From: an uncultured Albidiferax sp.
Lineage (GTDB): Bacteria; Pseudomonadota; Gammaproteobacteria; Burkholderiales; Burkholderiaceae_C
Length of the DNA stretch: 64,000 bases
Direction: 5' to 3'
Assembly: GCA_963513125.1 (NCBI GenBank)
Contig: CAUPPH010000001.1
Span: 386,532-450,531 of the forward strand
Part shown: one piece after another, positions 1 through 64,000 of the stretch
Numbering within the stretch: the first letter of the stretch is position 1
How the letters are laid out: each line of letters begins with the position of its first letter
Program-made: the position numbers and the translations under genes
The notes under the pieces: generated by a model
Told to the model about the DNA's origin: nothing
The model's input: only the letters and a program-made list of their open reading frames with translations
The model's database searches: none

Positions 1-1
1 C

Positions 2-133
2 ACCATCTTCACCAACTCCAACCGGTTCGAAAGCCATTTGCGCGTCAACTGCGGCTGGCCGTTCACGCCCGAGGTAGACCGGGCGTTTGCGCGGCTGGGG
101 GAGCTGGTGGGGGAGCTGGCAAAAACACGCTAA
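2..133 (+). CDS. 3' end of a probable MocR/GntR-type PLP-dependent aminotransferase-domain protein (cut by window edge)
   Basis: Frame from nt 2 reads TIFTNSNRFESHLRVNCGWPFTPEVDRAFARLGELVGELAKTR*, resembling the C-terminus of MocR-family proteins. Confidence 0.5.
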   Translation, partial: TIFTNSNRFESHLRVNCGWPFTPEVDRAFARLGELVGELAKTR

Positions 134-212
134 GCCGTTGATATGAAAAGTGTTTCAGGGAAAAATGGTAGTTTCTGCCAGTTCACCTGCGACACCAGCC
201 CCGTTAGCTTCT

Positions 213-240
213 CTGCACCCTGCACCCTGCACCCTGCACC
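213..240. repeat. Heptamer tandem repeat (CTGCACC)x4
   Basis: Four exact copies read directly from the sequence. Confidence 0.95.
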
Positions 241-267
241 TACAGACTATTCCGTCGCATATCCACA

Positions 268-322
268 TATACGCCACTTTAAGTGACGTATAAAATGTTT
301 ATGCGACACTTAAAGTGACGCA
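268..322. promoter_or_regulatory. Twin palindromic operators upstream of the HTH-Fic gene
   Basis: 268-292 TATACGCCACTTTAAGTGACGTATA and 302-322 TGCGACACTTAAAGTGACGCA; each is a palindrome with one mismatch, and they share the core CACTT-N-AAGTG. Confidence 0.7.
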
Positions 323-351
323 ATACCATCCACCACCGAGGAATCCACTGC

Positions 352-1734
352 ATGCCGCGCATTACTTCCCCCCACGAGCTGGATGTACTGGCCGAACTGG
401 TTGGCGCAGAGCCTGATGGCATCGGCATCGAAACCATCGCACAGAAGCTAGGCGGCACCCTGCAGCGCCGTAGCTTGCAGCGCCGCCTGGCCTTGTTGGT
501 GGCGCAAGGGCGTATCCAGATGCTGGGGGATCGGCGGGGGGCGCGTTACCGCAGCATGAATCTGCCCGCCCAGCCTGCGGCATCTGCGCAAACCCCGTCG
601 GAGGTCTACGTTCCCACCTCTGCCGAAGGTGCGGACATCCGGGCCTACGTCACGCAGCCACGGCAGCTTCGCGCCCCGGTGGGTTACCAGCTGGCGTTCC
701 TGGAGCACTACCACCCCAACCACACCCACTACCTGGCACCCGAGCTGCGGGCGCAGTTGCGCAGCATGGGCCAGTCCCCAGCGGACCAGACCCCGGCGGG
801 CACCTTTGCCCGCGACATTCTCAACCGCCTGCTGATCGACCTGTCGTGGGCATCCTCCCACCTGGAAGGCAATACTTACAGCCGTCTGGACACCGAGCGC
901 CTGATCGATTTTGGCCAGGCAGCCGAGGGCAAAGATGCTCTTGAGACCCAGATGATCCTGAACCACAAACAGGCCATCGAGTACCTGGTGCTCCACCCCG
1001 AGCACGCCCGTGTGGAGCCGGGCACCCTGATCGCGCTGCACGCGTTCTTGTCGGATGGCCTGATGGCCGACCCTGCGGCGGTGGGGCGCATCCGCCGCCG
1101 TGCGGTGGAGATCGGCGGCAGTGTGTATTTGCCGGTGGCGCTGCCGCAGCGGCTGGAGGAGCTGTTTGGCATTGTGGTGGGCATGGCGGCAGACATCACC
1201 GACCCGTTCGAGCAGGCTTTTTTCTTGATGGTGCACCTGCCGTACCTGCAGCCGTTCGAGGATGTGAACAAACGCGTGTCACGGCTGGCCGCCAACATCC
1301 CGTTCATCCGCCACAACCTGTGCCCGCTGTCATTCATCGACGTGCCGCAGCAGGCCTATGTGGATGCCATGCTGGGCGTGTATGAGCTGAACCGGGTCGA
1401 GCTGCTGCGCGATGTGTTTGTGTGGGCCTACGAACGGTCGTGCCAGCAGTACGTTGCCGTGCAGCAAAACCTGGTGCCGCCCGACATTTTTCGGCTACGG
1501 CACCGGCAGGCCTTGGCGGAGGTGGTTGCCGCCATCGTGCGCAGCGCTGCTACAGCCACCGAGCCCACCATCCGGAGCCTGATGCCGCAGACCGTTGCGC
1601 AGGCCGACCAGGGCCATTTCGTTGCGCTCGTCCTGGCGGAGTTCAAGGCGCTCCACGCGGGCAATGCCGTGCGATTCGGCATCCGGCCCCTGGAGCTGGC
1701 CGCATGGCAAAGCCTCCACCAGGGCGGCGCATAG
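352..1734 (+). CDS. Fic-family protein with N-terminal winged HTH; non-canonical Fic motif
   Basis: N-terminal HTH-like segment; SSHLEGNT helix typical of Fic proteins; motif QPFEDVNKRVSR. Confidence 0.85.
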   Translation: MPRITSPHELDVLAELVGAEPDGIGIETIAQKLGGTLQRRSLQRRLALLVAQGRIQMLGDRRGARYRSMNLPAQPAASAQTPSEVYVPTSAEGADIRAYVTQPRQLRAPVGYQLAFLEHYHPNHTHYLAPELRAQLRSMGQSPADQTPAGTFARDILNRLLIDLSWASSHLEGNTYSRLDTERLIDFGQAAEGKDALETQMILNHKQAIEYLVLHPEHARVEPGTLIALHAFLSDGLMADPAAVGRIRRRAVEIGGSVYLPVALPQRLEELFGIVVGMAADITDPFEQAFFLMVHLPYLQPFEDVNKRVSRLAANIPFIRHNLCPLSFIDVPQQAYVDAMLGVYELNRVELLRDVFVWAYERSCQQYVAVQQNLVPPDIFRLRHRQALAEVVAAIVRSAATATEPTIRSLMPQTVAQADQGHFVALVLAEFKALHAGNAVRFGIRPLELAAWQSLHQGGA

Positions 1735-1740
1735 GCAGGC

Positions 1741-2625
1741 TCAGCCCCACACCCCCGGCACCACCCCGCGCACGCCGGTGCGCAGCACAAAGACCGACCC
1801 CGCCAGCGGCTGCTGGGCCAACTGCTCTTCGGACAGGCCCACGCGTGCACTCGTCACCAGCATCAGATCCAGGTTTTCACCGCCAAAGGCCACGTTGGTG
1901 ATCTGGCTGGCGGGCATGTCGATGCGTTGGAGTTCGTCGCCGGCCAGGTTGAAGCGGCGCAGGCAGCTGCCGCCCCAGAAGGCCACCCACACGTGGCCTT
2001 CGGCATCGAAGGTCATGCCGTCGGGTTCGCCGTCTTCGGGGGCAAAAGTTTTCCAGAGGTTTTTGTTGTGCAACTGGCCGTCGGCACTGAGCCGGTAGCA
2101 GTAGATGCTGCGCAGCAGGCTGTCGGTGTGCAGCAGGACGGTGCCGTCGGGCGAGATGGCCGGGCCGTTGGCGATGTGGATGTTTTGCTCGACCACCTCG
2201 ATGCGGCCATCGGGGTGCAGGCAGGCGAGCTGGCCCAGCGGCTGCTGGGGGTTTTCGTGGTGCATGGAGCCGGCCCAGATGCGGCCACCGGCATCGGCTT
2301 TGGCATCGTTGAGGCGCAGGCCAGGCTGGTCGGGATGCGGGGAGCCCAGGCGCTCGATCTTCAGCTCGGGCTCCAGCGTGAGGCGCACAAAGCCGGACTG
2401 GAAGCCGGCAATGAAACCCTGGCCGTCGGCGCAGGGCACCAGCCAGCCCACCATCTCGGGCATCTGCCAGCTTTGTCGCACGTCGGTGACGGGCTGCCAG
2501 CTGTGTACGGCCTGGCCCAGGATGTCCACGAAGAAGAAGCGGCTGCTGGCGGCGTGCCACAGCGTGCCCTCGCCGAGTTGCAGGGTGGCGGGCCAGATGG
2601 GGGTGACAGTGCAGGGTAGAGGCAT
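1741..2625 (-). CDS. SMP-30/gluconolactonase/LRE family sugar lactonase
   Basis: LGEG..W, RLNDAKAD..GRIWAGSM, NGPAISPDG and PDGMTFDAEG motifs. Confidence 0.9.
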   Translation of the reverse strand: MPLPCTVTPIWPATLQLGEGTLWHAASSRFFFVDILGQAVHSWQPVTDVRQSWQMPEMVGWLVPCADGQGFIAGFQSGFVRLTLEPELKIERLGSPHPDQPGLRLNDAKADAGGRIWAGSMHHENPQQPLGQLACLHPDGRIEVVEQNIHIANGPAISPDGTVLLHTDSLLRSIYCYRLSADGQLHNKNLWKTFAPEDGEPDGMTFDAEGHVWVAFWGGSCLRRFNLAGDELQRIDMPASQITNVAFGGENLDLMLVTSARVGLSEEQLAQQPLAGSVFVLRTGVRGVVPGVWG

Positions 2626-2641
2626 GGTGCTATGGATTTTG

Positions 2642-2700
2642 ATCTAAAAATGATAGCTTGTCACGCCGATGGAATGGGCGGTGGCAGCCAATTGGGGCCA
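2642..2700 (+). repeat. REP-like family 1 copy (degenerate, intergenic)
   Basis: AAAATGATAGC followed by the CGCC..GGCG hairpin. Confidence 0.65.
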
Positions 2701-2744
2701 TGAAAAAGGCTCTAAAACCTCAAACAGGCCTTTTGCGGCAGGGC

Positions 2745-3506
2745 TTATGTCCAGCCCGCGTCCACCACAAAGTCTTGGGCGGTGACCATGCTACTGTCAT
2801 CTGCCGCCAAAAACAGCGCCATGTGGGCCACGTCGGTACCGACCACGCGGCCCGGCAGGCACTGGTTGGTGTCGATCAGGCGCTCGCCCTCGGCATCCAC
2901 CCAGTGGGTGAGCTGTTTCTCGGTCATGATCCAGCCGGGGGTCAGGGTGTTGACGCGGATGTTGTCGGGGCCCAGGTCGCGGGCCAGGCAGCGGGTGAGG
3001 CCCACGGTGGCCGACTTGCAGGTGCCGTACACGGGGTAGCCCTTGCCCTTGATCATCCAGCTCACCGAGCCCAGGTTGACGATGGCCCCACCCCCCATGC
3101 GGCGCATGCCGGGCACCACGGCCTGGGCGGCAAAGAAGGCGGGCCGCAGGTTGATGGACACACGCCAGTCGAAGTCTTCGGGGGTCACGTCCATGATGTC
3201 GTGGCGCGCGTCGTTGGCCACGTTGTTGACCAGCACGCTGATGTCGCCGTGTGCGGCAGCGGCCTGGGCGATGGCGGCCTGCAGCGCGGCCACGTCGCTG
3301 GCTTCGCTTTGCAAAAACAGCGGCGTGGGGCCGACTGCGCTGGCTGCGGCCAAGACCTTAGCGGCGGCCTCGGCATTGCGGCCCGTGAAGGCCACTCGGG
3401 CACCCTGGCGGGCAAAGCCCACCACGATGTCGGCACCGATGCCCGAGCTGCCGCCGGTGACGAACACGCTGCGGCCCTGCAGGCTGGGGTAGTTGGCGGT
3501 TTTCAT
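2745..3506 (-). CDS. SDR-family sugar (aldose) 1-dehydrogenase, XylB/galactose-dehydrogenase-like
   Basis: Start reassigned to MKTANYPSL; TGGSSGIG Rossmann motif, NNVAND and YGTCK catalytic motif. Confidence 0.85.
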   Translation of the reverse strand: MKTANYPSLQGRSVFVTGGSSGIGADIVVGFARQGARVAFTGRNAEAAAKVLAAASAVGPTPLFLQSEASDVAALQAAIAQAAAAHGDISVLVNNVANDARHDIMDVTPEDFDWRVSINLRPAFFAAQAVVPGMRRMGGGAIVNLGSVSWMIKGKGYPVYGTCKSATVGLTRCLARDLGPDNIRVNTLTPGWIMTEKQLTHWVDAEGERLIDTNQCLPGRVVGTDVAHMALFLAADDSSMVTAQDFVVDAGWT

Positions 3507-3516
3507 GCAGGCATCC

Positions 3517-5247
3517 TCAGTGTGAATCGCGGGGCACGGCATCGCCACGGCAGCCCACCAAAAAGTCCATGTCGGCGCCCTGGTCGGCTTGCAGCACATG
3601 GCGGTGGTACAGGCGCACGTAGCCGGAGGCGGGCTCGGGCGGGGCCACCCAGGCCAGGCGGCGACGGGCCAATTCTTCGTCGCTGACATGCAGGTGCAGG
3701 CCGCGTCCCGCCACGTCCAGCTCGATCTCGTCGCCGTCTTGCACCAGGGCCAGCGGGCCACCGGCGGCGGCTTCGGGGGCCACGTGCAGCACCACGGTGC
3801 CAAAGGCCGTGCCGCTCATGCGCGCGTCCGAGATGCGCACCATGTCGGTCACGCCCTGCTGCAGCAGCTTGGGCGGCAGGCCCATATTGCCCACCTCGGC
3901 CATGCCGGGGTAACCCTTGGGGCCGCAGTTCTTGAGCACCATCACGCTGTTGGCGTCGATATCCAGGTCCGGATCCATGACGCGTTCTTTGTAGTGCTCG
4001 ATGTTCTCGAACACCACGGCCTTGCCCCGGTGCTGCAGCAGGCGGGCGGTGGCGGCAGACGGCTTGATCACCGCGCCCTGCGGTGCCAGGTTGCCGCGCA
4101 GCACGGCCAGGCCGCCCTGCTCCACCAAGGGCTGGCTCAGGGGGCGGATCACCTTGTCGTTGAAACACTCGGCATGCTCGACGTTTTGCGCCTGGGTGCG
4201 GTTGTTGACGGTGATGGCATCACCATGCAGCAAACCCGCTTCGAGCAGGCGCTTCATCACCACCGGCAGGCCACCGGCGTAGTAGAAGTCTTCCATCAGG
4301 TATTCGCCCGACGGCATGAGATTGACGATGGTGGGGATGTCGCGGCCCAGGCGGTCCCAGTCGTCCAGCGACAGCGGCACGCCCATGCGCCCGGCAATCG
4401 CAATCAGGTGGATGACGGCATTGGTGGAGCCACCGATGGCACCGCAGACGCGGATGGCGTTTTCAAAGGCTTCGCGGGTCAGCACCTGCGACAGGCGCAT
4501 GTCGCGCTCGACCATGTCCACAATCATGCGGCCCGAGCGCTGCGCCAGCTCCAGGCGGCGCGAGTCCACTGCGGGAATAGCGGCGTTGGTGGGCAAGGAC
4601 ACGCCCAGCGCCTCGACCATGCTGGCCATGGTGCTGGCCGTGCCCATCGTCATGCACACGCCGGCAGAGCGCGACATGCAGCTCTCGGCCTGCATGAACT
4701 GCGGCAGGGTCATCTTGCCTGCGTTCACAGCTTCGGAGAACTTCCACACGTGGGTGCCCGAGCCGATGGGCTCGCCACGGTAGTTGCCATTGAGCATCGC
4801 GCCGCCGGACACCACCAGCGTGGGCAAATCCACACTGGCAGCGCCCATCAACGTGGCGGGCGTGGTTTTGTCGCAGCCGGCCAGCAGCACCACGCCGTCC
4901 AGCGGGTGGGCGCGGATGGCTTCTTCCACGTCCATGCTGGCCAGGTTGCGGTACAGCATGGCGGTGGGGCGCATCAGGGTTTCGCCCAGCGACGATACCG
5001 GGAACTCCACCGCAATGCCACCGGCCTGCAGCACGCCGTGCTTCACCCGCTCTGCGATCTGGCGAAAGTGCTGGTTGCAGGGGGTGAGCTCGCTCCAGGT
5101 GTTGCAGATGCCGATGACCGGGCGGCCATCAAAGCTGTCGTCGGGCAGACCTTCGCTTTTCATCCAGCTGCGGTGGATGAAGTTGTCTTTGCTGGTGCCG
5201 CCAAACCAGTGCTGGGAACGGCGTTTTTTGGGGGATTCGGTGCTCAT
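3517..5247 (-). CDS. IlvD/Edd-family sugar-acid dehydratase (L-arabinonate/D-galactonate type)
   Basis: Start reassigned to MSTESPKK; CNTWSELTPCN, GCDKT, GGSTN and SDARMSGT motifs closely match AraC-type arabinonate dehydratases. Confidence 0.9.
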   Translation of the reverse strand: MSTESPKKRRSQHWFGGTSKDNFIHRSWMKSEGLPDDSFDGRPVIGICNTWSELTPCNQHFRQIAERVKHGVLQAGGIAVEFPVSSLGETLMRPTAMLYRNLASMDVEEAIRAHPLDGVVLLAGCDKTTPATLMGAASVDLPTLVVSGGAMLNGNYRGEPIGSGTHVWKFSEAVNAGKMTLPQFMQAESCMSRSAGVCMTMGTASTMASMVEALGVSLPTNAAIPAVDSRRLELAQRSGRMIVDMVERDMRLSQVLTREAFENAIRVCGAIGGSTNAVIHLIAIAGRMGVPLSLDDWDRLGRDIPTIVNLMPSGEYLMEDFYYAGGLPVVMKRLLEAGLLHGDAITVNNRTQAQNVEHAECFNDKVIRPLSQPLVEQGGLAVLRGNLAPQGAVIKPSAATARLLQHRGKAVVFENIEHYKERVMDPDLDIDANSVMVLKNCGPKGYPGMAEVGNMGLPPKLLQQGVTDMVRISDARMSGTAFGTVVLHVAPEAAAGGPLALVQDGDEIELDVAGRGLHLHVSDEELARRRLAWVAPPEPASGYVRLYHRHVLQADQGADMDFLVGCRGDAVPRDSH

Positions 5248-5277
5248 GGCGGTGTATGGGATAGCGCTGTCGCGGAT

Positions 5278-5292
5278 TAATAAATCATACAA
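5278..5292. promoter_or_regulatory. Candidate FadR/DgoR-type operator, copy 1
   Basis: TAATAAATCATACAA, identical 15-mer also at 6205-6219; lies upstream of the dehydratase operon. Confidence 0.65.
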
Positions 5293-5349
5293 ATGACCGC
5301 GCATTCTACGATCAGGACAAACCCTTGGGGCCACCCACGGCCCCCGTTG

Positions 5350-6144
5350 CTACACCGATGAACCTGCGGAGTTGAGTACATGCCCCGCCACCGGCACCGC
5401 CTCGGCCGGGCCATCGGCCAGCATGGCCGAGCGCTGCATCAGGTCGCGGGTGTCCGACAGCATCACCGCCATACGGTGCAAAGCCCGCTGCGCATCGCCC
5501 GCGCGGATGGCATCCAGCACCTTGCGGTGGTCGGGCAACGCGTCGTTAAAGTCGCCCGCCTTGCGCGCAGAAATGCCCAGCAAGGCCTCCAGCGCGCTGC
5601 CGATGATGGCGGCCAGTGGCACCAAAAGGGGGTTGTTGGTGGCCTGCAAAATCGCGCTATGGAAGGCCAGATCGGCCTCTACCCATCCATTGATATCGCT
5701 GGCACTTTCCATGGCGTGGAACGCATCTTCCAGCGCCACCAACTGCTCGGGGCTGCGGCTGCGCGCGGCCAGGGCGGCGGCGGCGGGCTCAATGATTTCG
5801 CGCATTTCGGTGAGGTGGCGCAAGAACTGCGCGTCTGGCCCGGTGGCGCAGCGCCACGACAGCACGTCGGGGTCGAGCATGTTCCAGCTGGCCTGCGGGC
5901 GCACCCAGGTGCCCACCCGGGGGCGCGACTCCAGCAGCCCCTTGGCGGCCAGCACCTTGATGGCCTCGCGCAACGCGGTGCGGCTCACGTCCAGCGTGCG
6001 ACACAGCACCTCTTCGTTGGGCAGCAACTCGCCCGCCGGATAGGCCCCGCCCACCACGCCGTGGCCCAGGGACTTGACCACCTGCCCGTGCAGATTGCGT
6101 CCCGAGTAGGTAGCCGAGACACTTTGGTTCGAGGGAGACCGCAT
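5350..6144 (-). CDS. FadR/GntR-family regulator (DgoR-like)
   Basis: wHTH (LPNEEVL..VSRTALREAIKVLAAKGLLESRPRVGT) plus FCD domain; adjacent to dgoK/dgoA; GGAG SD before ATG 6144. Confidence 0.85.
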   Translation of the reverse strand: MRSPSNQSVSATYSGRNLHGQVVKSLGHGVVGGAYPAGELLPNEEVLCRTLDVSRTALREAIKVLAAKGLLESRPRVGTWVRPQASWNMLDPDVLSWRCATGPDAQFLRHLTEMREIIEPAAAALAARSRSPEQLVALEDAFHAMESASDINGWVEADLAFHSAILQATNNPLLVPLAAIIGSALEALLGISARKAGDFNDALPDHRKVLDAIRAGDAQRALHRMAVMLSDTRDLMQRSAMLADGPAEAVPVAGHVLNSAGSSV

Positions 6145-6204
6145 CAACATCACTCCAAGGAAAGCCACTCGGGCTGCATACCGCATTGTGACACCACAAG
6201 GCAA

Positions 6205-6219
6205 TAATAAATCATACAA
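6205..6219. promoter_or_regulatory. Candidate FadR/DgoR-type operator, copy 2
   Basis: TAATAAATCATACAA between the divergent regulator and dgoK. Confidence 0.65.
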
Positions 6220-6284
6220 TCAAACCCCATTCTGCATACACCGTCTTCGACCAGCCCGCCACGGCTTACTCCACCACAGCACCT

Positions 6285-7199
6285 ATGACAGCATCACACA
6301 CCCCCTGGATCGGCGTGGACTGGGGCACCACCCACCGCCGTGGCTACGCGCTGGCCACCGATGGCACCTGCACCACCGAGGCCAGCGATGACCAGGGCGC
6401 ACTCACCACCCGCAGGCGGCACGCCGAATCCCTGGCCGCATGGCTGCCCGCACTGGGTGCGCCCGTGGATTGCCACGTGGTGATGTCCGGCATGGTGGGC
6501 AGCGCCTTTGGCTGGCAGGAAGCCCCCTACCTCGGCCCCGATGTGCCGCTCGAAGCCCTGCCGCAGCACCTGGTGCACCTCGAAGGCCACCCGCAGCGCT
6601 ACATCGTGCCCGGCTACTGCGTGCGTGGTGTGGCAGGCCAGCCCGACGTGATGCGCGGCGAAGAAACCCAATTGCTCGGCGCGGTGGCCATGGGCTTGCG
6701 CAACGGCTGGTTCGTGCTGCCCGGCACGCACAGCAAATGGGTGCTGCTGCGCGATGGCCGCGTGGAACAACTGCGCACCTACATGACCGGCGAGCTGTTC
6801 GCCCTGCTGTCCACCAACGGCACGCTGGCCGCCGCAGCCCAGCCAGCGGGCACAGAACCCCTGTGGAGCCAGCCCGCCTTTGCCGACGGCGTGGCCGCCG
6901 GAGCCCCCGGTGCGCTGGCGCACCAGCTGTTTGTCTGCCGCGCCCGCGTGGTCACCGGCACCATGCCTGCCAGCCAGGCCCTGGCGTATCTCAGCGGCCT
7001 GCTGATCGGCAGCGAGCTGCAAGACGTTTTGCAAGGGCTAGGCACATCGGGCAGCGACCAGTTTCATTTGATCGGCTCCCCCGCCCTGGCAGAGGCCTAC
7101 CAGGTCGCCGCCCGCCAGCTCGGCAGCGCCCTCACCCTGCTGTCGCCGCGCGAGGTGATCCTCAGCGGTTTCCACTACATCCAAACCCACAAGGCCTGA
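6285..7199 (+). CDS. dgoK: 2-dehydro-3-deoxygalactonokinase
   Basis: IGVDWGTT, SGMVGS..GW.EAPY, DVMRGEETQ and LPGTHSKW motifs. Confidence 0.92.
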   Translation: MTASHTPWIGVDWGTTHRRGYALATDGTCTTEASDDQGALTTRRRHAESLAAWLPALGAPVDCHVVMSGMVGSAFGWQEAPYLGPDVPLEALPQHLVHLEGHPQRYIVPGYCVRGVAGQPDVMRGEETQLLGAVAMGLRNGWFVLPGTHSKWVLLRDGRVEQLRTYMTGELFALLSTNGTLAAAAQPAGTEPLWSQPAFADGVAAGAPGALAHQLFVCRARVVTGTMPASQALAYLSGLLIGSELQDVLQGLGTSGSDQFHLIGSPALAEAYQVAARQLGSALTLLSPREVILSGFHYIQTHKA

Positions 7200-7201
7200 C
7201 C

Positions 7202-7840
7202 ATGACCACATCCGCCACCCCTGCCGCCCCCACCGGCATACCCCTGGTCGCCATCCTTCGCGGCCTGGACGTGGACGCAGCCGTTGCCGTGGGCCAGGCC
7301 CTGTTCGATGCCGGGTTCCGCCTGCTGGAAGTGCCGCTGAACCGCCCCGGCGCGCTGGAGTGCATCACCCGCCTGGCCGCCATCGCCCCGCCCGACGCAC
7401 TGGTCGGCGCAGGCACCGTGCTCAGCGTGGCCGACGTGGACGCGGTGCACGCCGCAGGAGGCCAGCTCATCGTGTCGCCCAACTGCAACCCCGCCGTGAT
7501 CCACCGCAGCGTGGCCACCGGCCTGTTCAGCGCCCCCGGCATCGCCACCCCCACCGAAGCCTTCACCGCCCTCGAAGCCGGTGCCCACGCCCTGAAAATA
7601 TTCCCCGCCGAACAGGTCGGCACCGCAGGCCTGAAAGCATTGCTGTCGGTATTGCCCAGCGGCACCCCCATCTGGCCCGTAGGCGGCATCACCCCCGAGA
7701 GCATGGCGGGCTGGGTCAAAGCAGGCGCCACCGGCTTCGGCATCGGCAGCCAGCTCTACGCGCCGGGCACGCCTGCGGAGCAGGTGAAAGTGCGGGCGGA
7801 GGGGTTTGTGGCGGCCTGGAAGGCTTGCCGGGTGGGGTGA
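7202..7840 (+). CDS. dgoA: 2-dehydro-3-deoxy-6-phosphogalactonate aldolase
   Basis: LVAILRG, LEVPLN.P, GAGTVL, PTEAF.AL.AGA..LKIFPA; directly follows dgoK. Confidence 0.9.
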   Translation: MTTSATPAAPTGIPLVAILRGLDVDAAVAVGQALFDAGFRLLEVPLNRPGALECITRLAAIAPPDALVGAGTVLSVADVDAVHAAGGQLIVSPNCNPAVIHRSVATGLFSAPGIATPTEAFTALEAGAHALKIFPAEQVGTAGLKALLSVLPSGTPIWPVGGITPESMAGWVKAGATGFGIGSQLYAPGTPAEQVKVRAEGFVAAWKACRVG

Positions 7841-7842
7841 TT

Positions 7843-7906
7843 TGCTATTGGATATGTAGCTGCTTGCGCTGGTGGAATAAGCGTTAAAGCCCTAAAAAGC
7901 TTAAAA
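7843..7906 (+). repeat. REP-like family 1 copy (intergenic)
   Basis: TGCTATTGGATATGTAGCTGCTTGCGCTGGTGGAATAAGCGTTAAAGCCCTAAAAAGCTTAAA. Confidence 0.9.
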
Positions 7907-7924
7907 ATAGGCACTATCGCCGCC

Positions 7925-8935
7925 TTATACCCCGCCCACCGATGTCGAGTGCCGCTCGATGATTTGAAAACCTACATCGACCACAGGGTTTGCAATAGGT
8001 ATGCCTTGGCAGCGGTCGATCACCATGCGTGCGGTCAGTTTGCCAATCTGTGCGCCATCCACGTGCACCGTGGTCAGCGAGGGATACATGTGGGCGGCGA
8101 AGTCGGCGTTGCCGAAACCGCACACGGCCAGATCCTCCGGCACCCGGATACCGCGCGCCAGCGCCTCCGCCATGACCCCCTGCGCTAGCTGGTCCGAACT
8201 GCAATACACCGCTTGCAGCGTGGGGGCCTGTTCCAGCAGCTCCCCCAGCGCACGGCGGCCCAGTGCAAGGCTGCTCGGCGCAGGCACCACAGCGGTAGGA
8301 ACGTCGCGCCCCATGGCGGCCAGAAAGCCTTGTCGGCGCAAAGCCCCCCGGTGGTCGTCGCCGGTGGCAATGCCCACGCGCTGCCAGCCTTTGGCCAAAA
8401 AATAATGGGCAATGGCGGCACCCACCTGGATGTGAGAAAACCCCACCAGCATATCGACGGGGCGGTCGCTCAGATCCCAGGTCTCCACCACCGGAATACC
8501 CACCCGGCGCAACCGCTCCCGGCTGCGTGCCGAATGCACCAGCCCGGTCAGCACAATGCCGTCCGGGCGGCGGCTGATCATGGTGTTGATGAGCGCCTCT
8601 TCATGCTGGTGGTCGTACCCTGTTTGGCCCAGGATGAGCTGGTAACCGGCGGCGGCGAGTGACTCTGTCAGCGCCTGCACCGTCGGGAGAAATTGCGCAA
8701 CCGAGATGGTGGGCACCAGGCATGCCACCATCAGGCTGCGTTTTGACTTCAGGCCACCCGCCAGTAGATTGGGGATGTAGCCCACCACCTCCGCAGCCGC
8801 CTGGACCTTGAGGATGGTGGCATCGGACACCAGCTTGGGATTGCCCAGTGCGCGCGAGGCCGTGATCAACGACACCCCCGCCTCCCGGGCGACGTCGTGC
8901 AATGTGGCGGCTTTGAAAGAGACGTTGGTGTTCAT
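7925..8935 (-). CDS. LacI-family regulator (GntR gluconate-repressor-like)
   Basis: Start reassigned to MNTNVSF; TLHDVAREAGVSLITASRAL HTH, GYIPN hinge, PSLTTV. Confidence 0.88.
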   Translation of the reverse strand: MNTNVSFKAATLHDVAREAGVSLITASRALGNPKLVSDATILKVQAAAEVVGYIPNLLAGGLKSKRSLMVACLVPTISVAQFLPTVQALTESLAAAGYQLILGQTGYDHQHEEALINTMISRRPDGIVLTGLVHSARSRERLRRVGIPVVETWDLSDRPVDMLVGFSHIQVGAAIAHYFLAKGWQRVGIATGDDHRGALRRQGFLAAMGRDVPTAVVPAPSSLALGRRALGELLEQAPTLQAVYCSSDQLAQGVMAEALARGIRVPEDLAVCGFGNADFAAHMYPSLTTVHVDGAQIGKLTARMVIDRCQGIPIANPVVDVGFQIIERHSTSVGGV

Positions 8936-9019
8936 AGAAATGCAGGCGCAGAGGTGGTCAGTGCATGGACCAGCGCGGCAAAGCTCCATCCGTTGCCACC
9001 CGCCGTCCAGCGCAAAACA

Positions 9020-9254
9020 GACAACGTTAGCACTTTGCACGGGGTGGCATGCACGCTGCGCATCGACCTGGCCGTACCCAATACCCAAAGTTAATGGAAA
9101 ACCCTAGCATTAATGGCATTGACTACCAAAATGACAACGCTATCATTTGTCTGGTGCACGGTTCTTATTCCGTTGTCAAAGCCAATGCATGTGCGCCAAG
9201 TCCTGATAGATCTATCAAGGGTTTGTCCTGACTAAAAAATGATAACGTTGTCTT
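9020..9254. promoter_or_regulatory. Three LacI-type operator candidates (GACAACGTTAGC 9020-9031; ATGACAACGCTATCAT 9131-9146; ATGATAACGTTGTCTT 9239-9254)
   Basis: Related palindromes with a central CG, typical of LacI boxes, between the divergent LacI gene and the Bug gene. Confidence 0.65.
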
Positions 9255-9304
9255 ATTTGTTGCGTCGCCATGCGCCACCCACACCCCTCACCCCGGAGAT
9301 TTGA

Positions 9305-10264
9305 ATGAAAAAAACCCTGACCGCCATTGCCCTTGGCTTATGCCTCTTTGGTGCCCACGCACAGGCTTGGCCCGAAAAGCCGGTCACGCTGGTCGTGCCG
9401 TTTCCGCCGGGGGGCTCCACCGACCAGGTGGCCCGCGCCATCGGCCCCAAACTCACCGACAAGCTCAAACAATCCTTTCTGGTCGACAACAAGGCCGGGG
9501 CGACCGGCACCATCGGTGCCACCTTTGTGAAGCGTGCCGCGCCCGACGGCTACACCTTCCTGGTCACATCGCTCGGCCCACTGGTCATTACGCCGCACCT
9601 ACTCAAGGGCATGCAATACGACCCGATGAAAGACTTTGACCTCATCACCGTGGCCGTGCAGTCGCCCAACGTGTTGGTAGTGCCCGCCAACTCGCCCTAC
9701 AAAACCGTGGCCGACATCATTGCCTTTGAAAAAGCCAACCCCGGCAAGATGAGTTTTGCCTCGGCGGGCAATGGCACCAGCGACCATTTGACCGCCGAGC
9801 TGTTCTGGCAGCAAACCGGCACCAGCGGCGTTCACGTGCCGTACAAGGGCGGTGCGCCCGCCCACACCGACCTGATGGGCGGCCAGGTCGATGCGTCGTT
9901 CCAAAACATCAACGCCGTGGCCCAGTACATCAAGGGCGGCAAGATGCGGGCGCTGGCCATCACCAGCCCCAAACGTTCGCCCGTGCTGCCCGATGTGCCC
10001 ACTCTGGCCGAAGCCGGGGTAAGCGGGGTCGAAGTTACCTCCTGGCAGGCCGTGGTCGCCCCCAAAGGCCTGCCGGTTGCCGTGCGCGACAAGGCCCACG
10101 CCGCCTTTGCCGAAGCCTTGAACGACCCCAAGGTGAAAGAACAGTTCACCGCCATTGGCTTTGAGATGGTGGTCAACACACCAGCCCAGTTCGCCGCCTT
10201 CCAGCAGCAGGAATACGCCCGCTGGAAGAAGGTCATAGAAACCGGCAAGATTTTCATCGACTGA
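9305..10264 (+). CDS. Bug/TctC tripartite tricarboxylate transporter substrate-binding protein
   Basis: Signal peptide; WPEKPVTLVVPFPPGGSTD, VDNKAGATG.IG and HVPYKGGAPA motifs. Confidence 0.92.
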   Translation: MKKTLTAIALGLCLFGAHAQAWPEKPVTLVVPFPPGGSTDQVARAIGPKLTDKLKQSFLVDNKAGATGTIGATFVKRAAPDGYTFLVTSLGPLVITPHLLKGMQYDPMKDFDLITVAVQSPNVLVVPANSPYKTVADIIAFEKANPGKMSFASAGNGTSDHLTAELFWQQTGTSGVHVPYKGGAPAHTDLMGGQVDASFQNINAVAQYIKGGKMRALAITSPKRSPVLPDVPTLAEAGVSGVEVTSWQAVVAPKGLPVAVRDKAHAAFAEALNDPKVKEQFTAIGFEMVVNTPAQFAAFQQQEYARWKKVIETGKIFID

Positions 10265-10299
10265 AGCCAGCCCTTTCCGCCCCTCACCACCGCACCCCT

Positions 10300-11448
10300 A
10301 TGACACCCCCCACTTCCTCCGCCGCAGACAGCATCGCCTGGGTCCGCGTCTCCTCCTGCTACCTGCCGCTGGCCAACCCGATCAGCGATGCCAAGGTGCT
10401 CACCGGTCGCCAGAAGCCGATGACCGAAATCGCCATGCTGTTCGCCGAAATCGAAACCAAAGACGGCCACCAGGGCCTGGGCTTCAGCTACTCCAAGCGC
10501 GCCGGTGGCCCCGGCCAGTTTGCGCACGCCCAGGAGATTGCCCCCGCCCTGCTCGGCGAAGACCCGAGCGACATCTCCAAACTCTGGACCAAGCTGCAAT
10601 GGGCCGGCGCATCCGTGGGCCGCAGCGGCATGGCGGTGCAAGCCATCGGCGCGTTCGATGTGGCGCTGTACGACCTCAAGGCCCGCCGCGCCGGTCTGTC
10701 GCTGTCTAAGCTGCTGGGCTCACAGCGCGACTCGGTCCGCTGCTACAACACCTCGGGCGGTTTTTTGCACACACCGCTGGACCAGCTACTGGTGAACGCC
10801 GCCGCCTCGCGCGAGCGCGGCATCGGCGGCATCAAGCTCAAGGTCGGCCAGCCCGACCATGCGCTGGACATCCGGCGGGTCGAAGCCGTACGCAAGCACC
10901 TGGGCGACCACATGCCGCTGATGGTCGATGCCAACCAGCAATGGGACCGCCCCACCGCCCAGCGCATGTGCCGCATCTTCGAGCAGTTCAACCTGGTTTG
11001 GATCGAAGAACCCCTGGATGCCTACGATTTTGAGGGCCACGCCGCGCTGGCCGCCCAGTTCGACACGCCCATCGCCACCGGCGAGATGCTGACCTCTGCC
11101 GCCGAACACGCCGAACTGATCCGCCACCGCGCCGCCGACTACCTGATGCCCGACGCGCCGCGCGTGGGCGGCATCACGCCCTTCCTGCGCATCGCCGCAC
11201 AGGCCGAAAACGCCGGCATCGCCCTCGGGCCGCACTTTGCGATGGAACTGCACGTGCACCTGGGCGCGGTGTACGTCACCGAGCCCTGGGTCGAGCATTT
11301 CGACTGGCTGGAGCCGCTGTTCAACGAGCGCCTGGAGATCCAAAATGGCCGGATGCTGGTGCCCACCCGCCCCGGCCTGGGCCTCAGCCTCAGCGAACAA
11401 GCCCGCAGCTGGACCCGCGAAGTAGCCGAAGTAGGCAAGCGCCCCTGA
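10300..11448 (+). CDS. L-talarate/galactarate dehydratase (mandelate racemase subgroup)
   Basis: ISDAKVLTGRQKP, GFSYSKRAGG, CYNTSGGFLH, KLKVG, DANQQW and APHF-like GPHFAME segments, as recalled for Salmonella STM3697. Confidence 0.88.
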   Translation: MTPPTSSAADSIAWVRVSSCYLPLANPISDAKVLTGRQKPMTEIAMLFAEIETKDGHQGLGFSYSKRAGGPGQFAHAQEIAPALLGEDPSDISKLWTKLQWAGASVGRSGMAVQAIGAFDVALYDLKARRAGLSLSKLLGSQRDSVRCYNTSGGFLHTPLDQLLVNAAASRERGIGGIKLKVGQPDHALDIRRVEAVRKHLGDHMPLMVDANQQWDRPTAQRMCRIFEQFNLVWIEEPLDAYDFEGHAALAAQFDTPIATGEMLTSAAEHAELIRHRAADYLMPDAPRVGGITPFLRIAAQAENAGIALGPHFAMELHVHLGAVYVTEPWVEHFDWLEPLFNERLEIQNGRMLVPTRPGLGLSLSEQARSWTREVAEVGKRP

Positions 11449-11472
11449 TTCCACCGGGCGAAGCGGCTTTAC

Positions 11473-11530
11473 GCTATTGAATAAATAGCTGCTTGTGCTG
11501 GTGGAATAAGCGCAGGCAGCCTAAAACCTT
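11473..11530 (+). repeat. REP-like family 1 copy (intergenic)
   Basis: GCTATTGAATAAATAGCTGCTTGTGCTGGTGGAATAAGCGC. Confidence 0.9.
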
Positions 11531-11536
11531 CACAAC

Positions 11537-12067
11537 TCAACCCACCAAAGAAAACACATCCGCATCCACCGCCCGACCGTGCAGCCACAGCTTGTTGCGG
11601 GCCACGCACTCCCACACGGCACCGGCCTTGCGCGCCACGCCCGCGCTGGCGGCATTGCCCACGGCGGCGCTGATCTCCACGCGGTGCAGTTGCAACGACG
11701 CAAAAGCAAAGTCGGCCAGCACCCGCACACAGCGGCTGGCCACGCCCTGGTGCTGCGCCGACTGCCGCACCCAGTAGCCCAGATTGCAGCTTTTGCGCAG
11801 CGCGTGCAGCTCGCTCACACCCGCCCCGCCCAAAAACCGCCGCCCGTCCTCAGAGAACACGCCAAACTCATGGTCCGTCCCCACCGCACGCCCGGCGTGG
11901 GTGAAGGCGAACCACTCCAAGGCCTCCTGCGCGCTGTACGCCGCGTGTGCCCATGGCATCCACGGCTGGAGGGATGCCAGCGACTCCAACACCGCCTCGG
12001 TGAAAGCCGGGGCATCGGAGGGTTCAAATGGTCGAAGCAGCAGGCCTGGGGCGTGGAGTGTGGGCAT
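11537..12067 (-). CDS. RimJ/RimL-type GNAT N-acetyltransferase
   Basis: LLLRPF, NLGYWVR..AQHQGVA and GNAASAGVARKAG motifs. Confidence 0.85.
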   Translation of the reverse strand: MPTLHAPGLLLRPFEPSDAPAFTEAVLESLASLQPWMPWAHAAYSAQEALEWFAFTHAGRAVGTDHEFGVFSEDGRRFLGGAGVSELHALRKSCNLGYWVRQSAQHQGVASRCVRVLADFAFASLQLHRVEISAAVGNAASAGVARKAGAVWECVARNKLWLHGRAVDADVFSLVG

Positions 12068-12073
12068 ATGAGC

Positions 12074-12137
12074 GCTCTTGTATTTGTAGCTGCTTGTGCC
12101 GGTAGGATGGGCACGAGAGGCTTATATGACTCTTTAA
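12074..12137 (+). repeat. REP-like family 1 copy (left edge of the higB islet)
   Basis: GCTCTTGTATTTGTAGCTGCTTGTGCCGGTAGGATGGGCACGAGAGGC. Confidence 0.85.
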
Positions 12138-12258
12138 ATTTTGAACTATGAGGGCAGTGCCGCCTAGCATGACACTTACCTTTTATTGGTGCAGTTGATG
12201 TTTAAATAAAAAAGAACTATCATTCACCAGGGGTGGAGGAAACCATCATGACTAAACC

Positions 12259-12543
12259 ATGCAACTACTTGGCCTCATCAAGCTCGACGATTTCAAGCGC
12301 ACACACGCTGATGCACGTGGGCCACTTGACGCTTGGCGCATTGAAACCGAGCAGGCCCGATGGACCGGCCCGCAAGATGTCAGGAACCGATACCCTAGCG
12401 CCAGCTTTCTAGCGGACAACAGAGTGATTTTTAACATCAAAGGCAACACCTACCGATTAGTCATCAAAGTCAAATACCAAAACGGATTGATCTTGATCGA
12501 GTGGGTTGGCACACATGCCGAGTACGACAAGCAGAAGTTCTAA
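12259..12543 (+). CDS. higB: HigB-family (RelE-fold) toxin
   Basis: W..PQDVR..YPSAS....NRVIFNIKGN.YRLV......WVGTHAEYD signature. Confidence 0.9.
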   Translation: MQLLGLIKLDDFKRTHADARGPLDAWRIETEQARWTGPQDVRNRYPSASFLADNRVIFNIKGNTYRLVIKVKYQNGLILIEWVGTHAEYDKQKF

Positions 12544-12572
12544 GCGGGTCTTGGCAAATGGAAGGAAAAAAT

Positions 12573-13814
12573 ATGAAGCAACAGGTGAAAGTGATCAAAA
12601 CGCAGCGTGATTACGATGCGGCGATCGTTCGTCTGTCAGCTTTGATGGATGAAGACATGGCGCCAGGCTCCAGCAAGGAAGCTGAACTGGAGTTGCTAGC
12701 TTTGGTCATTGAGTCTTACGAGCGCAGCAAAGTTGAACCCGTGGTTCCCGATCCCATTGAAGCGATTTTGTTTCGCATGGACCAGTTGGGACTCAAGAAG
12801 GTGGACATGGTGCCTTACATGGGGTCGCTGCCCAAGGTATCGGAGGTGTTGGCGCGTAAGCGGCCGCTCAACCTCGCAGCGATACGTAAGCTGCATCAGG
12901 GCTTGGGTATCCCGGCGGATGTTCTGCTGACCGCAACCGATGATGCGGTTGACCTGTCGGAGGAACTCCCCTACGACAAAGACAAGTTCCCCATCAAGGA
13001 AATGGTCAAACGCGGCTACTTCGAGGGCTTCCGGGGCACACTTCGAGAAGCCCGCGAGTGCAGCGAAGAATTGATCCGCTCCTTCATGCGCGGCTTCAAC
13101 GTAAACCCAGTTCAACCAGCACGACTACGTGCGCCAATGCACCAGAGCGGCAGCAGACTGATGGACGACTATGCCCTGCTAGCTTGGCATGTTGCTGTAC
13201 TCAAAAAGGCTCGCCAAATCAAGTTCAAGTCGGCCTACGTGAAAGGCAGCTTGACCGATGAACGCCTGAAAGAATTGGCACGCCTGTCTCGCTTCGAGCA
13301 AGGACCCCGTCTGGCTCAAGAGTTCTTGGCCGACATGGGCATCGCCCTGGTGTTCGAGAACCATTTCAACAAGACCTATCTCGATGGTGCTGCCATGTTC
13401 GATGGAGATCGACCGGTGGTAGCGTTGACATTGCGACACAACCGGCTCGATAACTTTTGGTTCGCCTTAATGCACGAGTTGGTGCACGTGCAGAAGCATT
13501 TACGTCCTGATAACTCCTTCATTGCCGACAACCTTGAAGACAAGATTCATCAGCAGTCCCAGGAGGAACGCGAGGCCGACGACGGTGCCCGAGAAATTCT
13601 GGTCCCACAAGCCGAATGGTTGGAGTCAGACTTAGGCGTTTCTCCCACGATGGATGCCGCAATAGCGTTGGCTGACAAGCTCCGCATCCATCCCACCATC
13701 GTGGCTGGGCGCGTGCGTTTTGAATCTGGCAACTGGCGCCTGCTCAGCAGCATCAAGGCTGAGGTTCGCTGCCAGTTTCTCGATCAACTTGAGGAGCCGG
13801 CGCAACCCAGTTGA
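12573..13814 (+). CDS. higA: HigA antitoxin fused to an ImmA/IrrE-family Zn metallopeptidase
   Basis: Start reassigned to MKQQVKVIKT; N-terminal HigA (YE...PDPIEAI.FRM, SEVL.RKRPLN) and C-terminal FWFALMHELVH HExxH with EREAD downstream. Confidence 0.88.
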   Translation: MKQQVKVIKTQRDYDAAIVRLSALMDEDMAPGSSKEAELELLALVIESYERSKVEPVVPDPIEAILFRMDQLGLKKVDMVPYMGSLPKVSEVLARKRPLNLAAIRKLHQGLGIPADVLLTATDDAVDLSEELPYDKDKFPIKEMVKRGYFEGFRGTLREARECSEELIRSFMRGFNVNPVQPARLRAPMHQSGSRLMDDYALLAWHVAVLKKARQIKFKSAYVKGSLTDERLKELARLSRFEQGPRLAQEFLADMGIALVFENHFNKTYLDGAAMFDGDRPVVALTLRHNRLDNFWFALMHELVHVQKHLRPDNSFIADNLEDKIHQQSQEEREADDGAREILVPQAEWLESDLGVSPTMDAAIALADKLRIHPTIVAGRVRFESGNWRLLSSIKAEVRCQFLDQLEEPAQPS

Positions 13815-13819
13815 TCAGC

Positions 13820-13857
13820 AAAGAAAAAAGCCCTGGAGTGCTCGAACACTCAAGGGC
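13820..13857 (-). terminator. Intrinsic terminator oriented for a minus-strand transcript
   Basis: Stem GCCCTGGAGTG/CACTCAAGGGC (13830-13857, one mismatch) with an A-tract at 13820-13829 that reads as a U-tract on the minus strand. Confidence 0.7.
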
Positions 13858-13922
13858 CTTTGGTGAGGTGAATAGGGGTCTACCAAAAAACCACCCATGC
13901 ACAACACGTCTTGGAGAAGACG
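13820..13922 (-). ncRNA. Candidate ~100-nt small RNA
   Basis: Extended -10-like TGATAAGAT (13927-13935, minus strand), 5' hairpin CGTCTT/AAGACG (13907-13922) and a U-tailed terminator; no minus-strand protein gene nearby needs this terminator. Confidence 0.4.
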
Positions 13923-13991
13923 GCGGATCTTATCAGTTCGCAGTGCACGGGCATAGATGAAAACCCCTCCACTCTTCATAAAGGAGTTGGC

Positions 13992-14114
13992 ATGGCCTAC
14001 ACCCGTTGGAAGAGCGTTTTTGTGCGGGCATACGTCCGCTTCCGGTTTGGACGCCGGGAGCATGTTTGCAAACACTGGCGCTCACATCCCGGTCAGATGG
14101 AACTATTCGTCTGA
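13992..14114 (+). CDS. Basic/aromatic 40-aa microprotein MAYTRWKSVFVRAYVRFRFGRREHVCKHWRSHPGQMELFV
   Basis: Strong AAGGAG SD 5 nt before ATG; the ORF track over-extends it to a TTG at 13911. Confidence 0.65.
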   Translation: MAYTRWKSVFVRAYVRFRFGRREHVCKHWRSHPGQMELFV

Positions 14115-14187
14115 CCATCGATGGCAGAGGCCTTGTTCGCAAGGTATCTGCCACCTTCCTGCACTTGAACTTTGAAAGATATCCATC

Positions 14188-14340
14188 ATGGCAACCAAGA
14201 CCCCCAATGAGCAAACATCTGCTCGCGTCGCCTCTGCAGCATCCAAGCTATTGAGCAACCCCAAGACCCCGACCGCAGTGAGGTCGGTAGCGGCTTCGGC
14301 ACTGACCCAACGGCCTAGTGGCAAGCCAAAGGGTAAGTAA
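14188..14340 (+). CDS. Basic 50-aa microprotein MATKTPNEQTSARVASAASKLLSNPKTPTAVRSVAASALTQRPSGKPKGK
   Basis: Open ATG..TAA frame missed by the ORF track (<60 aa), followed by an intrinsic terminator; resembles recurrent small hypothetical proteins of mobile elements (from memory, unverified). Confidence 0.6.
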   Translation: MATKTPNEQTSARVASAASKLLSNPKTPTAVRSVAASALTQRPSGKPKGK

Positions 14341-14363
14341 CTTCACTGCTGCCCGGTTGTTCG

Positions 14364-14393
14364 TGAGCCCGCTTCATGCGGGCTCATTTATTT
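14364..14393 (+). terminator. Intrinsic terminator after the microprotein pair
   Basis: TGAGCCCGC-TTCAT-GCGGGCTCA 9-bp stem followed by TTTATTT. Confidence 0.75.
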
Positions 14394-14473
14394 GCCCGTA
14401 CCCAAGACAATTTTGACGACAGATCATCATGGCGCTTCCCGCCTTCCGTCGCGGTAACTGCAACACCCAACCG

Positions 14474-15679
14474 TCAACCCGTTGAGCTTCGCCCCACCTT
14501 CCCCTTCCCAAACACATGCCCCCGCAACCGCGCCAAGAGCTTCTCCTTCTGCCCCTCCAAAATCTGGCTGCCCTCCACCAGCGCAGGCCAGGTGGCGTAG
14601 GCCTGGGCGACCGTATCGCGGACCAGGCGGGTGCAGGGTTGTTCGGCGATGCCTACGCGGTTGCAGAAGGCGCGCAGGGTGCGGGGGTTGAGGGTTCGGC
14701 CTAGCTCGGGCTCGGTGCCTTTGCCGCCGTCATTGCGGTACAGCGCCAGCGCGCTGCCCTGGCCGCTGTAGTAGGCAGACCAGGCGACGATGTCAAAGGC
14801 AGGGGACAGCACCGGGGTGTGGCTCTCGGGGTAGAGCAGGCAGAAGTTTTTCAGGTGCGCGTCATAGTTGCCCATGAGCTCGTTGATGGTGACCAGGCGC
14901 AGCAGTTCGTGTACGGCGCTCAGGCCCAGGCTGTCGGGGTAACGCAGCATCAAACCGGCCATGGCGGCGTAGGTGGCGCCGGTGTATTTGTTGCGCGGGT
15001 CCACGCCCAGCGCCTGGGCGAAGTCTTCGCAGTGGATACGTTTGGCGCCATCGCGGTCGAAGCGGGTCACGGCCAAAAAGTTGCTGCTGCCGCCCAGGGT
15101 GTAGCCGTGGGCAAAGTCCAGCTTGTCCAGCGGCACCAGCTTGTGTTCGCACACGTTGGCCCCGGCGGCCTGGGCCATGGACAGGCTGCGGTGTTCCAGC
15201 TCGGGCAGCTTGGCGCGGTCTACCTGGGGCAGCTTGCCGATGATGCGGGTTACGCCAGACCGCTTGCGGGCCACGTAACGGCCGCCCTGGGCGATCAGGC
15301 CCACCTTGGGCTGCATGCCAGAGATCGACACGCCCAGGGGCAGCGGGTCGGCGGTGACCGACATTTCCAGGGCATCGTTGTCTTGCGTGACCAGCCGGGC
15401 CAGGGCCTGGCGGTCCAGGTGGGCCGGTAGCGCCTTGACTGCGCCGGGCAGGTCCAGGCCGCAGGCGGCAAACGGGGCGAAGTGGTCGCCTTCGCGGCAG
15501 CCGCGCTCTTGCGCCAGCTGGGTGCGGAACACGCCCTCGGGCAGCATGTTCTGGAAGAAGTCGGGCAGACGGCCATCCGCGCCATTGAACACCGGCGCGG
15601 CAACGTCTTTCCACAGCGATGCCTGCTGGGCCGGGCCGCGGGCGCGCATGCTGACCGACAAAATCTCTTGCGCGGTCAT
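14474..15679 (-). CDS. Orphan HipA-like Ser/Thr kinase, N-terminus apparently shortened
   Basis: FFQNMLPEG (HipA-N), SISGMQPK P-loop, DAHLKNF and SPAFDI motifs; in-frame TAA four codons upstream of ATG; no hipB adjacent. Confidence 0.82.
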   Translation of the reverse strand: MTAQEILSVSMRARGPAQQASLWKDVAAPVFNGADGRLPDFFQNMLPEGVFRTQLAQERGCREGDHFAPFAACGLDLPGAVKALPAHLDRQALARLVTQDNDALEMSVTADPLPLGVSISGMQPKVGLIAQGGRYVARKRSGVTRIIGKLPQVDRAKLPELEHRSLSMAQAAGANVCEHKLVPLDKLDFAHGYTLGGSSNFLAVTRFDRDGAKRIHCEDFAQALGVDPRNKYTGATYAAMAGLMLRYPDSLGLSAVHELLRLVTINELMGNYDAHLKNFCLLYPESHTPVLSPAFDIVAWSAYYSGQGSALALYRNDGGKGTEPELGRTLNPRTLRAFCNRVGIAEQPCTRLVRDTVAQAYATWPALVEGSQILEGQKEKLLARLRGHVFGKGKVGRSSTG

Positions 15680-15705
15680 TTCAAAGGCTTATGTGTTGAA
15701 CATAT

Positions 15706-15729
15706 TTAACATTTTTCGGAAATTGTTAA
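15706..15729. promoter_or_regulatory. Imperfect 24-bp palindrome upstream of the orphan hipA
   Basis: TTAACATTTTTCGGAAATTGTTAA in an AT-rich spacer. Confidence 0.45.
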
Positions 15730-15760
15730 ACGAAGTTGTCAGCCAGCAGCACGGGAATGA

Positions 15761-16678
15761 TCAAGCCACCGAGGCCATCGCCGCCCGCAGCACCTGGGCC
15801 GACTGCTCCAGCGCCGCACGCTCTTGCGCATCCATGGCGGGCTCCAGCACCTGCACCGCGCCCTGGGCGCTGACGATGGTGGGGAGAGACAAGGCCACGC
15901 CCAACAGGCCCAGCGCGCCGGTTTGCACACGGGTGACGGTGAGCACCCGGCGCTCGTCGCGCAGCATGCCGTGCAGCAAATGCGCGGTGACCAGGCCGAT
16001 GGCATGGTTGGTGGAGCCCTTGCGCTGGATGATCTCGTAGGCGGCGCGGCGCACCTGGTGGGCGATGTGCTCCTCGTCGGCAGGTTGCCAGCCCGCCCAG
16101 CTGCGCAGGGGCACGCCGCCCACTTCCGCGCTGGACCACAGCACCACTTCCGAGTCGCCATGCTCGCCCACCAGCTGCGCGTGGATGGAGCGCGGGTCCA
16201 GCGCCAGCCGCTGGCCCAGGATCTGGCGCAGCCGTGCGGTATCCAGCATGGTGCCGGTGCCGATGACGCGCTCGGGCGGCAGGCCGGAAGCCTGGGTGAA
16301 GTCAAACACCAGCACGTCGATGGGGTTGCTGACGATCACCACAATGCCCTGGTAACCGCGCAGTTGCTGGGCGATGCCGCGCAGGATGCCCAGGTTTTCT
16401 TTCAGCAAATCCAGCCGCGACTGGCCGGGCGCGCCGCCTTTACCCGCTGTGATGACGATGGCCTGGGTGTCCAGCATCTCGGCCAGCGACCCGGCCCGCA
16501 CCTGGGCCGACGGGTAAAAGGCTGCGCCGTGCGCCAGGTCCATGGCCTCGCCCTCGGCCAGGCCGTCGCGCGCGTCGAACAGCAGCACCTCTTGCGCCGC
16601 CCCCGCCTGCAGCACCGAAATCGCCACGCTGGCCCCGACCCAGCCGGTGCCGATGATGCCAATAGAAGGTGTGCGCAT
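15761..16678 (-). CDS. L-lactate/malate dehydrogenase superfamily 2-hydroxyacid dehydrogenase
   Basis: Start reassigned to MRTPSIGIIG; GTGWVG, EGEAMDL.HG, SNPID, GTGTMLDTAR and GEHGDS motifs. Confidence 0.88.
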   Translation of the reverse strand: MRTPSIGIIGTGWVGASVAISVLQAGAAQEVLLFDARDGLAEGEAMDLAHGAAFYPSAQVRAGSLAEMLDTQAIVITAGKGGAPGQSRLDLLKENLGILRGIAQQLRGYQGIVVIVSNPIDVLVFDFTQASGLPPERVIGTGTMLDTARLRQILGQRLALDPRSIHAQLVGEHGDSEVVLWSSAEVGGVPLRSWAGWQPADEEHIAHQVRRAAYEIIQRKGSTNHAIGLVTAHLLHGMLRDERRVLTVTRVQTGALGLLGVALSLPTIVSAQGAVQVLEPAMDAQERAALEQSAQVLRAAMASVA

Positions 16679-16746
16679 GGGGAGTCCTCTGTTTGAAAGG
16701 CCCAGCCTACACCGGGTGTGCGACAAGCGTCTGTGCGCTAGCGCAA

Positions 16747-17184
16747 CTAGCGCCCGGACGGCCAGCGGTAGCCCAGCACCGAAGCCAGCGGGTAGCTGTT
16801 TTCGCACACGCAGTCCAACTGGTTGCCGCCCAGCAGCAGCACCTGGTCGCTCTCGGTGCGCAGGTAAAAGCCCACGTGGCCGGTCCAGCCGGTGGGGTTG
16901 TTGCGGGTCAGCACCACGATGCAGCCGGGCACGGGCGCGTCTAGCGGCTGGCCCCAGTCCAGCCAGGAGCGGGCCAGGGCCGAGCCGGTGCCGAAGATGC
17001 CCACCTGGCCCAGCGTCCAGTTCACGAAGGACGAGCACCAGGCGGCCTTGTCGTCATAGCCCGCGATATTGGTGCCCGCGTGGTAGGCGGTGATGCGCGG
17101 GTTGCTCTGGCCGGGGGGCGCGGTGCGCACGCCCTGCTCGCTGGCGGCCACCAGCATCCAGGTGGCGAAAGGCTGGAGCGTCAA
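16747..17184 (-). CDS. TIGR02594-family (CHAP/NlpC-like) putative peptidoglycan amidase
   Basis: AWCSSFVNW (Cys), ARSWL.WG, GHVGFY (His) and LGGNQ motifs; TTG start overlaps the upstream TGA. Confidence 0.8.
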   Translation of the reverse strand: MTLQPFATWMLVAASEQGVRTAPPGQSNPRITAYHAGTNIAGYDDKAAWCSSFVNWTLGQVGIFGTGSALARSWLDWGQPLDAPVPGCIVVLTRNNPTGWTGHVGFYLRTESDQVLLLGGNQLDCVCENSYPLASVLGYRWPSGR

Positions 17185-17867
17185 AACAGCCCCTGCGGCA
17201 CCTTGTCGGCCTTGGTTTCCAGCGGGTTGGCGGCCAGCCAGTTGGCCGGGTACTGGCGCATGAATTCCTTGGCTTTTTCGATGCGCACCGTGAGCCAGGC
17301 ATCCACCGCGCCTTCGTTCAGGATGACGGGCATGTGCTTGTCGTTGCCTGCCGGGCCGTAGCGGCGCATCAGAGCGTGGTTGTTGGCGTTGACGGTGAGC
17401 ACGGTGTAGCTGAGGAAGGGCACGCCGTCCGGCCCGGTCCAGCTAGCCCACAGCCCGGCCACGCCCATGGGCTTGCCGTCGATGCGCGAGATGCGCGTGG
17501 GCACGGCCTTGCCGCTGCGCAGGTCGTCCACAAAAAACGCCTGCATGGGCACGATGCAACGCTGGTTTTGCAGCCAGGCATCGCGAAAGTTTTGCGTGGT
17601 GCTGGCCGTCTCGGACCGGGCGTTGACCAACTTGGGCGCACGCAGCTTGCCGTCGGATGCCGACTTGACCCAGTGCGGCACCAGGCCCCACTGGGCGGGG
17701 GTCAAGACACGCGACGCTGGCGCATCGCCCTCGGCCGCCACAGGCCGGATGCAAAACCCCGGCTTGCGCGGCCACATGTCGCGCTCGCCCAGGGCGCTGG
17801 GCGGTTCGACGCCGAAGGCATCCTGGTAGGCGGCGGCTTGTTGCAGGGATTCGTAGTGGGTGGTCAT
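17181..17867 (-). CDS. SRAP/DUF159 (YedK/HMCES-like) protein with substituted catalytic residues
   Basis: WGLVPHW, NARSET, FRDAW....RCIVP and AGLW motifs; N-terminus MTTHY instead of MC. Confidence 0.85.
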   Translation of the reverse strand: MTTHYESLQQAAAYQDAFGVEPPSALGERDMWPRKPGFCIRPVAAEGDAPASRVLTPAQWGLVPHWVKSASDGKLRAPKLVNARSETASTTQNFRDAWLQNQRCIVPMQAFFVDDLRSGKAVPTRISRIDGKPMGVAGLWASWTGPDGVPFLSYTVLTVNANNHALMRRYGPAGNDKHMPVILNEGAVDAWLTVRIEKAKEFMRQYPANWLAANPLETKADKVPQGLF

Positions 17868-17924
17868 GCGGGGATGGTAGCGCGGTGTTTTGGTAGGCCT
17901 GGCCCGGACCCGCGGAGGGCACAG

Positions 17925-17983
17925 GTCTTTTTGGCACCCTGCGCTTATTCCACCAGCGCGAGAAGCTACATTTTAGATAGCAA
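17925..17983 (-). repeat. REP-like family 1 copy (intergenic)
   Basis: Reverse complement TTGCTATCTAAAATGTAGCTTCTCGCGCTGGTGGAATAAGCGC. Confidence 0.9.
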
Positions 17984-18133
17984 TTTTGCACGGTAAACCA
18001 CCGGCAAAGCCGCCGCCGTGTGCGGCCCCCAGTCAACCACGGCAAAGACTGTGGCGTTGAAAACCTATCAGGTCACATCTCTGACCATCCCCGTGGAGCC
18101 CCCGGCCCACCCACTCCTCTACCAATCACCACC

Positions 18134-18748
18134 ATGAACACATCCACCGATTCCCTCTCCAAGCCCCGCCTGCATCCCTTGGTCATTGCCGCCTGCTCGG
18201 CCATCGTGCTGGTCTGCGCCGTGGGCACGGCCGCCATCATGGGCTGGCTTCCCAACTCTGCGGCCCGCAACACGGAAACCAGCCTGGCACAACCGGCGAC
18301 CATGGCCCCAGTGGAAGCACCCGTCCGGGCCCCTGTGAAGGCCCCGCAAATGGCGGCAGCGCCCGTGCGCAACACCACCACCCACACGGCACCACAGCCA
18401 GTGGCCGCCATCTGCAGCAATTGCGGCGTGGTGGAGTCCACCCGTGAAATCACCACCGCCGCCAAAGGCAGCGGTGTGGGCGCGGTAGGCGGCGCAGTGG
18501 TGGGCGGCGTGCTGGGCCACCAGGTCGGCGGTGGCCGGGGCCGCGACGTGGCCACCGTGCTGGGTGCCCTGGGCGGTGCCTTTGCGGGTAACCACATCGA
18601 AGGCCAGGTAAAGGCCTCGCACAGCTATGAGATCGTGGTGCGCCTGGACGACGGCTCCACCCGCACCTTGCACCAGTCCGAGCAGCCCGGCTGGCAAGCC
18701 GGTGACCGGGTAAAGGTGGTCAACGGCGCATTGCGCTCCATCGGCTAA
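18134..18748 (+). CDS. Glycine-zipper 2TM (SlyB/17-kDa antigen-like) membrane protein
   Basis: N-terminal TM helix; GAVGGAVVGGVLGHQVGGGRG..ATVLGALGGAFAG zipper; C-terminal GDRVKV beta domain. Confidence 0.85.
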   Translation: MNTSTDSLSKPRLHPLVIAACSAIVLVCAVGTAAIMGWLPNSAARNTETSLAQPATMAPVEAPVRAPVKAPQMAAAPVRNTTTHTAPQPVAAICSNCGVVESTREITTAAKGSGVGAVGGAVVGGVLGHQVGGGRGRDVATVLGALGGAFAGNHIEGQVKASHSYEIVVRLDDGSTRTLHQSEQPGWQAGDRVKVVNGALRSIG

Positions 18749-18937
18749 CAACACGAAGCCGCCAGGGGCGGCAGGCACACGTTGCTTCTCAAATGCAAAA
18801 CCTAGGGTTTCACCCTAGATTGCAGTTGCAACACAGCCTGCGGGTTGCCGACACACAAAAGTTGTGGCGGCTTGGGAAGATCACCTCACCCCAAAACAAC
18901 GCACCAATCCTGGTGCAACAACCCAAAGGACTTCACC

Positions 18938-19246
18938 ATGACCCGCTCTATCCACCGTATCGCCGCTTCCGCTTTGTTCGCCCTGGCTGCTGGCGCTTTC
19001 CTCCCCGCCCACGCTGCCACCAACGACGCAGACCTGGCCAGCTCGGTCCAGTCCACTCTGACCAGCCAACTCGGTGCGGATGCCAAGGACGTGACCGTCA
19101 CCGCCAGCAACGGCAGCGTGACCCTGCACGGCTGGACGCAAGGCGTGCAAGACGAAGCCAAGGCCCGCTATGTGGCTAGCACCGTGCCCGGTGTGTCGAA
19201 CGCTTACAGCAACGTGCGCACCTTCTCCACCGACACCAACGACTGA
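18938..19246 (+). CDS. Exported single-BON-domain protein, copy 1
   Basis: Signal peptide ending AHA; D..L...V...L, V.V.ASNGSVTLHG and VPGV motifs; AAGGA SD. Confidence 0.85.
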   Translation: MTRSIHRIAASALFALAAGAFLPAHAATNDADLASSVQSTLTSQLGADAKDVTVTASNGSVTLHGWTQGVQDEAKARYVASTVPGVSNAYSNVRTFSTDTND

Positions 19247-19262
19247 GTTACCCATGGGGGCA

Positions 19263-19317
19263 TTTAGCCCTCTCCCGCCCATCCAGCCAGCGGCTGCAGC
19301 TATTCAAAAGATAGCTG
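19263..19317 (-). repeat. REP-like family 1 copy (in BON-1 terminator)
   Basis: Core GCTATTCAAAAGATAGC at 19299-19315. Confidence 0.8.
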
Positions 19318-19328
19318 CAGCCGTTTTT
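19291..19328 (+). terminator. Terminator of BON copy 1, built on a REP-like core
   Basis: 13-bp stem CGGCTGCAGCTAT/ATAGCTGCAGCCG plus TTTTT. Confidence 0.8.
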
Positions 19329-19342
19329 GGTTTTGGGGTGGC

Positions 19343-19876
19343 TTAGTCGGCAGCTGGGCCATGCGCGAGCGGAAAGACGTGCATGGGCTTCCAAAAGCCG
19401 GAAGCATTCTCCAGTAGCACCACAGCGCTGCAAACGGAGTGGATAGGGCCGTTTGCGGCCATGGCCACCGCCAACTCGGCTTGAGTAGTATCTGCATCAA
19501 TGGCGCACCCGTGCGCGACGGTGAGGTGCGGAATGACCGTCTCGAACTCGCCCCCGAAGGGTGGAAAGTCGGGAAACGCCCGGGCCAAAGACTGGGTGAG
19601 CGCGATGAACGGCGCGGCGGGCTCTGGGGCCAGATAGGTAGTGGCCGGGAAGCGCCCCACCGTCGCCAACGTAAACGGGAAGGCGGCGATGCCGGAGACG
19701 GCCTCCTGAATTCGCCGAACCACGGCCCCGTCCATGCACTCGGGCGGCATGAACGGATACAGCACTGTGATGTGAGCAGGAACGCCGAGCCTAGCCACGG
19801 GGTGGAAGCGCTCACGCAAATGCGCGACGCGGGGCTCGGCTTCGGCGACGCAAACGATGAGACCTGTTTGGGGCAT
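19343..19876 (-). CDS. 2H phosphoesterase (2'-5' RNA ligase-like) family protein
   Basis: Two HxT motifs: PAHITVLYPF and IPHLTVAH. Confidence 0.85.
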   Translation of the reverse strand: MPQTGLIVCVAEAEPRVAHLRERFHPVARLGVPAHITVLYPFMPPECMDGAVVRRIQEAVSGIAAFPFTLATVGRFPATTYLAPEPAAPFIALTQSLARAFPDFPPFGGEFETVIPHLTVAHGCAIDADTTQAELAVAMAANGPIHSVCSAVVLLENASGFWKPMHVFPLAHGPAAD

Positions 19877-19966
19877 ACGCTGCGATGACTAACAAGATGC
19901 AAACCGCAAACACTGCGGTGCGCATAGGCAGCTGTGGTCCCAATCATCCATGGAGTTCTCCTATCG

Positions 19967-20021
19967 TTTTAGCCTTCTAGCGCAAATGGTAACTGCGCTT
20001 ACAGCTATTCAAAGCATAGCA
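19967..20021 (-). repeat. REP-like family 1 copy (intergenic)
   Basis: Core GCTATTCAAAGCATAGC preceded by CTAGCGC..GCGC. Confidence 0.8.
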
Positions 20022-20155
20022 GCCACAAGTCCTAGGGTTTCACCCTAGATTGCAGTTGCAACACAGCCAGCCCGCGCACGACACACAAGAGTCGCTGCCG
20101 CTTGGGAAGATCACCCCATCGCAAAAACATTGCAACAACCCCAAAGGAACTCACC

Positions 20156-20464
20156 ATGACCCGCTCTTTCAACCGTATCGCCGCTTCTGCTCTGTTCGCC
20201 CTGGCTGCTGGCGCTTTCCTCCCCGCACACGCTGCCACCAACGACGCAGACCTGGCCAACTCGGTGCAATCCACCCTGACCAGCCAACTCGGTGCGGATG
20301 CCAAAGACGTGACCGTCACCGCCAGCAACGGCAGCGTCACCCTGCACGGCTGGACGCAAGGCGTGCAAGAAGAAGCCAAGGCCCGCTATGTGGCCAGCAC
20401 CGTGCCCGGCGTAGCCAACGCCTACAGCAACGTGCGCACCTTCTCGACCGACAGCAACGACTAA
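20156..20464 (+). CDS. Exported single-BON-domain protein, copy 2
   Basis: Near-identical paralogue of 18938-19246. Confidence 0.85.
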   Translation: MTRSFNRIAASALFALAAGAFLPAHAATNDADLANSVQSTLTSQLGADAKDVTVTASNGSVTLHGWTQGVQEEAKARYVASTVPGVANAYSNVRTFSTDSND

Positions 20465-20480
20465 GCCAACAATGGGGCTG

Positions 20481-20536
20481 TTTTAGCCCTCTCGCGCTTA
20501 TCCATCCAGCGGTGGCAGCTATTTAAAAGATAGCTG
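20481..20536 (-). repeat. REP-like family 1 copy (in BON-2 terminator)
   Basis: Core GCTATTTAAAAGATAGC. Confidence 0.8.
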
Positions 20537-20547
20537 CCACCGCTTTT
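20508..20547 (+). terminator. Terminator of BON copy 2, built on a REP-like core
   Basis: 15-bp stem AGCGGTGGCAGCTAT/ATAGCTGCCACCGCT plus TTT. Confidence 0.75.
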
Positions 20548-20582
20548 GCGTTGCGGGCCAGCCCATCCGGGACAATAGCCGC

Positions 20583-21536
20583 ATGCCCACCCTCCCCCCC
20601 CCCGGCCCCCATCTGCTGATTCCCCTGGCCGCCAGCGCATCGCCAGGCTGCCGCACCGCACTGGCCACGCTGCGCCTGCCAAACCTGGAGCGCCTGCTCC
20701 AGCGCCTGACCCCCACCCTGCGCGACAACGGCGAAGACACCAGCCTGTCGCCCCCGCACGAGCGGGCGCTGGCGCGGCACTATGGGTTACCGGTGCAAGA
20801 CGGCCTGATCCCCTGGGCGGCCCAAGAGGCCAAGCAAGACGGAGCCTGGGCCTGGGTCACGCCTTGCCACTGGCAGGTGATGACCGACCACATCGTGATG
20901 GCCCCGCCCGACACACTGGCGCTGGAAGAGGCCGAATCCCGCGCCGTGCTGGCCGCCGTGCAGCCCTACTTTGAAGAAGACGACATCCGCCTGACCTACA
21001 CCACCCCCACCCGCTGGCTGGCGCAGGGCGAGATATTCCGTGGCCTGGCCACCGCCTCGTTGGACCGCGTGGTCAGCGGCGTGGGCGCACGCAATGTGGA
21101 CGAATGGATGCCGCCCACCGCCCAGGGCGGCCCGCTGCGGCGGCTGCAAAGCGAGATGCAGATGCTGCTCTACACCCACCCGGTGAGCGACGCGCGGGCC
21201 GAGCGCGGCCTGTTCGCCATCAATTCGTTTTGGGTCAGCGGCAGCGGAGCCTTGGCCAATCCACCCCCTGCACAGCCCGCGCCCACCATGCCACTGACAC
21301 TTTTACGCGCCGCGCAGATGGAAGACTGGGCAGCCTGGGCCGCCGCCTGGCAGCACATCGACACCACCGCCTGCACTGAGTTGCTGGCCGCGCTGGACCA
21401 GGGCCAGGCCGTGCAACTCACGCTGTGCGGCGAAAGCAATGCCCACACTTTTGAATTAGCCCCCCGCAGCATCATGCAAAAAATATCAAGCTTTTTGAGC
21501 CCCCAGCGCTTATCCCATAGGCTGGAGCAGCTATGA
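20583..21536 (+). CDS. Conserved hypothetical protein, distantly iPGM/ApgM-like, translationally coupled to recJ
   Basis: P.HW, LRRLQSEMQMLL..HPV and NSFWVSGSG segments; ATGA overlap with recJ. Confidence 0.7.
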   Translation: MPTLPPPGPHLLIPLAASASPGCRTALATLRLPNLERLLQRLTPTLRDNGEDTSLSPPHERALARHYGLPVQDGLIPWAAQEAKQDGAWAWVTPCHWQVMTDHIVMAPPDTLALEEAESRAVLAAVQPYFEEDDIRLTYTTPTRWLAQGEIFRGLATASLDRVVSGVGARNVDEWMPPTAQGGPLRRLQSEMQMLLYTHPVSDARAERGLFAINSFWVSGSGALANPPPAQPAPTMPLTLLRAAQMEDWAAWAAAWQHIDTTACTELLAALDQGQAVQLTLCGESNAHTFELAPRSIMQKISSFLSPQRLSHRLEQL

Positions 21537-21547
21537 AAATCACAGCA
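21478..21547 (-). repeat. REP-like family 1 copy inside coding sequence (spans the hypothetical/recJ junction)
   Basis: Reverse complement TGCTGTGATTTTCATAGCTGCTCCAGCCTATGGGATAAGCGCTGGGGGCTCAAAAAGCTTGA. Confidence 0.85.
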
Positions 21548-23257
21548 CGTGACATCCCCCCCCGCGCCGTCTGGGCGCTGGAGCAGGCTGGGGTCCACCC
21601 CCTGCTGGCCCGCCTGTTCGCGGCCCGCGGTGTGGACAACAAGGACGCGCTGGACGACGGCCTGGGCCGCCTACTGCCGCCCGCCAGCATGCTGGGCACC
21701 CAGGCGGCCGCTGTGCTGCTGGCCGATGCGATCGCGGCGAACAAGCGCATCTGCATCGTGGCCGACTACGACTGCGACGGGGCCACGGCCTGCGCGGTGG
21801 GCGTGCGCGGCCTGCGCCTGCTGGGGGCGCAGTTTGCCGACTACATCGTGCCGGACCGGGTGGTCGACGGCTACGGCCTCACCGCCAGCATCTCGCGCCG
21901 CGTGAAAGACAGCGGGGCCGACCTGCTGGTGACGGTAGACAACGGCATCGCCAGCTTCGAGGGTGTGGCCGAGGCCAAGGCCCTGGGCCTGCAGGTGCTG
22001 GTGACCGACCACCACCTGCCCGCCATGCGCGACGGGCAGATCGCCGTGCCGGATGCGGACGTGATCGTCAACCCCAACCAGCCCGGCTGCACGTTCGAGA
22101 GCAAGTCGATTGCCGGGGTGGGCGTGATGTTCTACGTGCTGCTGGCGCTGCGGGCCGAGCTGCGCCAACGCGGCGTGTTGACCGCCGAGACGCAACCCAA
22201 GCTGGATCCGCTGCTGACCCTGGTGGCCCTGGGCACGGTGGCCGACGTGGTCAAGCTCGATGCCAACAACCGCCGCTTGGTGGCCCAAGGGCTGAAACGG
22301 CTTCGCGCGCAGGCACAACCTGCGGGACTAGCTGCGTTATTTGTAGCAGCAGGCCGGGTGGCCAAGGTGGCCACCACCTTCGACTTCGGTTTTGCCCTGG
22401 GCCCGCGCATCAACGCCGCAGGCCGCCTGGCCGACATGACGCTGGGGATAGAGTGCCTGCTGACCGACGACCCGGCGCGTGCCACCGAGCTGGCCACCAC
22501 CCTGGACAAGATCAACCGCGAGCGCCGCGAGATCGAGGGCGGCATGCGCGAGCAGGCCATGCTGGTGGCCGAGTCGCTGTTTGACGAATCGGAAGAGCCG
22601 CCGCCCGCCATTTGCGTGTTCGACCCCGACTTCCACGAGGGCGTGGTGGGCATCGTGGCCAGCCGCCTCAAGGACAAGCTACACCGCCCCACCTTCGTGT
22701 TCGCCGCCAGCAAGGCCCCCGGCAAAGAGCACGAGCTCAAGGGCTCGGGCCGCTCCATTCCCGGCTTCCATTTGCGCGACGCGCTGGACCTGGTGGCCAA
22801 GCGCCACCCCGGCGTGCTGCTGCGCTTTGGCGGCCACGCCATGGCGGCGGGCTGCACGGTGCACGAAGACCACCTGGCAGAGTTTGAACAAGGCCTGCAG
22901 CAGGTGGCGCTGGAATGGCTGGATGCCGCCACGCTCACCCGCCGCCTGGAAACCGACGGCCCGCTAGCCCCCGAATACCGCCGCGCCGAGCTAGTCGATG
23001 TGCTGCACAAAGAGGTGTGGGGCCAGGGCTTTGCGCCGCCCACCTTCAGCGAAGAGCTGGAAGTGGTGTCGCAGCGCCTGGTGGGCGAAAAGCATTTGTC
23101 GCTGAAGCTCAAGCACCAGGGCCAACCGGTAGACGGCATCTGGTTCGGCCACACCGAGAGCCTGCCGAACAAGGTGACGCTGGCCTTCCGCCTCGACGTG
23201 AACGAGTGGCAGGGCCAGCGCCGGGTGCAGTTCTTGGTGGAAGGCGTGGAGAGTTAG
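21533..23257 (+). CDS. recJ: Single-stranded DNA exonuclease RecJ
   Basis: DYDCDG, TVDNG, TDHH (DHH), GTVADVV, GPRINAAGR and FGGHAMAAG motifs. Confidence 0.96.
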   Translation: MKITARDIPPRAVWALEQAGVHPLLARLFAARGVDNKDALDDGLGRLLPPASMLGTQAAAVLLADAIAANKRICIVADYDCDGATACAVGVRGLRLLGAQFADYIVPDRVVDGYGLTASISRRVKDSGADLLVTVDNGIASFEGVAEAKALGLQVLVTDHHLPAMRDGQIAVPDADVIVNPNQPGCTFESKSIAGVGVMFYVLLALRAELRQRGVLTAETQPKLDPLLTLVALGTVADVVKLDANNRRLVAQGLKRLRAQAQPAGLAALFVAAGRVAKVATTFDFGFALGPRINAAGRLADMTLGIECLLTDDPARATELATTLDKINRERREIEGGMREQAMLVAESLFDESEEPPPAICVFDPDFHEGVVGIVASRLKDKLHRPTFVFAASKAPGKEHELKGSGRSIPGFHLRDALDLVAKRHPGVLLRFGGHAMAAGCTVHEDHLAEFEQGLQQVALEWLDAATLTRRLETDGPLAPEYRRAELVDVLHKEVWGQGFAPPTFSEELEVVSQRLVGEKHLSLKLKHQGQPVDGIWFGHTESLPNKVTLAFRLDVNEWQGQRRVQFLVEGVES

Positions 23258-23271
23258 CGCTTGATTTTTAC

Positions 23272-23332
23272 AAGCCTTTTAGCCCTCTTGCGCTTATGCA
23301 ACCAGCACAAAAAGCTCTCAAATAAATAGCAA
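23272..23332 (-). repeat. REP-like family 1 copy (intergenic)
   Basis: GCGCTTATGCAACCAGCACAAAAAGCTCTCAAATAAATAGCAA. Confidence 0.85.
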
Positions 23333-23338
23333 CTGGAT

Positions 23339-25204
23339 TTAAAAGCTTTCCCAATCCCCCTCGCCGCCCTTGGCTGCTGCTGGCCGAGCCAGGGCGGGCC
23401 GGGCTAACGCAGGTCGGGCAGGCGCAAGAGCAGGCTTGGCGGTGGTGGCGACCGGACGGCGCGGCGCTGGTGCGGGCTTGGCGGGCTGCGGGGTGCGGGC
23501 CAGGGCTTTGACCGTGTGCTGAATGGCGGGTTTAGCCGGGCTAGCAGGTTTGCCGGGCAAGGCTTTCGCCACGGGGGGCCGGGCTGCAATGGCCGGGCGC
23601 ATGGCCGGACGTGCGGGGGCGATGGCACGCGGCACCGGTGCCGCCAGTTTGGCCGTGTGGCCGCCCACATTGAACACCGACACCACTTCGGCCAGGCGCT
23701 GGGCCTGGTCGCGCAGGCCAGAGGCGGCGGCGGCAGATTGCTCTACCAGCGCGGCATTTTGCTGGGTCATCTGGTCCAGGTGGTTGACCGCCTGGTTGAC
23801 CTGGGCAATGCCGTCGCGCTGCTCGATAGACGCGGCGCTGATCTCGCCGATCAGGTCGCTGACGCGGCCCACGCTGCTGACGATTTCGCCCATGGTTTCG
23901 CCCGCCTGGGTGACCTGCTGGGTGCCCGTCTCAACGGTTTGCACCGAGGCACCGATCAGCGTCTTGATCTCTTTGGCAGCATCGGCGCTGCGCTGCGCCA
24001 GGCTGCGCACTTCACTGGCCACCACCGCAAAGCCCCGGCCCTGCTCGCCAGCCCGGGCGGCTTCCACGGCGGCATTGAGCGCCAGGATGTTGGTCTGAAA
24101 GGCAATGCCGTCGATCGTACCGATGATGTCGGCAATGCGCTTGGACGAGGTGCTGATGTGCTGCATGGTGCCAATCACCTGCGCCACCACTTCGCCACCG
24201 CGCGTAGCGGCCTGGGCAGCGGTGGCGGCCAGCTGGTTGGCCTGACGGGCGGTGTCTGCCGCCTGGGCTACGGTGCTGGTCAGCTCCTCCATGCTGGCGG
24301 CGGCCTGCTGCAGGTTGGAGGCGGTTTGCTCGGTGCGCTCTGAGAGGTCGTGGTTGCCGGTGGCGATCTCATTGGAGGCGGTGGACACCGAATCCACGCC
24401 GGTGCGCACCTCGGCCACCAGCCCGCGCAGCTTGACCACCATGGTGGAGAGCGAGCGCAGCAAATGGCCGAATTCGTCTTTGCGCAGGTCTTGCACTTCC
24501 AGGGTCAGGTCGCCCGCGGCGATGGCATCGGTTACGGCCACGGCCCGCTGCAGCGGCAGGGTGATGGAGTGCACCAGCCAATACGCCAGCAGCACGCCCA
24601 GCGCAAACACCACGGCCACGCTCACCACGGCCACCAGCGCCACGTTGCTGCTGGCGTCTTGCGCAGTCTGCTTGGCGGCATCCCGCTCCTGGATCTGCAG
24701 GGCCAGGAATTTATCGATCGCGTCCAGGTACACCGCGGCACGGGGCCGGTAGTCTTTGTCCATGAAGGCCTGGCTGGCCTCGGCATCCCGCGCTTCCTTG
24801 AGCTGCTTGACCTTGTCGCCCAGGCCACGGATGTCGGCACGGGTGCTGACGATGCGTTCCATGGCGGCCTTGTCTGCCGGGGTTTCGGCAGCCTTGGTCA
24901 TGCGCTCCTGGATGGGGTTGATCTTGGCGGTGAGCTCGGCGGCCCGGGCTTCGAAAACCTTGCCTTGCGCTTCGTCGGTGGTGAGCACGCTGTAGATGTT
25001 CATGCTCACCGCCATCTCGACCATGCCACGCCAGCCGGTGACGGTGGTGATGGCATCCTCGTACTGCGCCACCTGGCGGTCGAGGGTGTCGTTGACCTGG
25101 CGGGTCTGCATCTGGGTCCACACCGTCACCAGCAGCATCGCCACCAGCAAACCCAAAATCGTAGCCCACAGCTTGTGGGACACCCGCATGTCATTGAATT
25201 TCAT
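23339..25204 (-). CDS. Methyl-accepting chemotaxis protein with long Pro/Ala tail
   Basis: Two TMs, [34 protein letters not shown]; terminal pentapeptide DWESF. Confidence 0.95.
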
Positions 25205-25304
25205 GGTGTTTCTCTTGGTTCATCGCGCCCCCCTGGCCAAAGGTGGCCAAAAAGTAACCGGATGCTACATCTAAACACACCGCCCCCTGCAGGGAGCGCC
25301 ACGC

Positions 25305-26636
25305 TCAATGCAACTTGACGTGCGACTCGGTGCGCCGGGTGATGGCACGGGTCAGGGTTTCCAGCGTCACCTTGGTCACGCCGTGCAGGGCCAGCTCGTG
25401 CATTTTGTAGAGCGAGGTGTACATCACCCGGGCCACCAGCCCGTCGATGAACAGGCTGCCTTCCATGATCCCGCCCATGAGACTGCCGACCGCACTGTAG
25501 TCGCCCAGCGACACCAGCGAGCCAAAGTCGCGGTAACGGTAGGGCTCCAGCGGCTTGCCTTGCAGACGGCGCTTGATCTGCTTGACCAGGTGCGATGCCT
25601 GCTGGTTGGCGGCCTGGGCGCGGGGTGGCACAAAGCCGTTTTTCTCGGGCCAGGGGCAGGCAGAGCAATCACCCAGGGCAAAGATGCTGTCGTCGCGCGT
25701 GGTCAGCAGGTTTTGCTGCACCGCCAGCTGGTTGATGCGGTTGGTCTCCAGGCCGTCGATGTCTTTCAAAAAGCCCGGTGCCTTGATGCCCGCCGCCCAG
25801 ACCACCAGCTCGGCGGGGATGACCTCGCCGCTGGCCAGTTGCACGTTGTCGGCCCCCACGCCCGACACGCGGGCCGAGGTGTGCACCTTGATCCCTAGGC
25901 TGTTGAGCAGGTTGTGGGCACCGCTGGACAGGCGCGGCGACAGCGCGGGCAGAATGCGATCGGCGGCCTCGATCAGGTTCAGCTTGATGTCGCGCTCGGG
26001 GTCGATGCGGTCCAGCCCGAAGGCCACCACTTCACGGGTGGTGCGGTGCAGTTGCGCCACCAGTTCCACACCGGTGGCCCCGGCCCCGATCACCGCCACC
26101 TGCAGTTGCGCGGGCCGCAGCGGGGTTTCCTGGGCATTGGCGCGCACGCAGGCATCGAGCATGCGGCGGTGGAAGCGCTCGGCATCGGCCAGGGTCTCCA
26201 GCTTCAGGGCATGCTGGTCGACACCGGGCGTGCCAAAGTCGTTGCTGCGGCTGCCCACGGCCATCACCAGGGTGTCGTAGGCAAAGCTGCGCTGGGCGGT
26301 GACCACCACGCCGTCTTCGTCGATGAACGGGGCCACGTGGACCAGCTTGTTGGCGCGGTCCAGGCCGTTCATTTCGCCCACGCGGTAGTGGAAATGGTGC
26401 CAGTGCGCCTGGGCCAGGTAGTTGAGCTCGTGGCGGCCCACGTCCATGCTGCCGGCAGCGATTTCATGCAGCTTGGGCTTCCAGATGTGGGTGCGAGCCT
26501 TGTCGATCAGGGTGATGTCCACCAGGCCTTTGCGGCCCAGGGAATTGCCCAGGCCGGTGGCCAGAACCAGCCCAGCGGCTCCACCTCCAACGATGACGAT
26601 GCGGTGGGCCGAGGGGTTGGGTGTGGGGGTGCGCAT
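25305..26636 (-). CDS. ndh: Type II NADH:quinone oxidoreductase
   Basis: IVIVGGGAAG, WKPKLHE, VIGAGATGVEL, VWAAG and PPRAQAA.QQA motifs. Confidence 0.92.
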   Translation of the reverse strand: MRTPTPNPSAHRIVIVGGGAAGLVLATGLGNSLGRKGLVDITLIDKARTHIWKPKLHEIAAGSMDVGRHELNYLAQAHWHHFHYRVGEMNGLDRANKLVHVAPFIDEDGVVVTAQRSFAYDTLVMAVGSRSNDFGTPGVDQHALKLETLADAERFHRRMLDACVRANAQETPLRPAQLQVAVIGAGATGVELVAQLHRTTREVVAFGLDRIDPERDIKLNLIEAADRILPALSPRLSSGAHNLLNSLGIKVHTSARVSGVGADNVQLASGEVIPAELVVWAAGIKAPGFLKDIDGLETNRINQLAVQQNLLTTRDDSIFALGDCSACPWPEKNGFVPPRAQAANQQASHLVKQIKRRLQGKPLEPYRYRDFGSLVSLGDYSAVGSLMGGIMEGSLFIDGLVARVMYTSLYKMHELALHGVTKVTLETLTRAITRRTESHVKLH

Positions 26637-26717
26637 CCGGAAATTCTAAGGCGCAGCCATGCCACATAAACAAGACGCACACCCCTATTCCGCCACCTGT
26701 TTCATTTATGCCAAAAC

Positions 26718-27899
26718 TCAGTCCAGCGCGCTGGCCGGGCCAAAAAACTCGTAACGGGTTTGTGCTTCGGGCACGCCCAGGTCGCGCAATTGCTGTTTCA
26801 CATGCCGCATGAAGGGCTTGGGACCCAGGAAATAGGCATCCACGTCTTTGGACGCGGGCAGCCAGCGGGCCAGGTCGGTGGTGCTGAGGTGGCCCACCGC
26901 ATCGGGTGCGTGGTCGGTACCCAGATGCTCGTCGTACACGTAAAAGCGCTTCAGCTGCGGGTGGCGTGCCGCACGCGCGTCGATGGTGGCGCGGAAGGCG
27001 TGTACATGGCGGTTGCGTGCGCAGTGGATAAAGTGCACCGGGCGTGTGCCTTGCAGGGCCTGGTCCAGCAGGGCCAGCGTGGGCGTGATGCCGACACCGC
27101 CGCTGATCAGCACGACCGGGCGCTCGCCCGTCGCCAGCACAAAGTCGCCTGCGGGTGGGGCCAGGTCCAGCGTGTCGCCCACCTGCACGCTGTCATGCAG
27201 GTAGTTGGAGGCCACACCGCCGGGCTCGCGCTTGACGCTGATGCGGTAGTCCATGCCGTTGGGCGCGGCGCTCAGCGAGTAGTTGCGGCGGATCTCAAAG
27301 CCATCCACCACCAGGCGCAGGCCGATGAACTGGCCGGGCGCAAAGTCCACCAGCGCGCCACCGTCTTGCGGCTGCAGGGTGAACGAGGTGATCTCGCTGC
27401 TCTCGGCCTCTTTGCGCACCACGCGGAAGGCCCGCGCACCGCGCCAGCCACCGGGGGCAGCGGCCGTGTCGGCGTAGATTTTTTCTTCGGCTCCGATGAG
27501 GATGTCGGCCAGTTGGCCGTAGGCCGCGCCCCAGGCTGCGATGACGGCATCGGTGGCAATCTCGGCCCCCAGCACCTCGCGGATGGCGCGCAGCAGGCAG
27601 ACCCCCACCACCGGGTAGTGCGCGGGCTCGATCTGCAGCGACACGTGTTTGTTGATGATGGTGGACACCAGGCCGCCCAGCGCCTCCAGCCGGTCGATGT
27701 GGCGGGCGTACATCAGCACGCCGTTGGCCAGGGCGCGCGGCTGGTCGCCATTGGCCTGGTGGGCCTGGTTGAAGAAGGGGCGCACTTCAGGGTGCTCGGC
27801 CAGCAGGATTTGGTAGAAATGCGTGGTCAGCGCTTCGCCGCCGCTCTCCAGCAGGGGCACAGTGGATTTGACGATGGCGCGTTGTTCGGCAGTCAGCAT
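26718..27899 (-). CDS. hmp: Flavohemoglobin (NO dioxygenase)
   Basis: Start reassigned to MLTAEQRAIV; globin (KHVSL.I...HYPVVG), RNYSLS, GGVGITP and EFFGP motifs. Confidence 0.95.
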   Translation of the reverse strand: MLTAEQRAIVKSTVPLLESGGEALTTHFYQILLAEHPEVRPFFNQAHQANGDQPRALANGVLMYARHIDRLEALGGLVSTIINKHVSLQIEPAHYPVVGVCLLRAIREVLGAEIATDAVIAAWGAAYGQLADILIGAEEKIYADTAAAPGGWRGARAFRVVRKEAESSEITSFTLQPQDGGALVDFAPGQFIGLRLVVDGFEIRRNYSLSAAPNGMDYRISVKREPGGVASNYLHDSVQVGDTLDLAPPAGDFVLATGERPVVLISGGVGITPTLALLDQALQGTRPVHFIHCARNRHVHAFRATIDARAARHPQLKRFYVYDEHLGTDHAPDAVGHLSTTDLARWLPASKDVDAYFLGPKPFMRHVKQQLRDLGVPEAQTRYEFFGPASALD

Positions 27900-28020
27900 G
27901 GGGTGGCTTTCAATGGGGTGCAGGGCGGCGCTCTGCTGGACCTGGTTTATCAAGATCCGTGCCCGGCCTTCGGTCTATACGGATCAAGCACTTAGCGCTT
28001 TGCTGCATCCAATTGATGCA

Positions 28021-28047
28021 GTCATAATGACTACGAAACACATCAAA

Positions 28048-28052
<5 letters not shown>
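28021..28052. promoter_or_regulatory. NorR boxes (GT-N7-AC)
   Basis: Perfect GTCATAATGAC at 28021-28031 and variant ATCAAAATGAC at 28042-28052 between the divergent hmp and norR. Confidence 0.7.
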
Positions 28053-29586
<1,534 letters not shown>

Positions 29587-29617
29587 GATTTCAGACCTCT
29601 AAAAAAGAAAGCCCCCC

Positions 29618-30103
29618 ATGGACTTCCCCCTGCACCAACTCAGCATGACGGTCTTGATGACCCCCGACATGGCCAACTTCTCCGGCAACGTGCACGGCGG
29701 CGCAGTGCTCAAGCTGCTTGACCAGGTGGCCTACGCCTGCGCCAGCCGCTACGCCGGGCGCTACGTGGTGACGGTGAGCGTGGACCAGGTGATGTTTTTG
29801 CAGCCCATCCACGTGGGCGAGCTGGTGACCTTTCTGGCCAGCATCAACCATGCAGGCACCTCGTCGATGGAGGTGGGCATCAAGGTGGTGGCCGAAAACA
29901 TCCGCGACCATGCGGTGCGCCATGTGAACAGCTGCTTTTTCACCATGGTGGCCGTGGACGACAACCGCAAGCCCGCCGCCGTGCCTCCCTTGCAGCCGGC
30001 CAACCCCGAAGAAAAACGCCGCTTCGAGCAGGCCATCCTGCGCAAGAACCTGCGCCACGAGTTGCGCAACCGGTTCAAGTCGATCAAAGAAAAATCTGAA
30101 TGA
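29618..30103 (+). CDS. Acyl-CoA thioesterase (hotdog fold, YciA-like)
   Basis: NFSGNVHGG..LKLLD motif. Confidence 0.9.
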   Translation: MDFPLHQLSMTVLMTPDMANFSGNVHGGAVLKLLDQVAYACASRYAGRYVVTVSVDQVMFLQPIHVGELVTFLASINHAGTSSMEVGIKVVAENIRDHAVRHVNSCFFTMVAVDDNRKPAAVPPLQPANPEEKRRFEQAILRKNLRHELRNRFKSIKEKSE

Positions 30104-30158
30104 AATCGGGCCCAGGCGCTTATTTCATAAGCGCAAGAAGCTACCAAATCAATAGCAA
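30098..30158 (-). repeat. REP-like family 1 copy (intergenic)
   Basis: GCGCTTATTTCATAAGCGCAAGAAGCTACCAAATCAATAGCAA. Confidence 0.9.
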
Positions 30159-30161
30159 ACG

Positions 30162-30701
30162 CTATTTGTCGATGCTGGAGCCCATGTCGTCCAGCCAGAG
30201 CACGCGGTCGGCGTAGCACTGCAGGTCGGCCGACAAGGTGGCCTGCGCGCCGTTGATCCAGACCTCTTTGCGCAGGTCGGACTTGAGGTAGGAGATGGCA
30301 TCTTCAAAGTCGCCGTCGCCCGCCGACAAGATGACGCGGTCGTAAATGCCCTGGGCGGCGAGCTTGATCATCAGGGTGGCAATCGCCACGTCCACGCCTT
30401 TTTGCACCGTGCGGTCAAACCGCGTGCCGCACGACGGGCATTGGTTGTGCTGCTCCTTGAGCTTGTACAGCTGCACGCGCATCTGCGGGCCCTTGGGCGG
30501 CGCGGACTTGATCCAGGTGTGGAAGGCGTTTTGCGCCTCGGCGTTGGGGTCGCCGGTGGAGTTGAGGTAGTAGCTCTCGTAAATCGGGCCGCCATTGGCC
30601 CGGACCAGCTCGTTTTTCAGCTTCAGGTAGTCAAAGCCGTTGGGACGCGAGCGGCCAAAGTTGTACATGTAGGCGGCATCGACGATCCAGACAGTTTTCA
30701 T
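30162..30701 (-). CDS. NYN-domain (LabA/DUF88, PIN-like) ribonuclease with CxxC insert
   Basis: Start reassigned to MKTVWIVDAAY; QKGVDVAI and SAGDGDF motifs; CPSCG insert. Confidence 0.85.
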   Translation of the reverse strand: MKTVWIVDAAYMYNFGRSRPNGFDYLKLKNELVRANGGPIYESYYLNSTGDPNAEAQNAFHTWIKSAPPKGPQMRVQLYKLKEQHNQCPSCGTRFDRTVQKGVDVAIATLMIKLAAQGIYDRVILSAGDGDFEDAISYLKSDLRKEVWINGAQATLSADLQCYADRVLWLDDMGSSIDK

Positions 30702-30768
30702 TAATTTCAAAGACTCCAAAGTACAAATCGCCATCCACGGCGCACAAAAAAAGGACGGTTTATTCCAG

Positions 30769-30857
30769 GAATACCGCAGAACCGGCTTTGCCGGGCTGCT
30801 GGTATTGCCCCCTGCAAGGGGGTTGGAGGCCACACGCAGTGGGCAAGCCTGGGGGTG
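30769..30857 (-). repeat. Structured repeat family 2, copy 1
   Basis: Aligns to 57393-57511 with compensatory changes; begins a few nt after the VOC gene stop. Confidence 0.8.
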
Positions 30858-30861
30858 TGCT

Positions 30862-31251
30862 TCATGTTTCGTAAAGTTCGAGGGGCAGGCCGTCGGGGTC
30901 GGCAAAAAAGGTGAAGCGTCGGCCTGTGAATTCATCGACCCGCACAGGTTCGACGATGATGCCATCCGCCTGCAGGCTGGCAATGTTGGCATCCAGATCC
31001 GCTACTACAAACGCCAAGTGCCGCAGCCCGCAAGACTCGGGCCGGGACGGGCGCGGCGGCGGGGCGGGGAACGAAAACAGCTCGATTTGCGAGCCATCGG
31101 GCAGCGCCAGATCCAGCTTGTACGACTGCCGCTCCACCCGCAGATTCTCAGTGACGATGCGCAGGCCCAGGATGCGGGTATAGAAATCTTTGGACCGCGC
31201 GTAGTCCGAGCAGATGATGGCGGCGTGGTGGAGGCGGGCGAGGTGCATCAT
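30862..31251 (-). CDS. VOC/glyoxalase-family protein (YaeR-like)
   Basis: LHHAAIICSDY..SK.FY, ELFSFP....RPS.PE.CGLRHLAF and FF.DPDGLPLELYE motifs. Confidence 0.92.
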   Translation of the reverse strand: MMHLARLHHAAIICSDYARSKDFYTRILGLRIVTENLRVERQSYKLDLALPDGSQIELFSFPAPPPRPSRPESCGLRHLAFVVADLDANIASLQADGIIVEPVRVDEFTGRRFTFFADPDGLPLELYET

Positions 31252-31261
31252 GGGCTGGAGC

Positions 31262-32632
31262 TTACCGCGCTACGGTGTCGGCTTCGCGCAAAAACTGCTG
31301 TGCGTGCCGGCGCACCCCGGCCTGCACCGCGTCCCATACACGCGGGGGGAAGTCGGCGGGCAACTGGGTTTGCACCTGTGCCAGGGCCGCGTCCACGCGC
31401 CGCACTAGGCCCTGCATCTTCGGCCACACATTCGGCGCGCCACAGCTTTGCGCCAGGGCTTGCCAATGCCGCACGCGGATTTCACCCAGCTTGTAGTGCT
31501 TGGTTTTGGCCCGTAGCGCCATGGCCAGCGTGGCTTTGTGCTCGGACACCAGATTCGGCCCCTCGCCGATGATGGGCCAGGCAGACAACACGTCGTACAG
31601 CGGGGTCAGGCCAAATGTGCCGCCCCTTTGGTGCGACAGCGAAAAGTTCTTGGCATGCCCATCGGTAGCAGCCAACAGCCAGAAGGCGAGCTGGGTCAGC
31701 GCGAAATGGGCGCAGTCGTCCGCCGCCTGCGCGCTGCCCGCCAGCACGTCCAGGCAATTGCGCATTGAGGGGCCGCCGTCGGATTCGTATTTCTTCAAGG
31801 GCGATGTGCCGGTAGCCTGGCACAGGTCCTCCTGGGGCAGCCGGGCGATCCAGGCCCCTTTGGGCGGGGTGAAACCGGGGCGGTGGGGCTTGCCATCTCC
31901 CAGGTTTTGCCAGCGCCGGTCAAAGCGCTCGACCACCAAGGCTTTTTGGGTGCCAAACCGGGCCATTTCAGTGGTGGCAATGCGCAGTCCCAGCGCCGCC
32001 ACGATCTGCGCACACAGCCATTCGTTTTCGACCGAATCGCGCATGTCGGCCCGCATATTGCCCACCAGGCCCAGGGGCAGCTTCAAGATATGGCTGGTGG
32101 GCGTGGCACCCAGCGGGCGTTGCCACGTTCCTCCAAACCGCAGCAAGGCGGTTTTCTCCTGCGCCCCGGCGATGGAGATGCGAAAGTCGCCATCGTCTTG
32201 GTGCTGGCCCAGGGGTGCATCGGTGGTTGCGGTACGCAAGATGCGTTCGACATCGGACTCGGTGAGCGGCTCGCACTCCACCCGGTTCCAGTCCTGGGGC
32301 TGTGCCCCTTCGGGCAGAATTTGCACCGCCCCCACGCAGTCACGCCCAATGGCAGCCAGCAGGTCAAAGGCCTGGGTGGACTTGGTTTTGAAGCGCGACA
32401 CCAGGCGCTTGCGGATGTCCAGACTGTCGGGCAGCAGGTTCTCGAAGTAATGGGCCACCGCTGCGCCCCGGTGTTCGCCATTACCCTCGGTAAACGGCAG
32501 CGACAAGGACAACGCCCGCCCCCAGACGGTGCGGGTCCAGAGGTCGTCGTACTGGAAGGTCTGCACCCCGTTGCGCGAGGTAGACCACACGCCCACATAG
32601 CGGCCATTCATCCACAGATGGAGTGCCGCCAT
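31262..32632 (-). CDS. hipA: HipA kinase toxin
   Basis: YFENLLPD, RISIAGAQEKTALL, DGHAKNFS and LTPLYDVLS motifs; TAATG overlap with hipB. Confidence 0.93.
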   Translation of the reverse strand: MAALHLWMNGRYVGVWSTSRNGVQTFQYDDLWTRTVWGRALSLSLPFTEGNGEHRGAAVAHYFENLLPDSLDIRKRLVSRFKTKSTQAFDLLAAIGRDCVGAVQILPEGAQPQDWNRVECEPLTESDVERILRTATTDAPLGQHQDDGDFRISIAGAQEKTALLRFGGTWQRPLGATPTSHILKLPLGLVGNMRADMRDSVENEWLCAQIVAALGLRIATTEMARFGTQKALVVERFDRRWQNLGDGKPHRPGFTPPKGAWIARLPQEDLCQATGTSPLKKYESDGGPSMRNCLDVLAGSAQAADDCAHFALTQLAFWLLAATDGHAKNFSLSHQRGGTFGLTPLYDVLSAWPIIGEGPNLVSEHKATLAMALRAKTKHYKLGEIRVRHWQALAQSCGAPNVWPKMQGLVRRVDAALAQVQTQLPADFPPRVWDAVQAGVRRHAQQFLREADTVAR

Positions 32633-32940
32633 TACCAGTCACCGTCCTGGGTGGAAGCTATGGATGGGGGCAGTGCTTCGCTGACAAAGTGCGCTTTGGG
32701 CACCGAAGCATCGCCAGCGGCCAAAGGCAGCTCCTCCAGACCCATGCGCACACCGAGGGCGGAAAAAACCCGCAGCAGTTGCTCAACGCTGATGGACAGC
32801 GGGTCGCCTTCGATGCGGGCCACACGGGCCTGGCTCAACCCCAGCTTGCCACCCAGATCCGCCTGGCTCAAACCTTTTGCATGGCGAAGCGCCCGTAGAT
32901 GCGTGGATAACTGAGAAGGGGTTTGAATTGCGTAAGCCAT
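32632..32940 (-). CDS. hipB: HipB XRE-HTH antitoxin
   Basis: Start reassigned to MAYAIQTP; LR...GLSQADLGGKLGLSQARVARIE HTH; directly upstream of hipA. Confidence 0.9.
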   Translation of the reverse strand: MAYAIQTPSQLSTHLRALRHAKGLSQADLGGKLGLSQARVARIEGDPLSISVEQLLRVFSALGVRMGLEELPLAAGDASVPKAHFVSEALPPSIASTQDGDW

Positions 32941-33021
32941 GCTGCATTTTATGCGCAATACAGCATTTTCACAACAAATGCTTAATTCAGCATAAATACA
33001 CAATATTCCCAATCAAGCATA

Positions 33022-33765
33022 TTACAGCGCCATCGCCTCCCGCACCGCAGCCAGTTGCCGCCGCGACACCATCAGCAACTCGTCCAGGCCTTGCAGCCGC
33101 ACCGCCCAGCCTTCACCCTCCTCGGGGTCGAAATGCTTTTCCAGCGCCCGCAGGGCCCGGCGGGACACCAGCGCGTTACGGTGGATGCGGATGAACACGC
33201 TGGCATGGCGCTGCTCCAGATCGCCCAGCGCGCCGTCCAGAATGTAGTGCTTGGTGACGGTGCGCACGGTGATGTACTTCAGCTCGGCTTTCAGGTACAG
33301 CACGCTGCTCAGCGGCAGTCGCTCGGTGCGGCCCCGGTCGTGGATCAGCAAGAAATCATCGGCCAAATCGGGCTCTACCGCCCTACTCATGGGCGAGAGG
33401 CGCTCTATTTTTTGTAGTGCCTGCTGCAAGCGCTCCAGACGCACAGGTTTGGTCAGGTAGTCCACCGCCTCCACCTCGAACGCCTGTAGCGCATACCCGG
33501 CGTGGGCGGTGACGAACACCACGGCGGGCGGCGGGGTCTGGCCACGCAGCACCTGGGCCAGGTGCACGCCGTCCATGCCGGGCATGTGGATGTCGAGCAG
33601 CACCACATCGACACCCTGGATTTGCAGCAGCGCCAGGGCCTGCTCGGCGTTGGCCGCCTCGCCCGCCACTTCGGCGGAGGGCGCGGTGCAGTCGCCCAGC
33701 AGGGTACGCAGGCGGGAGCGGGCCAGCGCTTCGTCGTCCACGATCAACACGCGCAAGGTCTTCAT
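33022..33765 (-). CDS. algR: LytTR-family response regulator (AlgR-like)
   Basis: VDDE, LLDIHMPG and AVDYLTKP receiver motifs; LytTR F.RIHRNALV; paired with AlgZ-like kinase next to argH. Confidence 0.88.
   Translation of the reverse strand: MKTLRVLIVDDEALARSRLRTLLGDCTAPSAEVAGEAANAEQALALLQIQGVDVVLLDIHMPGMDGVHLAQVLRGQTPPPAVVFVTAHAGYALQAFEVEAVDYLTKPVRLERLQQALQKIERLSPMSRAVEPDLADDFLLIHDRGRTERLPLSSVLYLKAELKYITVRTVTKHYILDGALGDLEQRHASVFIRIHRNALVSRRALRALEKHFDPEEGEGWAVRLQGLDELLMVSRRQLAAVREAMAL
33361..33418 (-). repeat. REP-like family 1 copy inside the algR linker
   Basis: Coding strand ACTACAAAAAATAGAGCGCCTCTCGCCCATGAGTAGGGCGGTAGAGCCCGATTTGG. Confidence 0.7.
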
Positions 33766-34796
33766 ACCGGAATCTCGATACGGACAAGATAGACGCCATC
33801 TTTGAACGTGGCCTGGAACTGGCTTTGCATATCGTGCAGCAAGTTCAGGCGGTCGCGCACGTTGTCCAGCGCCAGGCCGTGGCCGGGCACGCCTTGGCCG
33901 CCAGGGACGGTGTTGGTGATTTTGATCACCACGGTGCTACCCCGGCGCTCGGTGGAAATACGCAAGTCTGCCCCGCTGGCACTGGGCTCCACGCCGTGCT
34001 TCACCGCGTTCTCTACCAGGGGCTGCAGCAGCAACGGTGGCAACTGGGCCGTGGCGGCGCGTGGGTCCAGCGCCCAGTGGATGCGAAGCCGCTCGCCAAA
34101 ACGCACCTGCTCGATGGACAGGTAGCGCTCGGCCAGCGTGGTTTCGGCGGCCAGCGTGACGGACTCGCCCTGGTCTACCAGCGCGTGGCGGAACAGGTCG
34201 CTCAGGTCTTCCAGCAAGGCCTCGGCCTTGGCGGGCTCGGCGCGCACCAGGGCGATGGCGCTGTTCAGAGTGTTGAACAAGAAATGCGGGCGGATGCGGG
34301 CCTGCAGCTCGCCCAGCCGCGCCGTGGTGGCCGCCGGGGTGCGGGCCCGGGCACGCAGCACCAAACCCGCCACCACCAGGGCCGACAGCCAGGCCCCGGC
34401 CGCCGCGCTGGCCAGCCAGGGCACGGGGTCGAGCAGGCCAATCAAGGCCAGCATGCCGCAGCCGTACAGCCCGGCCAGCGCACCCAACACCACGCCGGCC
34501 AGGTTTTGTGCGTGCTGCGGCAGGCGCGCCAGCGGGCGTTTCAGGCTGCACGCGGCCAGCAACCACACCAGCACGGCGGGCAGCGCGCCGCCGGTCCACA
34601 GCGCCAGCCGCGTCAGCCAGTCCCAACTGCTCTGCGCGCCAAACAAGGCCGCCACCGCCACGGCCACTTCCACAAACAGCACCGCGCGCAAGATCACACC
34701 CGCCTGGCAGGCATCGAACACCAGCGCCGTGCGGGGCGGCGGTACGGGCGCGGAGGCCAGTGGCTGGAAGCCCGATAAAATTTGCGGTTCTTGCAT
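33762..34796 (-). CDS. LytS-type sensor histidine kinase (AlgZ/FimS-like)
   Basis: LQARIRPHFLFNTLN, E.YL.IEQ.RF and LQPLVENAVKHG motifs. Confidence 0.9.
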   Translation of the reverse strand: MQEPQILSGFQPLASAPVPPPRTALVFDACQAGVILRAVLFVEVAVAVAALFGAQSSWDWLTRLALWTGGALPAVLVWLLAACSLKRPLARLPQHAQNLAGVVLGALAGLYGCGMLALIGLLDPVPWLASAAAGAWLSALVVAGLVLRARARTPAATTARLGELQARIRPHFLFNTLNSAIALVRAEPAKAEALLEDLSDLFRHALVDQGESVTLAAETTLAERYLSIEQVRFGERLRIHWALDPRAATAQLPPLLLQPLVENAVKHGVEPSASGADLRISTERRGSTVVIKITNTVPGGQGVPGHGLALDNVRDRLNLLHDMQSQFQATFKDGVYLVRIEIPV

Positions 34797-34861
34797 ACCA
34801 GCCGATTATGGGGAAGTTGATCCCCGCTGGTACGCCACCTCTTCCCATCTGGTAATCCTGC

Positions 34862-36265
34862 ATGTCTTCCCACAACCAACTCGACAAAAAATCCGAAGCC
34901 TGGTCGGCGCTGTTCTCCGAGCCCATGAGCGACCTGGTCAAGCGCTACACCTCCAGTGTGTTTTTTGACAAGCGCCTGTGGCAGGCCGACATTGCAGGCA
35001 GCCTGGCCCACGCCGAGATGCTGGCCGCGCAGGGCATCATTGCCGCGCAGGACCATGCCGACATCCAGCGCGGCCTGGCGCAGATCAGTGGCGACATCGA
35101 ATCGGGCAACTTCGAATGGAAGCTGGACCTGGAAGACGTGCACCTGAACATCGAAGCCCGCCTGACCCAGCTGGTGGGCGATGCGGGCAAGCGCCTGCAC
35201 ACCGGACGTTCACGAAACGACCAGGTCGCCACCGACGTGCGCCTGTGGCTGCGCGGCGAAATGGATTTGATCCAGGGCCTGTTGACCGACCTGCAACTGG
35301 CCCTGGTGGCCATTGCCGACAAAAACGTGGAAGTGGTGATGCCCGGCTTCACCCACCTGCAGGTGGCCCAGCCGGTGAGCTTTGGCCACCACATGCTGGC
35401 CTATGTGGAAATGTTCGCCCGCGATGCCGAGCGCATGCTGGACGTGCGCAAACGGGTGAACCGCCTGCCGCTGGGCAGTGCCGCCCTGGCCGGCACCAGC
35501 TACCCGCTGGACCGTGAGCGCGTAGCCAAAACCTTAGGGATGGAGGGCGTGTGCCAGAACAGCCTGGATGCCGTGAGCGACCGCGACTTCGCCATCGAAT
35601 TCACCGCCGCCGCCAGCATCGCCATGGTGCACATCAGCCGCCTGAGCGAAGAGCTGGTGCTGTGGATGAGCCAGAGCTTTGGCTTCATCGACATTGCCGA
35701 CCGCTTTTGCACCGGCTCCAGCATCATGCCGCAGAAGAAAAACCCCGACGTGCCCGAGCTGGCGCGTGGCAAGACGGGCCGCGTGGTCGGCCACCTGATG
35801 GGCCTGATCACCCTGATGAAGGGCCAGCCCCTGGCCTACAACAAGGACAACCAGGAAGACAAGGAGCCGCTGTTCGACACCGTGGACACCCTCAAAGACA
35901 CGCTGCGCATCTTTGCCGAAATGGTCGGCGGCATCACCGTCAAGCCCGAAGCCATGGAGCGCGCCGCCCTGCGCGGCTACGCCACCGCCACCGACCTGGC
36001 CGACTACATGGTCAAAAAAGGCCTGCCCTTCCGCGATGCCCACGAGGTGGTGGCCCACGCGGTGAAGGCGGCGATTGCCAAGGGCGTAGACCTGTCCGAG
36101 CTGCCACTGGACGTGCTGCAAGGCTTCAACGCCAAGATCGAGCAAGACGTGTACGAATGCCTGAGCCTGCGCGGCTCGCTGAACGCCCGCAACATCCTGG
36201 GCGGCACCGCCTGGGCCCAGGTGCGGGCACAGATCGCCCGCCACCGGGCGCGCCTGGTCGCATAA
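34862..36265 (+). CDS. argH: Argininosuccinate lyase
   Basis: [22 protein letters not shown] and [12 protein letters not shown] signatures. Confidence 0.97.
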
Positions 36266-36269
36266 GTTT

Positions 36270-36333
36270 TACTACGTAATTGATAGCTGCTTGCGCATAT
36301 GCAATAAGCGCTGGCGGCCTAAATTACCTGATA
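36270..36333 (+). repeat. REP-like family 1 copy (left edge of the Zorya operon)
   Basis: ACTACGTAATTGATAGCTGCTTGCGCATATGCAATAAGCGCTGGCGGCCTAAATT. Confidence 0.9.
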
Positions 36334-36334
36334 A

Positions 36335-37102
36335 ATGTCTGTGCGCAGGAATTTCAGCAGTTCCCCACTCGTCCGCTGGCTTGGTGACCTCGATAACCCC
36401 GAGGCTGCGGTCGTGGGCGCAGTCATGGGTGGGGGGGACGTACCGCGCCAGGACGTTGCGCAAAAACTGAGCCAGTGGGTGGGCGTGTTCGAGTCGGTCA
36501 CGCTGCACGCGGCGCACCAATCGGTGGGTACGGTGGCGGATACCAGTGCAAAGCATATGCCGCCAGACCAGGTTGCCGCACTGCAGGCGCAGTGCCGCCA
36601 GGTGCAACAGACGCTGGTGCGCGCCATCGAGAAGCCCGAGGCGGCAGATACCGGCGCCCGGCGTGGCCGCCATCCGCTCAACCAGCCCGAGCCGCCCCCG
36701 GCCGCCGAAGTGGACTTTGCCCCGTACCGCCAGCATTACCTCGACCAGCAACGCAACATGAAGCTGATGGTGGGCTCCTTGCGCCACCAGCTGCGACAAA
36801 CCCTGGCCCAGGCCTCCCCCGCGCTGCGGCAGTTGGCGACTTTGGACGCAGTGTGGGAGCAACTGCTGGAAGGCCACGCACAAAAACTGCTGGCGACCGT
36901 GCCGGTGCGGCTGCAGCGGCGGTTCGAGCATTTACGCAAGCTGCACACGCAGCCCCCCGCACAAGACGCGTCCCTGTGGCGGCAACCGGGCGGCTGGCTG
37001 CATGGCTTCAACAAGGAACTGCAAGCGGTTTTGCGGGCCGAGCTGGACGTGCGGCTGGAGCCGGTGTGGGGCTTGATGGAAGCACTCAACCTAGATGAAT
37101 GA
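36335..37102 (+). CDS. DUF3348-like protein, Zorya type III ZorF-like
   Basis: First gene of the four-gene operon; recalled DUF3348 segments (FAPYRQHY, ELDVRLEPV.GL.EAL). Confidence 0.7.
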   Translation: MSVRRNFSSSPLVRWLGDLDNPEAAVVGAVMGGGDVPRQDVAQKLSQWVGVFESVTLHAAHQSVGTVADTSAKHMPPDQVAALQAQCRQVQQTLVRAIEKPEAADTGARRGRHPLNQPEPPPAAEVDFAPYRQHYLDQQRNMKLMVGSLRHQLRQTLAQASPALRQLATLDAVWEQLLEGHAQKLLATVPVRLQRRFEHLRKLHTQPPAQDASLWRQPGGWLHGFNKELQAVLRAELDVRLEPVWGLMEALNLDE

Positions 37103-39341
37103 AAAAGTACCAATGAACAGAATTGTTTTTGCAATGGCCTTTGCCATCGGTCTGGCGACCGTGGCCTGGGTGGGGATGGGTTTTGTCGGCGTGAGCTGGC
37201 TGGCCCTGGCCATGACCGTGGCGATTGGCGCGGTGTATGTGCTGGGGGCGTGGGAGGTCCAGCGCTACCGGGTCGCCACCACGGCGTTGGCAACCGCGCT
37301 GACCCATGTGGCGGAACCGACAGCCTTGGGTGTGGCCGCCTGGCTGGAACGTGTGCCCGCGGCCCTGCGCCATCCGGTACGCCTGCGCATCGAGGGTGAA
37401 CGGGCCGCCCTGCCCGGCCTGGCGCTCACGCCGTACCTGGTGGGGCTGCTGGTGATGCTGGGCATGCTGGGCACCTTTCTGGGCATGGTGGTGACCTTCA
37501 AAGGGGCGGTTTTTGCCCTCGAAGGCTCTAGCAACCTGGAAGCCATCCGTACGGCGCTGGCGGCACCCATCAAGGGGTTGGGGCTGTCGTTTGGCACCTC
37601 GGTGGCCGGGGTTGCCACCTCGGCCATGCTGGGCCTGTTGTCGGCCCTGGGGCGGCGCGAGCGGCTGGACGTGGTGCGCCAGCTCGACAGCTTGGCGGCC
37701 ACGGTTTTCCGCCCGTTGTCACAGGCCCACCAGCGCCAGGAAGCCTTCAAGGCGCTGCAGGTGCAAGCGCAGACTCTGCCCGAAGTGGTGGACCGCCTGC
37801 AGGCCATGGTGGACGGGCTGGAGCGCCGTAGCGCACAACTCAACACCCAGCTACAGGGACAGCAAGAACACCTCAGTACGCAGTTGCTGGAGCAACAGGC
37901 GCATTTCCACCGCGATGTCAGCGGGGTCTACACCCAACTGGCCCAGTCCGTAGGCACCTCGCTGCAAGACAGCCTGGTGGCCGGGGCCAAAGCGGCGGGC
38001 GAGAGCCTGCAGCCGGTGGTACAGGCCGCCATGGCAGAGATCGCGCAGGAATCCACCCGCTTGCACCAGCGCGTGCTGGATGCCACACAGGCGCAAATCA
38101 GCGGCCTGACCTTTGAGCTCGGCAGCACGGCGCGCAGCGTGGGCGATGGCTGGGCCACGGCGCTGCAGCAGCATGCGCGCAGCAGCGAAGCCCAGGTCGC
38201 CCAGCTGGGCCAGACGCTGGCCAGCTTTAGCACCACGTTTGAACAGCGCTCCGCAACGCTGCTGGCCACCGTGCACGAGGCCGCCGCCGCATCGCAAAGC
38301 CAGCAGGTGGCAGCCGACCAGCAACGGCTACAGGGCTGGACGCAGGCGCTGGAAGCCATGGCCACCCAGCTGCAGGGCGAATGGCAGCGCGTGGGTGCCC
38401 AAACACTGGCCGACCAGCGCTCCGCCAGCCTGTCGCTGGCACAAGCCGCCAGCGACATCACCGACCGTACCAGCCAGCAGGTCGGCCAGACGATGGACGG
38501 GTTGGCCGGGGTGCTGGCCCGGTCCGAAGCCCTGGTGCAGTCGCGCACCGAGACGGAAGCCCGCTGGGCCGCGCAGCAAGGCGAGCGCATGGACCAACTG
38601 GCTGCGTTGTGGCGCAGCGAACTCGGTGCGCTGCGGGCCGAAGAAGCCAGCCGTGGAGTGGCTGCCGTAGAGCGCCTGGACGCACTGCAGACCGCACTGG
38701 CCAGCCACCTCGCCACGCTGGGCACGGCGCTGGAAGCCCCCATGACCCGGCTGATGCACACCGCCGCCGAGGTGCCGCAAGCCGCCGCAGGCGTGATCAC
38801 CCAACTGCGCCAGGAAATGACCCGCCTCAGTGAGCGCGACAACCTGGCTTTTGAAGAACGCTCCAGCCTGCTGGAGAAAATCAGCACGTTGCTGCAGCAC
38901 CTGAACCAGGCATCCAACGCGCAGCAGGCGGCAATCGAGTCGCTGGTGGCCTCGGCCGCCACGGTGCTGGACCAGGCCGGCCAGCAGTTTGCCAACACCC
39001 TGGGCACCCACGCGGGCCAAGCGGCGGATGTAGCCGCCCATGTGGCGGGCAGCGCGGTAGAACTGGCCAGCCTGGGAGAAGCCTTCGGCCACGGGGTGCA
39101 ACTGTTCAGCACCAGCAACGAGAAGCTGATGGACAGCCTGCACCGCATGGAGGGCAGCATCGGCCAGTCGGTGGCGCGCAGCGACGAGCAACTCGCCTAC
39201 TACGTGGCGCAGGCCCGCGAGGTGATCGACCTGAGCATCAGCTCACAGCAAGGCCTGGTGGAAGACCTGCGTAGTCGTGGCAGCAGTCGCAGCAGCAAGC
39301 CCGCCGTATCCGCCGCATTGGCCAAAGAGAGCGTGGCATGA
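37095..39341 (+). CDS. zorA: ZorA-like (DUF802) MotA/TolQ/ExbB membrane protein with long coiled-coil tail
   Basis: N-terminal TMs, GMLGTFLGM and GLGLSFGTSVAG channel helices, then ~550 aa of Ala/Gln/Leu-rich helical tail. Confidence 0.8.
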   Translation: MNEKVPMNRIVFAMAFAIGLATVAWVGMGFVGVSWLALAMTVAIGAVYVLGAWEVQRYRVATTALATALTHVAEPTALGVAAWLERVPAALRHPVRLRIEGERAALPGLALTPYLVGLLVMLGMLGTFLGMVVTFKGAVFALEGSSNLEAIRTALAAPIKGLGLSFGTSVAGVATSAMLGLLSALGRRERLDVVRQLDSLAATVFRPLSQAHQRQEAFKALQVQAQTLPEVVDRLQAMVDGLERRSAQLNTQLQGQQEHLSTQLLEQQAHFHRDVSGVYTQLAQSVGTSLQDSLVAGAKAAGESLQPVVQAAMAEIAQESTRLHQRVLDATQAQISGLTFELGSTARSVGDGWATALQQHARSSEAQVAQLGQTLASFSTTFEQRSATLLATVHEAAAASQSQQVAADQQRLQGWTQALEAMATQLQGEWQRVGAQTLADQRSASLSLAQAASDITDRTSQQVGQTMDGLAGVLARSEALVQSRTETEARWAAQQGERMDQLAALWRSELGALRAEEASRGVAAVERLDALQTALASHLATLGTALEAPMTRLMHTAAEVPQAAAGVITQLRQEMTRLSERDNLAFEERSSLLEKISTLLQHLNQASNAQQAAIESLVASAATVLDQAGQQFANTLGTHAGQAADVAAHVAGSAVELASLGEAFGHGVQLFSTSNEKLMDSLHRMEGSIGQSVARSDEQLAYYVAQAREVIDLSISSQQGLVEDLRSRGSSRSSKPAVSAALAKESVA

Positions 39342-39985
39342 CCGGCGCCGATGGCCTGGACGGTATCGACGACGACAGCATCGCGCAGGCCGCGCCGGTA
39401 TGGGCAGTGTTTGGCGACCTGATGGCGGGCCTGCTGGGCGCGTTTGTGCTGATCCTGGTGGGTGTGCTGGTGGTGCAAATGGACCTGGTGGCCAACCTGC
39501 AGGCCGAGGTGGGCAAGCGCCAGGCGGAAGAGCAGCGCCGCATGGCGCTGGAAAAAGCCCTGGCCATTCCGCTGGCGGCAGGCCGGGTCACGCTGAACAA
39601 CGGCCGCATCGGCATCAGCGGCAATGTGCTGTTCCCGGTCAACTCCGACCAGTTGCGCCCTGAAGGGCAGCAACTGCTGAAAAGCCTGGTACCGGCGTTG
39701 CAGTTGGTCCTGGGTGAGCGCGACGACATGATGATGGTCAGCGGCTTCACCGACGACAAACCCATCGTGGATGGCAACCAGCGGTTTGCCGACAACCTGG
39801 AGCTGTCGGCCCAGCGCGCCCTCAAGGTGACCCGTGCGCTGATCGATGAAGGCATGCCCTCGTCCAAGGTGTTTGCGGCGGCATTCGGTGCCGAGCAGCC
39901 GGTGGCCTCCAACACCAGCGAGCAGGGCCGCGCACTGAACCGGCGCGTGGAAATGGCCCCGGTGCCCCGGTCTGCCAAGCCATGA
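39338..39985 (+). CDS. zorB: ZorB-like MotB/OmpA-domain protein
   Basis: Single TM with conserved Asp (FGDLMAGL), then OmpA-like domain (GFTDD, NLELSAQRA..V, NRRVE). Confidence 0.82.
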   Translation: MTGADGLDGIDDDSIAQAAPVWAVFGDLMAGLLGAFVLILVGVLVVQMDLVANLQAEVGKRQAEEQRRMALEKALAIPLAAGRVTLNNGRIGISGNVLFPVNSDQLRPEGQQLLKSLVPALQLVLGERDDMMMVSGFTDDKPIVDGNQRFADNLELSAQRALKVTRALIDEGMPSSKVFAAAFGAEQPVASNTSEQGRALNRRVEMAPVPRSAKP

Positions 39986-40560
39986 GCGAGCCGGGAGCGC
40001 CGCCGTCGCTACAGTCGTTGCGCAGCACCGATGCCCAGCGACTCGACCCGACACGCTTCCATTACCTGGAAGTGCTTTCGCGCCGCGCGGGCGCGGCAAC
40101 GGGCGCGCTACAGCCGATTTTGCAGGCCAAGCTGGACACGGCATTGGCCGACTACAGCCAGCGCTTGGGGCAGGCGCAGGGCCTGCGCCGACCCGTTTCA
40201 AACAGCGGCGCTGGGCCTTTGGCCGAACTGAACCACTACATCCGCCGCACCACGCAGCAAAGCCACCACCACGGACCCCGGCCAGAGCTGAAAAGCGTGC
40301 GCGGTTTCCGCGAGGTGTGGTCCAAAATCGCCGCCATCGACCACATGGACCAGGCCATGGTGCGCGGCCCTGAAAACGCCGGTCCGCTGAATCCCCACAT
40401 GCTGGTGCTGCGCTCCCTGGCGCTGATGCGCCAGCTATCGCCCGACTACCTGCAGCGTTTTCTGTCGCATGTGGACTCGCTGCTGTGGCTGGACCAGGAA
40501 AACCAGAAACACACACCGGCAGAGGCCAAGCCCGCGCGCAAGAGTCGGTCCAAGAAATAG
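39982..40560 (+). CDS. DUF2894-like protein, Zorya type III ZorG-like
   Basis: DP.RFHYLE.L.RR and P.NAGPLN...LVLRSL..MR.LSP.YL.RF.S.VDSL.WL; ATGA-coupled to zorB. Confidence 0.72.
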   Translation: MSEPGAPPSLQSLRSTDAQRLDPTRFHYLEVLSRRAGAATGALQPILQAKLDTALADYSQRLGQAQGLRRPVSNSGAGPLAELNHYIRRTTQQSHHHGPRPELKSVRGFREVWSKIAAIDHMDQAMVRGPENAGPLNPHMLVLRSLALMRQLSPDYLQRFLSHVDSLLWLDQENQKHTPAEAKPARKSRSKK

Positions 40561-40561
40561 T

Positions 40562-40578
40562 CTTAAGTTCCGCCTAAG
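40562..40578 (+). promoter_or_regulatory. QseB/PmrA-type direct-repeat box
   Basis: CTTAAG-N5-CCTAAG upstream of the OmpR-family regulator. Confidence 0.55.
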
Positions 40579-40601
40579 CCAAAAAAACACATACTCACGG
40601 C

Positions 40602-41261
40602 ATGCGCTTGTTACTGGTAGAAGACGACCCCATGATCGGTGAGACCGTGCTCGACGTGCTGCGCGCCGAGCATTTCGCCGTGGACTGGGTGAAAGACGGA
40701 GTGATGGCCGACACCGCCCTGCGCAGCGCGCCCTACGACCTGGTGCTGCTTGACCTGGGCCTGCCCCGGCGCGACGGGCTGGACGTGCTCAAAGCCCTGC
40801 GCCAGCGCAAAGACAGCACCCCGGTGCTGGTGGTCACCGCCCGCGACGCGGTGGCCGATCGCATTGCCGGGCTGGATGCCGGGGCCGACGACTACGTGCT
40901 CAAACCCTACGACATCGACGAGCTGCTGGCCCGCATCCGCGCCCTGACCCGGCGCAGCGCTGGCCGAGCCGACCCGGTACTGGAAGTGCACGGCCTGCGC
41001 CTGAACCCTGCTACCTTTGAGGCCACCCGCGACGGCCAGCCTGTCACCCTCTCAAAACGCGAATGGGCCGTGCTGGAAGCGCTGATGGCCCGCCCCGGCG
41101 TGGTGTTCTCGCGGGCGCAACTGGAAGAAAAGCTCTACAGCTGGAAAGACGACGTGAGCAGCAACGCGGTCGAGGTCTACATCCACGGCCTGCGCAAAAA
41201 GCTGGGGGCCGAGCTGATCCAGAACGTGCGCGGCCTGGGCTACGTGATGCCTCGGCCATGA
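40602..41261 (+). CDS. OmpR-family response regulator (QseB/PmrA-like)
   Basis: VEDD, LLDLGLP, GADDY.LKP and SNAVEVYIHGLRKKLG motifs. Confidence 0.92.
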   Translation: MRLLLVEDDPMIGETVLDVLRAEHFAVDWVKDGVMADTALRSAPYDLVLLDLGLPRRDGLDVLKALRQRKDSTPVLVVTARDAVADRIAGLDAGADDYVLKPYDIDELLARIRALTRRSAGRADPVLEVHGLRLNPATFEATRDGQPVTLSKREWAVLEALMARPGVVFSRAQLEEKLYSWKDDVSSNAVEVYIHGLRKKLGAELIQNVRGLGYVMPRP

Positions 41262-42595
41262 ACTCGATACGCCGCCGCCTGCTGGGCTCGGTGATGACCG
41301 CCATCCTGGTGGCCGCGCTGTTCCAGGCTGCATCGGCCTACCGCGGTGCGCTGCAGCAGGCCGATGAAATGTTCGACTACCACCTGCAGCAAATGGCTTT
41401 TGCGCTGCGCAATGGGGCACTGCGCCAAAGCGCGCCCGAAGCCCCCTTTGATGCCGACTACGAGGTGCAGATCTGGAGCGCAGACGGCGTGCAGTTGTTC
41501 CAGTCGCATATCAACCGCCTGCCGCCGCAAGCGGTGCTGGGCTTTTCGGACGTGGAACAAAACGGCACGCGCTACCGCGTCTACTCCATCCAGACCCCAG
41601 CGCAAACCATCCAGATCGCCCAGGACCTGAGCGCCCGCCAGGCCCGCGCCCGGGCCCTGGCCGTGCGCGCCATGCTGCCCATGGCCGCCATGGCGCCGCT
41701 GCTGATGATGGCGCTGTGGTGGGCCATCCGCAGCGCCCTGAAGCCCCTGGAGCGCACCCGCCAGCAGGTGGCCGCCCGCGCGGTGGACGACCTGTCGCCT
41801 CTGCCCGAAGCCGACCTGCCCGACGAGGTGCTGCCGCTGGTGCGCGAGCTGAACCTGCTGTTTGGCCGGGTGCACACCGCCTTCGATGCCCAGAAATCCT
41901 TTGTGGCCAATGCCGCGCACGAGCTGCGTTCGCCACTCACCGCCCTCAAGCTGCAGGCCCAGGCGCTGGACCGCGCCCCCGACGCGCCCACCCGCAGCAT
42001 CGCCATCGCCCGGCTGCACCAGGGCATCGACCGCGCGGTGCGCCTGATGAACCAGCTGCTGGTGCTGGCCCGGCAAGAGTCGGCCAGCGACACGCCGCCC
42101 GAGCCCATCGCGCTGCACGACCTGGTGCGCCTGGGTGTGGAAGAGGCCCTGCCACAGGCCCAAGAACGCCACATCGACCTGGGTGCGCACCTCGGCGATA
42201 CGGTGCAAGTGCAAGGCCACCCCGACGCGCTGCGCATCCTGCTGCGCAACCTGCTGGACAACGCGCTGAAGTACACGCCCGAGCAGGGCCGCGTGGACGT
42301 GGCCATCACCAGCGAGAACGGCACACCCGTGCTGACCGTGGAAGACTCCGGCCCCGGCATTGCGCCCGCCGATCTGGAAAAGGTGTTTGACCGTTTCTAC
42401 CGCAGCGCCGAAGCCACAGCAGGCGGCAGCGGGCTGGGCCTGGCGATTGCCCAGGCGATTGCCCAGGCGCACGGCGCGAAACTGCGGCTGGACGCATCCC
42501 CCACGCTGGGCGGATTGCGGGTAGCGCTGGTATTTACAAGCCCGCCAGCAGCTCCGCAAACGCCTGCGACCGGCCCTGGCGCGAAGCATTCTTGA
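41258..42595 (+). CDS. Sensor histidine kinase (QseC/PmrB-like)
   Basis: Start reassigned to MNSIRRRLL; AAHELRSPLT, NLLDNALKY, DSGPGI and GSGLGLAI motifs. Confidence 0.92.
   Translation: MNSIRRRLLGSVMTAILVAALFQAASAYRGALQQADEMFDYHLQQMAFALRNGALRQSAPEAPFDADYEVQIWSADGVQLFQSHINRLPPQAVLGFSDVEQNGTRYRVYSIQTPAQTIQIAQDLSARQARARALAVRAMLPMAAMAPLLMMALWWAIRSALKPLERTRQQVAARAVDDLSPLPEADLPDEVLPLVRELNLLFGRVHTAFDAQKSFVANAAHELRSPLTALKLQAQALDRAPDAPTRSIAIARLHQGIDRAVRLMNQLLVLARQESASDTPPEPIALHDLVRLGVEEALPQAQERHIDLGAHLGDTVQVQGHPDALRILLRNLLDNALKYTPEQGRVDVAITSENGTPVLTVEDSGPGIAPADLEKVFDRFYRSAEATAGGSGLGLAIAQAIAQAHGAKLRLDASPTLGGLRVALVFTSPPAAPQTPATGPGAKHS
42521..42558 (-). repeat. REP-like family 1 partial copy in the convergent kinase/GT4 overlap
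   Basis: Reverse complement GGAGCTGCTGGCGGGCTTGTAAATACCAGCGCTAC. Confidence 0.5.
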
Positions 42596-43766
42596 CGACC
42601 GCGGGGTCGGGCAAACGCACCGCCTGGGCCCGCACATCGGCCACAAACTGCGGCAACAGGGCGGCAATCTCGTCGGCCGAGTCGATGCGCGCCATGGCCT
42701 CCAGCCCGGCACCGCGCAGCACACCCGCGGTGTCGCCCACCGGATCGGTCAGGCCGAGGATAGGGCGGCCTGCGCGCAGGTATTCGTAAATCTTGGCGGG
42801 AATCTGGGCATTGCAGTTGCTGGCCTGCATGACCAGCAAGGCATCCACCGACAGCATTTCCGCCAGGGCCTCACGGTAGGACACGGCGGGGCTGAGTTCG
42901 ATGAAGTCCTGCACGCCGTACTGGGTGGCCAACTGGGTCAGCATGTCGTCATGGGCCGAGGCGCGAAAGCGAATTTGCAACTGCCGGGCCGTTAACGCCC
43001 CGCTGGCCTTCAGGCGCTGCAAAGCCTGGAACAGCTGGGTCGGGTCGCGCTCGGACGGGTAGACGATGCCGCTGTGCAGCAGCACCACGGGCTGGTCGCC
43101 GGTCAGCGGGCGGGGCGCCACGGCAGGTGCATGGGCAAAGCTTTCTTCGTCATAGCCGTTTTCCAGCACAGTGATGCGGCTGGCGGCCTGGGGATAACGC
43201 TCGCGGTACATCTGCGCTGCGCCAGGGGTGGTGAAGACGCTGCGGCTGGCCTGCTCCACCGCTTCTTGTTCGATGCGCTGGTAGCTGCGCCAGGTGATGG
43301 GGTCGGCGGGGTAGCCGTCTTGCGCCATCGGGTCGCGGAAATCGGCAATCCAGGGCAAACCCGTCTTCTGGTGCAACTGCTGGGCGATCACGTGGGCGGT
43401 GGCAATCGGGTAGGTAGACCAGATCGCATCGGGCTTGAATTCCTTGATGAGTTGCAGGCCTTGGCGCACCGCGTCAAAGCGCCAGCTGATCCAGCGGTCG
43501 GGCCGGGCCATCCAGCCCATGTAGCGGCCCTGGATGTTCAGGTGCCGTGCGGTGTCAAGGGCAAAGGCGCGGCGCACCACGGTGCCCTCGGGCACGTCGT
43601 TCATCAAATCGGGGCTGGTGCGCTCATAGGCGCGCGGGTCGGCGGTCAGGACCACCGGCTTCCAGCCCAGCGCGGGCAGGTGCTGCACAAAGCGCAAGGT
43701 CCGCTGGATACCACTGCTGCCCGCCAGCGGCGGGAAGTGGTAGGCGATCATCAAAACTGTTTTCAC
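42534..43766 (-). CDS. GT4-family glycosyltransferase
   Basis: GTG start MKTVLMIAYHFPP; NGYDE, PAKIYEYL..GRPIL; overlaps the kinase 3' end by 62 bp. Confidence 0.85.
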   Translation of the reverse strand: MKTVLMIAYHFPPLAGSSGIQRTLRFVQHLPALGWKPVVLTADPRAYERTSPDLMNDVPEGTVVRRAFALDTARHLNIQGRYMGWMARPDRWISWRFDAVRQGLQLIKEFKPDAIWSTYPIATAHVIAQQLHQKTGLPWIADFRDPMAQDGYPADPITWRSYQRIEQEAVEQASRSVFTTPGAAQMYRERYPQAASRITVLENGYDEESFAHAPAVAPRPLTGDQPVVLLHSGIVYPSERDPTQLFQALQRLKASGALTARQLQIRFRASAHDDMLTQLATQYGVQDFIELSPAVSYREALAEMLSVDALLVMQASNCNAQIPAKIYEYLRAGRPILGLTDPVGDTAGVLRGAGLEAMARIDSADEIAALLPQFVADVRAQAVRLPDPAVVKNASRQGRSQAFAELLAGL

Positions 43767-43906
43767 ACGGGAGGCCTTGGTTACACGACTTACGCAGCGC
43801 GCCCAGCGGGCAACACAGGGCGCGCTGCGTAAGTCTTCGATTATTTCTGCTGCGAGATCATACGGGGAGAAGCGTGACACGGCATCCGGCAGAATCGCCT
43901 GCACCT

Positions 43907-45061
43907 ATGACACTGACCCCCCTTCTGCGTTACGCCCGTTTTTTAGCCTTGTGGCTGCTGCTGTGCGGGGTGGCCATGGCCCAGGGCGCTGCCAACACCC
44001 TGCAGGTCGGCCCGCAGCGAGTTATTAAAACTATAGCTGCTGCTGCCCGTCTGGCAGGCGCAGGCACCACCATCGAAGTAGATGCGGGCGAGTACGTGGG
44101 CGACGTGGCGGTGTGGACCCAGCCCAACCTGACGCTGCGCGCCGTGGGCGGGCGGGTGCGCCTGCAGGCCAACGGCATGGCGGCAGAGGACAAAGCCATC
44201 TGGGTGGTGCGTTCGCCAAAGTTCACCGTGGAAGGCTTTGACTTTGAAGGCGCGCAGGTGGCGGGCCGCAATGGCGCGGGCATCCGCTTTGAATCCGGCT
44301 GGCTGGTGGTGCGCAACTGCAGCTTCACCCACAACGAAATGGGCCTGCTCACCAGCAACCACCCCCAAGCCGTGCTGGAGGTGGAGAACAGCGAATTCGC
44401 CTACAACATGCGCCCCGACGGGCACAACCACAACCTCTACATCGGCCAGATTGCCCGTGCAACTGTTACCGGCAGTTACCTGCACCACGCCCGCACCGGC
44501 CACCTGCTGAAAAGCCGTGCGGCCATCAGCCAGATTCTGTACAACCGCCTGACCGACGACGGCGGCAGCGCCAGCTACGAGCTGGAGTTTCCCAACGGCG
44601 GCGTGGCGACAGTGCTAGGCAACACCATCCAGCAGGGTCCGTTGACCGAAAACCCGGCGCTCATCTCCTTTGGGGCCGAGGGCTACACCTGGCCCGTCAA
44701 CCAGATCAGCCTGGCCTACAACACCCTGGTGGACGACCTGCCCAGCGGCGGCATCTGGCTGAAGGTCAAACCCGGAGCCGACGCGGTGCTGGCCGTGAAC
44801 AACCTGCTGGTCGGCACCGCGCCGCTACAGGCCACCGCGCCGGACGACTTTCGCAACAACTTCCACACCGACCGCAGCAGCTTTGCGCCCGGCGGCGACT
44901 ACCGGCTGCGGGCGGGCTCACCGCTGCGGGGCCAAGCCATCGCCCTGGACCATGGACTGCAAGTGCGGCGTGAATACAGCCACACAGCCAAAAGCATCCC
45001 CCTGGGCAATGCCCCGCATAATCCCGGGGCGATGCAGCGCCTGCTGGCGCGCCAGCCCTGA
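43907..45061 (+). CDS. Exported pectin-lyase-fold (right-handed beta-helix) protein
   Basis: Signal peptide; GEY.GD, NGAGIRFE, HNLYIG and GHL.KSRA repeats. Confidence 0.75.
   Translation: MTLTPLLRYARFLALWLLLCGVAMAQGAANTLQVGPQRVIKTIAAAARLAGAGTTIEVDAGEYVGDVAVWTQPNLTLRAVGGRVRLQANGMAAEDKAIWVVRSPKFTVEGFDFEGAQVAGRNGAGIRFESGWLVVRNCSFTHNEMGLLTSNHPQAVLEVENSEFAYNMRPDGHNHNLYIGQIARATVTGSYLHHARTGHLLKSRAAISQILYNRLTDDGGSASYELEFPNGGVATVLGNTIQQGPLTENPALISFGAEGYTWPVNQISLAYNTLVDDLPSGGIWLKVKPGADAVLAVNNLLVGTAPLQATAPDDFRNNFHTDRSSFAPGGDYRLRAGSPLRGQAIALDHGLQVRREYSHTAKSIPLGNAPHNPGAMQRLLARQP
44021..44065 (+). repeat. REP-like family 1 copy inside the beta-helix gene
   Basis: GTTATTAAAACTATAGCTGCTGCTGCCCGTCTGGCAGGCGCAGG with atypical AT-rich codons. 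Confidence 0.6.
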
Positions 45062-45086
45062 TATTTTTGCTTTCTACGCCTCCACT

Positions 45087-46775
45087 ATGTCCTCACACAC
45101 CCCCTCCCTGGCATCCCTGGTACTTGGCAGCCCCCGCTTTACCGATGCCCGCCTGGCCGCCATCGCGAGCACCGACGGCCCGCTGGCCGCCTGGCAAGCC
45201 GCCTGCGCGGCCGATGCCAGCAGTGCTGCGCTACAGGCCACGGGCGACTTTGCGGTGGGGCTGCAAGAGCCCTCGGGCCGCACGTTTTTGGCGGTGGACC
45301 GCTTTGCCATCCGCAGCCTGTGCTACCGGGTGGTGGACGGGCAGATCCGCTTCGCGGGCCGTGCCGACGCATTGGCCGACGGTGCCGACATCGACCCGCA
45401 GGCCATCTTCGACTACCTGTACTTCCACGCCATCCCCTCGCCGCGCACCATTTTCAAAGGCGTGTTCCGCCTGCCGCCGGGCCACTACGCGCTGTTTGAG
45501 CAGGGCAAACTGACCGTCGCGCCCTACTGGGTGCCCACCTTTATCGAGCCGCGCAGCGCCTCGTTCAGCAGCCTGCGCGAAGAGTTCCGCGGCCTGGTGC
45601 GCACCGCCGTCAACGCCCAGCTCGACGGCGGCACAGCTGCCTGCTTTTTGAGCGGCGGCACCGACAGCTCCACCGTGGCCGGCATGCTCAGCGAAATCGG
45701 CGGCAAGCAGGGCCAGAAAGCCGCCACCTACTCCATCGGTTTCGATGCCGAGGGCTACGACGAGATGGAATACGCCCGGTTGGCCTCGCGCCACTTCAAC
45801 ACCGAGCACCACGAGTACTACGTCACCCCCGACGACCTGGTGCGCAGCATTGCCGACGTGGCCCGCTCCTACGACCAGCCGTTTGGCAACTCGTCCGCCC
45901 TGCCCTCGTACTACTGCGCCCGCAAGGCCAAGGACGACGGCGTGACCAAAATCCTGGCCGGAGACGGCGGTGACGAGCTCTTTGGCGGCAACAGCCGCTA
46001 CGCCAAGCAGCGCGTGTTTGGCTGGTACGACATGCTGCCCAGCGGCATCCGCAGCGGCCTGATGGAGCCGGTGCTGGCCAAGACCGCCGAGAGCAGCATC
46101 TCCCTGCTGAGCAAGGCCTCCAGCTATGTGGAGCAGGCCAAGGTGCCGCTGCCCGACCGCCTGCAGATGTACAACCTGCTGCTGCGCCTGGGTGTGAACG
46201 ACGTGCTGACCCCGGCGTTTCTGGCCCAGGTCAACATCCAGGGCCCGGCCGAGCAGCAGCGCGGCATCTGGAACCTGCCCACCACCGGCAGCCAGCTCAA
46301 CCGCATGCTGGCCTTCGACTGGCGCTACACCCTGGCCGAAAGCGACCTGCCCAAGGTCTGCGGCACCACCCGGCTGGCGGGCCTGCACGTGGGCTTTCCC
46401 ATGCTCAACGAGGCGCTGCTGGACTTCTCGCTCAAGCTGCCGCTGGAGTACAAGCTCAAGGGCCTGAAGCTGCGCTGGTTCTTCAAGGAAGCCCTGCGTG
46501 GCTTCCTGCCCGACGAAATTTTGACCAAGAAGAAACAGGGCTTCGGCCTGCCCTTCGGCGTGTGGGCCACCCGCCACGACGGCCTCAGAGCAGTCGCCAC
46601 CGACTCGCTCAACAGCCTGGCCACCCGCAACATCGTGCGCCCCGAGTTCATCCGCAGCCTGCTGACCGAGCGGCTGCAGGAACACCCCGGCTACTTTGGT
46701 GAGATGGTGTGGATTTTGATGATGCTGGAGCAGTGGCTGCAGGCGCATGCGCCGGAGTTCAAGATGCCGGGTTAA
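45087..46775 (+). CDS. Asparagine-synthetase-related amidotransferase lacking the N-terminal Cys
   Basis: Start reassigned to MSSHTPS; FLSGGTDSS PP-loop, AGDGGDELFGG and KKKQGFGLP motifs. Confidence 0.85.
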   Translation: MSSHTPSLASLVLGSPRFTDARLAAIASTDGPLAAWQAACAADASSAALQATGDFAVGLQEPSGRTFLAVDRFAIRSLCYRVVDGQIRFAGRADALADGADIDPQAIFDYLYFHAIPSPRTIFKGVFRLPPGHYALFEQGKLTVAPYWVPTFIEPRSASFSSLREEFRGLVRTAVNAQLDGGTAACFLSGGTDSSTVAGMLSEIGGKQGQKAATYSIGFDAEGYDEMEYARLASRHFNTEHHEYYVTPDDLVRSIADVARSYDQPFGNSSALPSYYCARKAKDDGVTKILAGDGGDELFGGNSRYAKQRVFGWYDMLPSGIRSGLMEPVLAKTAESSISLLSKASSYVEQAKVPLPDRLQMYNLLLRLGVNDVLTPAFLAQVNIQGPAEQQRGIWNLPTTGSQLNRMLAFDWRYTLAESDLPKVCGTTRLAGLHVGFPMLNEALLDFSLKLPLEYKLKGLKLRWFFKEALRGFLPDEILTKKKQGFGLPFGVWATRHDGLRAVATDSLNSLATRNIVRPEFIRSLLTERLQEHPGYFGEMVWILMMLEQWLQAHAPEFKMPG

Positions 46776-46794
46776 GAGGCGCTACTGTTTTTAA

Positions 46795-46855
46795 CATCAA
46801 AAAAAAGAGCTGCTACCGCCGATGGAATGGGCGCTAGCAGCTCTTTTTATGCCTG
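46795..46855 (+). repeat. REP-like family 1 copy forming a bidirectional terminator between convergent asnB-like and hisD genes
   Basis: AAAAAGAGCTGCTA..CGCC..GGCG..TAGCAGCTCTTTTT. Confidence 0.8.
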
Positions 46856-46864
46856 AAAAAAGGC

Positions 46865-48187
46865 CTATTTTTTGTCTAAACGCATTTCAGCCGCCCGCGC
46901 ATGGGCCTGCAGGCCTTCGCCGTAGGCCAGCTCGGCGGCGATGCGGCCCAGTTCCTGGGCACCGGCCTGGCTGACTTCGATCAGGCTGCTGCGCTTCTGG
47001 AAGTCGTAGACCCCCAGCGGGCTGGAGAAGCGGGCCGTGCCGCTGGTGGGCAGCACGTGGTTGGGTCCGGCGCAGTAGTCGCCCAGGCTCTCGCTGGTGT
47101 AGGCCCCCAGAAAGATGGCTCCGGCGTGGCGCAGCAGCGGCTCCCAGCGGTGCGGGTCGGTACTGCTGACCTCCAAGTGCTCGGGAGCGATGCGGTTGCT
47201 GATCTCGCAGGCTTCTTCCATGCTGCGCGTGTGGATCAGCGCGCCACGGCCGGTGAGCGACTTGGCGATGATCTCGGCGCGGGGCATTTCATTGAGCAGG
47301 CGGTCGATGCTGGCCTGCACCTGGTCGATATAGGCTGCATCGGGGCACAGCAGAATGCTTTGCGCCAGCTCGTCGTGCTCGGCCTGGCTGAACAGGTCCA
47401 TCGCCACCCAGTCGGGCGGGGTGGTGCCGTCGGCCAGCACCAGAATCTCGCTGGGCCCGGCAATCATGTCGATGCCCACGGTGCCAAACACGCGGCGCTT
47501 GGCCGCTGCCACGTAGGCGTTGCCGGGGCCGGTGATCTTGTGCACGTTGGGGATGGTGGCCGTGCCATAGGCCAGCGCGGCCACGGCCTGCGCGCCGCCG
47601 ATGGTGTAGGCGCGGGTGACCCCGGCCACATAGGCGGCGGCCAGCACCAGGGCGTTTTTCTCGCCACGCGGGGTGGGCACCACCATGATGATTTCGCCCA
47701 CGCCCGCCACGTGGGCAGGAATGGCGTTCATCAGCACGCTGGATGGGTAGGCCGCCTTGCCGCCAGGCACGTAGATGCCCACGCGGTCCAGCGGCGTGAC
47801 TTTTTGGCCCAGCAGGGTGCCGTCGGCATCGCGGTAGCTCCAGCTCTCGCCCGAGGCCTTTTTCTGCGCCTCGTGGTAGCTGCGCACGCGGGCGGCTGCC
47901 GCTTGCAGGGCTTCGCGCTGGGCGGCAGGGATGGCATCGAAGGCGGCTTTGAGCTCGGCCTGGGTCAGCTCCAGCTCGGCCAGGGTGTTGGCTTGCAGGC
48001 CATCGAAGCGGTTGGTGTACTCCAGCACCGCCACGTCGCCGCGCAGTTGCACGTCGGCCAGGATGTTGGCCACGGTGGTTTCAATCGCCGTATCTGCTTC
48101 GGCCGACCAGTGCAGGCGGGCTTTGAATTCAGCCTCAAAAGTGCTGCTAGCGCTGGAAAGACGGACGGGAGTAGCTACGAAATTCAT
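46865..48187 (-). CDS. hisD: Histidinol dehydrogenase
   Basis: Start reassigned to MNFVATPV; [38 protein letters not shown] and [12 protein letters not shown] motifs. Confidence 0.96.
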
Positions 48188-48191
48188 AGTA
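48128..48191 (-). repeat. REP-like family 1 copy encoding the hisD N-terminus
   Basis: Coding strand ACTATGAATTTCGTAGCTACTCCCGTCCGTCTTTCCAGCGCTAGCAGCACTTTTGAGGCTGAA. Confidence 0.8.
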
Positions 48192-48192
48192 T

Positions 48193-48843
48193 TCAGGGTT
48201 TTGCGCGCTCTGCGACTGCCGCTGCGAAGGCATCGATCATGGCGCGGATGGGGGCTTGCTTGAGCTTGAGCGCGGCCTGGTTCACCACCAGGCGCGAGCT
48301 GATGTCCATGATGCGTTCCACCTCGACCAGATGGTTGGCCCGCAGCGTGTTGCCGGTGGACACCAAATCGACGATGGCATCGGCCAGGCCGGTCAGCGGG
48401 GCCAGTTCCATGCTGCCGTAAAGCTTGATCAGATCCACGTGCACGCCCTTGGCGGCAAAGAATTCGCGGGCGATGGCCACGTATTTGGTGGCCACGCGCA
48501 GGCGCGAACCCTGCTTGACGGCGCGCTCGTAGTCGAAGTCGTTGCGCACCGCCACGCTGATGCGGCATTGAGCGATTTGCAGGTCCAGCGGCTGGTACAG
48601 GCCCTGGCCGCCGTGTTCGATCAGCGTGTCTTTGCCGGTGATGCCCAGGTCGGCACCGCCGTTTTCCACGTAGGTGGGCACGTCGGAGGCGCGCACGATG
48701 AGCACGCGCACGCCCGGCTGGTTGGTGTCCAGGATCAGCTTGCGGGACTTTTCGGGGTCGTCCAGCACCTCGATACCGGCAGAGCGCAACAGCGGCAGCG
48801 TGTCGTCAAAGATGCGGCCTTTGGAGAGGGCAAGGGTAATCAT
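48193..48843 (-). CDS. hisG: ATP phosphoribosyltransferase, short form
   Basis: Start reassigned to [10 protein letters not shown]; [21 protein letters not shown] and [10 protein letters not shown] motifs; no C-terminal regulatory domain. Confidence 0.95.
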
Positions 48844-50120
48844 TTCTTGACCCGCTCGATGTCGGCACCGATGCCGCGCAGCTTGGCTTCCATCTGGTCG
48901 TAGCCACGGTCCAGGTGGTAGATGCGGTCCACCACGGTTTCGCCTTCTGCTACCAACCCGGCAATCACCAGGCTGGCCGAGGCACGCAGGTCGGTGGCCA
49001 TCACGGTGGCACCCGAGAGTTTGGCAATGCCTTCGATCACCGCCACCTTGCCGTCGATCTGGATGTGCGCGCCCAGGCGCACCAGCTCGTTGACGTGCAT
49101 GAAGCGGTTCTCGAAAATCGTCTCGGTCACCTTGCTGGCACCCTGGGCCACGCAGTTCAGGGTCATGAACTGGGCCTGCATGTCGGTGGGGAAACCGGGG
49201 TATTCGGTGGTGCGAAAGCTCTGCGCCTTCAGGTGCGTGTGGGCCGGGCCCGCAGACTGCACGCGGATGCCGTCGGCCTCGGGGGTCACGGTCACGCCTG
49301 CGGTGCGCAGCTTGTCGATCACCGCGTCCAGGTGGTCGGCGCGGCCATGCTGCAGCAGCACGTCGCCACCGGTAGCAGCCACGGCGCACAGGAAGGTGCC
49401 GGTCTCAATCCGGTCGGCCACCACCTGGTGGGTGCAGCCGTGCAGCGACTCCACGCCCTGGATGCGGATGCGGTGGGTGCCGTGGCCTTCGATCTTCGCC
49501 CCCATCTTGATCAGCATTTCGGCCAGGTCGCTGATTTCCGGCTCTTGCGCGGCGTTTTCCAGAATGGTTTCGCCCTCGGCCAGGGTGGCGGCCATGAGGA
49601 AGTTCTCGGTGCCGGTCACGGTGACCATGTCGGTGGTGATGTGGCAGCCCTTGAGGCGGGTGCGGCCTGCAGGGAGCTTGGCAATCATGTAGCCGTGTTC
49701 GACCACGATCTCGGCACCCATGGCCTGCATGCCGAGGATGTGCTGGTCTACCGGGCGCGAGCCAATCGCGCAGCCGCCGGGCAGCGACACCGTGGCCTCG
49801 CCAAAGCGGGCCAGCAGCGGGCCCAGGGCCAGCACCGAGGCGCGCATGGTCTTGACCAGCTCGTACGGGGCTTCGGGCGACGACAAATCGCGGGCGTTGA
49901 TGGTGACGGTTCCGTCCTCCGTGCGCTCAGCCCCCACGCCCATGTTGCGGATCAGCGTGAGCATGGTGAACACGTCTTGCAGGCGTGGCACGTTGGTGAG
50001 AGTGACCGGCTCGGCCGTCAGCAGCGCAGCGCAGAGTTCAGGCAGGGCGGCGTTTTTGGCACCGGAGATGCGGACCTGGCCTTGCAAGGTGCGGCCACCG
50101 CGAATGAGGAGTTTGTCCAT
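48840..50120 (-). CDS. murA: UDP-N-acetylglucosamine 1-carboxyvinyltransferase
   Basis: [30 protein letters not shown] and HLDRGY motifs. Confidence 0.97.
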
Positions 50121-50162
50121 GGGAGAGGCTCTAAAAATTATTGAGGCAAGAAAGTGAAAGCA

Positions 50163-50405
50163 CTACTGGGGTAGTGCTGCCCATTCGGCCGGGGTGTAGG
50201 TCTTCATCGAAAGCGCATGCACCTCGTCGGTGTGCATCTTGGCACCCAGCGTGGCATAGACCCGCTGGTGGCGCTGGATGGGGCGGCGGCCTTCGAACTC
50301 GGCCGAGACGATGGTGGCGTACCAGTGGCGGCCATCACCTTCCAGGGCGATGTGCTCGCAAGGCAGGTGCGATTGGATGATGGTTTGGAGTTCTTCAGCA
50401 GTCAT
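50163..50405 (-). CDS. ibaG: BolA/IbaG-family protein
   Basis: GDGRHW...IVS.EF and IQRHQRVY..LG....EVHALS.KT motifs; upstream of murA. Confidence 0.88.
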   Translation of the reverse strand: MTAEELQTIIQSHLPCEHIALEGDGRHWYATIVSAEFEGRRPIQRHQRVYATLGAKMHTDEVHALSMKTYTPAEWAALPQ

Positions 50406-50410
50406 GTGTG

Positions 50411-51166
50411 TTATCCACGGATTTTGTAGCCGATGCGCAGCAGGTTCACGGTGATGGCACTCACCACCAAGAGGGCCGCGCCCACGATGCCCAGGCTGAG
50501 CCAGGGCGACACGTCGCTTACGCCAAAGAAGCCGTAGCGGAAGCCGTCGATCATGTAGAAAAACGGGTTCAGGTGGCTTACGGTTTGCCAGAAAGGCGGC
50601 AGGGAATGGATGGAATAGAACACGCCGCTCAAGAAGGTCATGGGCATGATCACGAAGTTCTGGAACGCCGCCATTTGGTCGAATTTTTCGGCCCACAGCC
50701 CGGCGATGATGCCCAGCGTGCCCATCAGCGCCGCGCCCAGCACCGCAAACACGATGATCCACAGCGGGGCCTCAAAACTCGCACCGGTGAAGATGGCGGT
50801 CACGGCAAACACGCCCACGCCCACCAGCAGGCCGCGCGCGATGGCCGAGCCCACGTAGGCCCAGAACCAGTCCCAGTGCGACAGCGGCGAGAGCAGCACA
50901 AACACCAGGCTGCCCATGATCTTGCTCTGGATCAGGGACGAGGAGCTGTTGGCAAACGCGTTTTGCAGCACGCTCATCATCACCAGGCCGGGCACCAGAA
51001 AGGCGGTGTAATTGATCGTGCCGTACACCACGGCCTTGCCTTCGAGCACGTGGCCGAAGATCAGCAGGTACAGCACCGCGGTGAGCACTGGCGCGCCCAC
51101 GGTCTGGAAGCCGACCTTCCAGAAGCGCAGCGATTCTTTGTAGAGCAGGGTTTGCCAGCCCATCAT
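50411..51166 (-). CDS. ABC-2 transporter permease (YadH-like)
   Basis: KE..RF, FLVPGLVMM, NAFANSSSS and LNPFFYMIDGFRY motifs. Confidence 0.9.
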   Translation of the reverse strand: MMGWQTLLYKESLRFWKVGFQTVGAPVLTAVLYLLIFGHVLEGKAVVYGTINYTAFLVPGLVMMSVLQNAFANSSSSLIQSKIMGSLVFVLLSPLSHWDWFWAYVGSAIARGLLVGVGVFAVTAIFTGASFEAPLWIIVFAVLGAALMGTLGIIAGLWAEKFDQMAAFQNFVIMPMTFLSGVFYSIHSLPPFWQTVSHLNPFFYMIDGFRYGFFGVSDVSPWLSLGIVGAALLVVSAITVNLLRIGYKIRG

Positions 51167-52101
51167 GCTGCCACCTCGCTGGCCACATAGCCGTTGGTCA
51201 TTACATCGAGGAACACATCTTCCAGATCGGCCTTGCGGATCTCCACATCCTCCGCCGTCAAACCAGCTTCGCGCACTGCCGCCAGGTAGCGCTCGATCTC
51301 GGCGGCGTTGTGCGCGGGAAACTGCACGATGCGGCCTGTAATACGTGCCTGCTCCGCTAGCACACTGGGGAGTTCGCTATCGACTTTGAAGCGCAGCACA
51401 TTGCTGGAGGCATTTTTCAGCAGCGCGCTGGTGTGGTCCAGGGCAACGATGCTGCCTTGTTTGAGCATGGCGATGCGCGAGCACAGGGCTTCGGCCTCTT
51501 CCAGGTAGTGGGTGGTGAGCAGCACCGTGTGGCCTTGTTTGTTGAGCTTGGCGATGAACTGCCACAGGGTCTGGCGCAGCTCCACATCGACCCCGGCGGT
51601 GGGCTCGTCCAGCACGATGACCGGCGGCTTGTGCACCAGGGCCTGAGCCACCAGCACGCGGCGCTTCATGCCGCCCGAGAGCTGGCGCATATTGGACGTG
51701 GCCTTGTCAGCCAGGCCCAGGCTTTCCAGCAGCTCGTCGATCCAGGCATCGTTGTTCTTCACGCCGAAGTAGCCCGACTGGATGCGCAGCGCCTCGCGGA
51801 CGTTGAAAAACGGGTCGAACACCAGTTCCTGCGGCACCACCCCCAATTGGCGGCGGGCCTGGGCGAAGTCTTTGGCCACGTCATGGCCGTGCACCAGCAC
51901 CTTGCCACCGGTGGCGCGGTTCAAGCCCGCCAGAATGCTGATCAGCGTGGTTTTACCCGCACCGTTGGGGCCGAGCAGACCAAAGAACTCCCCCTGCGCG
52001 ATGTCGAAGCTGACGCTGTCGAGGGCGGTAAGTGGGGGTTTTTGGGAGCCACGGGGGCTGGGGTAGGTCTTGGAGACCTGCTGGAAGGAGATGGCGGGCA
52101 T
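51163..52101 (-). CDS. ABC transporter ATP-binding protein (YadG-like)
   Basis: GPNGAGKT, LSGGMKRR, LDEPT and TTHYLEEAE motifs. Confidence 0.92.
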   Translation of the reverse strand: MPAISFQQVSKTYPSPRGSQKPPLTALDSVSFDIAQGEFFGLLGPNGAGKTTLISILAGLNRATGGKVLVHGHDVAKDFAQARRQLGVVPQELVFDPFFNVREALRIQSGYFGVKNNDAWIDELLESLGLADKATSNMRQLSGGMKRRVLVAQALVHKPPVIVLDEPTAGVDVELRQTLWQFIAKLNKQGHTVLLTTHYLEEAEALCSRIAMLKQGSIVALDHTSALLKNASSNVLRFKVDSELPSVLAEQARITGRIVQFPAHNAAEIERYLAAVREAGLTAEDVEIRKADLEDVFLDVMTNGYVASEVAA

Positions 52102-52149
52102 GGGGCAGTGATTTTAACGGGTGGGGCCCCACGCCGCCGGGTGTGGGCA

Positions 52150-53280
52150 TTAGGGCGAGATTTGATCCAAAGCCCGCTCCAGATGCTGCACCGTGCGCGC
52201 CACGTTGTGCAACTTCTCCAATCCGAACAGGCCGATGCGAAAGCTCTGGAAGTCCGCCCCCTCGTCGCACTGCAGCGGCACCCCGGCAGCGGTTTGCAGG
52301 CCCTGGCCGATGAACTTCTTGGCCGACTGGATCTCGGGGTCGGTGGTGTAGCTCACCACCACACCGGGTGCCTGAAAGCCCTTTGCTGCCACGCTGGCCA
52401 TGCCCTTGCGCACCAGCAGCGCACGCACGGCATCGCCCAGCGCCTGCTGCTCGGCGCGCAATGTGTCAAACCCGTAGACCTGGGCTTCGCGCATCACGTC
52501 GCGCAGGCGGGCCAGGGCATCGGTAGGCAGGGTGGCGTGGTAGGCATGGCCGCCGTTTTCATAGGCCTCCATCACTTGCAGCCACTTCTTCAGGTCGCAG
52601 GCAAAGCTGCTGCTGGTGGTGGATTCAATGCGCGCGCGTGCCAAGGCGCTCAGCACCACCAAAGCGCAGCAGGGCGAGCCGCTCCAGCCCTTTTGCGGCG
52701 CGCTGACCAACACGTCCACGCCGGTGGACTGCATGTCCACCCAGATGGCACCCGAGGCAATGCAGTCCAGCACCAGCAGGCCGCCCACGCTGTGCACCGC
52801 GTCGGCCACGGCACGCAAATAGGCATCGGGCAGGATCATGCCGCTGGCGGTTTCCACATGCGGGGCAAACACCACGGCGGGTTTTTCGGCCAGGATGGTG
52901 GCCACCACCTCGTCAATGGGTGCGGGGGCAAACGGGGCTTGCGGGCCTGCGCCCTGGCGGCGCGCTTTCAGGACGGTGCTGGACCGGGGGATCTGGCCCA
53001 TGTCAAAAATCTGCGTCCAGCGGTAGCTGAACCAGCCGTTGCGGATCACCAGCACGTGCTGTGCGGTGGCAAACTGCCGCGCCACCGCCTCCATGCCGAA
53101 CGTGCCGCTGCCGGGCACCACGATGGCCGACTGCGCGTGGTAGACCTGCTTGAGCACACCGGAAATATCGCGCATCACGCCCTGGAAGGACTGCGACATG
53201 TGGTTCAAGGCACGGTCGGTATAGACCACAGAGTATTCGAGCAGACCTTCTGGGTCTACATGGGGCAACAAGCCGGGCAT
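52150..53280 (-). CDS. Class V PLP aminotransferase (alanine-glyoxylate/serine-pyruvate type)
   Basis: Start reassigned to MPGLLPHV; PGSGT, HVETASG, LDCIAS and SAPQKG (PLP Lys) motifs. Confidence 0.88.
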   Translation of the reverse strand: MPGLLPHVDPEGLLEYSVVYTDRALNHMSQSFQGVMRDISGVLKQVYHAQSAIVVPGSGTFGMEAVARQFATAQHVLVIRNGWFSYRWTQIFDMGQIPRSSTVLKARRQGAGPQAPFAPAPIDEVVATILAEKPAVVFAPHVETASGMILPDAYLRAVADAVHSVGGLLVLDCIASGAIWVDMQSTGVDVLVSAPQKGWSGSPCCALVVLSALARARIESTTSSSFACDLKKWLQVMEAYENGGHAYHATLPTDALARLRDVMREAQVYGFDTLRAEQQALGDAVRALLVRKGMASVAAKGFQAPGVVVSYTTDPEIQSAKKFIGQGLQTAAGVPLQCDEGADFQSFRIGLFGLEKLHNVARTVQHLERALDQISP

Positions 53281-53358
53281 GGGGGACTCCTGGACGAATG
53301 GAAGTGCCCGCCAGCTTAGCACCCGCCAAGCAAGTAAAAACCCAGGGGTTGGCCCAGC

Positions 53359-53628
53359 TCAGGCGGAAGGCAGCAACTCCGCCACGCCGTACAAGCCCGC
53401 CAGCGCTGCCAGCCGCGCGGGCAAGCCGCGCACCGCAAACGAGCGGCCCTGGCTGAAGCTTTCGCGGCGGCATTCCAGCAGCACGGCCAGGGCGGAAGAG
53501 TCGAAGCGGGTCAGCGCGGTGGCGTCCACCACTACCGCAGCGCCAGTTTGGGAGCGCAGGCCCTGCAACAGCATGCGCAGCGAGGCCGTGGCCTGGGCGT
53601 GGGTGACTTCCGCGGGCAGCACCAGCAT
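53359..53628 (-). CDS. mlaB: STAS-domain MlaB
   Basis: D...L.RFDSSALA.LL STAS motif; follows mlaC. Confidence 0.85.
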   Translation of the reverse strand: MLVLPAEVTHAQATASLRMLLQGLRSQTGAAVVVDATALTRFDSSALAVLLECRRESFSQGRSFAVRGLPARLAALAGLYGVAELLPSA

Positions 53629-53629
53629 G

Positions 53630-54262
53630 TCAGTTCTTTTTGGCGTTGGCCTGGTTGCGCGCGGCCAGGCTGGCGATCAGGCCGTCCACGCCCTTGGCGT
53701 TGATCTCGCTGGCGAACTGGCTACGGTAGGTTTCCACCAGCCACACGCCCAGTACGTTCAGGTTGTAGATCTTCCAGCCCGCGCCCTCGCCCGGGGTTTT
53801 GACCAGCCGGTAGTCGAGCTGGATGGGGTCGCCACCGCCTTTGACTTCGGAGCGCACCAGCACTTCCTTGTCGTCCGGGCTGGCGCGAAAGGGTTTCATG
53901 CTGACCTCTTGGTCGCTGACCTGGGCCAGCGCGCCGGAGTAGGTGCGCACCAGCAGGGTTTTGAACTCGTCCTGCAGCTTCTTCTGCTGCTCAGGCGTGG
54001 CCTGGCGCCAGCCGGGGCCGACGGCGGCGGAGGTCATGCGCGCAAAGTCCACGTTGGGCATGATCTTGGCATCCACCAGGACCATGACCTTGGCCACGTT
54101 GCCTTGCTGCAGGGTTTTGTCGGCCTTGATGGTGGTGAGCACATCGGTGGAGATGCGCTTGACCAGCGCGTCGGGCGCTTCGTCGGCGGCCATGGCACCC
54201 ATAGCGGTAGAGACCGCAAACACCACACCCACGGCCCAACGGCCCAACATTCGACGTTTCAT
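53630..54262 (-). CDS. mlaC: Periplasmic phospholipid shuttle MlaC
   Basis: Signal peptide; VDF.RMT..AVG..WR.ATPEQ, WKIY.LNV.GVWL..TYR.QF motifs. Confidence 0.9.
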   Translation of the reverse strand: MKRRMLGRWAVGVVFAVSTAMGAMAADEAPDALVKRISTDVLTTIKADKTLQQGNVAKVMVLVDAKIMPNVDFARMTSAAVGPGWRQATPEQQKKLQDEFKTLLVRTYSGALAQVSDQEVSMKPFRASPDDKEVLVRSEVKGGGDPIQLDYRLVKTPGEGAGWKIYNLNVLGVWLVETYRSQFASEINAKGVDGLIASLAARNQANAKKN

Positions 54263-54334
54263 ACCAACTTTCTTCGTGCGGAACATCCGCTGTACCTTAA
54301 TGAAAATCTGCCCCGTGCGGTTGACGCAGAGGGC

Positions 54335-55081
54335 TTACTTGGGGGCATCCGGCTCGGGCGGGTTGCCGTCATACACCTCGTTGTCGCGCACTTGCAAGTA
54401 GAAGTCGCGGGTGAAGGAATACTTGTCGAGCGCAGCCTCTTCCAGCGACTCGGTGGCGCGCAGCAGGTTGGCGCGGGTGTCCACCAGGTTCAAGCCGGCC
54501 AGGCGATCGCGGGTGCCGGCTTCGGGAAACACCTTCAGCGGGTTACCGTAGGCGTTGACAGAGTAGGCCGAAATGTCGCGCACTGTGGACGGCCCCAGCA
54601 GCGGAATCACCAGGTACGGACCCGCCGGCACGCCCCACCAGCCCAGGGTTTGGCCAAAGTCTTCCCGGTGCCGCTCCAGGCCCATGTCGGTAGCCAGATC
54701 GAACAGACCGCCCACGCCAAACACCGAGTTGATGCTGAAGCGCATCCAGCTCTCCACGGCATAGCGGCCTTTGAATTGCATGGCGTTGTTGGCGGTGTTC
54801 CAGACCTCGCCCAGGTTGGAGAAGAAGTTTGTCACGCCCTGGCGTGCCAGCGAAGGCACCGCATAGATGTAGGCCTTGGCCACGGGCTTAACCACGGCTT
54901 TGTCCACCACGTCGTTAAACCCGGCCACCTTGCGGTTCAAGGGTTCCAGCGGGTCGCGCGGGTTGGCCTGGGGGCCGGTAGCGCAGGCAGAAATCAAGGA
55001 AAAAACGCCCGCAACGCAGGCAACACGGGCAGTAGAAGCTATATTTTTAGTAGTAATCATGTCAAACCTTTTCAAGGTCAT
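54335..55081 (-). CDS. mlaA: MlaA/VacJ outer-membrane lipoprotein
   Basis: Lipobox-like ISAC; DPLEP.NR, EDFGQTLG.WG and YLVIPLLGPST.RD motifs; ATGA overlap with mlaD. Confidence 0.92.
   Translation of the reverse strand: MTLKRFDMITTKNIASTARVACVAGVFSLISACATGPQANPRDPLEPLNRKVAGFNDVVDKAVVKPVAKAYIYAVPSLARQGVTNFFSNLGEVWNTANNAMQFKGRYAVESWMRFSINSVFGVGGLFDLATDMGLERHREDFGQTLGWWGVPAGPYLVIPLLGPSTVRDISAYSVNAYGNPLKVFPEAGTRDRLAGLNLVDTRANLLRATESLEEAALDKYSFTRDFYLQVRDNEVYDGNPPEPDAPK
54998..55055 (-). repeat. REP-like family 1 copy inside the mlaA signal region
   Basis: Coding strand TACTACTAAAAATATAGCTTCTACTGCCCGTG. Confidence 0.7.
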
Positions 55082-55548
55082 TTCGCGGCGGGGCCGTCGG
55101 CAGCCTTGCTGTACAAAAACTGGCTGATCAAGTTCTCCAGCACCACCGCCGACTGTGTGGCGGCAATCGTGTCGCCCGCCACCAGGTTCTTTGCGTCGGC
55201 ACCGGCTTCGATACCGATGTACTGCTCACCCAGCAGGCCGCTGGTCAGAATCTTCAGCGAACTGTCTTTGGGGAAAGCGTAGCGTGGATCCATCGCCAGA
55301 GACACCCGGGCCTGGAAGCTTTTGTCATCAAAAGTGATGCTGTCCACCCGGCCCACCACCACCCCGGCGCTTTTGACAGCAGCCTTGGGCTTGAGCCCGC
55401 CGATGTTGTCAAACTTGGCCGACACGGTGTAGCCGGTCTGGAAACTCAGCGTCAGCAGATTGGCCGACTGCAGTGCCAGAAACAGCAGCGCCGCCGCCCC
55501 CAGCAGCACAAACAAACCCACCCAGACATCGTTTTTAGAGCGTTGCAT
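55078..55548 (-). CDS. mlaD: MCE-domain protein MlaD
   Basis: Start reassigned to MQRSKND; FDNIGGLK..A.VK.AGV.VG.V and TSGLLGEQYI motifs. Confidence 0.92.
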   Translation of the reverse strand: MQRSKNDVWVGLFVLLGAAALLFLALQSANLLTLSFQTGYTVSAKFDNIGGLKPKAAVKSAGVVVGRVDSITFDDKSFQARVSLAMDPRYAFPKDSSLKILTSGLLGEQYIGIEAGADAKNLVAGDTIAATQSAVVLENLISQFLYSKAADGPAAK

Positions 55549-55558
55549 AAACCGTACC

Positions 55559-56341
55559 TCAGATTGTGAACATGGTGGCCGTGAGCAAAAAGTCCAGCGC
55601 CAGCACCGCCAGCGAGGCCGCCACCACCGTGCGCGTCGTCGCCCGCGACACGCCTTCGGGCGTGGGCTGGGCCTCATAGCCTTGCAGCAGGGCTACAAAG
55701 CTCACCGTAAAACCAAACACGATACTTTTGATGACCCCGTTGCCCACGTCGCGCCACACGTCCACGCCGCCCTGCATCTGGCTCCAGAACGCACCGGAAT
55801 CCACGCCGATCATCAGCACACCGACCACCCAGCCGCCCAGGATGCCCACCGCGCTGAACAGCGCTGCCAGCAAGGGCATGGTGATGACCCCGGCCCAAAA
55901 GCGCGGGGCCAGAATGCGCCGCACCGGGTCCACGGCCATGAGTTCCATGGCGCTGAGCTGCTCGCCCGCCTTCATCAAACCAATACCCGCCGTGAGCGAG
56001 GTGCCCGCGCGCCCGGCAAACAGCAGGGCCGTGACCACCGGGCCCAGCTCGCGCACCAGGCTCAGGGCCACCAGCAGGCCCAGAGCCTCGCTGGAGCCGT
56101 AGCGCTGCAAGGTGTAATAGCCCTGCAAGCCCAGCACAAAGCCGACGAACAGGCCCGACACGCTGATCAGCGCCAGCGAATAGTTGCCCAAAAAGTGGAT
56201 CTGGTCGCGCACCAGGCCAAAGCGCTTGAGCGTCGGCCCCAGCAAGGCCACCAGGCGCACAAACAGGCGCGTGGCGTTACCGATGTCGGCCAGCTTGCTG
56301 CGCAGCGCAAAGCCTACGTCAGATGGTTTGTACCAGCTCAT
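55559..56341 (-). CDS. mlaE: Mla permease MlaE
   Basis: Start MSWYKPS; [15 protein letters not shown] and GVSRATT..VV motifs. Confidence 0.92.
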
Positions 56342-57183
56342 GTGGCACCGCCTTTGGGCGCTTGCAGGCCCGCGCCAAAGTCCTGCTCCACCGTGGGACC
56401 GGGGTAATGGAAGCGCACCGGGCCATCGGGCAGCGCGTGGATGAACTGGTGCACCAGCGGGTCGGTGCTGCCGCGCACTTCGTCCGGCGTGCCCTGGGCC
56501 ACGATCTTGCCATTGGCCAGGATCACCACCTTGTCGGCGATATGAAAAGTTTCGTCCAGGTCGTGCGAGACGATGATGCTGGTCAGGCCCATGGTGTCGT
56601 TCAGGTCGCGGATCAGCCGGGCCGCCGTGCCCAGCGAGATCGGGTCCAGCCCGGCGAAAGGTTCGTCGTACATCAGCAGCTCGGGGTCCAGCGCCATGGC
56701 GCGGGCTAGGGCCACGCGCCGGGCCATGCCGCCCGACACCTCGCTGGGCATCAGGTCGCGCGCGCCGCGCAGACCCACCGCGCCCAGCTTCATCAGCACA
56801 ATGTCGCGCACCAGCGCCTCGGACAAATCGGTGTGCTCGCGCAGCGGAAACGCCACGTTGTCGAACACGCTGATGTCGGTGAACAAGGCCCCAAACTGGA
56901 ACAGCATGCCCATGCGGCGGCGCGCAGCGTACCAACCAGCCTGGTCGAACTGGGCGACGTTCTGGCCGTCCAGCAGCAGCTCGCCCTTTTGGGCCTTGAT
57001 CTGCCCGCCGATCAGGCGCAGCACCGTGGTCTTGCCGCCGCCCGAAGCCCCCATCAAGGCAGTGACCTTGCCACGCGGAATGCTCAGCGTAATGCCGTCC
57101 AGCACCGGTCGATCTCCGTACCCGAAGGTGAGGTTGCGGATGTCGACGAGGTTGTCGGTGGGCAAAGGGGCGGAGGGCGTCAT
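56338..57183 (-). CDS. mlaF: Mla ATPase MlaF
   Basis: Start reassigned to MTPSAPL; [27 protein letters not shown] and [10 protein letters not shown] motifs. Confidence 0.93.
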
Positions 57184-57189
57184 AAAAAA

Positions 57190-57218
57190 GCAAAAGCCGG
57201 AACGTTTCCGGCTTTTGC
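57190..57218 (-). terminator. Terminator-like hairpin immediately upstream of the mlaF start
   Basis: 13-bp perfect stem GCAAAAGCCGGAA/TTCCGGCTTTTGC, followed on the minus strand by TTTTTT and then ATG. Confidence 0.55.
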
Positions 57219-57261
57219 ATGATAAAGGATAGTCCCCATAGTCGGCCTGGCAGTGTCGCAA

Positions 57262-57289
57262 AATACATACATACCTGGATGTATGTATT
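57262..57289. promoter_or_regulatory. AcrR-like TetR operator
   Basis: AATACATACAT-ACCTGG-ATGTATGTATT; arms and spacing match the E. coli AcrR site TACATACAT-N6-ATGTATGTA. Confidence 0.6.
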
Positions 57290-57305
57290 AGAGTTTCCAC
57301 TCCAC

Positions 57306-57368
57306 GCTATGCATTCAGGAGCTGCTTACGCCTATGGAATAAGCGCAAACCCCTTAAAAAGCACATAA
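57306..57368 (+). repeat. REP-like family 1 copy (intergenic)
   Basis: GCTATGCATTCAGGAGCTGCTTACGCCTATGGAATAAGCGCAAACCCCTTAAAAAGC. Confidence 0.85.
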
Positions 57369-57392
57369 CCCAAGGCACAGACACCCCTTCCA

Positions 57393-57511
57393 GAAACACC
57401 GTGGAACTGGCTTTGCCAGGCCACTGGTGTTGCCCCCCTGCGTGTCGTATCGGCTTTTCAAGACGATACGAGGGGGGTTGGCGGAGACACGAAGTGCGTA
57501 GCCTGGGGGTG
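57393..57511 (-). repeat. Structured repeat family 2, copy 2 (with extra internal hairpin)
   Basis: Aligns to 30769-30857; begins a few nt after the gltD stop. Confidence 0.8.
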
Positions 57512-57515
57512 AGCT

Positions 57516-58994
57516 CTATCTAGGCAAGTCGCTGAAACCCATGAGGAACTCGTCCACCGCCCGCGCAGCCTGGCGGCCTTCGCGGATGGCCCAGACGACT
57601 AACGATTGACCGCGGCGGATGTCGCCTGCTGCAAACACTTTGGGCACGTTGGTGGCATAGCCGCCACTGAACTCGGTGTGCGCCTTGGCATTGCCACGCG
57701 CATCCTTGTCGATACCGAAGGCATCCAGGATGTTGGCCACGGGGCTGACGAAGCCCATGGCCAGCAGCACCAGGTCGGCCTGCATCACGACTTCGGTGCC
57801 GGGGATTTCCACCAGCTTGCCGTCCTTGAACTCGACGCGCACGGTCTTCAGGCCGGTGACCTTGCCTTTTTCGCCGATGAACTCCTTGGTGGAGATGGCG
57901 AACTCGCGCTCGCAACCTTCGACGTGGCTGGAGCTGGTGCGCAGCTTGATCGGCCAGTAGGGCCAGGTCATGGGGCGGTTTTCTTCTTCGGGAGGCTGGG
58001 GCATGACCTCGAACTGGGTCACGCTGACCGCGCCGTGGCGGTTGCTGGTGCCTACGCAGTCGCTGCCGGTGTCGCCGCCGCCAATCACGATGACGCTCTT
58101 GCCATCGGCACGCAGTTGCGCCTTGACCTTGTCGCCTGCGTTGACCTTGTTTTGCTGGGGCAGGAATTCCATCGCGAAATGGATGCCGTCCAGCTCGCGG
58201 CCGGGCACGGGCAGGTCGCGCGACTGCTCGGCACCGCCGGTAAGGACTACCGCGTCAAAGTCTTTTTGCAGCTGCTCGGGGGTGATGGTTTCCTTGGCCC
58301 AGTTGGTGACCTTGGAGCCCTTGCCCAGCGGGTCTTTGGCCGCGCCGACCATCACGCCGGTGCGGAAGGTCACGCCTTCGGCCTGCATCTGTTCGACACG
58401 GCGGTCGATATGGCTCTTTTCCATCTTGAAGTCGGGAATGCCGTAGCGCAGCAGGCCGCCGACGCGGTCGTTCTTTTCGAACAGCGTCACGTCATGGCCC
58501 ACGCGGGCCAGTTGCTGTGCCGCCGCCAGGCCTGCGGGGCCGGAGCCGACTACGGCCACTTTTTTGCCGGTCTTGTGCGGGGCCACGCGGGGCTGGACCC
58601 AGCCCTCGTCCCAGGCGCGGTTGATGATGGCGTGCTCGATGGACTTGATGCCCACCGGCAGGTCGTTCACGTTCAGGGTGCAGGCCGCCTCGCAGGGTGC
58701 GGGGCAGATGCGGCCAGTGAACTCGGGGAAGTTGTTGGTGCTGTGCAGCACCTCGATGGCGTTCTTCCAGTCGCCGCGGTACACCAGATCGTTGAAGTCC
58801 GGAATGATGTTGTTGACCGGGCAACCGTTGTTGCAGAACGGAATGCCGCAGTCCATGCAGCGCGCGCCCTGGACCTTGGCCTGCGATTCGTCGAGACCGA
58901 CGACGAATTCTTTGTAGTGCTTGACGCGCTCAGCGGCGGGCTTGTAGCCCTCTTCGAGCCGCCCGTATTCCATGAAGCCTGTGACTTTACCCAT
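57516..58994 (-). CDS. gltD: Glutamate synthase small subunit
   Basis: RCMDCG.PFC...[25 protein letters not shown] and [10 protein letters not shown] motifs. Confidence 0.97.
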
Positions 58995-59010
58995 GATTCG
59001 TTCCTATTCT

Positions 59011-63741
<4,731 letters not shown>

Positions 63742-63869
63742 GGCGCTCTCCTATAGTGTTTCGCGGGGGATCGAAGCATAAAGCACAGCAACAACAATGC
63801 CAAGCAGAATAATAGGGGTCAGATTCCAATTAATTCCCGACAAAACCACCAAGAAATTAAATAGGGACA

Positions 63870-63930
63870 CATCAAAAACAGGAGCTACTTCCGCTTTATT
63901 TATAAGCGCACAGAGCACTTTTTATTCTGA
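63870..63930 (+). repeat. REP-like family 1 copy touching the stop of the edge transposase-like gene
   Basis: CATCAAAAACAGGAGCTACTTCCGCTTTATTTATAAGCGCACAGAGCACTTTTT. Confidence 0.75.
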
Positions 63931-63999
63931 TTTTTTGGGTAGGAATGGCCTGCCTGCCGCCGCCTTGGCCACGCGGCGTTCGGTGCGTTTTTGTAAATC
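63922..63999 (-). CDS. C-terminus of a probable IS200/RAYT-like (Y1 HUH) transposase-family protein, cut by window edge
   Basis: Frame reads DLQKRTERRVAKAAAGRPFLPKKSE*, resembling the recalled C-terminal ..RR....GRP tail of the transposase-like gene upstream of gltB in Comamonadaceae; only 25 codons visible. Confidence 0.5.
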   Translation of the reverse strand, partial: DLQKRTERRVAKAAAGRPFLPKKSE

Positions 64000-64000
64000 T

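Follow-up and report, generated by a model that had tools for sequence, protein, structure and literature searches.

A putatively mobile higB and higA-M78 peptidase gene pair in an uncultured Albidiferax sp. resembles the A-B core of PD-lambda-2-type systems

What might a HigA-type antitoxin domain be doing in one polypeptide with an ImmA/IrrE-type zinc peptidase, directly downstream of a higB toxin gene? This question is raised by a locus in a stretch of 64,000 nucleotides from the genome of an uncultured Albidiferax sp. (contig CAUPPH010000001.1; hereafter referred to as the window), whose fusion protein had been read, in a first-pass annotation made from the sequence, as an antitoxin that cleaves itself upon sensing single-stranded DNA (ssDNA) and thereby releases HigB. 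The two genes form an operon on the + strand, in which a gap of 29 nt separates higB from the fusion ORF and a Shine-Dalgarno sequence (GGAAGGA) lies 8 nt 5' of the ATG of the fusion gene, the start of which at position 12573 was confirmed by homologues of 413 aa. The features of the locus, in window coordinates, are as follows:

12195..12223, + strand: candidate sigma-70-like promoter, TTGATG-17-TATCAT, 36 nt 5' of higB, a consensus match only
12259..12543, + strand: higB, encoding a 94-aa HigB-family (PF09907) toxin of the RelE fold; the counterpart of PD-Lambda-2_A
12573..13814, + strand: gene for the fusion of a HigA-type HTH with an M78 (ImmA/IrrE-type) zinc peptidase, 413 aa; the counterpart of PD-Lambda-2_B
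12573..12932, + strand: HigA-type domain (aa 1-120), an N-terminal helical hairpin and a five-helix XRE HTH, with a conserved KVSEVLxxKRPL motif
12933..13166, + strand: variable linker (aa 121-133), then a small conserved helical segment (FPxxEMxKRG), then a low-confidence loop (aa 184-192) with semi-conserved Arg residues
13167..13814, + strand: M78 peptidase domain and short helical C-terminal tail (aa about 199-413), from Pfam PF06114 and Foldseek
13473..13487, + strand: HELVH zinc-binding/catalytic motif with H301, E302 and H305 (aa 301-305), read in the sequence and in the homologue alignment
13566..13568, + strand: E332 in an ExEA motif, invariant in both alignments and, by analogy with IrrE, the presumed third zinc ligand
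13830..13858, no strand assigned: imperfect GC-rich hairpin just past the stop codon of the fusion gene, preceded by an A-run and followed by a short T-run, read by eye

The promoter candidate constitutes weak evidence, since one such element was found against 1.5 expected in shuffled sequences; a weak inverted repeat (12169-12187/12205-12223) overlaps it. The hairpin beyond the fusion gene is a possible bidirectional terminator, which was not called by the terminator scan; a GC-rich, hairpin-like stretch occupies a similar place on the Limnohabitans plasmid pTEGF4.

When the N-terminal 130 residues of the fusion protein were searched against Pfam and NCBIfam, no HTH family was matched. Since these profile libraries were silent, the HigA domain was identified by structure and by a sequence search of the PDB. 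In the latter, residues 53-115 aligned to the crystallised HigA of E. coli/Shigella (5ycl, 5ifg; E=0.011). An AF2 model of the fusion, built on 78 homologues (pLDDT 91.4, pTM 0.83), was compared with known structures by Foldseek, and its N-terminal 120 residues superposed on E. coli HigA (6kmq_B/6kml_B; 28-30% identity, prob 1.0). The same domain matches phrog_11202 and phrog_1373, and residues 6-119 share 54% identity with stand-alone HigA-like proteins of lambdoid phages, which indicates that the HigA domain is modular. With regard to the junction between the domains, the linker (aa 120-133) was unconserved in both homologue alignments. The loop at aa 184-192, modelled with a pLDDT below 50 and flanked by semi-conserved Arg residues, is possibly a (pseudo)substrate segment.

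The C-terminal part of the fusion protein was assigned to the M78 peptidases by several approaches. Pfam Peptidase_M78 (PF06114) matched residues 259-351 with a borderline score (23.3 bits, compared to a cut-off of 22 bits), Foldseek placed this part of the model on CapP (7t5t) and PprI/IrrE (8sln and 3dte) with prob >=0.99, and PADLOC returned weak matches of the peptidase part to capP and RmrA. H301, E302, H305 and E332 were invariant in 78 of 78 homologues (37-69% identity; more than 15 phyla). In a second, independent set of 53 cluster representatives, H301, H305 and E332 were again invariant and E302 was present in at least 90%. Judging from these alignments, purifying selection on the active site of the peptidase is strict in every clade, and the invariant HExxH and Glu argue for catalysis by the fusion protein. 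A chance occurrence of HExxH was considered and ruled out by this invariance together with the fold. The resemblance to CapP and IrrE is confined to the peptidase core, with approximately 170 aligned columns and a target TM-score of 0.31-0.35. CapP and IrrE also carry a GAF-like C-terminal domain. Such a sensor domain is absent from the AF2 model of the fusion, in which the residues that follow the core, from around aa 352, form just four helices (about 60 aa) and nothing beta-rich, while an extra helical region of about 80 residues, which resembles nothing known, precedes the peptidase.

The partner gene, higB, encodes a product that matches Pfam HigB_toxin (PF09907) with E=1e-28 and aligns to E. 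coli K-12 HigB (5ifg/5ycl), shared motifs included. In particular, the motifs NRVxFNIKGNxYRL and GTHAEYD (R66, H86, Y89-type) are kept in the window HigB and in 72 of 80 partner genes. A literature search found no published catalytic residues for HigB proteins of PF09907; for this reason, we refer to these motifs as family-conserved and only infer a catalytic role for them. Thus, the composition of the fusion given in the first-pass annotation holds, well outside anything that chance would produce, both for the HigA HTH of about 120 aa joined to an ImmA/IrrE/CapP-type M78 peptidase, on which the ORF, Foldseek, Pfam and the identity to phage HigA proteins agree, and for the intact HELVH motif with its downstream Glu; an intact higB lies upstream.

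Both genes were recognised by PADLOC as components of a known defence system. The higB product matched PD-Lambda-2_A (PDLC03981) with E=1.4e-46 over 94 of 94 positions, and the fusion matched PD-Lambda-2_B (PDLC03982) with E=1.5e-150, its residues 1-404 aligning with positions 1-398 of 402; furthermore, the window B protein shares 39% identity, over its full length, with the B protein of an E. coli three-gene locus. [quoted passage not shown] 2022, PMC9519451). In the same study, B alone was unexpectedly found to be toxic and A to rescue this toxicity (Fig. 5d, PMC9519451). This work, carried out in E. coli, is the sole experiment on the family (PMC9519451); our literature search turned up no experiments after 2022 that address self-cleavage or the mechanism of PD-lambda-2.

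The C gene of PD-lambda-2 corresponds to Pfam Beta_protein (PF14350; P4 Beta protein), and we looked for it at several levels. The ORFs between positions 13815 and 14470, downstream of the fusion gene, gave no PADLOC match, so no C gene was called there, and a C-protein HMM run against the six frames of the whole window gave no match at E<=10. PDLC03983 and PF14350 were also absent from the 99%-complete genome, a weaker negative given that the control genomes gave no match either. Based on the profile matches, the locus is read as a PD-lambda-2-type A-B core that lacks the third gene, and as an ordinary member of a widespread family.

Of 8,000 candidates examined, at least 4,865 proteins fell into that family at E<=1e-3; almost all of those listed are about 413 aa long and annotated as 'ImmA/IrrE family metallo-endopeptidase' or 'antitoxin HigA'. 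Clusters at 50% identity numbered 6,571 at E<=1e-3 and 470 at E<=1e-30, and members of the family were found in at least 577 species genomes, spread over Pseudomonadota, Cyanobacteriota, Chloroflexota, Planctomycetota, Bacillota, candidate phyla radiation lineages and others. We then compared 84 related loci (80 genomic, 4 plasmid-borne); one was cut at a contig end, which left 83 that could be scored upstream. In 83 of 83, higB or a remnant thereof lay directly upstream on the same strand (a remnant only in one), and the stop and start codons of the pair often overlapped; the A-B pairing is near-obligate across many phyla. The exception is a Longimicrobiales locus, L076, in which B is full-length and the upstream HigB (4748-4993, +) is reduced to its N-terminal 38 or so residues.

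A C gene or C remnant was present in 15 of the 84 loci. When the B proteins were arranged in a quick maximum-likelihood tree, the loci linked to C fell together in a group of 19 rows, while window B belonged to a 59-row group with zero loci with C, its nearest rows being an Azonexus MAG and an uncultured betaproteobacterium; the deep split of this tree had an SH-aLRT support of only 89%. Four of the three-gene loci also share a related, convergent ORF of about 210 aa just 3' of the Beta-protein gene (L029, 5905-6537, -; L030, 7208-7852, -; L052, 7020-7637, -; L072, 3751-4386, -).

The state of the HigB motifs differed between loci in a manner that bears on how the E. coli experiment should be read. 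In a proteobacterial three-gene clade (L035, L037, L050, L055, L069, L071 and L078), the A proteins are devoid of both motifs, the lengths checked among them being 86-95 aa. Similarly, two E. coli three-gene loci that we retrieved, L097 and L098, encode A proteins of 86-87 aa from which both motifs are gone. Eight other three-gene loci keep an intact HigB. The ECOR42 PD-lambda-2 system spans 2,625 bp, which is consistent with the short A type, as judged by span and not by sequence. The published result in which B is toxic and A neutralises it therefore most likely came from a degenerate HigB. In the window A protein and in the 72 of 80 loci, the retention of the motifs makes purifying selection on them evident, and HigB motifs are not what one would expect an inert inhibitor to have kept across phyla.

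What, then, of the proposal that the fusion is a self-cleaving antitoxin? ImmA, IrrE and CapP each cut an XRE repressor with which they are partnered, and responsiveness to ssDNA is established for CapP and PprI. By extension, ssDNA arising from DNA damage or phage replication would prompt the M78 domain to cut its own HigA part, in cis or in trans, and free HigB with no need for Lon or Clp. Besides the precedent of the related proteases, the presence of the PprI-ssDNA structure (8sln) among the Foldseek matches, the intact zinc site, the intact HigB motifs in the window, and the flexible linker and disordered, Arg-containing loop are all compatible with it. Nor is it a new proposal: in 2009, Makarova, Wolf and Koonin described fusions of Xre with a COG2856 Zn-peptidase, located in operons with RelE and PIN toxins, drawing the analogy with the LexA autoprotease-repressor and predicting a more complex TA circuit (PMC2701414), and Matelska et al. 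suggested in 2017 that DUF955 may degrade the HTH domain of the same gene, resulting in toxin activation (PMC5499597). The pair is thus not new, and both its architecture class and the self-cleavage idea of the first-pass annotation were already in print. The E. coli data are, moreover, the reverse of what it had modelled, in that B itself is toxic in the absence of any HigB, which a pure suicide antitoxin does not predict, and the HigB-like A rescues (PMC9519451), yet they come from a clade with a degenerate HigB. As for the sequence and the model of the fusion, the linker shows neither conservation nor an evident cleavage motif, and the lack of a GAF-like or otherwise recognisable sensor domain leaves ssDNA sensing unsupported. 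Furthermore, the peptidase is equally conserved in the clade with dead HigB, where HigB release cannot be its purpose. We consider the scheme as a whole, and likewise self-cleavage of the fusion, to be quite improbable.

The E. coli system suggests another reading, namely that B is the only toxin, acting through its protease or through its HTH on host targets, that A is a mere antitoxin and that any HigB RNase activity is irrelevant. It is backed by the toxicity experiment itself (Fig. 5d, PMC9519451), by the full-length identity of window B to its E. coli counterpart and by the full-length PADLOC matches of both genes. Against this, the A proteins of the window and of most loci keep HigB motifs under evident selection, while the E. 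coli-type A is shorter (86-88 aa) and motif-less, unlike that of the window, and we regard the reading as unlikely here. Alternatively, the pair might be an ordinary HigBA addiction or stress module whose M78-like domain is not proteolytic but serves for sensing or oligomerisation, like that of the HTH-DUF955 regulators PrpR and RamB. HTH-DUF955 fusions are known as transcription factors (mentioned in PMC5499597), and type II TA systems typically show such a gene order, such overlap and such plasmid locations; nevertheless, the HExxH and Glu are kept in the homologues examined (E302 in at least 90% of one set), which points to catalysis, and B is toxic by itself in E. coli (PMC9519451), so that we hold this explanation to be very unlikely.

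The explanation that we favour, and that we place just on the probable side, is a horizontally acquired two-gene higB/higA-M78 module in which an RNase and a peptidase restrain one another. Through its HigA domain, the fusion would bind and neutralise HigB, as in E. coli HigBA, and would probably also auto-repress the operon; the complex would keep both enzymes silent, with bound HigB restraining the peptidase. A stress or phage cue that upset the complex would then free an mRNA-cleaving toxin together with a protease, leading to growth arrest or abortive infection. On this view, the peptidase more likely acts as an additional effector or regulator than as a simple switch by which the antitoxin destroys itself. 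Mutual restraint of the two enzymes is in line with the intact zinc site, the intact HigB motifs and the near-obligate pairing of A and B, as well as with the published toxicity of B and its neutralisation by A (Vassallo et al. 2022, Fig. 5d, PMC9519451). On the other hand, the restraint of B by A may not transfer to the two-gene clade because the E. coli data were obtained in a clade whose A has lost the HigB motifs. In addition, the toxicity seen on overexpression of B could be artefactual, brought about by too much repressor or protease, in S. pneumoniae stand-alone COG2856 proteins were not toxic (PMC4257102), and B without a complete A may be tolerated, judging by the Longimicrobiales locus.

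An evolutionary extension of mutual restraint is offered more tentatively, as a possible but rather doubtful one. According to it, the two-gene clade would represent a reciprocal two-enzyme TA system, in which a fully active HigB RNase and an M78 protease, likewise active, keep one another inhibited within a single complex, and which would be ancestral. From this state, the E. coli-type PD-lambda-2 would have been derived by decay of HigB to a pure protease inhibitor and by recruitment of the P4 Beta protein as a phage sensor.

In order to place the module in its genomic setting, we compared it with related genomes. It occurs in a single copy in the genome, and its neighbours are a GNAT acetyltransferase gene, a hipA remnant and a dehydrogenase gene. 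The GC content of the module is 0.52-0.55, compared to about 0.65 in the flanks, and its DNA was unmatched in all 15 same-genus genomes searched. Three of these 15 genomes keep both flanks (GNAT acetyltransferase and hipA) with other cargo between them. In one of the three, G005 (L094, G005:C19:2000-9700), a 1,048-aa N6_Mtase/Eco57I/TaqI_C gene resembling type IIG restriction-modification genes takes the place of the higB module; in G007 and G015, the flanks are unchanged and the interval from the GNAT gene to hipBA is longer. This interval is a variable spot. Within the taxonomic family, a homologue at E<=1e-30 was found in only 3 of 120 other genomes, and homologous pairs are carried by plasmids of Limnohabitans, Paraburkholderia, Acinetobacter and Deefgea. 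To judge from its low GC content, its patchy, island-like distribution and its plasmid copies, this is a mobile TA/defence-type module that was acquired horizontally. A prophage location was considered and rejected, as no phage structural genes lie nearby and the module sits in the variable spot between the GNAT gene and the hipA remnant.

Several further elements were observed around the module. The HipA-like kinase gene at 14474-15679 (-) is a remnant, in which about 457 bp are missing in comparison with same-genus genomes (96% DNA identity), namely hipB, the promoter region and the first 41-47 or so codons of hipA; its ORF of 401 aa, compared to 442 aa, matches Couple_hipA at profile positions 37-98 only. 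Between the fusion gene and this remnant, a 40-aa ORF rich in Arg and aromatic residues, served by an AAGGAG ribosome-binding site (13993-14115, +), has a counterpart of about 78% amino-acid identity downstream of the pair on the Limnohabitans plasmid pTEGF4 (L002, about 4398-4520), where overall DNA identity is about 67%; none of the other 83 loci has it next to the pair, and it gave no Pfam, PHROG or PADLOC match. It is followed by a 50-aa basic ORF (14188-14340, +) and a clean terminator (14363-14387). The 50-aa ORF matches phrog_5079 (unknown function, E=4e-11), and it has a weak relative just 3' of the C gene in L055 and a truncated copy after the 40-aa ORF in L002. On the other side of the module, a REP-like intergenic repeat of about 50 nt (11473-11526) lies between an enolase-superfamily gene and the GNAT gene; dozens of copies with 80-95% identity are present here and in every same-genus genome searched.

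In the source genome, the module is an ordinary accessory island gene pair. Its interest lies in the family, since pairs of HigB and HigA-peptidase are among the most widespread TA-like modules, with more than 4,800 near-full-length relatives found. The split in HigB motifs, which the two-gene clade and some of the three-gene loci have kept and the E. coli-type clade has lost, could explain in a testable way why the E. coli experiment gave its paradoxical result, and the two-gene clade is the place to ask whether RNase and protease are both effectors.

Compared to PD-lambda-2, an anti-phage system acting by abortive infection, the window locus has the same first two genes in the same order. 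The differences are that C (PF14350) is missing from the window locus, that its B falls in the group of rows free of C, and that its A keeps the HigB motifs which the E. coli-type A has lost. The Xre-COG2856 fusions with RelE and PIN toxins described in 2009 and 2017 belong to the same architecture class as the window fusion, and they were predicted to form three-component or fused TA systems whose protease inactivates the HTH antitoxin; those fusions were described computationally and mostly carry a canonical HTH_3 Xre domain, whereas the HTH of the window protein is of the E. coli HigA (YgjM) type. With E. coli K-12 HigBA (YgjN/YgjM), the locus has in common the toxin-first order, a PF09907 toxin with shared motifs and the HigA fold, that is, an N-terminal helical part and the HTH, while a peptidase is present only in the window fusion. 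The K-12 HigA is a protein of 138 aa without a peptidase, and cellular proteases are credited with degrading it. The neighbourhood of the module in the window showed no CBASS, ICE or radiation-response regulon. Finally, the ImmA/ImmR, IrrE(PprI)/DdrO and CapP/CapH pairs share with the window protein the M78 fold, the HExxH motif and Glu, and a functional link to an XRE-type HTH; the window fusion differs from IrrE and CapP in its lack of their GAF-like sensor domain, and from all of these pairs in that protease and repressor, which are separate proteins there, are here fused into one.

Follow-up and report, generated by a model that had tools for sequence, protein, structure and literature searches.

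The minus strand of the window, the whole stretch of 64,000 nucleotides analysed here, carries between a higB-higA operon and the microprotein gene orf40 an apparently genuine gene for an RNA of about 100 nt (13820..13924, minus strand, 3' end in a U-tail) that belongs to no family described so far. Its most probable role, which we propose with moderate confidence, is that of a constitutive cis-antisense RNA resembling a type I antitoxin that would keep orf40 and a second microprotein gene, orf50, silent at basal transcription; transcription, pairing, repression and toxicity are all points of inference.

Genomic setting and anatomy of the predicted RNA

The predicted RNA gene is part of a low-GC islet (12150-14400) with a GC content of 0.48-0.57, compared to 0.65-0.70 in the surroundings. 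A DNA search of the genomes of 60 close relatives gave no match to the islet, which is therefore accessory. Its first genes are higB (12259-12543, plus strand; Pfam HigB_toxin; PADLOC PD-Lambda-2_A, E 1.4e-46), preceded by a plus-strand promoter-like site from a promoter scan (12195-12223), and a gene for a HigA-HTH/M78-peptidase fusion, here called higA (12573-13814, plus strand; Pfam Peptidase_M78; PADLOC PD-Lambda-2_B, E 1.5e-150). PADLOC thus recognises in the window both component A (HigB-like) and component B (HigA-HTH plus peptidase) of PD-lambda-2. A gap of 178 nt separates higA from orf40 (13992..14114, plus strand), which encodes a 40-aa microprotein rich in arginine and aromatic residues and has a Shine-Dalgarno (SD) sequence, AAGGAG, at 13981-13986. 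The second conserved microprotein gene, orf50, follows on the same strand (14188..14340), and a terminator scan places a plus-strand terminator behind it (14363-14387).

The RNA gene lies in the gap and is read leftward; its features are given here in the direction of the minus strand. An extended -10 element, TGATAAGAT (TG, one base, TAAGAT), is located at 13935 to 13927, with a spacing of 16 nt to the -35 region ATGCCC (13949..13954), which is weak in the window. From the position of the -10 element, the 5' end of the RNA was placed at about 13921-13924. The transcript would start with a perfect 6-bp hairpin (CGTCTT/AAGACG, loop CTCC; 13922 to 13907), continue with a central domain that is near-invariant in 46 homologues and has a C-rich loop, ACCCCU, and the single-stranded UUCACCUCACC (13899 to 13859), and end in a terminator stem-loop of 11 positions, ten pairs and one U.C mismatch (13858 to 13830), followed by the T-rich U-tail TTTTTTCTTT (13829 to 13820). 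The extended -10-like element, the perfect 5' hairpin and the U-tailed leftward terminator had been pointed out in the earlier note from the letters alone, and all three are present as described. The minus-strand RNA folds with -43.2 kcal/mol (z = -4.7 against shuffles), and the fold of the plus strand is weaker (-37.1 kcal/mol, z = -3.1). Our generic promoter and terminator scan overlooked both sRNA features because it tolerates no mismatch in a stem and because the -35 region is weak. The element occurs as a single copy in its own genome. We also considered a peptide encoded by the RNA and rejected it: there is no SD sequence, the frame crosses the terminator, and the substitutions are not codon-like.

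Conservation and distribution of the element

The same block is found on a Limnohabitans plasmid behind that plasmid's own higB/higA-like pair (75% identity), and seven further loci were detected among 400 genomes from the family to which the window belongs. In all of these loci the DNA similarity begins exactly at the A-run that corresponds to the U-tail of the minus strand and extends rightwards into the ORF; their upstream gene cannot be aligned to the window at the DNA level. The earlier note had proposed an sRNA rather than a hairpin that merely terminates higBA, and this distinction holds: within the 9 nt after the stem the mean number of T is 6.7 on the minus strand vs 3.4 on the plus strand (46 homologues), so that a T-run is found on the minus strand only, and the element travels with the ORF and not with higA.

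A scan for homologues of orf40 (ORF alignment A2, one genome per species) identified 79 loci in Beta- and Gammaproteobacteria, with Pelomonas, Acidovorax, Zoogloea, Thauera, Pseudomonas, Azotobacter, Xanthomonas and Bordetella among the carriers. Of these loci, 47 have an 18-nt core of the non-coding block at a distance of 116-132 nt 5' of the start codon. The covariance model R1, built from 46 distinct copies (alignment A3), gives 106 bits in the window. It reaches 49 bits or more at 56 of the 79 loci with orf40 and at six of the loci found earlier; in all, about 60 bacteria retain promoter, fold and terminator. About 12 more loci have weaker matches at the equivalent place. Without exception, the matches are on the strand opposite to orf40, about 65-170 nt upstream of the ORF start. 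Even the diverged copies of Xanthomonas and Bordetella keep, as judged by eye, the order TAGAAT, GUC...GAC hairpin, GGUGG...UCACC and terminator with U-tail.

The family appears to be absent from current libraries. The search of Rfam that the earlier note had suggested as a check returned no family at the gathering threshold; the best hit of an E-value scan of the region was NsiR1 (RF02399) with 24.7 bits vs a gathering score of 39. This match comprises essentially the terminator: shared are a terminator-like hairpin plus U-tail and the word GGUAGA. A scan of ten homologous loci with Rfam 15 at gathering thresholds likewise found no family at the element, and Rfam, Pfam and PADLOC hold no family that matches the sRNA, orf40 or orf50. 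The element had no match in a search of phage DNA, and a search of complete E. coli genomes likewise returned nothing similar. With its patchy distribution the module is horizontally mobile and has spread through Beta- and Gammaproteobacteria. Some homologous cassettes are located within 1-2 kb of SRP RNA or tRNA genes (L059:878-974, L046:381-453, L061:3336-3420), which is consistent with insertion at island hot spots. In several clades the sRNA terminator also has on its immediate left a small hairpin with covarying pairs, e.g. TTGGGTCTGTGCCCAA or CTGGGCTTGTATCCAG (L004:1455-1497 and equivalents in L022, L027 and L036; also L080-L088, left of the U-tail).

Strand-specific conservation of promoter and terminator

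The covariation check of homologous intergenic regions, which had likewise been suggested, was performed on 46 distinct homologues and showed that the promoter hexamers, the hairpins and the U-tail are conserved with covariation. A minus-strand TAnnnT is present at one and the same site in all 47 distinct upstream regions, 0-3 nt before the start of R1. The extended TG is found in 34 of 47 distinct homologues and a -35 element TTGCnn, mostly TTGCC(C/A/T), in 35 of 47, at a distance of 16-18 nt from the -10 element. Copies with a poor -35 element, the window included, have all kept the extended TG; conversely, most of the 13 copies that lack TG combine a TTGCCC or TTGCGC -35 element with a better -10 element (TATACT, TACACT). 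To judge from this alignment, the extended TG and the -35 element compensate each other, and real sigma-70 promoters show such compensation. A -10 element with T1, A2 and T6 thus stands throughout at a fixed distance from the predicted start and is in general accompanied by a -35 element or an extended TG, as expected of an sRNA gene.

The terminator is conserved as a structure. Ten of its 11 stem pairs show compensatory changes, 91% of the cells are paired in the 46 homologues, and the covariation score was reached by none of 500 shuffles. Stem stability is higher on the minus strand in 40 of these homologues (mean -16.4 vs -13.1 kcal/mol). Wobble pairs give a further indication of the strand, as an A.C mismatch on one strand counts as a G.U pair on the opposite one: 37 G.U vs 7 A.C in the terminator and 47 G.U vs 11 A.C in one central helix with three covarying pairs both favour the minus strand. 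Two mutually exclusive helices fit the central domain about equally well; by eye, the divergent Xanthomonas copies favour the outer UGG(CG)/(CG)CCA helix. The core of the 5' hairpin, GUC(U)/(A)GAC, hardly varies, and the one variant with full compensation is ACCT/AGGT in L061. Here the wobbles favour the plus strand (25 A.C vs 6 G.U, mostly from one clade), and on this pattern the plus-strand leader may also use the 5' hairpin. Altogether, a minus-strand transcription unit is supported by the alignment because promoter, terminator, the strand-specific G.U pattern and the U-tail are all conserved.

The microproteins encoded by orf40 and orf50

Members of the orf40 family have a constant length of 39-41 aa and share an invariant C-terminus, HWRSHPGQ (alignment A2). 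The differences between them fall on codon positions 1, 2 and 3 in a ratio of 546/432/1240, and synonymous vs non-synonymous changes amount to 924:651 in frame and to about 150:1400 in the other frames; by this substitution pattern orf40 is a real gene under purifying selection. The 145 protein clusters of the family are all named 'hypothetical' and contain no Pfam domain. An AlphaFold2 model predicts a beta-hairpin for residues 9-30 (pLDDT 85-89) and a short helix; compared to the PDB by Foldseek, the model gave no significant match (best E 4.8). The protein is Arg-rich and predicted to be soluble, with no hydrophobic helix, and in this model it does not look like a classic type I toxin, i.e. 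a hydrophobic membrane peptide.

Homologues of orf50 directly follow orf40 in 30 loci. The orf50 product, which has no match in Pfam or PADLOC, carries the motif SARVAS..KLLSNP.TP..VKSVAASALTQ, and Pseudomonas loci encode a 96-aa protein in which this motif is repeated. A search of the literature on the peptide motif and on the combination of a peptidase with an antisense RNA revealed nothing specific. A shorter relative of orf40 (31 aa, KSVFVRAY.RFR.G..E.VC.H.RS) is present, partly unannotated, on small mobilizable ColE1-like plasmids such as the E. coli plasmid NZ_CP101918.1 (L095:3241-3336) and nine similar Escherichia plasmids of 4.0-4.4 kb; an R1-type RNA is absent upstream of it on the small E. 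coli plasmids.

The plus-strand transcript and its relation to the sRNA

The earlier note had interpreted the RNA as antisense to the leader or read-through transcript of the downstream microprotein, and the arrangement of the genes bears this out: the RNA gene is situated between the upstream operon and orf40, and any plus-strand transcript that reaches orf40 must therefore cross it and be complementary to the sRNA. Like the antitoxin of a type I pair, the predicted RNA is complementary to the mRNA of its small ORF, as the RNA gene is located between orf40 and every possible plus-strand promoter. In the window and its closest relatives the stop codon of higA is only 5 nt away from the U-tail, so that orf40 can be reached only by read-through from the higBA promoter; on this layout the higB-higA operon is the likely source of the plus-strand transcript in the window. 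When the alignment was inspected by eye, neither the interval from the sRNA promoter to orf40 nor the conserved block itself showed a sigma-70 motif conserved on the plus strand. Promoters of the sigma-70, sigma-54 or ECF type reading rightwards from inside the block were considered and discarded, likewise by eye, as there is no conserved plus-strand TAnnnT and the spacing varies.

A different arrangement is found in the clade represented by L004. Here the peptidase gene ends about 160 nt earlier and the gap holds a conserved plus-strand promoter, TTGATC-N17-TAGAAT, about 100 nt upstream of the sRNA gene, which places the sRNA inside the 5' leader of orf40. Two TCCC-N5-GGGA palindromes flank this promoter (L004:1340-1410, L022:575-600; also in L005, L027, L033, L036, L019, L034 and L031), and the same palindrome is present about 50 nt upstream of higB; it is absent from the window. 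The palindrome is likely a shared operator of the HigA-M78 protein, and its position suggests that in this clade transcription of orf40 probably also answers to the HTH-peptidase protein.

Whole-length RNAduplex predictions for sRNA and orf40 mRNA gave over-extended and uninformative duplexes. A 14-nt sliding duplex scan of 35 homologues detected no conserved pairing site for the sRNA in the orf40 mRNA outside the overlap. Pairing of the C-rich loop with the SD sequence was checked manually and dismissed, as it comprises just 4-5 bp and is inconsistent across clades. The SD sequence pairs with an upstream CCUC in many single-sequence folds; RNAalifold gives no consensus structure.

Proposed mechanism and alternatives

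We assume that the sigma-70 promoter with its weak -35 region and the extended -10 element would drive the RNA constitutively and that this RNA consists of the 5' hairpin, the C-rich central domain and the intrinsic terminator. It would be perfectly complementary to about 100 nt of the orf40 mRNA leader and would pair there, and pairing would either trigger cleavage of the duplex or mask GGUGAGGUGAA, an SD-like element whose exact complement is the invariant UUCACCUCACC of the sRNA. Basal read-through would in this way yield no orf40 or orf50 protein. Strong induction of the upstream promoter, presumably upon inactivation of the HTH-peptidase protein, could then outrun the sRNA. The logic would be that of a type I toxin-antitoxin pair such as hok/sok, ldr/rdl or tisB/istR-1.

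The near-invariant core exceeds the need of a pure cis-antisense RNA, and this excess in the alignment points to an additional partner, i.e. a trans target, a protein or a function of the plus strand. The main rival explanation rests on the same excess. It takes the sRNA as real and assigns its main job elsewhere: the C-rich loop and the anti-SD-like UUCACCUCACC would act in trans on other mRNAs, or, as a sponge or in a type III-like manner, the RNA would bind one of the module's proteins (HigB, the peptidase or the Arg-rich product of orf40). Indeed, the core stays near-invariant across Beta- and Gammaproteobacteria next to flanking proteins of down to about 15% identity, and a cis-antisense RNA needs no such sequence conservation. 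A hairpin plus U-tail is typical of Hfq-type trans sRNAs, and the orf40 product, being basic and a predicted beta-hairpin, could bind nucleic acid. The RNA is, however, strictly syntenic with orf40 at a fixed distance and in single copy, the duplex scan offered no conserved complementary site in the orf40 mRNA outside the overlap, and the horizontal mobility of the module speaks against conserved chromosomal targets. We consider a principal role in trans or in protein binding unlikely, and cis-antisense action remains the preferred assignment.

It is less probable still that the block has its function in the plus strand or at the DNA level. In this case the hairpin behind the peptidase gene would serve as an attenuator or for processing, the core would be a leader element of orf40 (a ribosome standby site or an operator), and the minus-strand hexamers would be incidental. 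It is true that GAGGUG, a strong SD-like sequence, is present in the plus-strand complement of the core, that wobbles in the 5' hairpin are more numerous on the plus strand, that this hairpin, as GTCTT-N4-AAGAC, is a DNA palindrome too, and that the plus strand likewise folds better than shuffles (z -3.1). Yet the invariant TAnnnT and the compensation between TG and -35 element are seen on the minus strand only, as is the T-run after the hairpin, and the ratio of G.U to A.C speaks strongly for the minus strand in terminator and central helix. Furthermore, the HTH proteins are too diverse for one common operator, and a two-box promoter is a poor fit, as the distance from core to hairpin varies by 3-5 nt.

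That the minus-strand terminator just halts convergent read-through from a hipA-like gene (14474-15679, minus strand), with no separate sRNA, is highly improbable: the hairpin behind hipA (14363-14387) lacks a minus-strand U-tail, which makes read-through conceivable, but this gene, the nearest protein gene on the minus strand, ends about 600 nt from the sRNA terminator with two small plus-strand ORFs in between (as the earlier note had held, no such gene is close), the low-GC islet stops short of it, and homologous loci that have no conserved minus-strand gene after orf40 keep both the terminator and its own promoter.

Neighbouring genes in homologous loci

The left neighbour of the sRNA-orf40 pair is almost always encoded on the strand of the ORF and is an M78/HExxH peptidase in 46 of 78 loci. 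In 26 loci it is a HigA-M78 fusion preceded by HigB (PD-lambda-2 A/B type, as in the window) and in 20 loci a stand-alone capP-like M78 peptidase preceded by a capH-like HTH protein; in a few further loci an RmrA-like HTH-M78 fusion and a DUF3368 protein are encoded one gene more to the left. The right-hand neighbours vary in kind and strand, with no conserved minus-strand gene after orf40. Nine loci (L039, L042, L043, L046, L047, L057, L061, L062 and L073) have a left neighbour of 276-293 aa with no HExxH motif and with a weak match to DUF7226. This gene is sometimes located on the strand of the sRNA, and the diverged sRNA could represent its 5' leader there.

Comparison with known systems

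The predicted cis-antisense arrangement is most easily compared to known type I pairs. With hok/sok and ldr/rdl it has in common a short ORF with a long 5' leader and a constitutive antisense RNA of about 60-100 nt inside this leader with its own promoter and terminator (here predicted), and a mobile, patchily distributed module. Pairing of the SD with an upstream CCUC appears in single-sequence folds. It differs in that the product of the ORF is Arg-rich and predicted to be a soluble beta-hairpin instead of a hydrophobic membrane peptide, that the pair is appended to an HTH/M78-peptidase operon, often with no promoter of its own, and that a second microprotein gene (orf50) follows; there is no relationship in sequence or at the level of Rfam and Pfam. 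In tisB/istR-1 (also zorO/orzO and dinQ/agrB) the sRNA is likewise divergent and starts from just upstream of the small ORF, a repressor cleaved under stress probably controls transcription of the ORF (LexA in tisB/istR-1, an HTH protein with an M78 peptidase in our case), and the sRNA could mask an upstream element that resembles a ribosome standby site (GGUGAGGUGAA here). Pairing of tisB/istR-1 is, however, in trans via a short patch, whereas the complementarity here stems from physical overlap with no patch outside.

The upstream genes link the pair to other systems. According to Vassallo et al. 2022 (PMC9519451), defence by PD-lambda-2 in E. coli requires an additional downstream component, C, which is 'related to a P4 phage antitoxin'. 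HigB and the HigA-peptidase protein of the window match components A and B, whereas the place of component C is taken by the sRNA, orf40 and orf50, and neither orf40 nor orf50 matches a PADLOC model. CapH/CapP (and similarly ImmR/ImmA and DdrO/IrrE) is resembled by the 20 loci in which a capH-like HTH protein and a capP-like M78 peptidase directly precede sRNA-orf40, and also by the operator-like palindromes that the higB promoter and the orf40 leader promoter of one clade have in common. Known switches of this type act on large effector operons (CBASS, ICE or SOS-like genes), and the literature searched describes for them neither an added level of control by an antisense sRNA nor a 40-aa output.

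As a tentative extension, which has a rather low probability, the sRNA, orf40 and orf50 could together form an unrecognised output cassette behind varied HTH/M78-peptidase sensors (PD-lambda-2 A/B, CapH/CapP-like pairs and RmrA-like fusions). A repressor under the control of a peptidase would gate transcription, the sRNA would set the threshold, and the part of the effector, or of the missing 'component C', in abortive infection or a stress response would fall to the basic beta-hairpin protein of 40 aa. If this is true, the cassette would represent a family of type I-like, non-membrane toxins that is coupled to a proteolytic switch.

The pair unites a candidate for a new sRNA family, which Rfam 15 lacks, with a microprotein family that is likewise new and has no entry in Pfam or PADLOC, and both halves of the module were missed by gene callers and family libraries. 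Its recurrent place behind repressor-peptidase modules bears on the A/B core of the anti-phage system PD-lambda-2, the mechanism and third component of which are poorly understood, and suggests that repressor-peptidase switches can drive a very small, RNA-guarded output. One promoter, one RNA of 100 nt and one ORF of 40 aa thus provide a handle on what HTH-M78 systems switch on.

Outside the islet, the HipA-like kinase gene (HipA_C, partial Couple_hipA) is not accompanied by an HTH or hipB ORF directly upstream; the next minus-strand ORF (15761-17038) starts just about 80 nt further. The gene may be an orphan or an N-terminally shortened hipA.

Follow-up and report, generated by a model that had tools for sequence, protein, structure and literature searches.

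The closest described systems to the repeat family reported here are the REP/BIME elements of E. coli (with the REPIN-RAYT systems of Pseudomonas), the ERIC/IRU elements of Yersinia and other enterobacteria, and the MIRU and Correia/NEMIS elements, together with the attC sites of integrons. REP/BIME elements, like the family, are dispersed, extragenic, GC-rich palindromic sequences found at the 3' ends of genes and inside operons. A large share of REPs lies within 15 nt of a stop codon, and the family is likewise stop-adjacent; both also form mosaics with other repeats. REPs, however, are single hairpins of 20-40 nt, often arranged as inverted pairs and tied to RAYT, whereas the unit of the family is 100-155 nt long, comprises three hairpins, stands in one orientation, is mostly single, and shows no RAYT flanking or co-occurrence. 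ERIC is also a miniature mobile element, and it folds as RNA, as is predicted for the family. ERIC copies that overlap or adjoin stop codons reportedly share one orientation, a property they have in common with the stop-adjacent copies described here. The two differ in that ERIC is a single long imperfect palindrome of 127 bp that has good TIRs and duplicates TA, while the family has three internal hairpins, a degenerate 3' repeat, non-TA duplications ranging from 3-4 to about 21 nt, and an unrelated sequence. In E. coli, REPs less than 16 nt from a stop codon stall ribosomes (Liang et al. 2015, as cited in PMC12306157), and the folding of ERIC is affected by ribosomes in an orientation-dependent manner (De Gregorio et al. 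2005, as summarised in PMC2229807). The mechanism proposed for stop-adjacent ERICs in Yersinia, according to the same summary, is that the terminating ribosome hinders their folding, exposes an RNase E site and alters the fate of the upstream mRNA.

The MIRUs of Mycobacterium tuberculosis are intercistronic and gene-oriented, and the stop and start codons that adjoin them are preserved on insertion; many copies of the family are likewise intercistronic and gene-oriented, and overlapping stop and start codons were seen to be kept. Both also form tandem arrays, although in the family these were seen in a single genome, G140, from another family of the Burkholderiales. What defines MIRUs is their behaviour as tandem VNTRs, together with small in-frame ORFs, whereas copies of the present family are mostly single and lie behind stop codons. 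The Correia/NEMIS elements of Neisseria are MITEs that are co-transcribed with their neighbours, and their RNA hairpins are processed by RNase, as summarised in PMC2229807; they resemble the family in length (100-155 bp) and in having short and long forms that differ by an internal segment. Features of Correia elements that the family did not show are TIRs of 26 bp, duplication of TA, promoter activity and an IHF site. Lastly, attC sites are structure-conserved imperfect palindromes that begin where the preceding gene stops, either at its stop codon or immediately past it, and are always gene-oriented, which makes them similar in placement. They carry core sites (RYYYAAC/GTTRRRY) and are grouped in cassette arrays beside an integrase, whereas copies of the family lie dispersed behind core genes whose synteny is conserved, and inspection of its alignment revealed no core-site consensus. 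The family behaves like REPs close to stops and stop-adjacent ERICs, but as it does not match MITEs, REP-RAYT systems, ERIC or attC sites in all of their defining features, it is placed here among the stop-proximal structured repeats.

Two copies of the family are present in the window, a 64,000-nt stretch of DNA from an uncultured Albidiferax sp. (Table 1). Both are on the minus strand and both directly follow a stop codon, as a preliminary description of this DNA had stated. That description had also pointed to paired arms that differ between the copies (AATACC/GGTATT against AACACC/GGTGTT, and CCGGC/GCCGG against CTGGC/GCCAG) and to an extra hairpin in copy 2; the alignment of copy 1 with copy 2 confirmed that the differences are compensatory, and the extra hairpin, of about 27 nt, was located within the loop of hairpin 2. 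Each part of the preliminary description proved correct; the core of copy 1 covers 30769-30861, and copy 2 covers approximately 57361-57515, extending further 3' than the 57393 first given. The two can be aligned over their entire length, and a genome-wide nhmmer search placed no other family members in the window. Copy 1 (nhmmer E-value, 1.5e-24; covariance model score, 116 bits) opens with AGCACACCCCCAGG, immediately 3' of the TGA, and is without a 3' tail or inverted repeat; an NYN-domain gene lies downstream, about 65 nt further on. Copy 2 opens with AGCTCACCCCCAGG at position 57515, immediately 3' of the TAG, and has an ABC ATPase gene downstream.

Table 1. Coordinates of the two copies in the 64,000-nt window, their helices and the stop codons they adjoin.
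Feature	Position	Strand	Description
Copy 1, short form	30769..30861	minus	93-nt core: 5' C-tract motif and three hairpins
Stop codon TGA	30862..30864	minus	stop of 129-aa glyoxalase/VOC gene (30862-31251); abuts copy 1
Copy 1, 5' motif	30846..30859	minus	CACACCCCCAGGCT; nearly invariant, single-stranded (family alignment)
Copy 1, hairpin 1	30829..30844	minus	variable module, GCCCAC...GTGTGGC type
Copy 1, hairpin 2	30808..30822	minus	CCCCCT-TGC-AGGGGG; family-wide invariant
Copy 1, hairpin 3	30770..30806	minus	15-bp interrupted stem, GGCAAAGCC top
Copy 2, long form	57361..57515	minus	about 155 nt; includes degenerate 3' tail/inverted-repeat remnant (57361-57393)
Stop codon TAG	57516..57518	minus	stop of 492-aa gltD-like gene (57516-58994); abuts copy 2
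Copy 2, hairpin 1	57485..57499	minus	ACGCAC-TTC-GTGT type
Copy 2, hairpin 2	57433..57477	minus	extended by nested hairpin 57445-57471 (TCGTATC...GATACGA)
Copy 2, hairpin 3	57395..57431	minus	

Searches with BLAST and an nhmmer profile revealed a dispersed family of 57 full and two partial copies, found on most contigs of the genome to which the window belongs (4.83 Mb, 63% GC; designated G000, with other G numbers denoting comparison genomes). Every one of the 15 other genomes of the genus carried it, as did five of the nine other genera sampled from the bacterial family of the host. An exact-pattern scan of public genomes returned matches in Variovorax, Rhodoferax/Albidiferax, Xylophilus, and other Comamonadaceae. 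First-look candidates numbered 97 in G000 and 149 in the sister species, G007. Across an even, order-wide sample of 151 genomes, the covariance model, with E-values that are rough because of a shortened calibration, added diverged copies from a single further genus of the host's family and from one genome belonging to a different Burkholderiales family; with just two more genomes added, the distribution must be considered patchy. In the latter genome (G140), the diverged copies at loci L255 and L261 form tandem arrays with periods of 86 or 120 nt, similar to those of MIRUs. The family had no match in Rfam at the gathering score (the best sub-threshold score was 14.7 bits, E = 2.5), full-text literature searches, on the motif as well as on Variovorax and Rhodoferax repeats, turned up no account of it, and PMC5217627 does not cover it. 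It is apparently an undescribed mobile repeat of the Comamonadaceae and some other Burkholderiales.

The core of the element is about 100 nt long, and reaches 125-155 nt in copies with a tail or a long hairpin 2. Read on the gene strand, the consensus begins with an AT-rich leader of 0-13 nt, followed by a nearly invariant 5' motif (GGCWCACCCCCAGGCT), a short hairpin 1 that occurs in several interchangeable variants across the family, the sequence CGCCAA, an invariant hairpin 2 (CCCCCT-TGC-AGGGGG), and hairpin 3, a 15-bp interrupted stem with GGCAAAGCC on top, after which come CTGGAAGG and the tail. The tail (...GCGTTCTGCCTGTAG...) is present in about half of the copies and repeats the 5' motif in an inverted, degenerate form. 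The long form, in which hairpin 2 is lengthened by a nested 27-nt hairpin, accounts for about nine copies. The nested hairpin was considered as an independent mini-element and rejected as such, as it was found solely inside copies of the family.

Covariation, which had been proposed from the two window copies, was borne out by an alignment of 150 distinct copies from many genomes. Hairpin 1 was 97% paired, with double-sided changes in five of its six pairs, and hairpin 3 was 99% paired, with double-sided changes in nine of 15 pairs and up to four pair types at each, while the invariant hairpin 2 was 99.4% paired and had none. Overall, 95.7% of cells were paired and 14 pairs showed double changes. 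None of 500 column shuffles matched the observed pairing or covariation, and when partners were slid out of register the pairing fell to 40-47%. Kinship among copies inflates the covariation counts, but the signal is nonetheless very large. The three helices were also kept in 30 diverged copies from two distant genomes (98.8% paired, with double changes in 12 of 27 pairs, in an alignment fitted to the model). An outer closing helix (CCAGG/CTGG) was dropped from the model, being 79.5% paired and showing no compensation. Wobble pairs on the gene strand comprised 58 G-U against 25 A-C when hairpin 1, where the alignment is uncertain, was included, and 22 against 11 when it was left out (p = 0.08). 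As the asymmetry is clear only with hairpin 1, it is no more than suggestive of RNA over single-stranded DNA as the folded form.

Placement relative to coding sequences was scored without gene calls, using same-strand open frames of at least 80 codons upstream. The stop codon of a long sense ORF was found no more than 16 nt upstream (1-14 nt before the anchor) in 46 of the 57 copies in G000, while random intergenic positions and strands were stop-adjacent in 9.9% of cases (p = 3e-36). TAA, TGA, and TAG were all used as adjoining stops. Other Comamonadaceae genomes gave a similar result (113 of 135 copies), the most frequent arrangement being a stop directly preceding GGCWCAC, as did a distant genus (eight of nine copies), and in G140 it is the first unit of each tandem array that abuts a stop. 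The copies are, therefore, not random relative to stops, being in sense orientation and stop-adjacent in 81-84% of cases. Some copies contain the stop within the element, either as the TGA in TGAACACC or as a TAA created in GCTAACC. By crude, home-made gene calls, 34 copies between co-directional genes were in sense orientation and six were antisense (p = 8e-6), and a further 13 lay between convergent genes. Many of the insertion sites are very short intercistronic spacers, so that closeness to a stop is partly forced, but the sense bias and the sharp mode of the distance still need targeting or selection besides the shortness of the spacers.

Seven of the 11 exceptions in G000 were antisense copies in front of gene starts, with the 5' end of the element no more than about 45 nt from the ATG, and 13-17 nt from it in five. 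The genes behind them are ppsR-, ubiA-, squalene-synthase-, purE-, ROK-, lipA-, and DUF35-like. Taken together with the majority at stops, these copies give the rule that the 5' end of the element faces a coding-sequence boundary, usually a stop. A pure 3'-UTR function does not explain the seven start-facing copies. At five of them (C2:291721, C16:41068, C2:498093, C11:22782, and C7:99936), a sequence complementary to the 5' motif (GGGGGTGAG or GGGGGTGTG) stands 13-17 nt before the ATG of a gene without any other Shine-Dalgarno sequence, and such antisense copies may supply or replace the ribosome-binding site. One of them, C7:99936 (-), forms with C7:98910 (+) an inverted pair about 1 kb apart that brackets a single ABC-ATPase gene, the sole pair of this kind in G000. 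At a locus in an uncultured Albidiferax MAG (L089:560-760), a copy has been inserted four codons upstream of a stop that shares nucleotides with the following start codon; translation continues into the copy in frame, and the protein gains about 50 residues.

Comparison of filled and empty sites revealed presence/absence polymorphism among congeners. The site of copy 1 was filled only in G000 and G013, and was empty in at least 10 congeners, in which the two genes are 5-22 nt apart. At the site of copy 2, the end of the protein (LPR-stop) is unchanged, and the element was present in six genomes, as short and as long forms and with a total of four different junctions, and absent from others. 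The sister species G007 has 31 copies with orthologous flanks in G000, and of these 10 were present and 21 absent in G000. Clean pairs of filled and empty alleles were found at several loci. One site was filled in opposite orientations in two genomes, other sites held different variants in different genomes, and decayed remnants with internal deletions also exist (L071 and L043). At four loci (that of copy 2, L037, L049, and L129), an Arg codon no more than two codons from the stop was AGA or AGG in filled alleles and CGN in empty ones, which may be due to chance or to a local AT preference.

The junctions were heterogeneous. Some loci resemble a 3-nt duplication of the stop codon, and the stop/start overlaps of empty alleles (GTGA, ATGA, TGATG, and one of 20 nt) are carried on both sides of the filled alleles. 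With the overlap duplicated at insertion, the stop and start codons of both genes stay intact. Duplications ranged in length from 3-4 nt to about 21 nt, with some of about 10-11 nt among them, and the largest flank duplication, 18 of 21 nt, was found in Variovorax ginsengisoli. Most filled/empty pairs, however, represented replacement rather than simple insertion, without a clean duplication, and exact flank repeats were barely above the null in a longest-common-substring test. A fixed TNA, or 3-bp, target duplication, which two loci had suggested, was rejected on these grounds and because TAG stops were as common as TAA and TGA. An IS911-like mode of insertion, beside look-alikes of the element's own ends, was also rejected, as empty sites were not enriched for them (mean best match of 6.42, against 6.47 for the null).

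The only intact RAYT/Y1 transposase gene of G000 (C1:450786-451112) is situated about 250 nt past the right edge of the window, and the genome carries one other fragment. Neither the gene nor the fragment is flanked by the family, and RAYT was rejected as the mobiliser. In three complete congeners (G003, G006, and G010) the element occurs without Y1_Tnp, and in three other members of the bacterial family (G019, G021, and G024) Y1_Tnp occurs without the element. A search of G000 for inverted pairs of the end motif around a transposase-sized gap found no autonomous IS with matching ends, and the sole inverted pair consisted of two copies of the element. The best copies pair a 5' CCCCCAGGCTACAG with a 3' CTGTGACCTGGG, but a good 3' repeat was present in only three of about 180 copies and the consensus tail is degenerate. 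The classical hallmarks of a MITE are, then, weak: the 3' repeat is poor, the duplication length is variable, and G000 has no partner IS.

Constraint on individual copies was assessed in 13 orthologous pairs of filled sites, eight of which came from the unbiased G007 list. The element core was 98.4% identical, the 60 nt after it 95.3%, codon positions 1 and 2 of the upstream gene 98.6%, and codon position 3 88.9%. The difference between the core and codon position 3 was highly significant (Fisher p = 1.6e-22), and the unbiased G007 subset gave much the same values (98.6% against 87.9%, p = 2e-17). Orthologous copies are about seven-fold more conserved than third codon positions. Conservation about as strong as that of amino-acid-changing positions suggests that the family probably has a function within the messenger RNA as well. 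The locus-specific 60-nt tail differed at no more than one position in 10 of the 13 pairs, and the leader, present in eight pairs, was identical in all except one, while flanking third codon positions differed by about 11%. The shared locus-specific leaders and tails indicate that these are the same insertions by descent, under constraint. At greater species distances the copy at a locus has often been swapped for another variant, which means that gene conversion or re-insertion also shapes the family, and could add to the apparent conservation.

The best explanation, to which we assign a probability of roughly 0.6, is that of a non-autonomous mobile repeat, docked at stop codons, transcribed with the upstream gene, and kept by purifying selection as a cis-acting RNA. 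The preliminary description had proposed either a 3'-UTR RNA structure under selection or a stop-codon-targeting MITE, and both parts of that reading are supported, since the family is mobile and stop-docked, and its fold, which would presumably act as RNA, is under selection. A point against this explanation is that single-sequence folding of copy 1 gave a z-score of -1.55, which is unexceptional for its GC content. It is rather unlikely that the family is a purely selfish, MITE-like repeat, with a fold that serves mobilisation only (for example, as hairpin DNA for a recombinase) and stops that are merely tolerated sites. The high turnover (21 of 31 copies in G007 absent from G000), the different variants or opposite orientations at one site in different genomes, the decayed remnants, and the variable number of first-look candidates among congeners would all be expected of such a repeat, and many targets are tiny spacers in which only stop-proximal insertions would be survivable. 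The identity of orthologous copies would then have to stem from gene conversion, or from hot spots that have recently received new insertions, but near-identical locus-specific tails and leaders, seen against about 11% change at third positions, fit descent and constraint better. In addition, the inverted repeat at the 3' end, indispensable to a selfish transposon, is the least conserved part of the element, its interior is the most conserved, and mere tolerance would not predict the bias towards sense orientation.

REP/BIME elements bind gyrase, IHF, or Pol I, or are cut by HUH enzymes, and the family could similarly act at the level of DNA, as a site that a protein binds or processes in double- or single-stranded form, its orientation following the replication or gene strand indirectly. 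As protein recognition would predict, the 5' motif, hairpin 2 and the loop of that hairpin do not covary but have a fixed sequence; the wobble asymmetry is borderline outside hairpin 1, and the family forms mosaics with other REP-like repeats. Orientation, however, tracks the adjacent gene, and position tracks its stop to within a few nucleotides, which would be natural for a role in RNA or translation; with no co-occurrence with the only Y1/HUH gene either, a DNA-level role appears quite improbable. A family of factor-independent, 'I-shaped' transcription terminators or attenuators, spread by a mobile element, would account for the location at gene ends, the stable GC-rich hairpins, and the 13 copies between convergent genes. 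Hairpin 3 is not followed by a U-tract, however, and the 34 copies between close co-directional genes, which overlapped or were contiguous before the insertion, would silence the downstream gene. No terminator-like site was detected at copy 1 or copy 2, and a weak, separate one lies downstream of copy 1. The missing U-tract and the mostly operon-internal position make a classical terminator role unlikely, and we consider this whole reading very improbable.

New copies land at gene boundaries, overwhelmingly 0-14 nt past a stop, with the 5' end of the element toward the gene, and where stop and start overlap the insertion event duplicates the overlap, so that both genes survive. Judging from its orientation, the inserted element would be transcribed as the 3' UTR of the upstream gene or as an intercistronic spacer. 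Purifying selection keeps the C-rich 5' motif and the three hairpins, as indicated by their covariation and by in-situ conservation like that of codon positions 1 and 2. The most likely role would be that of a cis-acting RNA structure at the end of a transcript or cistron, possibly as a barrier to 3' exonucleases or as a processing site. By analogy with the ERICs of Yersinia and the REPs of E. coli, folding of the element may be coupled to translation termination, because a ribosome at the stop codon would cover the 5' motif. From the spacing and general footprint sizes, the commonest arrangement would place the C-rich motif inside the stop-paused ribosome and hairpin 1 at the mRNA channel entrance. 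A bolder proposal, which we regard as unlikely, is a mobile, termination-coupled RNA module, the C-rich motif of which would be held open by the terminating ribosome; once the motif was released the element would refold, and each copy would report upstream translation to mRNA decay or to the expression of the next cistron. The element may also be installed at stop codons by a mechanism that gives variable-length duplications and involves neither a RAYT nor a classical DDE transposase.

The Comamonadaceae, including Variovorax, Rhodoferax, and relatives of Acidovorax, are major soil, water, and plant-associated bacteria, and to our knowledge their repeat content is almost undescribed. With tens of elements of the same fold per genome (57 in G000, and possibly more in relatives by first-look counts), often between formerly overlapping genes, the family is well suited to asking how repeats of the REP/ERIC kind join gene expression, and how the insertion of a mobile element can be directed to translation stops. 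For annotation, the covariance model is likewise of use, together with the placement rule, as the elements create spurious ORFs, lengthen the apparent gaps within operons, and are, rarely, translated as C-terminal extensions.

Other repeats were encountered alongside the family. A second, REP-like palindromic repeat of about 45 nt (GCTGCTAGCGCTTAT...GGCGGTAGCAGCTAT) is present in the window at approximately 57290-57345, on the minus strand, and is probably the repeat termed 'family 1' in the preliminary description. It is often found directly downstream of copies of the present family, producing mosaics at C2:291721, C12:149167, C7:147065, C1:516352, C27:4146, and C9:141580. A third repeat, CCCTCCCTCCCC-TTCG-GGGGAGGG...GTGGGGGC, occurs right after stop codons elsewhere in G000 (C9:108071-108180 and C8:50100-50190, both outside the window), and the sites that it holds there are occupied in other genomes by the element described in this study.

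Follow-up and report, generated by a model that had tools for sequence, protein, structure and literature searches.

An apparently intact Zorya type III anti-phage operon in a variable chromosomal slot of a Rhodoferax/Albidiferax-like bacterium

Four overlapping genes downstream of argH

Within the window, the 64,000-nt stretch of DNA analyzed here, the ORF listing places four plus-strand reading frames at 36335-40560, coordinates that match those of a preliminary description of this DNA exactly. The genes run in the order DUF3348 gene, zorA3, zorB3, DUF2894 gene (Table 1), which is the zorGABF order given as canonical for Zorya type III by Hu et al. 2024 (PMC11946911). We use the names ZorF and ZorG as in PADLOC-DB; they are swapped in the text of Payne et al. 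2021 (PMC8565338). Neighboring genes overlap by 8, 4, and 4 nt, with the stop of the DUF3348 gene overlapping the start of zorA and the start of the DUF2894 gene overlapping the stop of zorB, an arrangement that, judged from sequence, fits translational coupling.

Table 1. Features of the zorGABF locus and its immediate flanks, in window coordinates.
Feature	Coordinates	Strand	Length	Evidence or remark
argH	34862-36265			upstream flank of zorG
argH-zorG spacer	36266-36334	+		REP-like palindromic repeat, dispersed across the genome
zorG (PADLOC-DB name; DUF3348 protein)	36335-37102	+	255 aa	Pfam DUF3348, PADLOC ZorG3
zorA3	37095-39341	+	748 aa	PADLOC ZorA3, Pfam DUF802, hydropathy
zorB3	39338-39985	+	215 aa	PADLOC ZorB3, Pfam OmpA, NCBIfam PRK09040, PDB matches
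zorF (PADLOC-DB name; DUF2894 protein)	39982-40560	+	192 aa	Pfam DUF2894, PADLOC ZorF3
OmpR-family response regulator	40602-41261			downstream flank of zorF, histidine kinase with it

All four proteins are matched by the PADLOC models for Zorya type III, at E values from 1e-60 to 1e-241 (ZorG3, 1e-65; ZorA3, 1.4e-241; ZorB3, 7e-104; ZorF3, 1e-60), and the Pfam domains DUF3348 (4e-64), DUF802 (6.5e-12), OmpA (1.8e-17), and DUF2894 (5e-49) are found in the same proteins. ZorA scores only 1e-8 and 5e-5 against the PADLOC ZorA1 and ZorA2 models, and the NCBIfam model antiphage_ZorA_2 matches it weakly (1.5e-5). Because the type III-specific models far outscore those of types I and II, we consider it very probable that 36335-40560 is a complete, intact Zorya type III anti-phage system of a Rhodoferax/Albidiferax-like member of the Comamonadaceae. 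The preliminary description had proposed a complete type III operon and named PADLOC among the checks; the four models, the Pfam domains, the gene order, and the overlaps all bear it out.

The system itself is already known. Payne et al. 2021 (NAR, PMC8565338) defined Zorya type III, counted its occurrences, and tested it against phages, and the present locus is another intact copy that standard tools recognize. It shares with the published type the same four families, order, and strand, the overlapping genes, almost full-length PADLOC matches, the long ZorA tail, and a ZorB with a transmembrane aspartate and an OmpA-like domain; there is no difference in kind, and what the present copy represents is a Comamonadaceae lineage.

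The surrounding genes encode ArgH, a LytS/LytTR-type pair, HipA, the OmpR-family response regulator/histidine kinase (RR/HK) pair, a GT4 glycosyltransferase, and asparagine synthase. The placement of the locus between argH and qseBC in the preliminary description stands as far as argH and an RR/HK pair are concerned, whereas the name QseBC is only approximate, both proteins being QseBC/PmrAB-like with scores under the NCBIfam equivalog cut-offs. No flagellar, Ton/TonB, or Tol-Pal genes adjoin the cassette, and no other recognized defense genes lie beside it. The only candidate defense gene nearby, encoding a HipA-like toxin, is 2.2 kb upstream of argH. Two further earlier observations, the absence of mobility genes and the host-like codon style, hold as well: no mobility genes were seen among the genes checked within ~5 kb either side, and GC3 in the zor genes (0.78-0.84) lies around the genome median (0.81).

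The repeat in the argH-zorG spacer consists of the core TTGATAGCT followed by a GCGC...GCGC hairpin, and the spacer RNA has a predicted fold of -20.9 kcal/mol (z -2.6). Its seed is enriched both genome-wide (121 copies versus ~24 expected) and in the window (13 versus 3.9). Conservation of the spacer extends to the four syntenic relatives, and congener G008 has a related copy at its empty site. We rejected the repeat as a general flank of Zorya III, as no adjoining copy occurs at 12 loci outside the close clade. A consensus promoter scan, which included the spacer, found no promoter, and an Rfam scan of 30000-46000 returned no family. No plus-strand terminator was found from argH through the cassette to the kinase gene, so co-expression of the cassette with housekeeping genes may be possible.

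Motor subunits and their helical partners

The ZorA3 match spans residues 7-731 of the 748. Hydropathy places hydrophobic segments at ~8-55 and 104-142, and a further transmembrane-like stretch near 160-185 was judged by eye. ZorA thus consists of a MotA-like membrane head (~residues 1-190) followed by a helical cytoplasmic tail of ~560 aa that includes a DUF802 unit and is rich in Ala, Gln, and Leu. PADLOC labels its ZorA3 model MotA/ExbB/TolQ-like; by Pfam, however, the protein does not match that channel family (MotA_ExbB, none at E ≤ 0.01), and we take the relation to be remote. ZorB has a single transmembrane segment, residues 19-56, which carries Asp27 within an FGDLM motif that aligns with the FsDLM of a solved MotB-related chain. 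Its OmpA-like domain is of the peptidoglycan-binding type, and its NCBIfam PRK09040 score, 341 bits, exceeds the cut-off. In the PDB, whole ZorB matches EcZorB (8qyd_F, 9e-5) as well as the peptidoglycan-binding domains of MotB and PomB.

The core of the system can be compared with type I Zorya (EcZorI, zorABCD; PMC11946911; PDB 8qyd). Both have a ZorAB core, a transmembrane aspartate (D26 in EcZorB, D27 here), a peptidoglycan-binding domain on the MotB-like subunit, and a long-tailed ZorA (~739 aa in Escherichia coli, per the cited deletion mutant, versus 748 aa). The similarity is limited to this motor core, at the modest E values given above for the ZorA1 model and EcZorB, and in place of ZorC and the ZorD nuclease, neither of which is present here, the system has two short, helical proteins that show no enzyme fold. 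The transmembrane aspartate motif and OmpA-like peptidoglycan anchor are likewise common to the MotAB/PomAB flagellar stator, whose 5:2 rotary architecture would apply here by analogy. The present unit differs from that stator in its long cytoplasmic tail, the missing Pfam MotA_ExbB match, the non-flagellar context, and the DUF3348 and DUF2894 genes to which it is obligatorily linked.

Both partner proteins are predicted to be cytoplasmic. Hydropathy detects no hydrophobic segments in ZorG. Its N-terminal motif, RRNFSSS..LVR.LGD, is conserved and leads through a linker of low model confidence to a helical bundle; the AF2 model of ZorG contains helices only (pLDDT 80, pTM 0.74). Conservation of the N-terminus across 92 homologs supports the start that gives the 255-aa protein. 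ZorF is helical, with an invariant motif, P.N.GPLN.H, at residues 130-139 (84 homologs) and a basic, conserved C-terminal tail; its AF2 model is of low confidence (pLDDT 61, pTM 0.32). A sequence-profile search of the PDB with both proteins gave nothing under E 0.39. Foldseek against the PDB, another check proposed in the preliminary description, gave only generic helical bundles, with a best E of 0.12 for ZorG (none under 0.1) and 1.2 for the low-confidence ZorF model. The earlier statement that neither protein has a recognizable nuclease is thus upheld: as modeled, both are all-helical and match no enzyme in sequence or structure, a conclusion that is weak for ZorF because of the low confidence of its model. 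A DUF2894 profile search of 1.8 billion representative proteins yielded 2175 clusters (50% identity); no domain fusions occur in the best 150 of these 2175 matches, all being stand-alone proteins of 183-303 aa.

Proposed mechanism and output

For types I and II, ZorAB structures are available (Hu et al. 2024, PMC11946911; Mariano et al. 2025, PMC11890865). By analogy with these types, ZorA and ZorB would assemble in a 5:2 ratio into an inner-membrane rotary motor driven by protons. Once the envelope is disturbed by a phage, the domain of ZorB would take hold of peptidoglycan and protons would pass Asp27; the ZorA pentamer would then turn, and its tail would relay the signal into the cytoplasm. 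Since both partners are small, helical, and devoid of an enzyme fold, gating or coupling of the motor is a more likely role for them than DNA cleavage. We tentatively favor, as the most likely outcome, a self-limiting effect, such as uncontrolled proton flux, that would protect the population, although we would put this at somewhat less than an even chance. Such an output fits the published type III test, in which liquid cultures were protected only at a multiplicity of infection (MOI) below 0.1 (PMC8565338). The system tested there was that of Stenotrophomonas nitritireducens DSM 12575, expressed in E. coli. The abortive character of the output is an extrapolation from this one heterologous experiment.

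The main alternative, which we regard as possible and clearly less probable, is direct immunity by the two partners: the activated motor would draw ZorG and ZorF to the site of injection, where they would block phage DNA entry or replication, and the cell would survive, as in type I. Type I Zorya does act directly, with soluble partners recruited to the activated motor, and the basic C-terminal tail of ZorF and its invariant motif, located where the protein alone is predicted to be disordered, are what would be expected of a binding interface. However, neither ZorF nor ZorG shows a nuclease, helicase, or DNA-binding fold, and the low-MOI protection cited above argues in the other direction.

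A variable slot between argH and the two-component genes

Synteny, another check suggested beforehand, shows that the argH-zorGABF-RR/HK arrangement is common to only four closely related congeners. In G002, which falls inside or beside the close clade, the slot holds a jacalin (lectin)/galactose-oxidase-like gene, and the genome has no ZorA3 match. In G008 the order is argH-usp-RR/HK, an empty slot with usp only, which indicates that the two-component pair predates the cassette; the pair adjoins other cargo in G002, G003, and G010. The usp gene is kept in G007 and G004 and deleted in the present genome, and this deletion accounts for the tight spacing of zorF and the response-regulator gene (41 nt). 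Depending on the species, the slot between argH and usp/RR-HK is thus empty, filled with Zorya III, or occupied by a lectin/oxidase-like gene, and because its cargo differs among close relatives we conclude that the cassette is ordinary accessory DNA rather than a domesticated housekeeping machine. The two-component pair was rejected as a part of the system, as it is not conserved beside Zorya III elsewhere and occurs without Zorya.

Ten other congeners carry a Zorya III copy that is 47-86% identical and lies at other loci; these copies form a different Zorya III lineage, without such a two-component pair alongside. The conserved upstream flank of their locus is found on contig C7 of the present genome, where the far side is not syntenic and no remnants of their Zorya locus are present. 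Among 201 genomes of the family, no ZorB of >86% identity occurs outside the clade that would point to a close donor lineage. Within the close clade, the four zor genes have dN/dS values of 0.08-0.26, which shows purifying selection on all of them, and their dS (0.16-0.26) equals that of the flanks (0.16-0.30), so that the cassette has been resident since the ancestor of this small clade. Residence of this kind is no evidence of a new role, and the earlier reading of the operon as long-resident and possibly domesticated is not supported. ZorA3 occurs in 14 of 15 congeners, a high count for a defense system and one that speaks against the reading as a defense cassette.

The REP-like repeat stands on either side of the Zorya cassette in G007 and G004, two copies as compared with one at the empty G008 site. 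The argH-usp gap could accordingly be a cassette-exchange slot marked by REP-like copies, working without mobility genes, with the usp deletion permitting read-through into the QseBC-like genes and a coupling of defense to envelope signaling; we think this combined proposal unlikely.

Still less probable is the earlier suggestion that the cassette was domesticated for envelope sensing, that is, co-opted for envelope stress and acting with, or regulated by, the QseBC/PmrAB-like pair. The short zorF-RR gap, the lack of a plus-strand terminator from argH to the kinase gene, the host-like composition, the purifying selection on all four genes, and the near-ubiquity of ZorA3 among congeners would all suit it. 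The close spacing, however, stems from the usp deletion and is absent from G007 and G004, the pair stands beside argH-usp without Zorya in G008 and beside other cargo in three more genomes, the other congeners' Zorya III copies are not beside it, the G002 genome gives no ZorA3 match, and ZorA3 was found in just 26% of the species sampled in the family (52/201). An ordinary stator of the MotAB, ExbBD, or TolQR type, energizing motility or outer-membrane transport with incidental DUF genes, has in its favor the MotB-type aspartate motif and OmpA-like domain of ZorB and is barely credible given the long-tailed ZorA outside MotA_ExbB, the scores of the type III-specific HMMs (1e-104 to 1e-241), the four overlapping genes that stay linked at each of the 17 related loci examined, the equal numbers of sampled genomes with ZorA3 and ZorB3 (52/201 each), and the absence of adjoining flagellar, TonB, or Tol/Pal genes.

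On its own, the locus adds little, being one more intact copy of a known system. Structure prediction and the library-wide profile search leave the type III partners without an enzyme fold and, among the best 150 DUF2894 matches, without fusions, so how type III stops phages is a matter for experiments, beyond annotation. Together with its relatives, the locus offers a clean natural series of states of a single chromosomal site: no insert, Zorya III beside usp, Zorya III after loss of usp, and a different gene as replacement. This series is useful for studying the turnover of defense cassettes without visible mobility genes.

Identity and architecture of the zorGABF operon

The four genes between argH and a downstream two-component pair overlap successively by 8, 4, and 4 nt, and each is matched by a PADLOC type III Zorya model, with E-values from 1e-60 to 1.4e-241. 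Matches to the ZorA and ZorB models of types I and II are much weaker, and ZorA has no match to the ordinary MotA_ExbB family in Pfam; assignment of the pair to ordinary MotAB/ExbBD proteins therefore fails, and the complete type III operon of the preliminary description stands. Type III was defined by zorAB with DUF3348 and DUF2894 genes on its flanks, in a study that counted 6,401 instances and in which the system of Stenotrophomonas nitritireducens, placed in Escherichia coli, reduced plaquing and protected liquid cultures at a multiplicity of infection below 0.1 (Payne et al. 2021, PMC8565338). The canonical gene order is zorGABF (Hu et al. 2024). The operon is a known and already tested system that had been rediscovered correctly. 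The DUF3348 and DUF2894 proteins are ZorF and ZorG, respectively, in Payne et al. 2021 and Mariano et al. 2025; the PADLOC-DB 2.0 models and the "zorGABF" of Hu et al. 2024 have the names the other way round, and we follow PADLOC-DB (ZorG, DUF3348; ZorF, DUF2894).

Features of the cassette and its surroundings (window positions)
Feature	Position	Strand	Evidence or remark
zorG (DUF3348)	36335-37102	+	Pfam DUF3348; PADLOC ZorG3, 1e-65
zorA3 (DUF802)	37095-39341	+	Pfam DUF802; PADLOC ZorA3, 1.4e-241, nearly full length
zorB3 (OmpA)	39338-39985	+	Pfam OmpA; PADLOC ZorB3, 7e-104
zorF (DUF2894)	39982-40560	+	Pfam DUF2894; PADLOC ZorF3, 1e-60
Segment left out of public DUF3348 entry	36335-36412
zorF-regulator spacing	40561-40601		41 nt; usp deleted
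argH-zorG spacer	36266-36334		69 nt; REP-like repeat
Other REP-like repeat copies	21521-21537; 59036-59052		plus about 10 more sites
HipA-like gene and short upstream ORF	31262-33012		456 and 126 aa; 2.2 kb 5' of argH

The single transmembrane helix of ZorB bears Asp27 within an FGDLM motif, which aligns with the FsDLM of a solved MotB-related chain, and the protein's structural matches are MotB/PomB peptidoglycan-binding domains and EcZorB (8qyd_F). ZorA combines a hydrophobic head with a tail of ~560 aa rich in Ala, Gln, and Leu. ZorA3 open frames span 591 to 1276 aa within the family and 725 to 1235 aa among congeners; in the longer ones, the profile segment ~380-510 matches several times, at roughly 70 to 130 residues per match, so tail length varies with the number of units, even among congeners.

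The structure predicted for the DUF3348 protein, of fair confidence (pLDDT 80, pTM 0.74), consists of helices only: a conserved N-terminal motif leads through a flexible linker into a bundle. The protein's entry in a public collection has 229 aa and starts 26 codons downstream; because conservation among 92 homologs extends over residues 1 to 16 of the 255-aa form, the longer start is the better call. The DUF2894 protein, from a family of ~2,175 clusters at 50% identity whose best 150 are all stand-alone proteins, is helical, with a model of poor quality (pLDDT 61). The motif conserved best falls within a stretch modeled with low confidence, and the basic C terminus is conserved, features that would fit folding on a partner. 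Profile and fold searches matched neither protein to a solved structure, in keeping with the earlier remark that they lack a recognizable nuclease.

Genomic setting and the argH-regulator slot

A HipA-like gene, a LytS/LytTR-type two-component pair, and argH lie 5' of the cassette, and an OmpR-family regulator and kinase, a GT4 glycosyltransferase, and an asparagine synthase lie 3'. The preliminary description placed the operon between argH and qseBC; the flanks are as described, but because regulator and kinase both fall under the NCBIfam equivalog cut-offs, the pair is only QseBC/PmrAB-like. The host-like codon style it reported was confirmed, with GC, GC3, and codon usage of the zor genes all typical of the genome. 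The HipA-like toxin kinase gene, whose short upstream ORF is presumably HipB-like, is kept in the four syntenic relatives and was not found at the corresponding position in G002, a congener.

Scans of the argH-kinase interval found neither a consensus promoter nor a terminator on the + strand. The whole argH-zorG spacer folds as a stable hairpin and is one copy of a family of REP-like palindromes with the core TTGATAGCT, a GC-rich hairpin whose loop resembles ATGGAAT, and often a T-run behind it. The family has ~100 mostly intergenic copies in the genome and appears to be the "family-1" repeat previously described at recJ and gltB.

By the names of its homologs, the source organism seems to be Rhodoferax/Albidiferax-like. 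ZorA3 is present in 14 of 15 congeneric species. The argH-zorGABF-regulator/kinase arrangement is common only to four of them (G004, G005, G007, and G015; protein identity 84-98%); the copies of the other ten are 47-86% identical and lie at other loci. The argH-regulator gap holds nothing but usp (universal stress protein) in G008, a PAS-MCP chemoreceptor gene in G003, and TctC-like, DUF1330, and PAS-MCP genes in G010. G002, the closest relative without Zorya and with no ZorA3 match in its genome, carries usp and a jacalin/galactose-oxidase-like gene. There (L031:6293-9273), a jacalin-lectin ORF of 613 aa is directly followed by a galactose-oxidase-like ORF of 378 aa, both convergent to argH; they may be a single gene split by a stop codon.

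In junction alignments, G007 and G004 read argH, repeat, zorGABF, repeat, usp, regulator, and the empty site of G008 has a single repeat copy, with usp adjoining argH. In the source genome, G005, and G015, usp is deleted, and it is this loss that brings zorF to within 41 nt of the regulator gene; compared with L016:12304-13025 and L019:6854-7572, two loci in related genomes, the deletion is clean, with slightly differing end points. The distribution of the deletion conflicts with the flank tree, a hint that these species have recombined with one another. From the varied slot content and these junctions, the two-component pair is older than the cassette and not part of it. Domestication for envelope sensing, as had been proposed, is accordingly unsupported, given also the patchy occurrence of ZorA3 in the family.

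Descent and distribution

Among members of the syntenic clade, dS is the same for the zor genes (0.16-0.26) as for their flanks (0.16-0.30), and dN/dS is 0.08-0.26, evidence that the genes have been inherited vertically, under purifying selection, from the ancestor of the clade onward. The Zorya-less G002 groups with G015 in a tree of the 5.2-kb flank (support 89.7/85), favoring, although not firmly, loss or replacement of Zorya in G002. In the argH tree, the syntenic clade is nested among species with another Zorya lineage, with G011 and G014 as sisters (97/93), whereas the tree of ZorA head plus ZorB unites the other-lineage species to its exclusion (100/100) and leaves it alone on a long branch (100/100). 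Identities are discordant in the same sense, at 98% for argH (a partial gene) against 62% for ZorA in G013, and 88% against 69% in G010. Another type III lineage has therefore probably supplied the cassette of this clade as a replacement, so that it is not orthologous to the copy of the neighboring species; a caveat is that one gene, argH, stands in for the species tree.

In the family as a whole, ZorA3 was found in 52 of 201 species, as was ZorB3, with one ZorB3 match per genome carrying it; ZorA3 matches are confined to one stretch of one contig per genome, except in G195, whose copy is split over two contigs. Such patchy presence with locus turnover is usually the pattern of defense cassettes.

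Proposed mechanism

The only Zorya structures solved are ZorAB cores of types I and II, proton-driven motors of 5:2 stoichiometry that sense disturbance of the envelope and pass the signal on along the ZorA tail. Our operon encodes the parts of an Asp-dependent stator that is anchored to peptidoglycan and has a long tail, together with two predicted non-enzymatic cytoplasmic partners. By extension from types I and II, ZorAB would assemble at 5:2, envelope perturbation would be the activating trigger, and the tail would pass on the rotation. None of the papers we found explains the type III output step. The most likely reading, we infer, at a little under an even chance, is that the DUF3348 and DUF2894 partners gate the motor or couple to it, so that activation would dissipate the proton gradient or otherwise halt the cell, and so protect at the level of the population. 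The main alternative, which we rate as less probable, is that the entry or replication of phage DNA is hindered directly.
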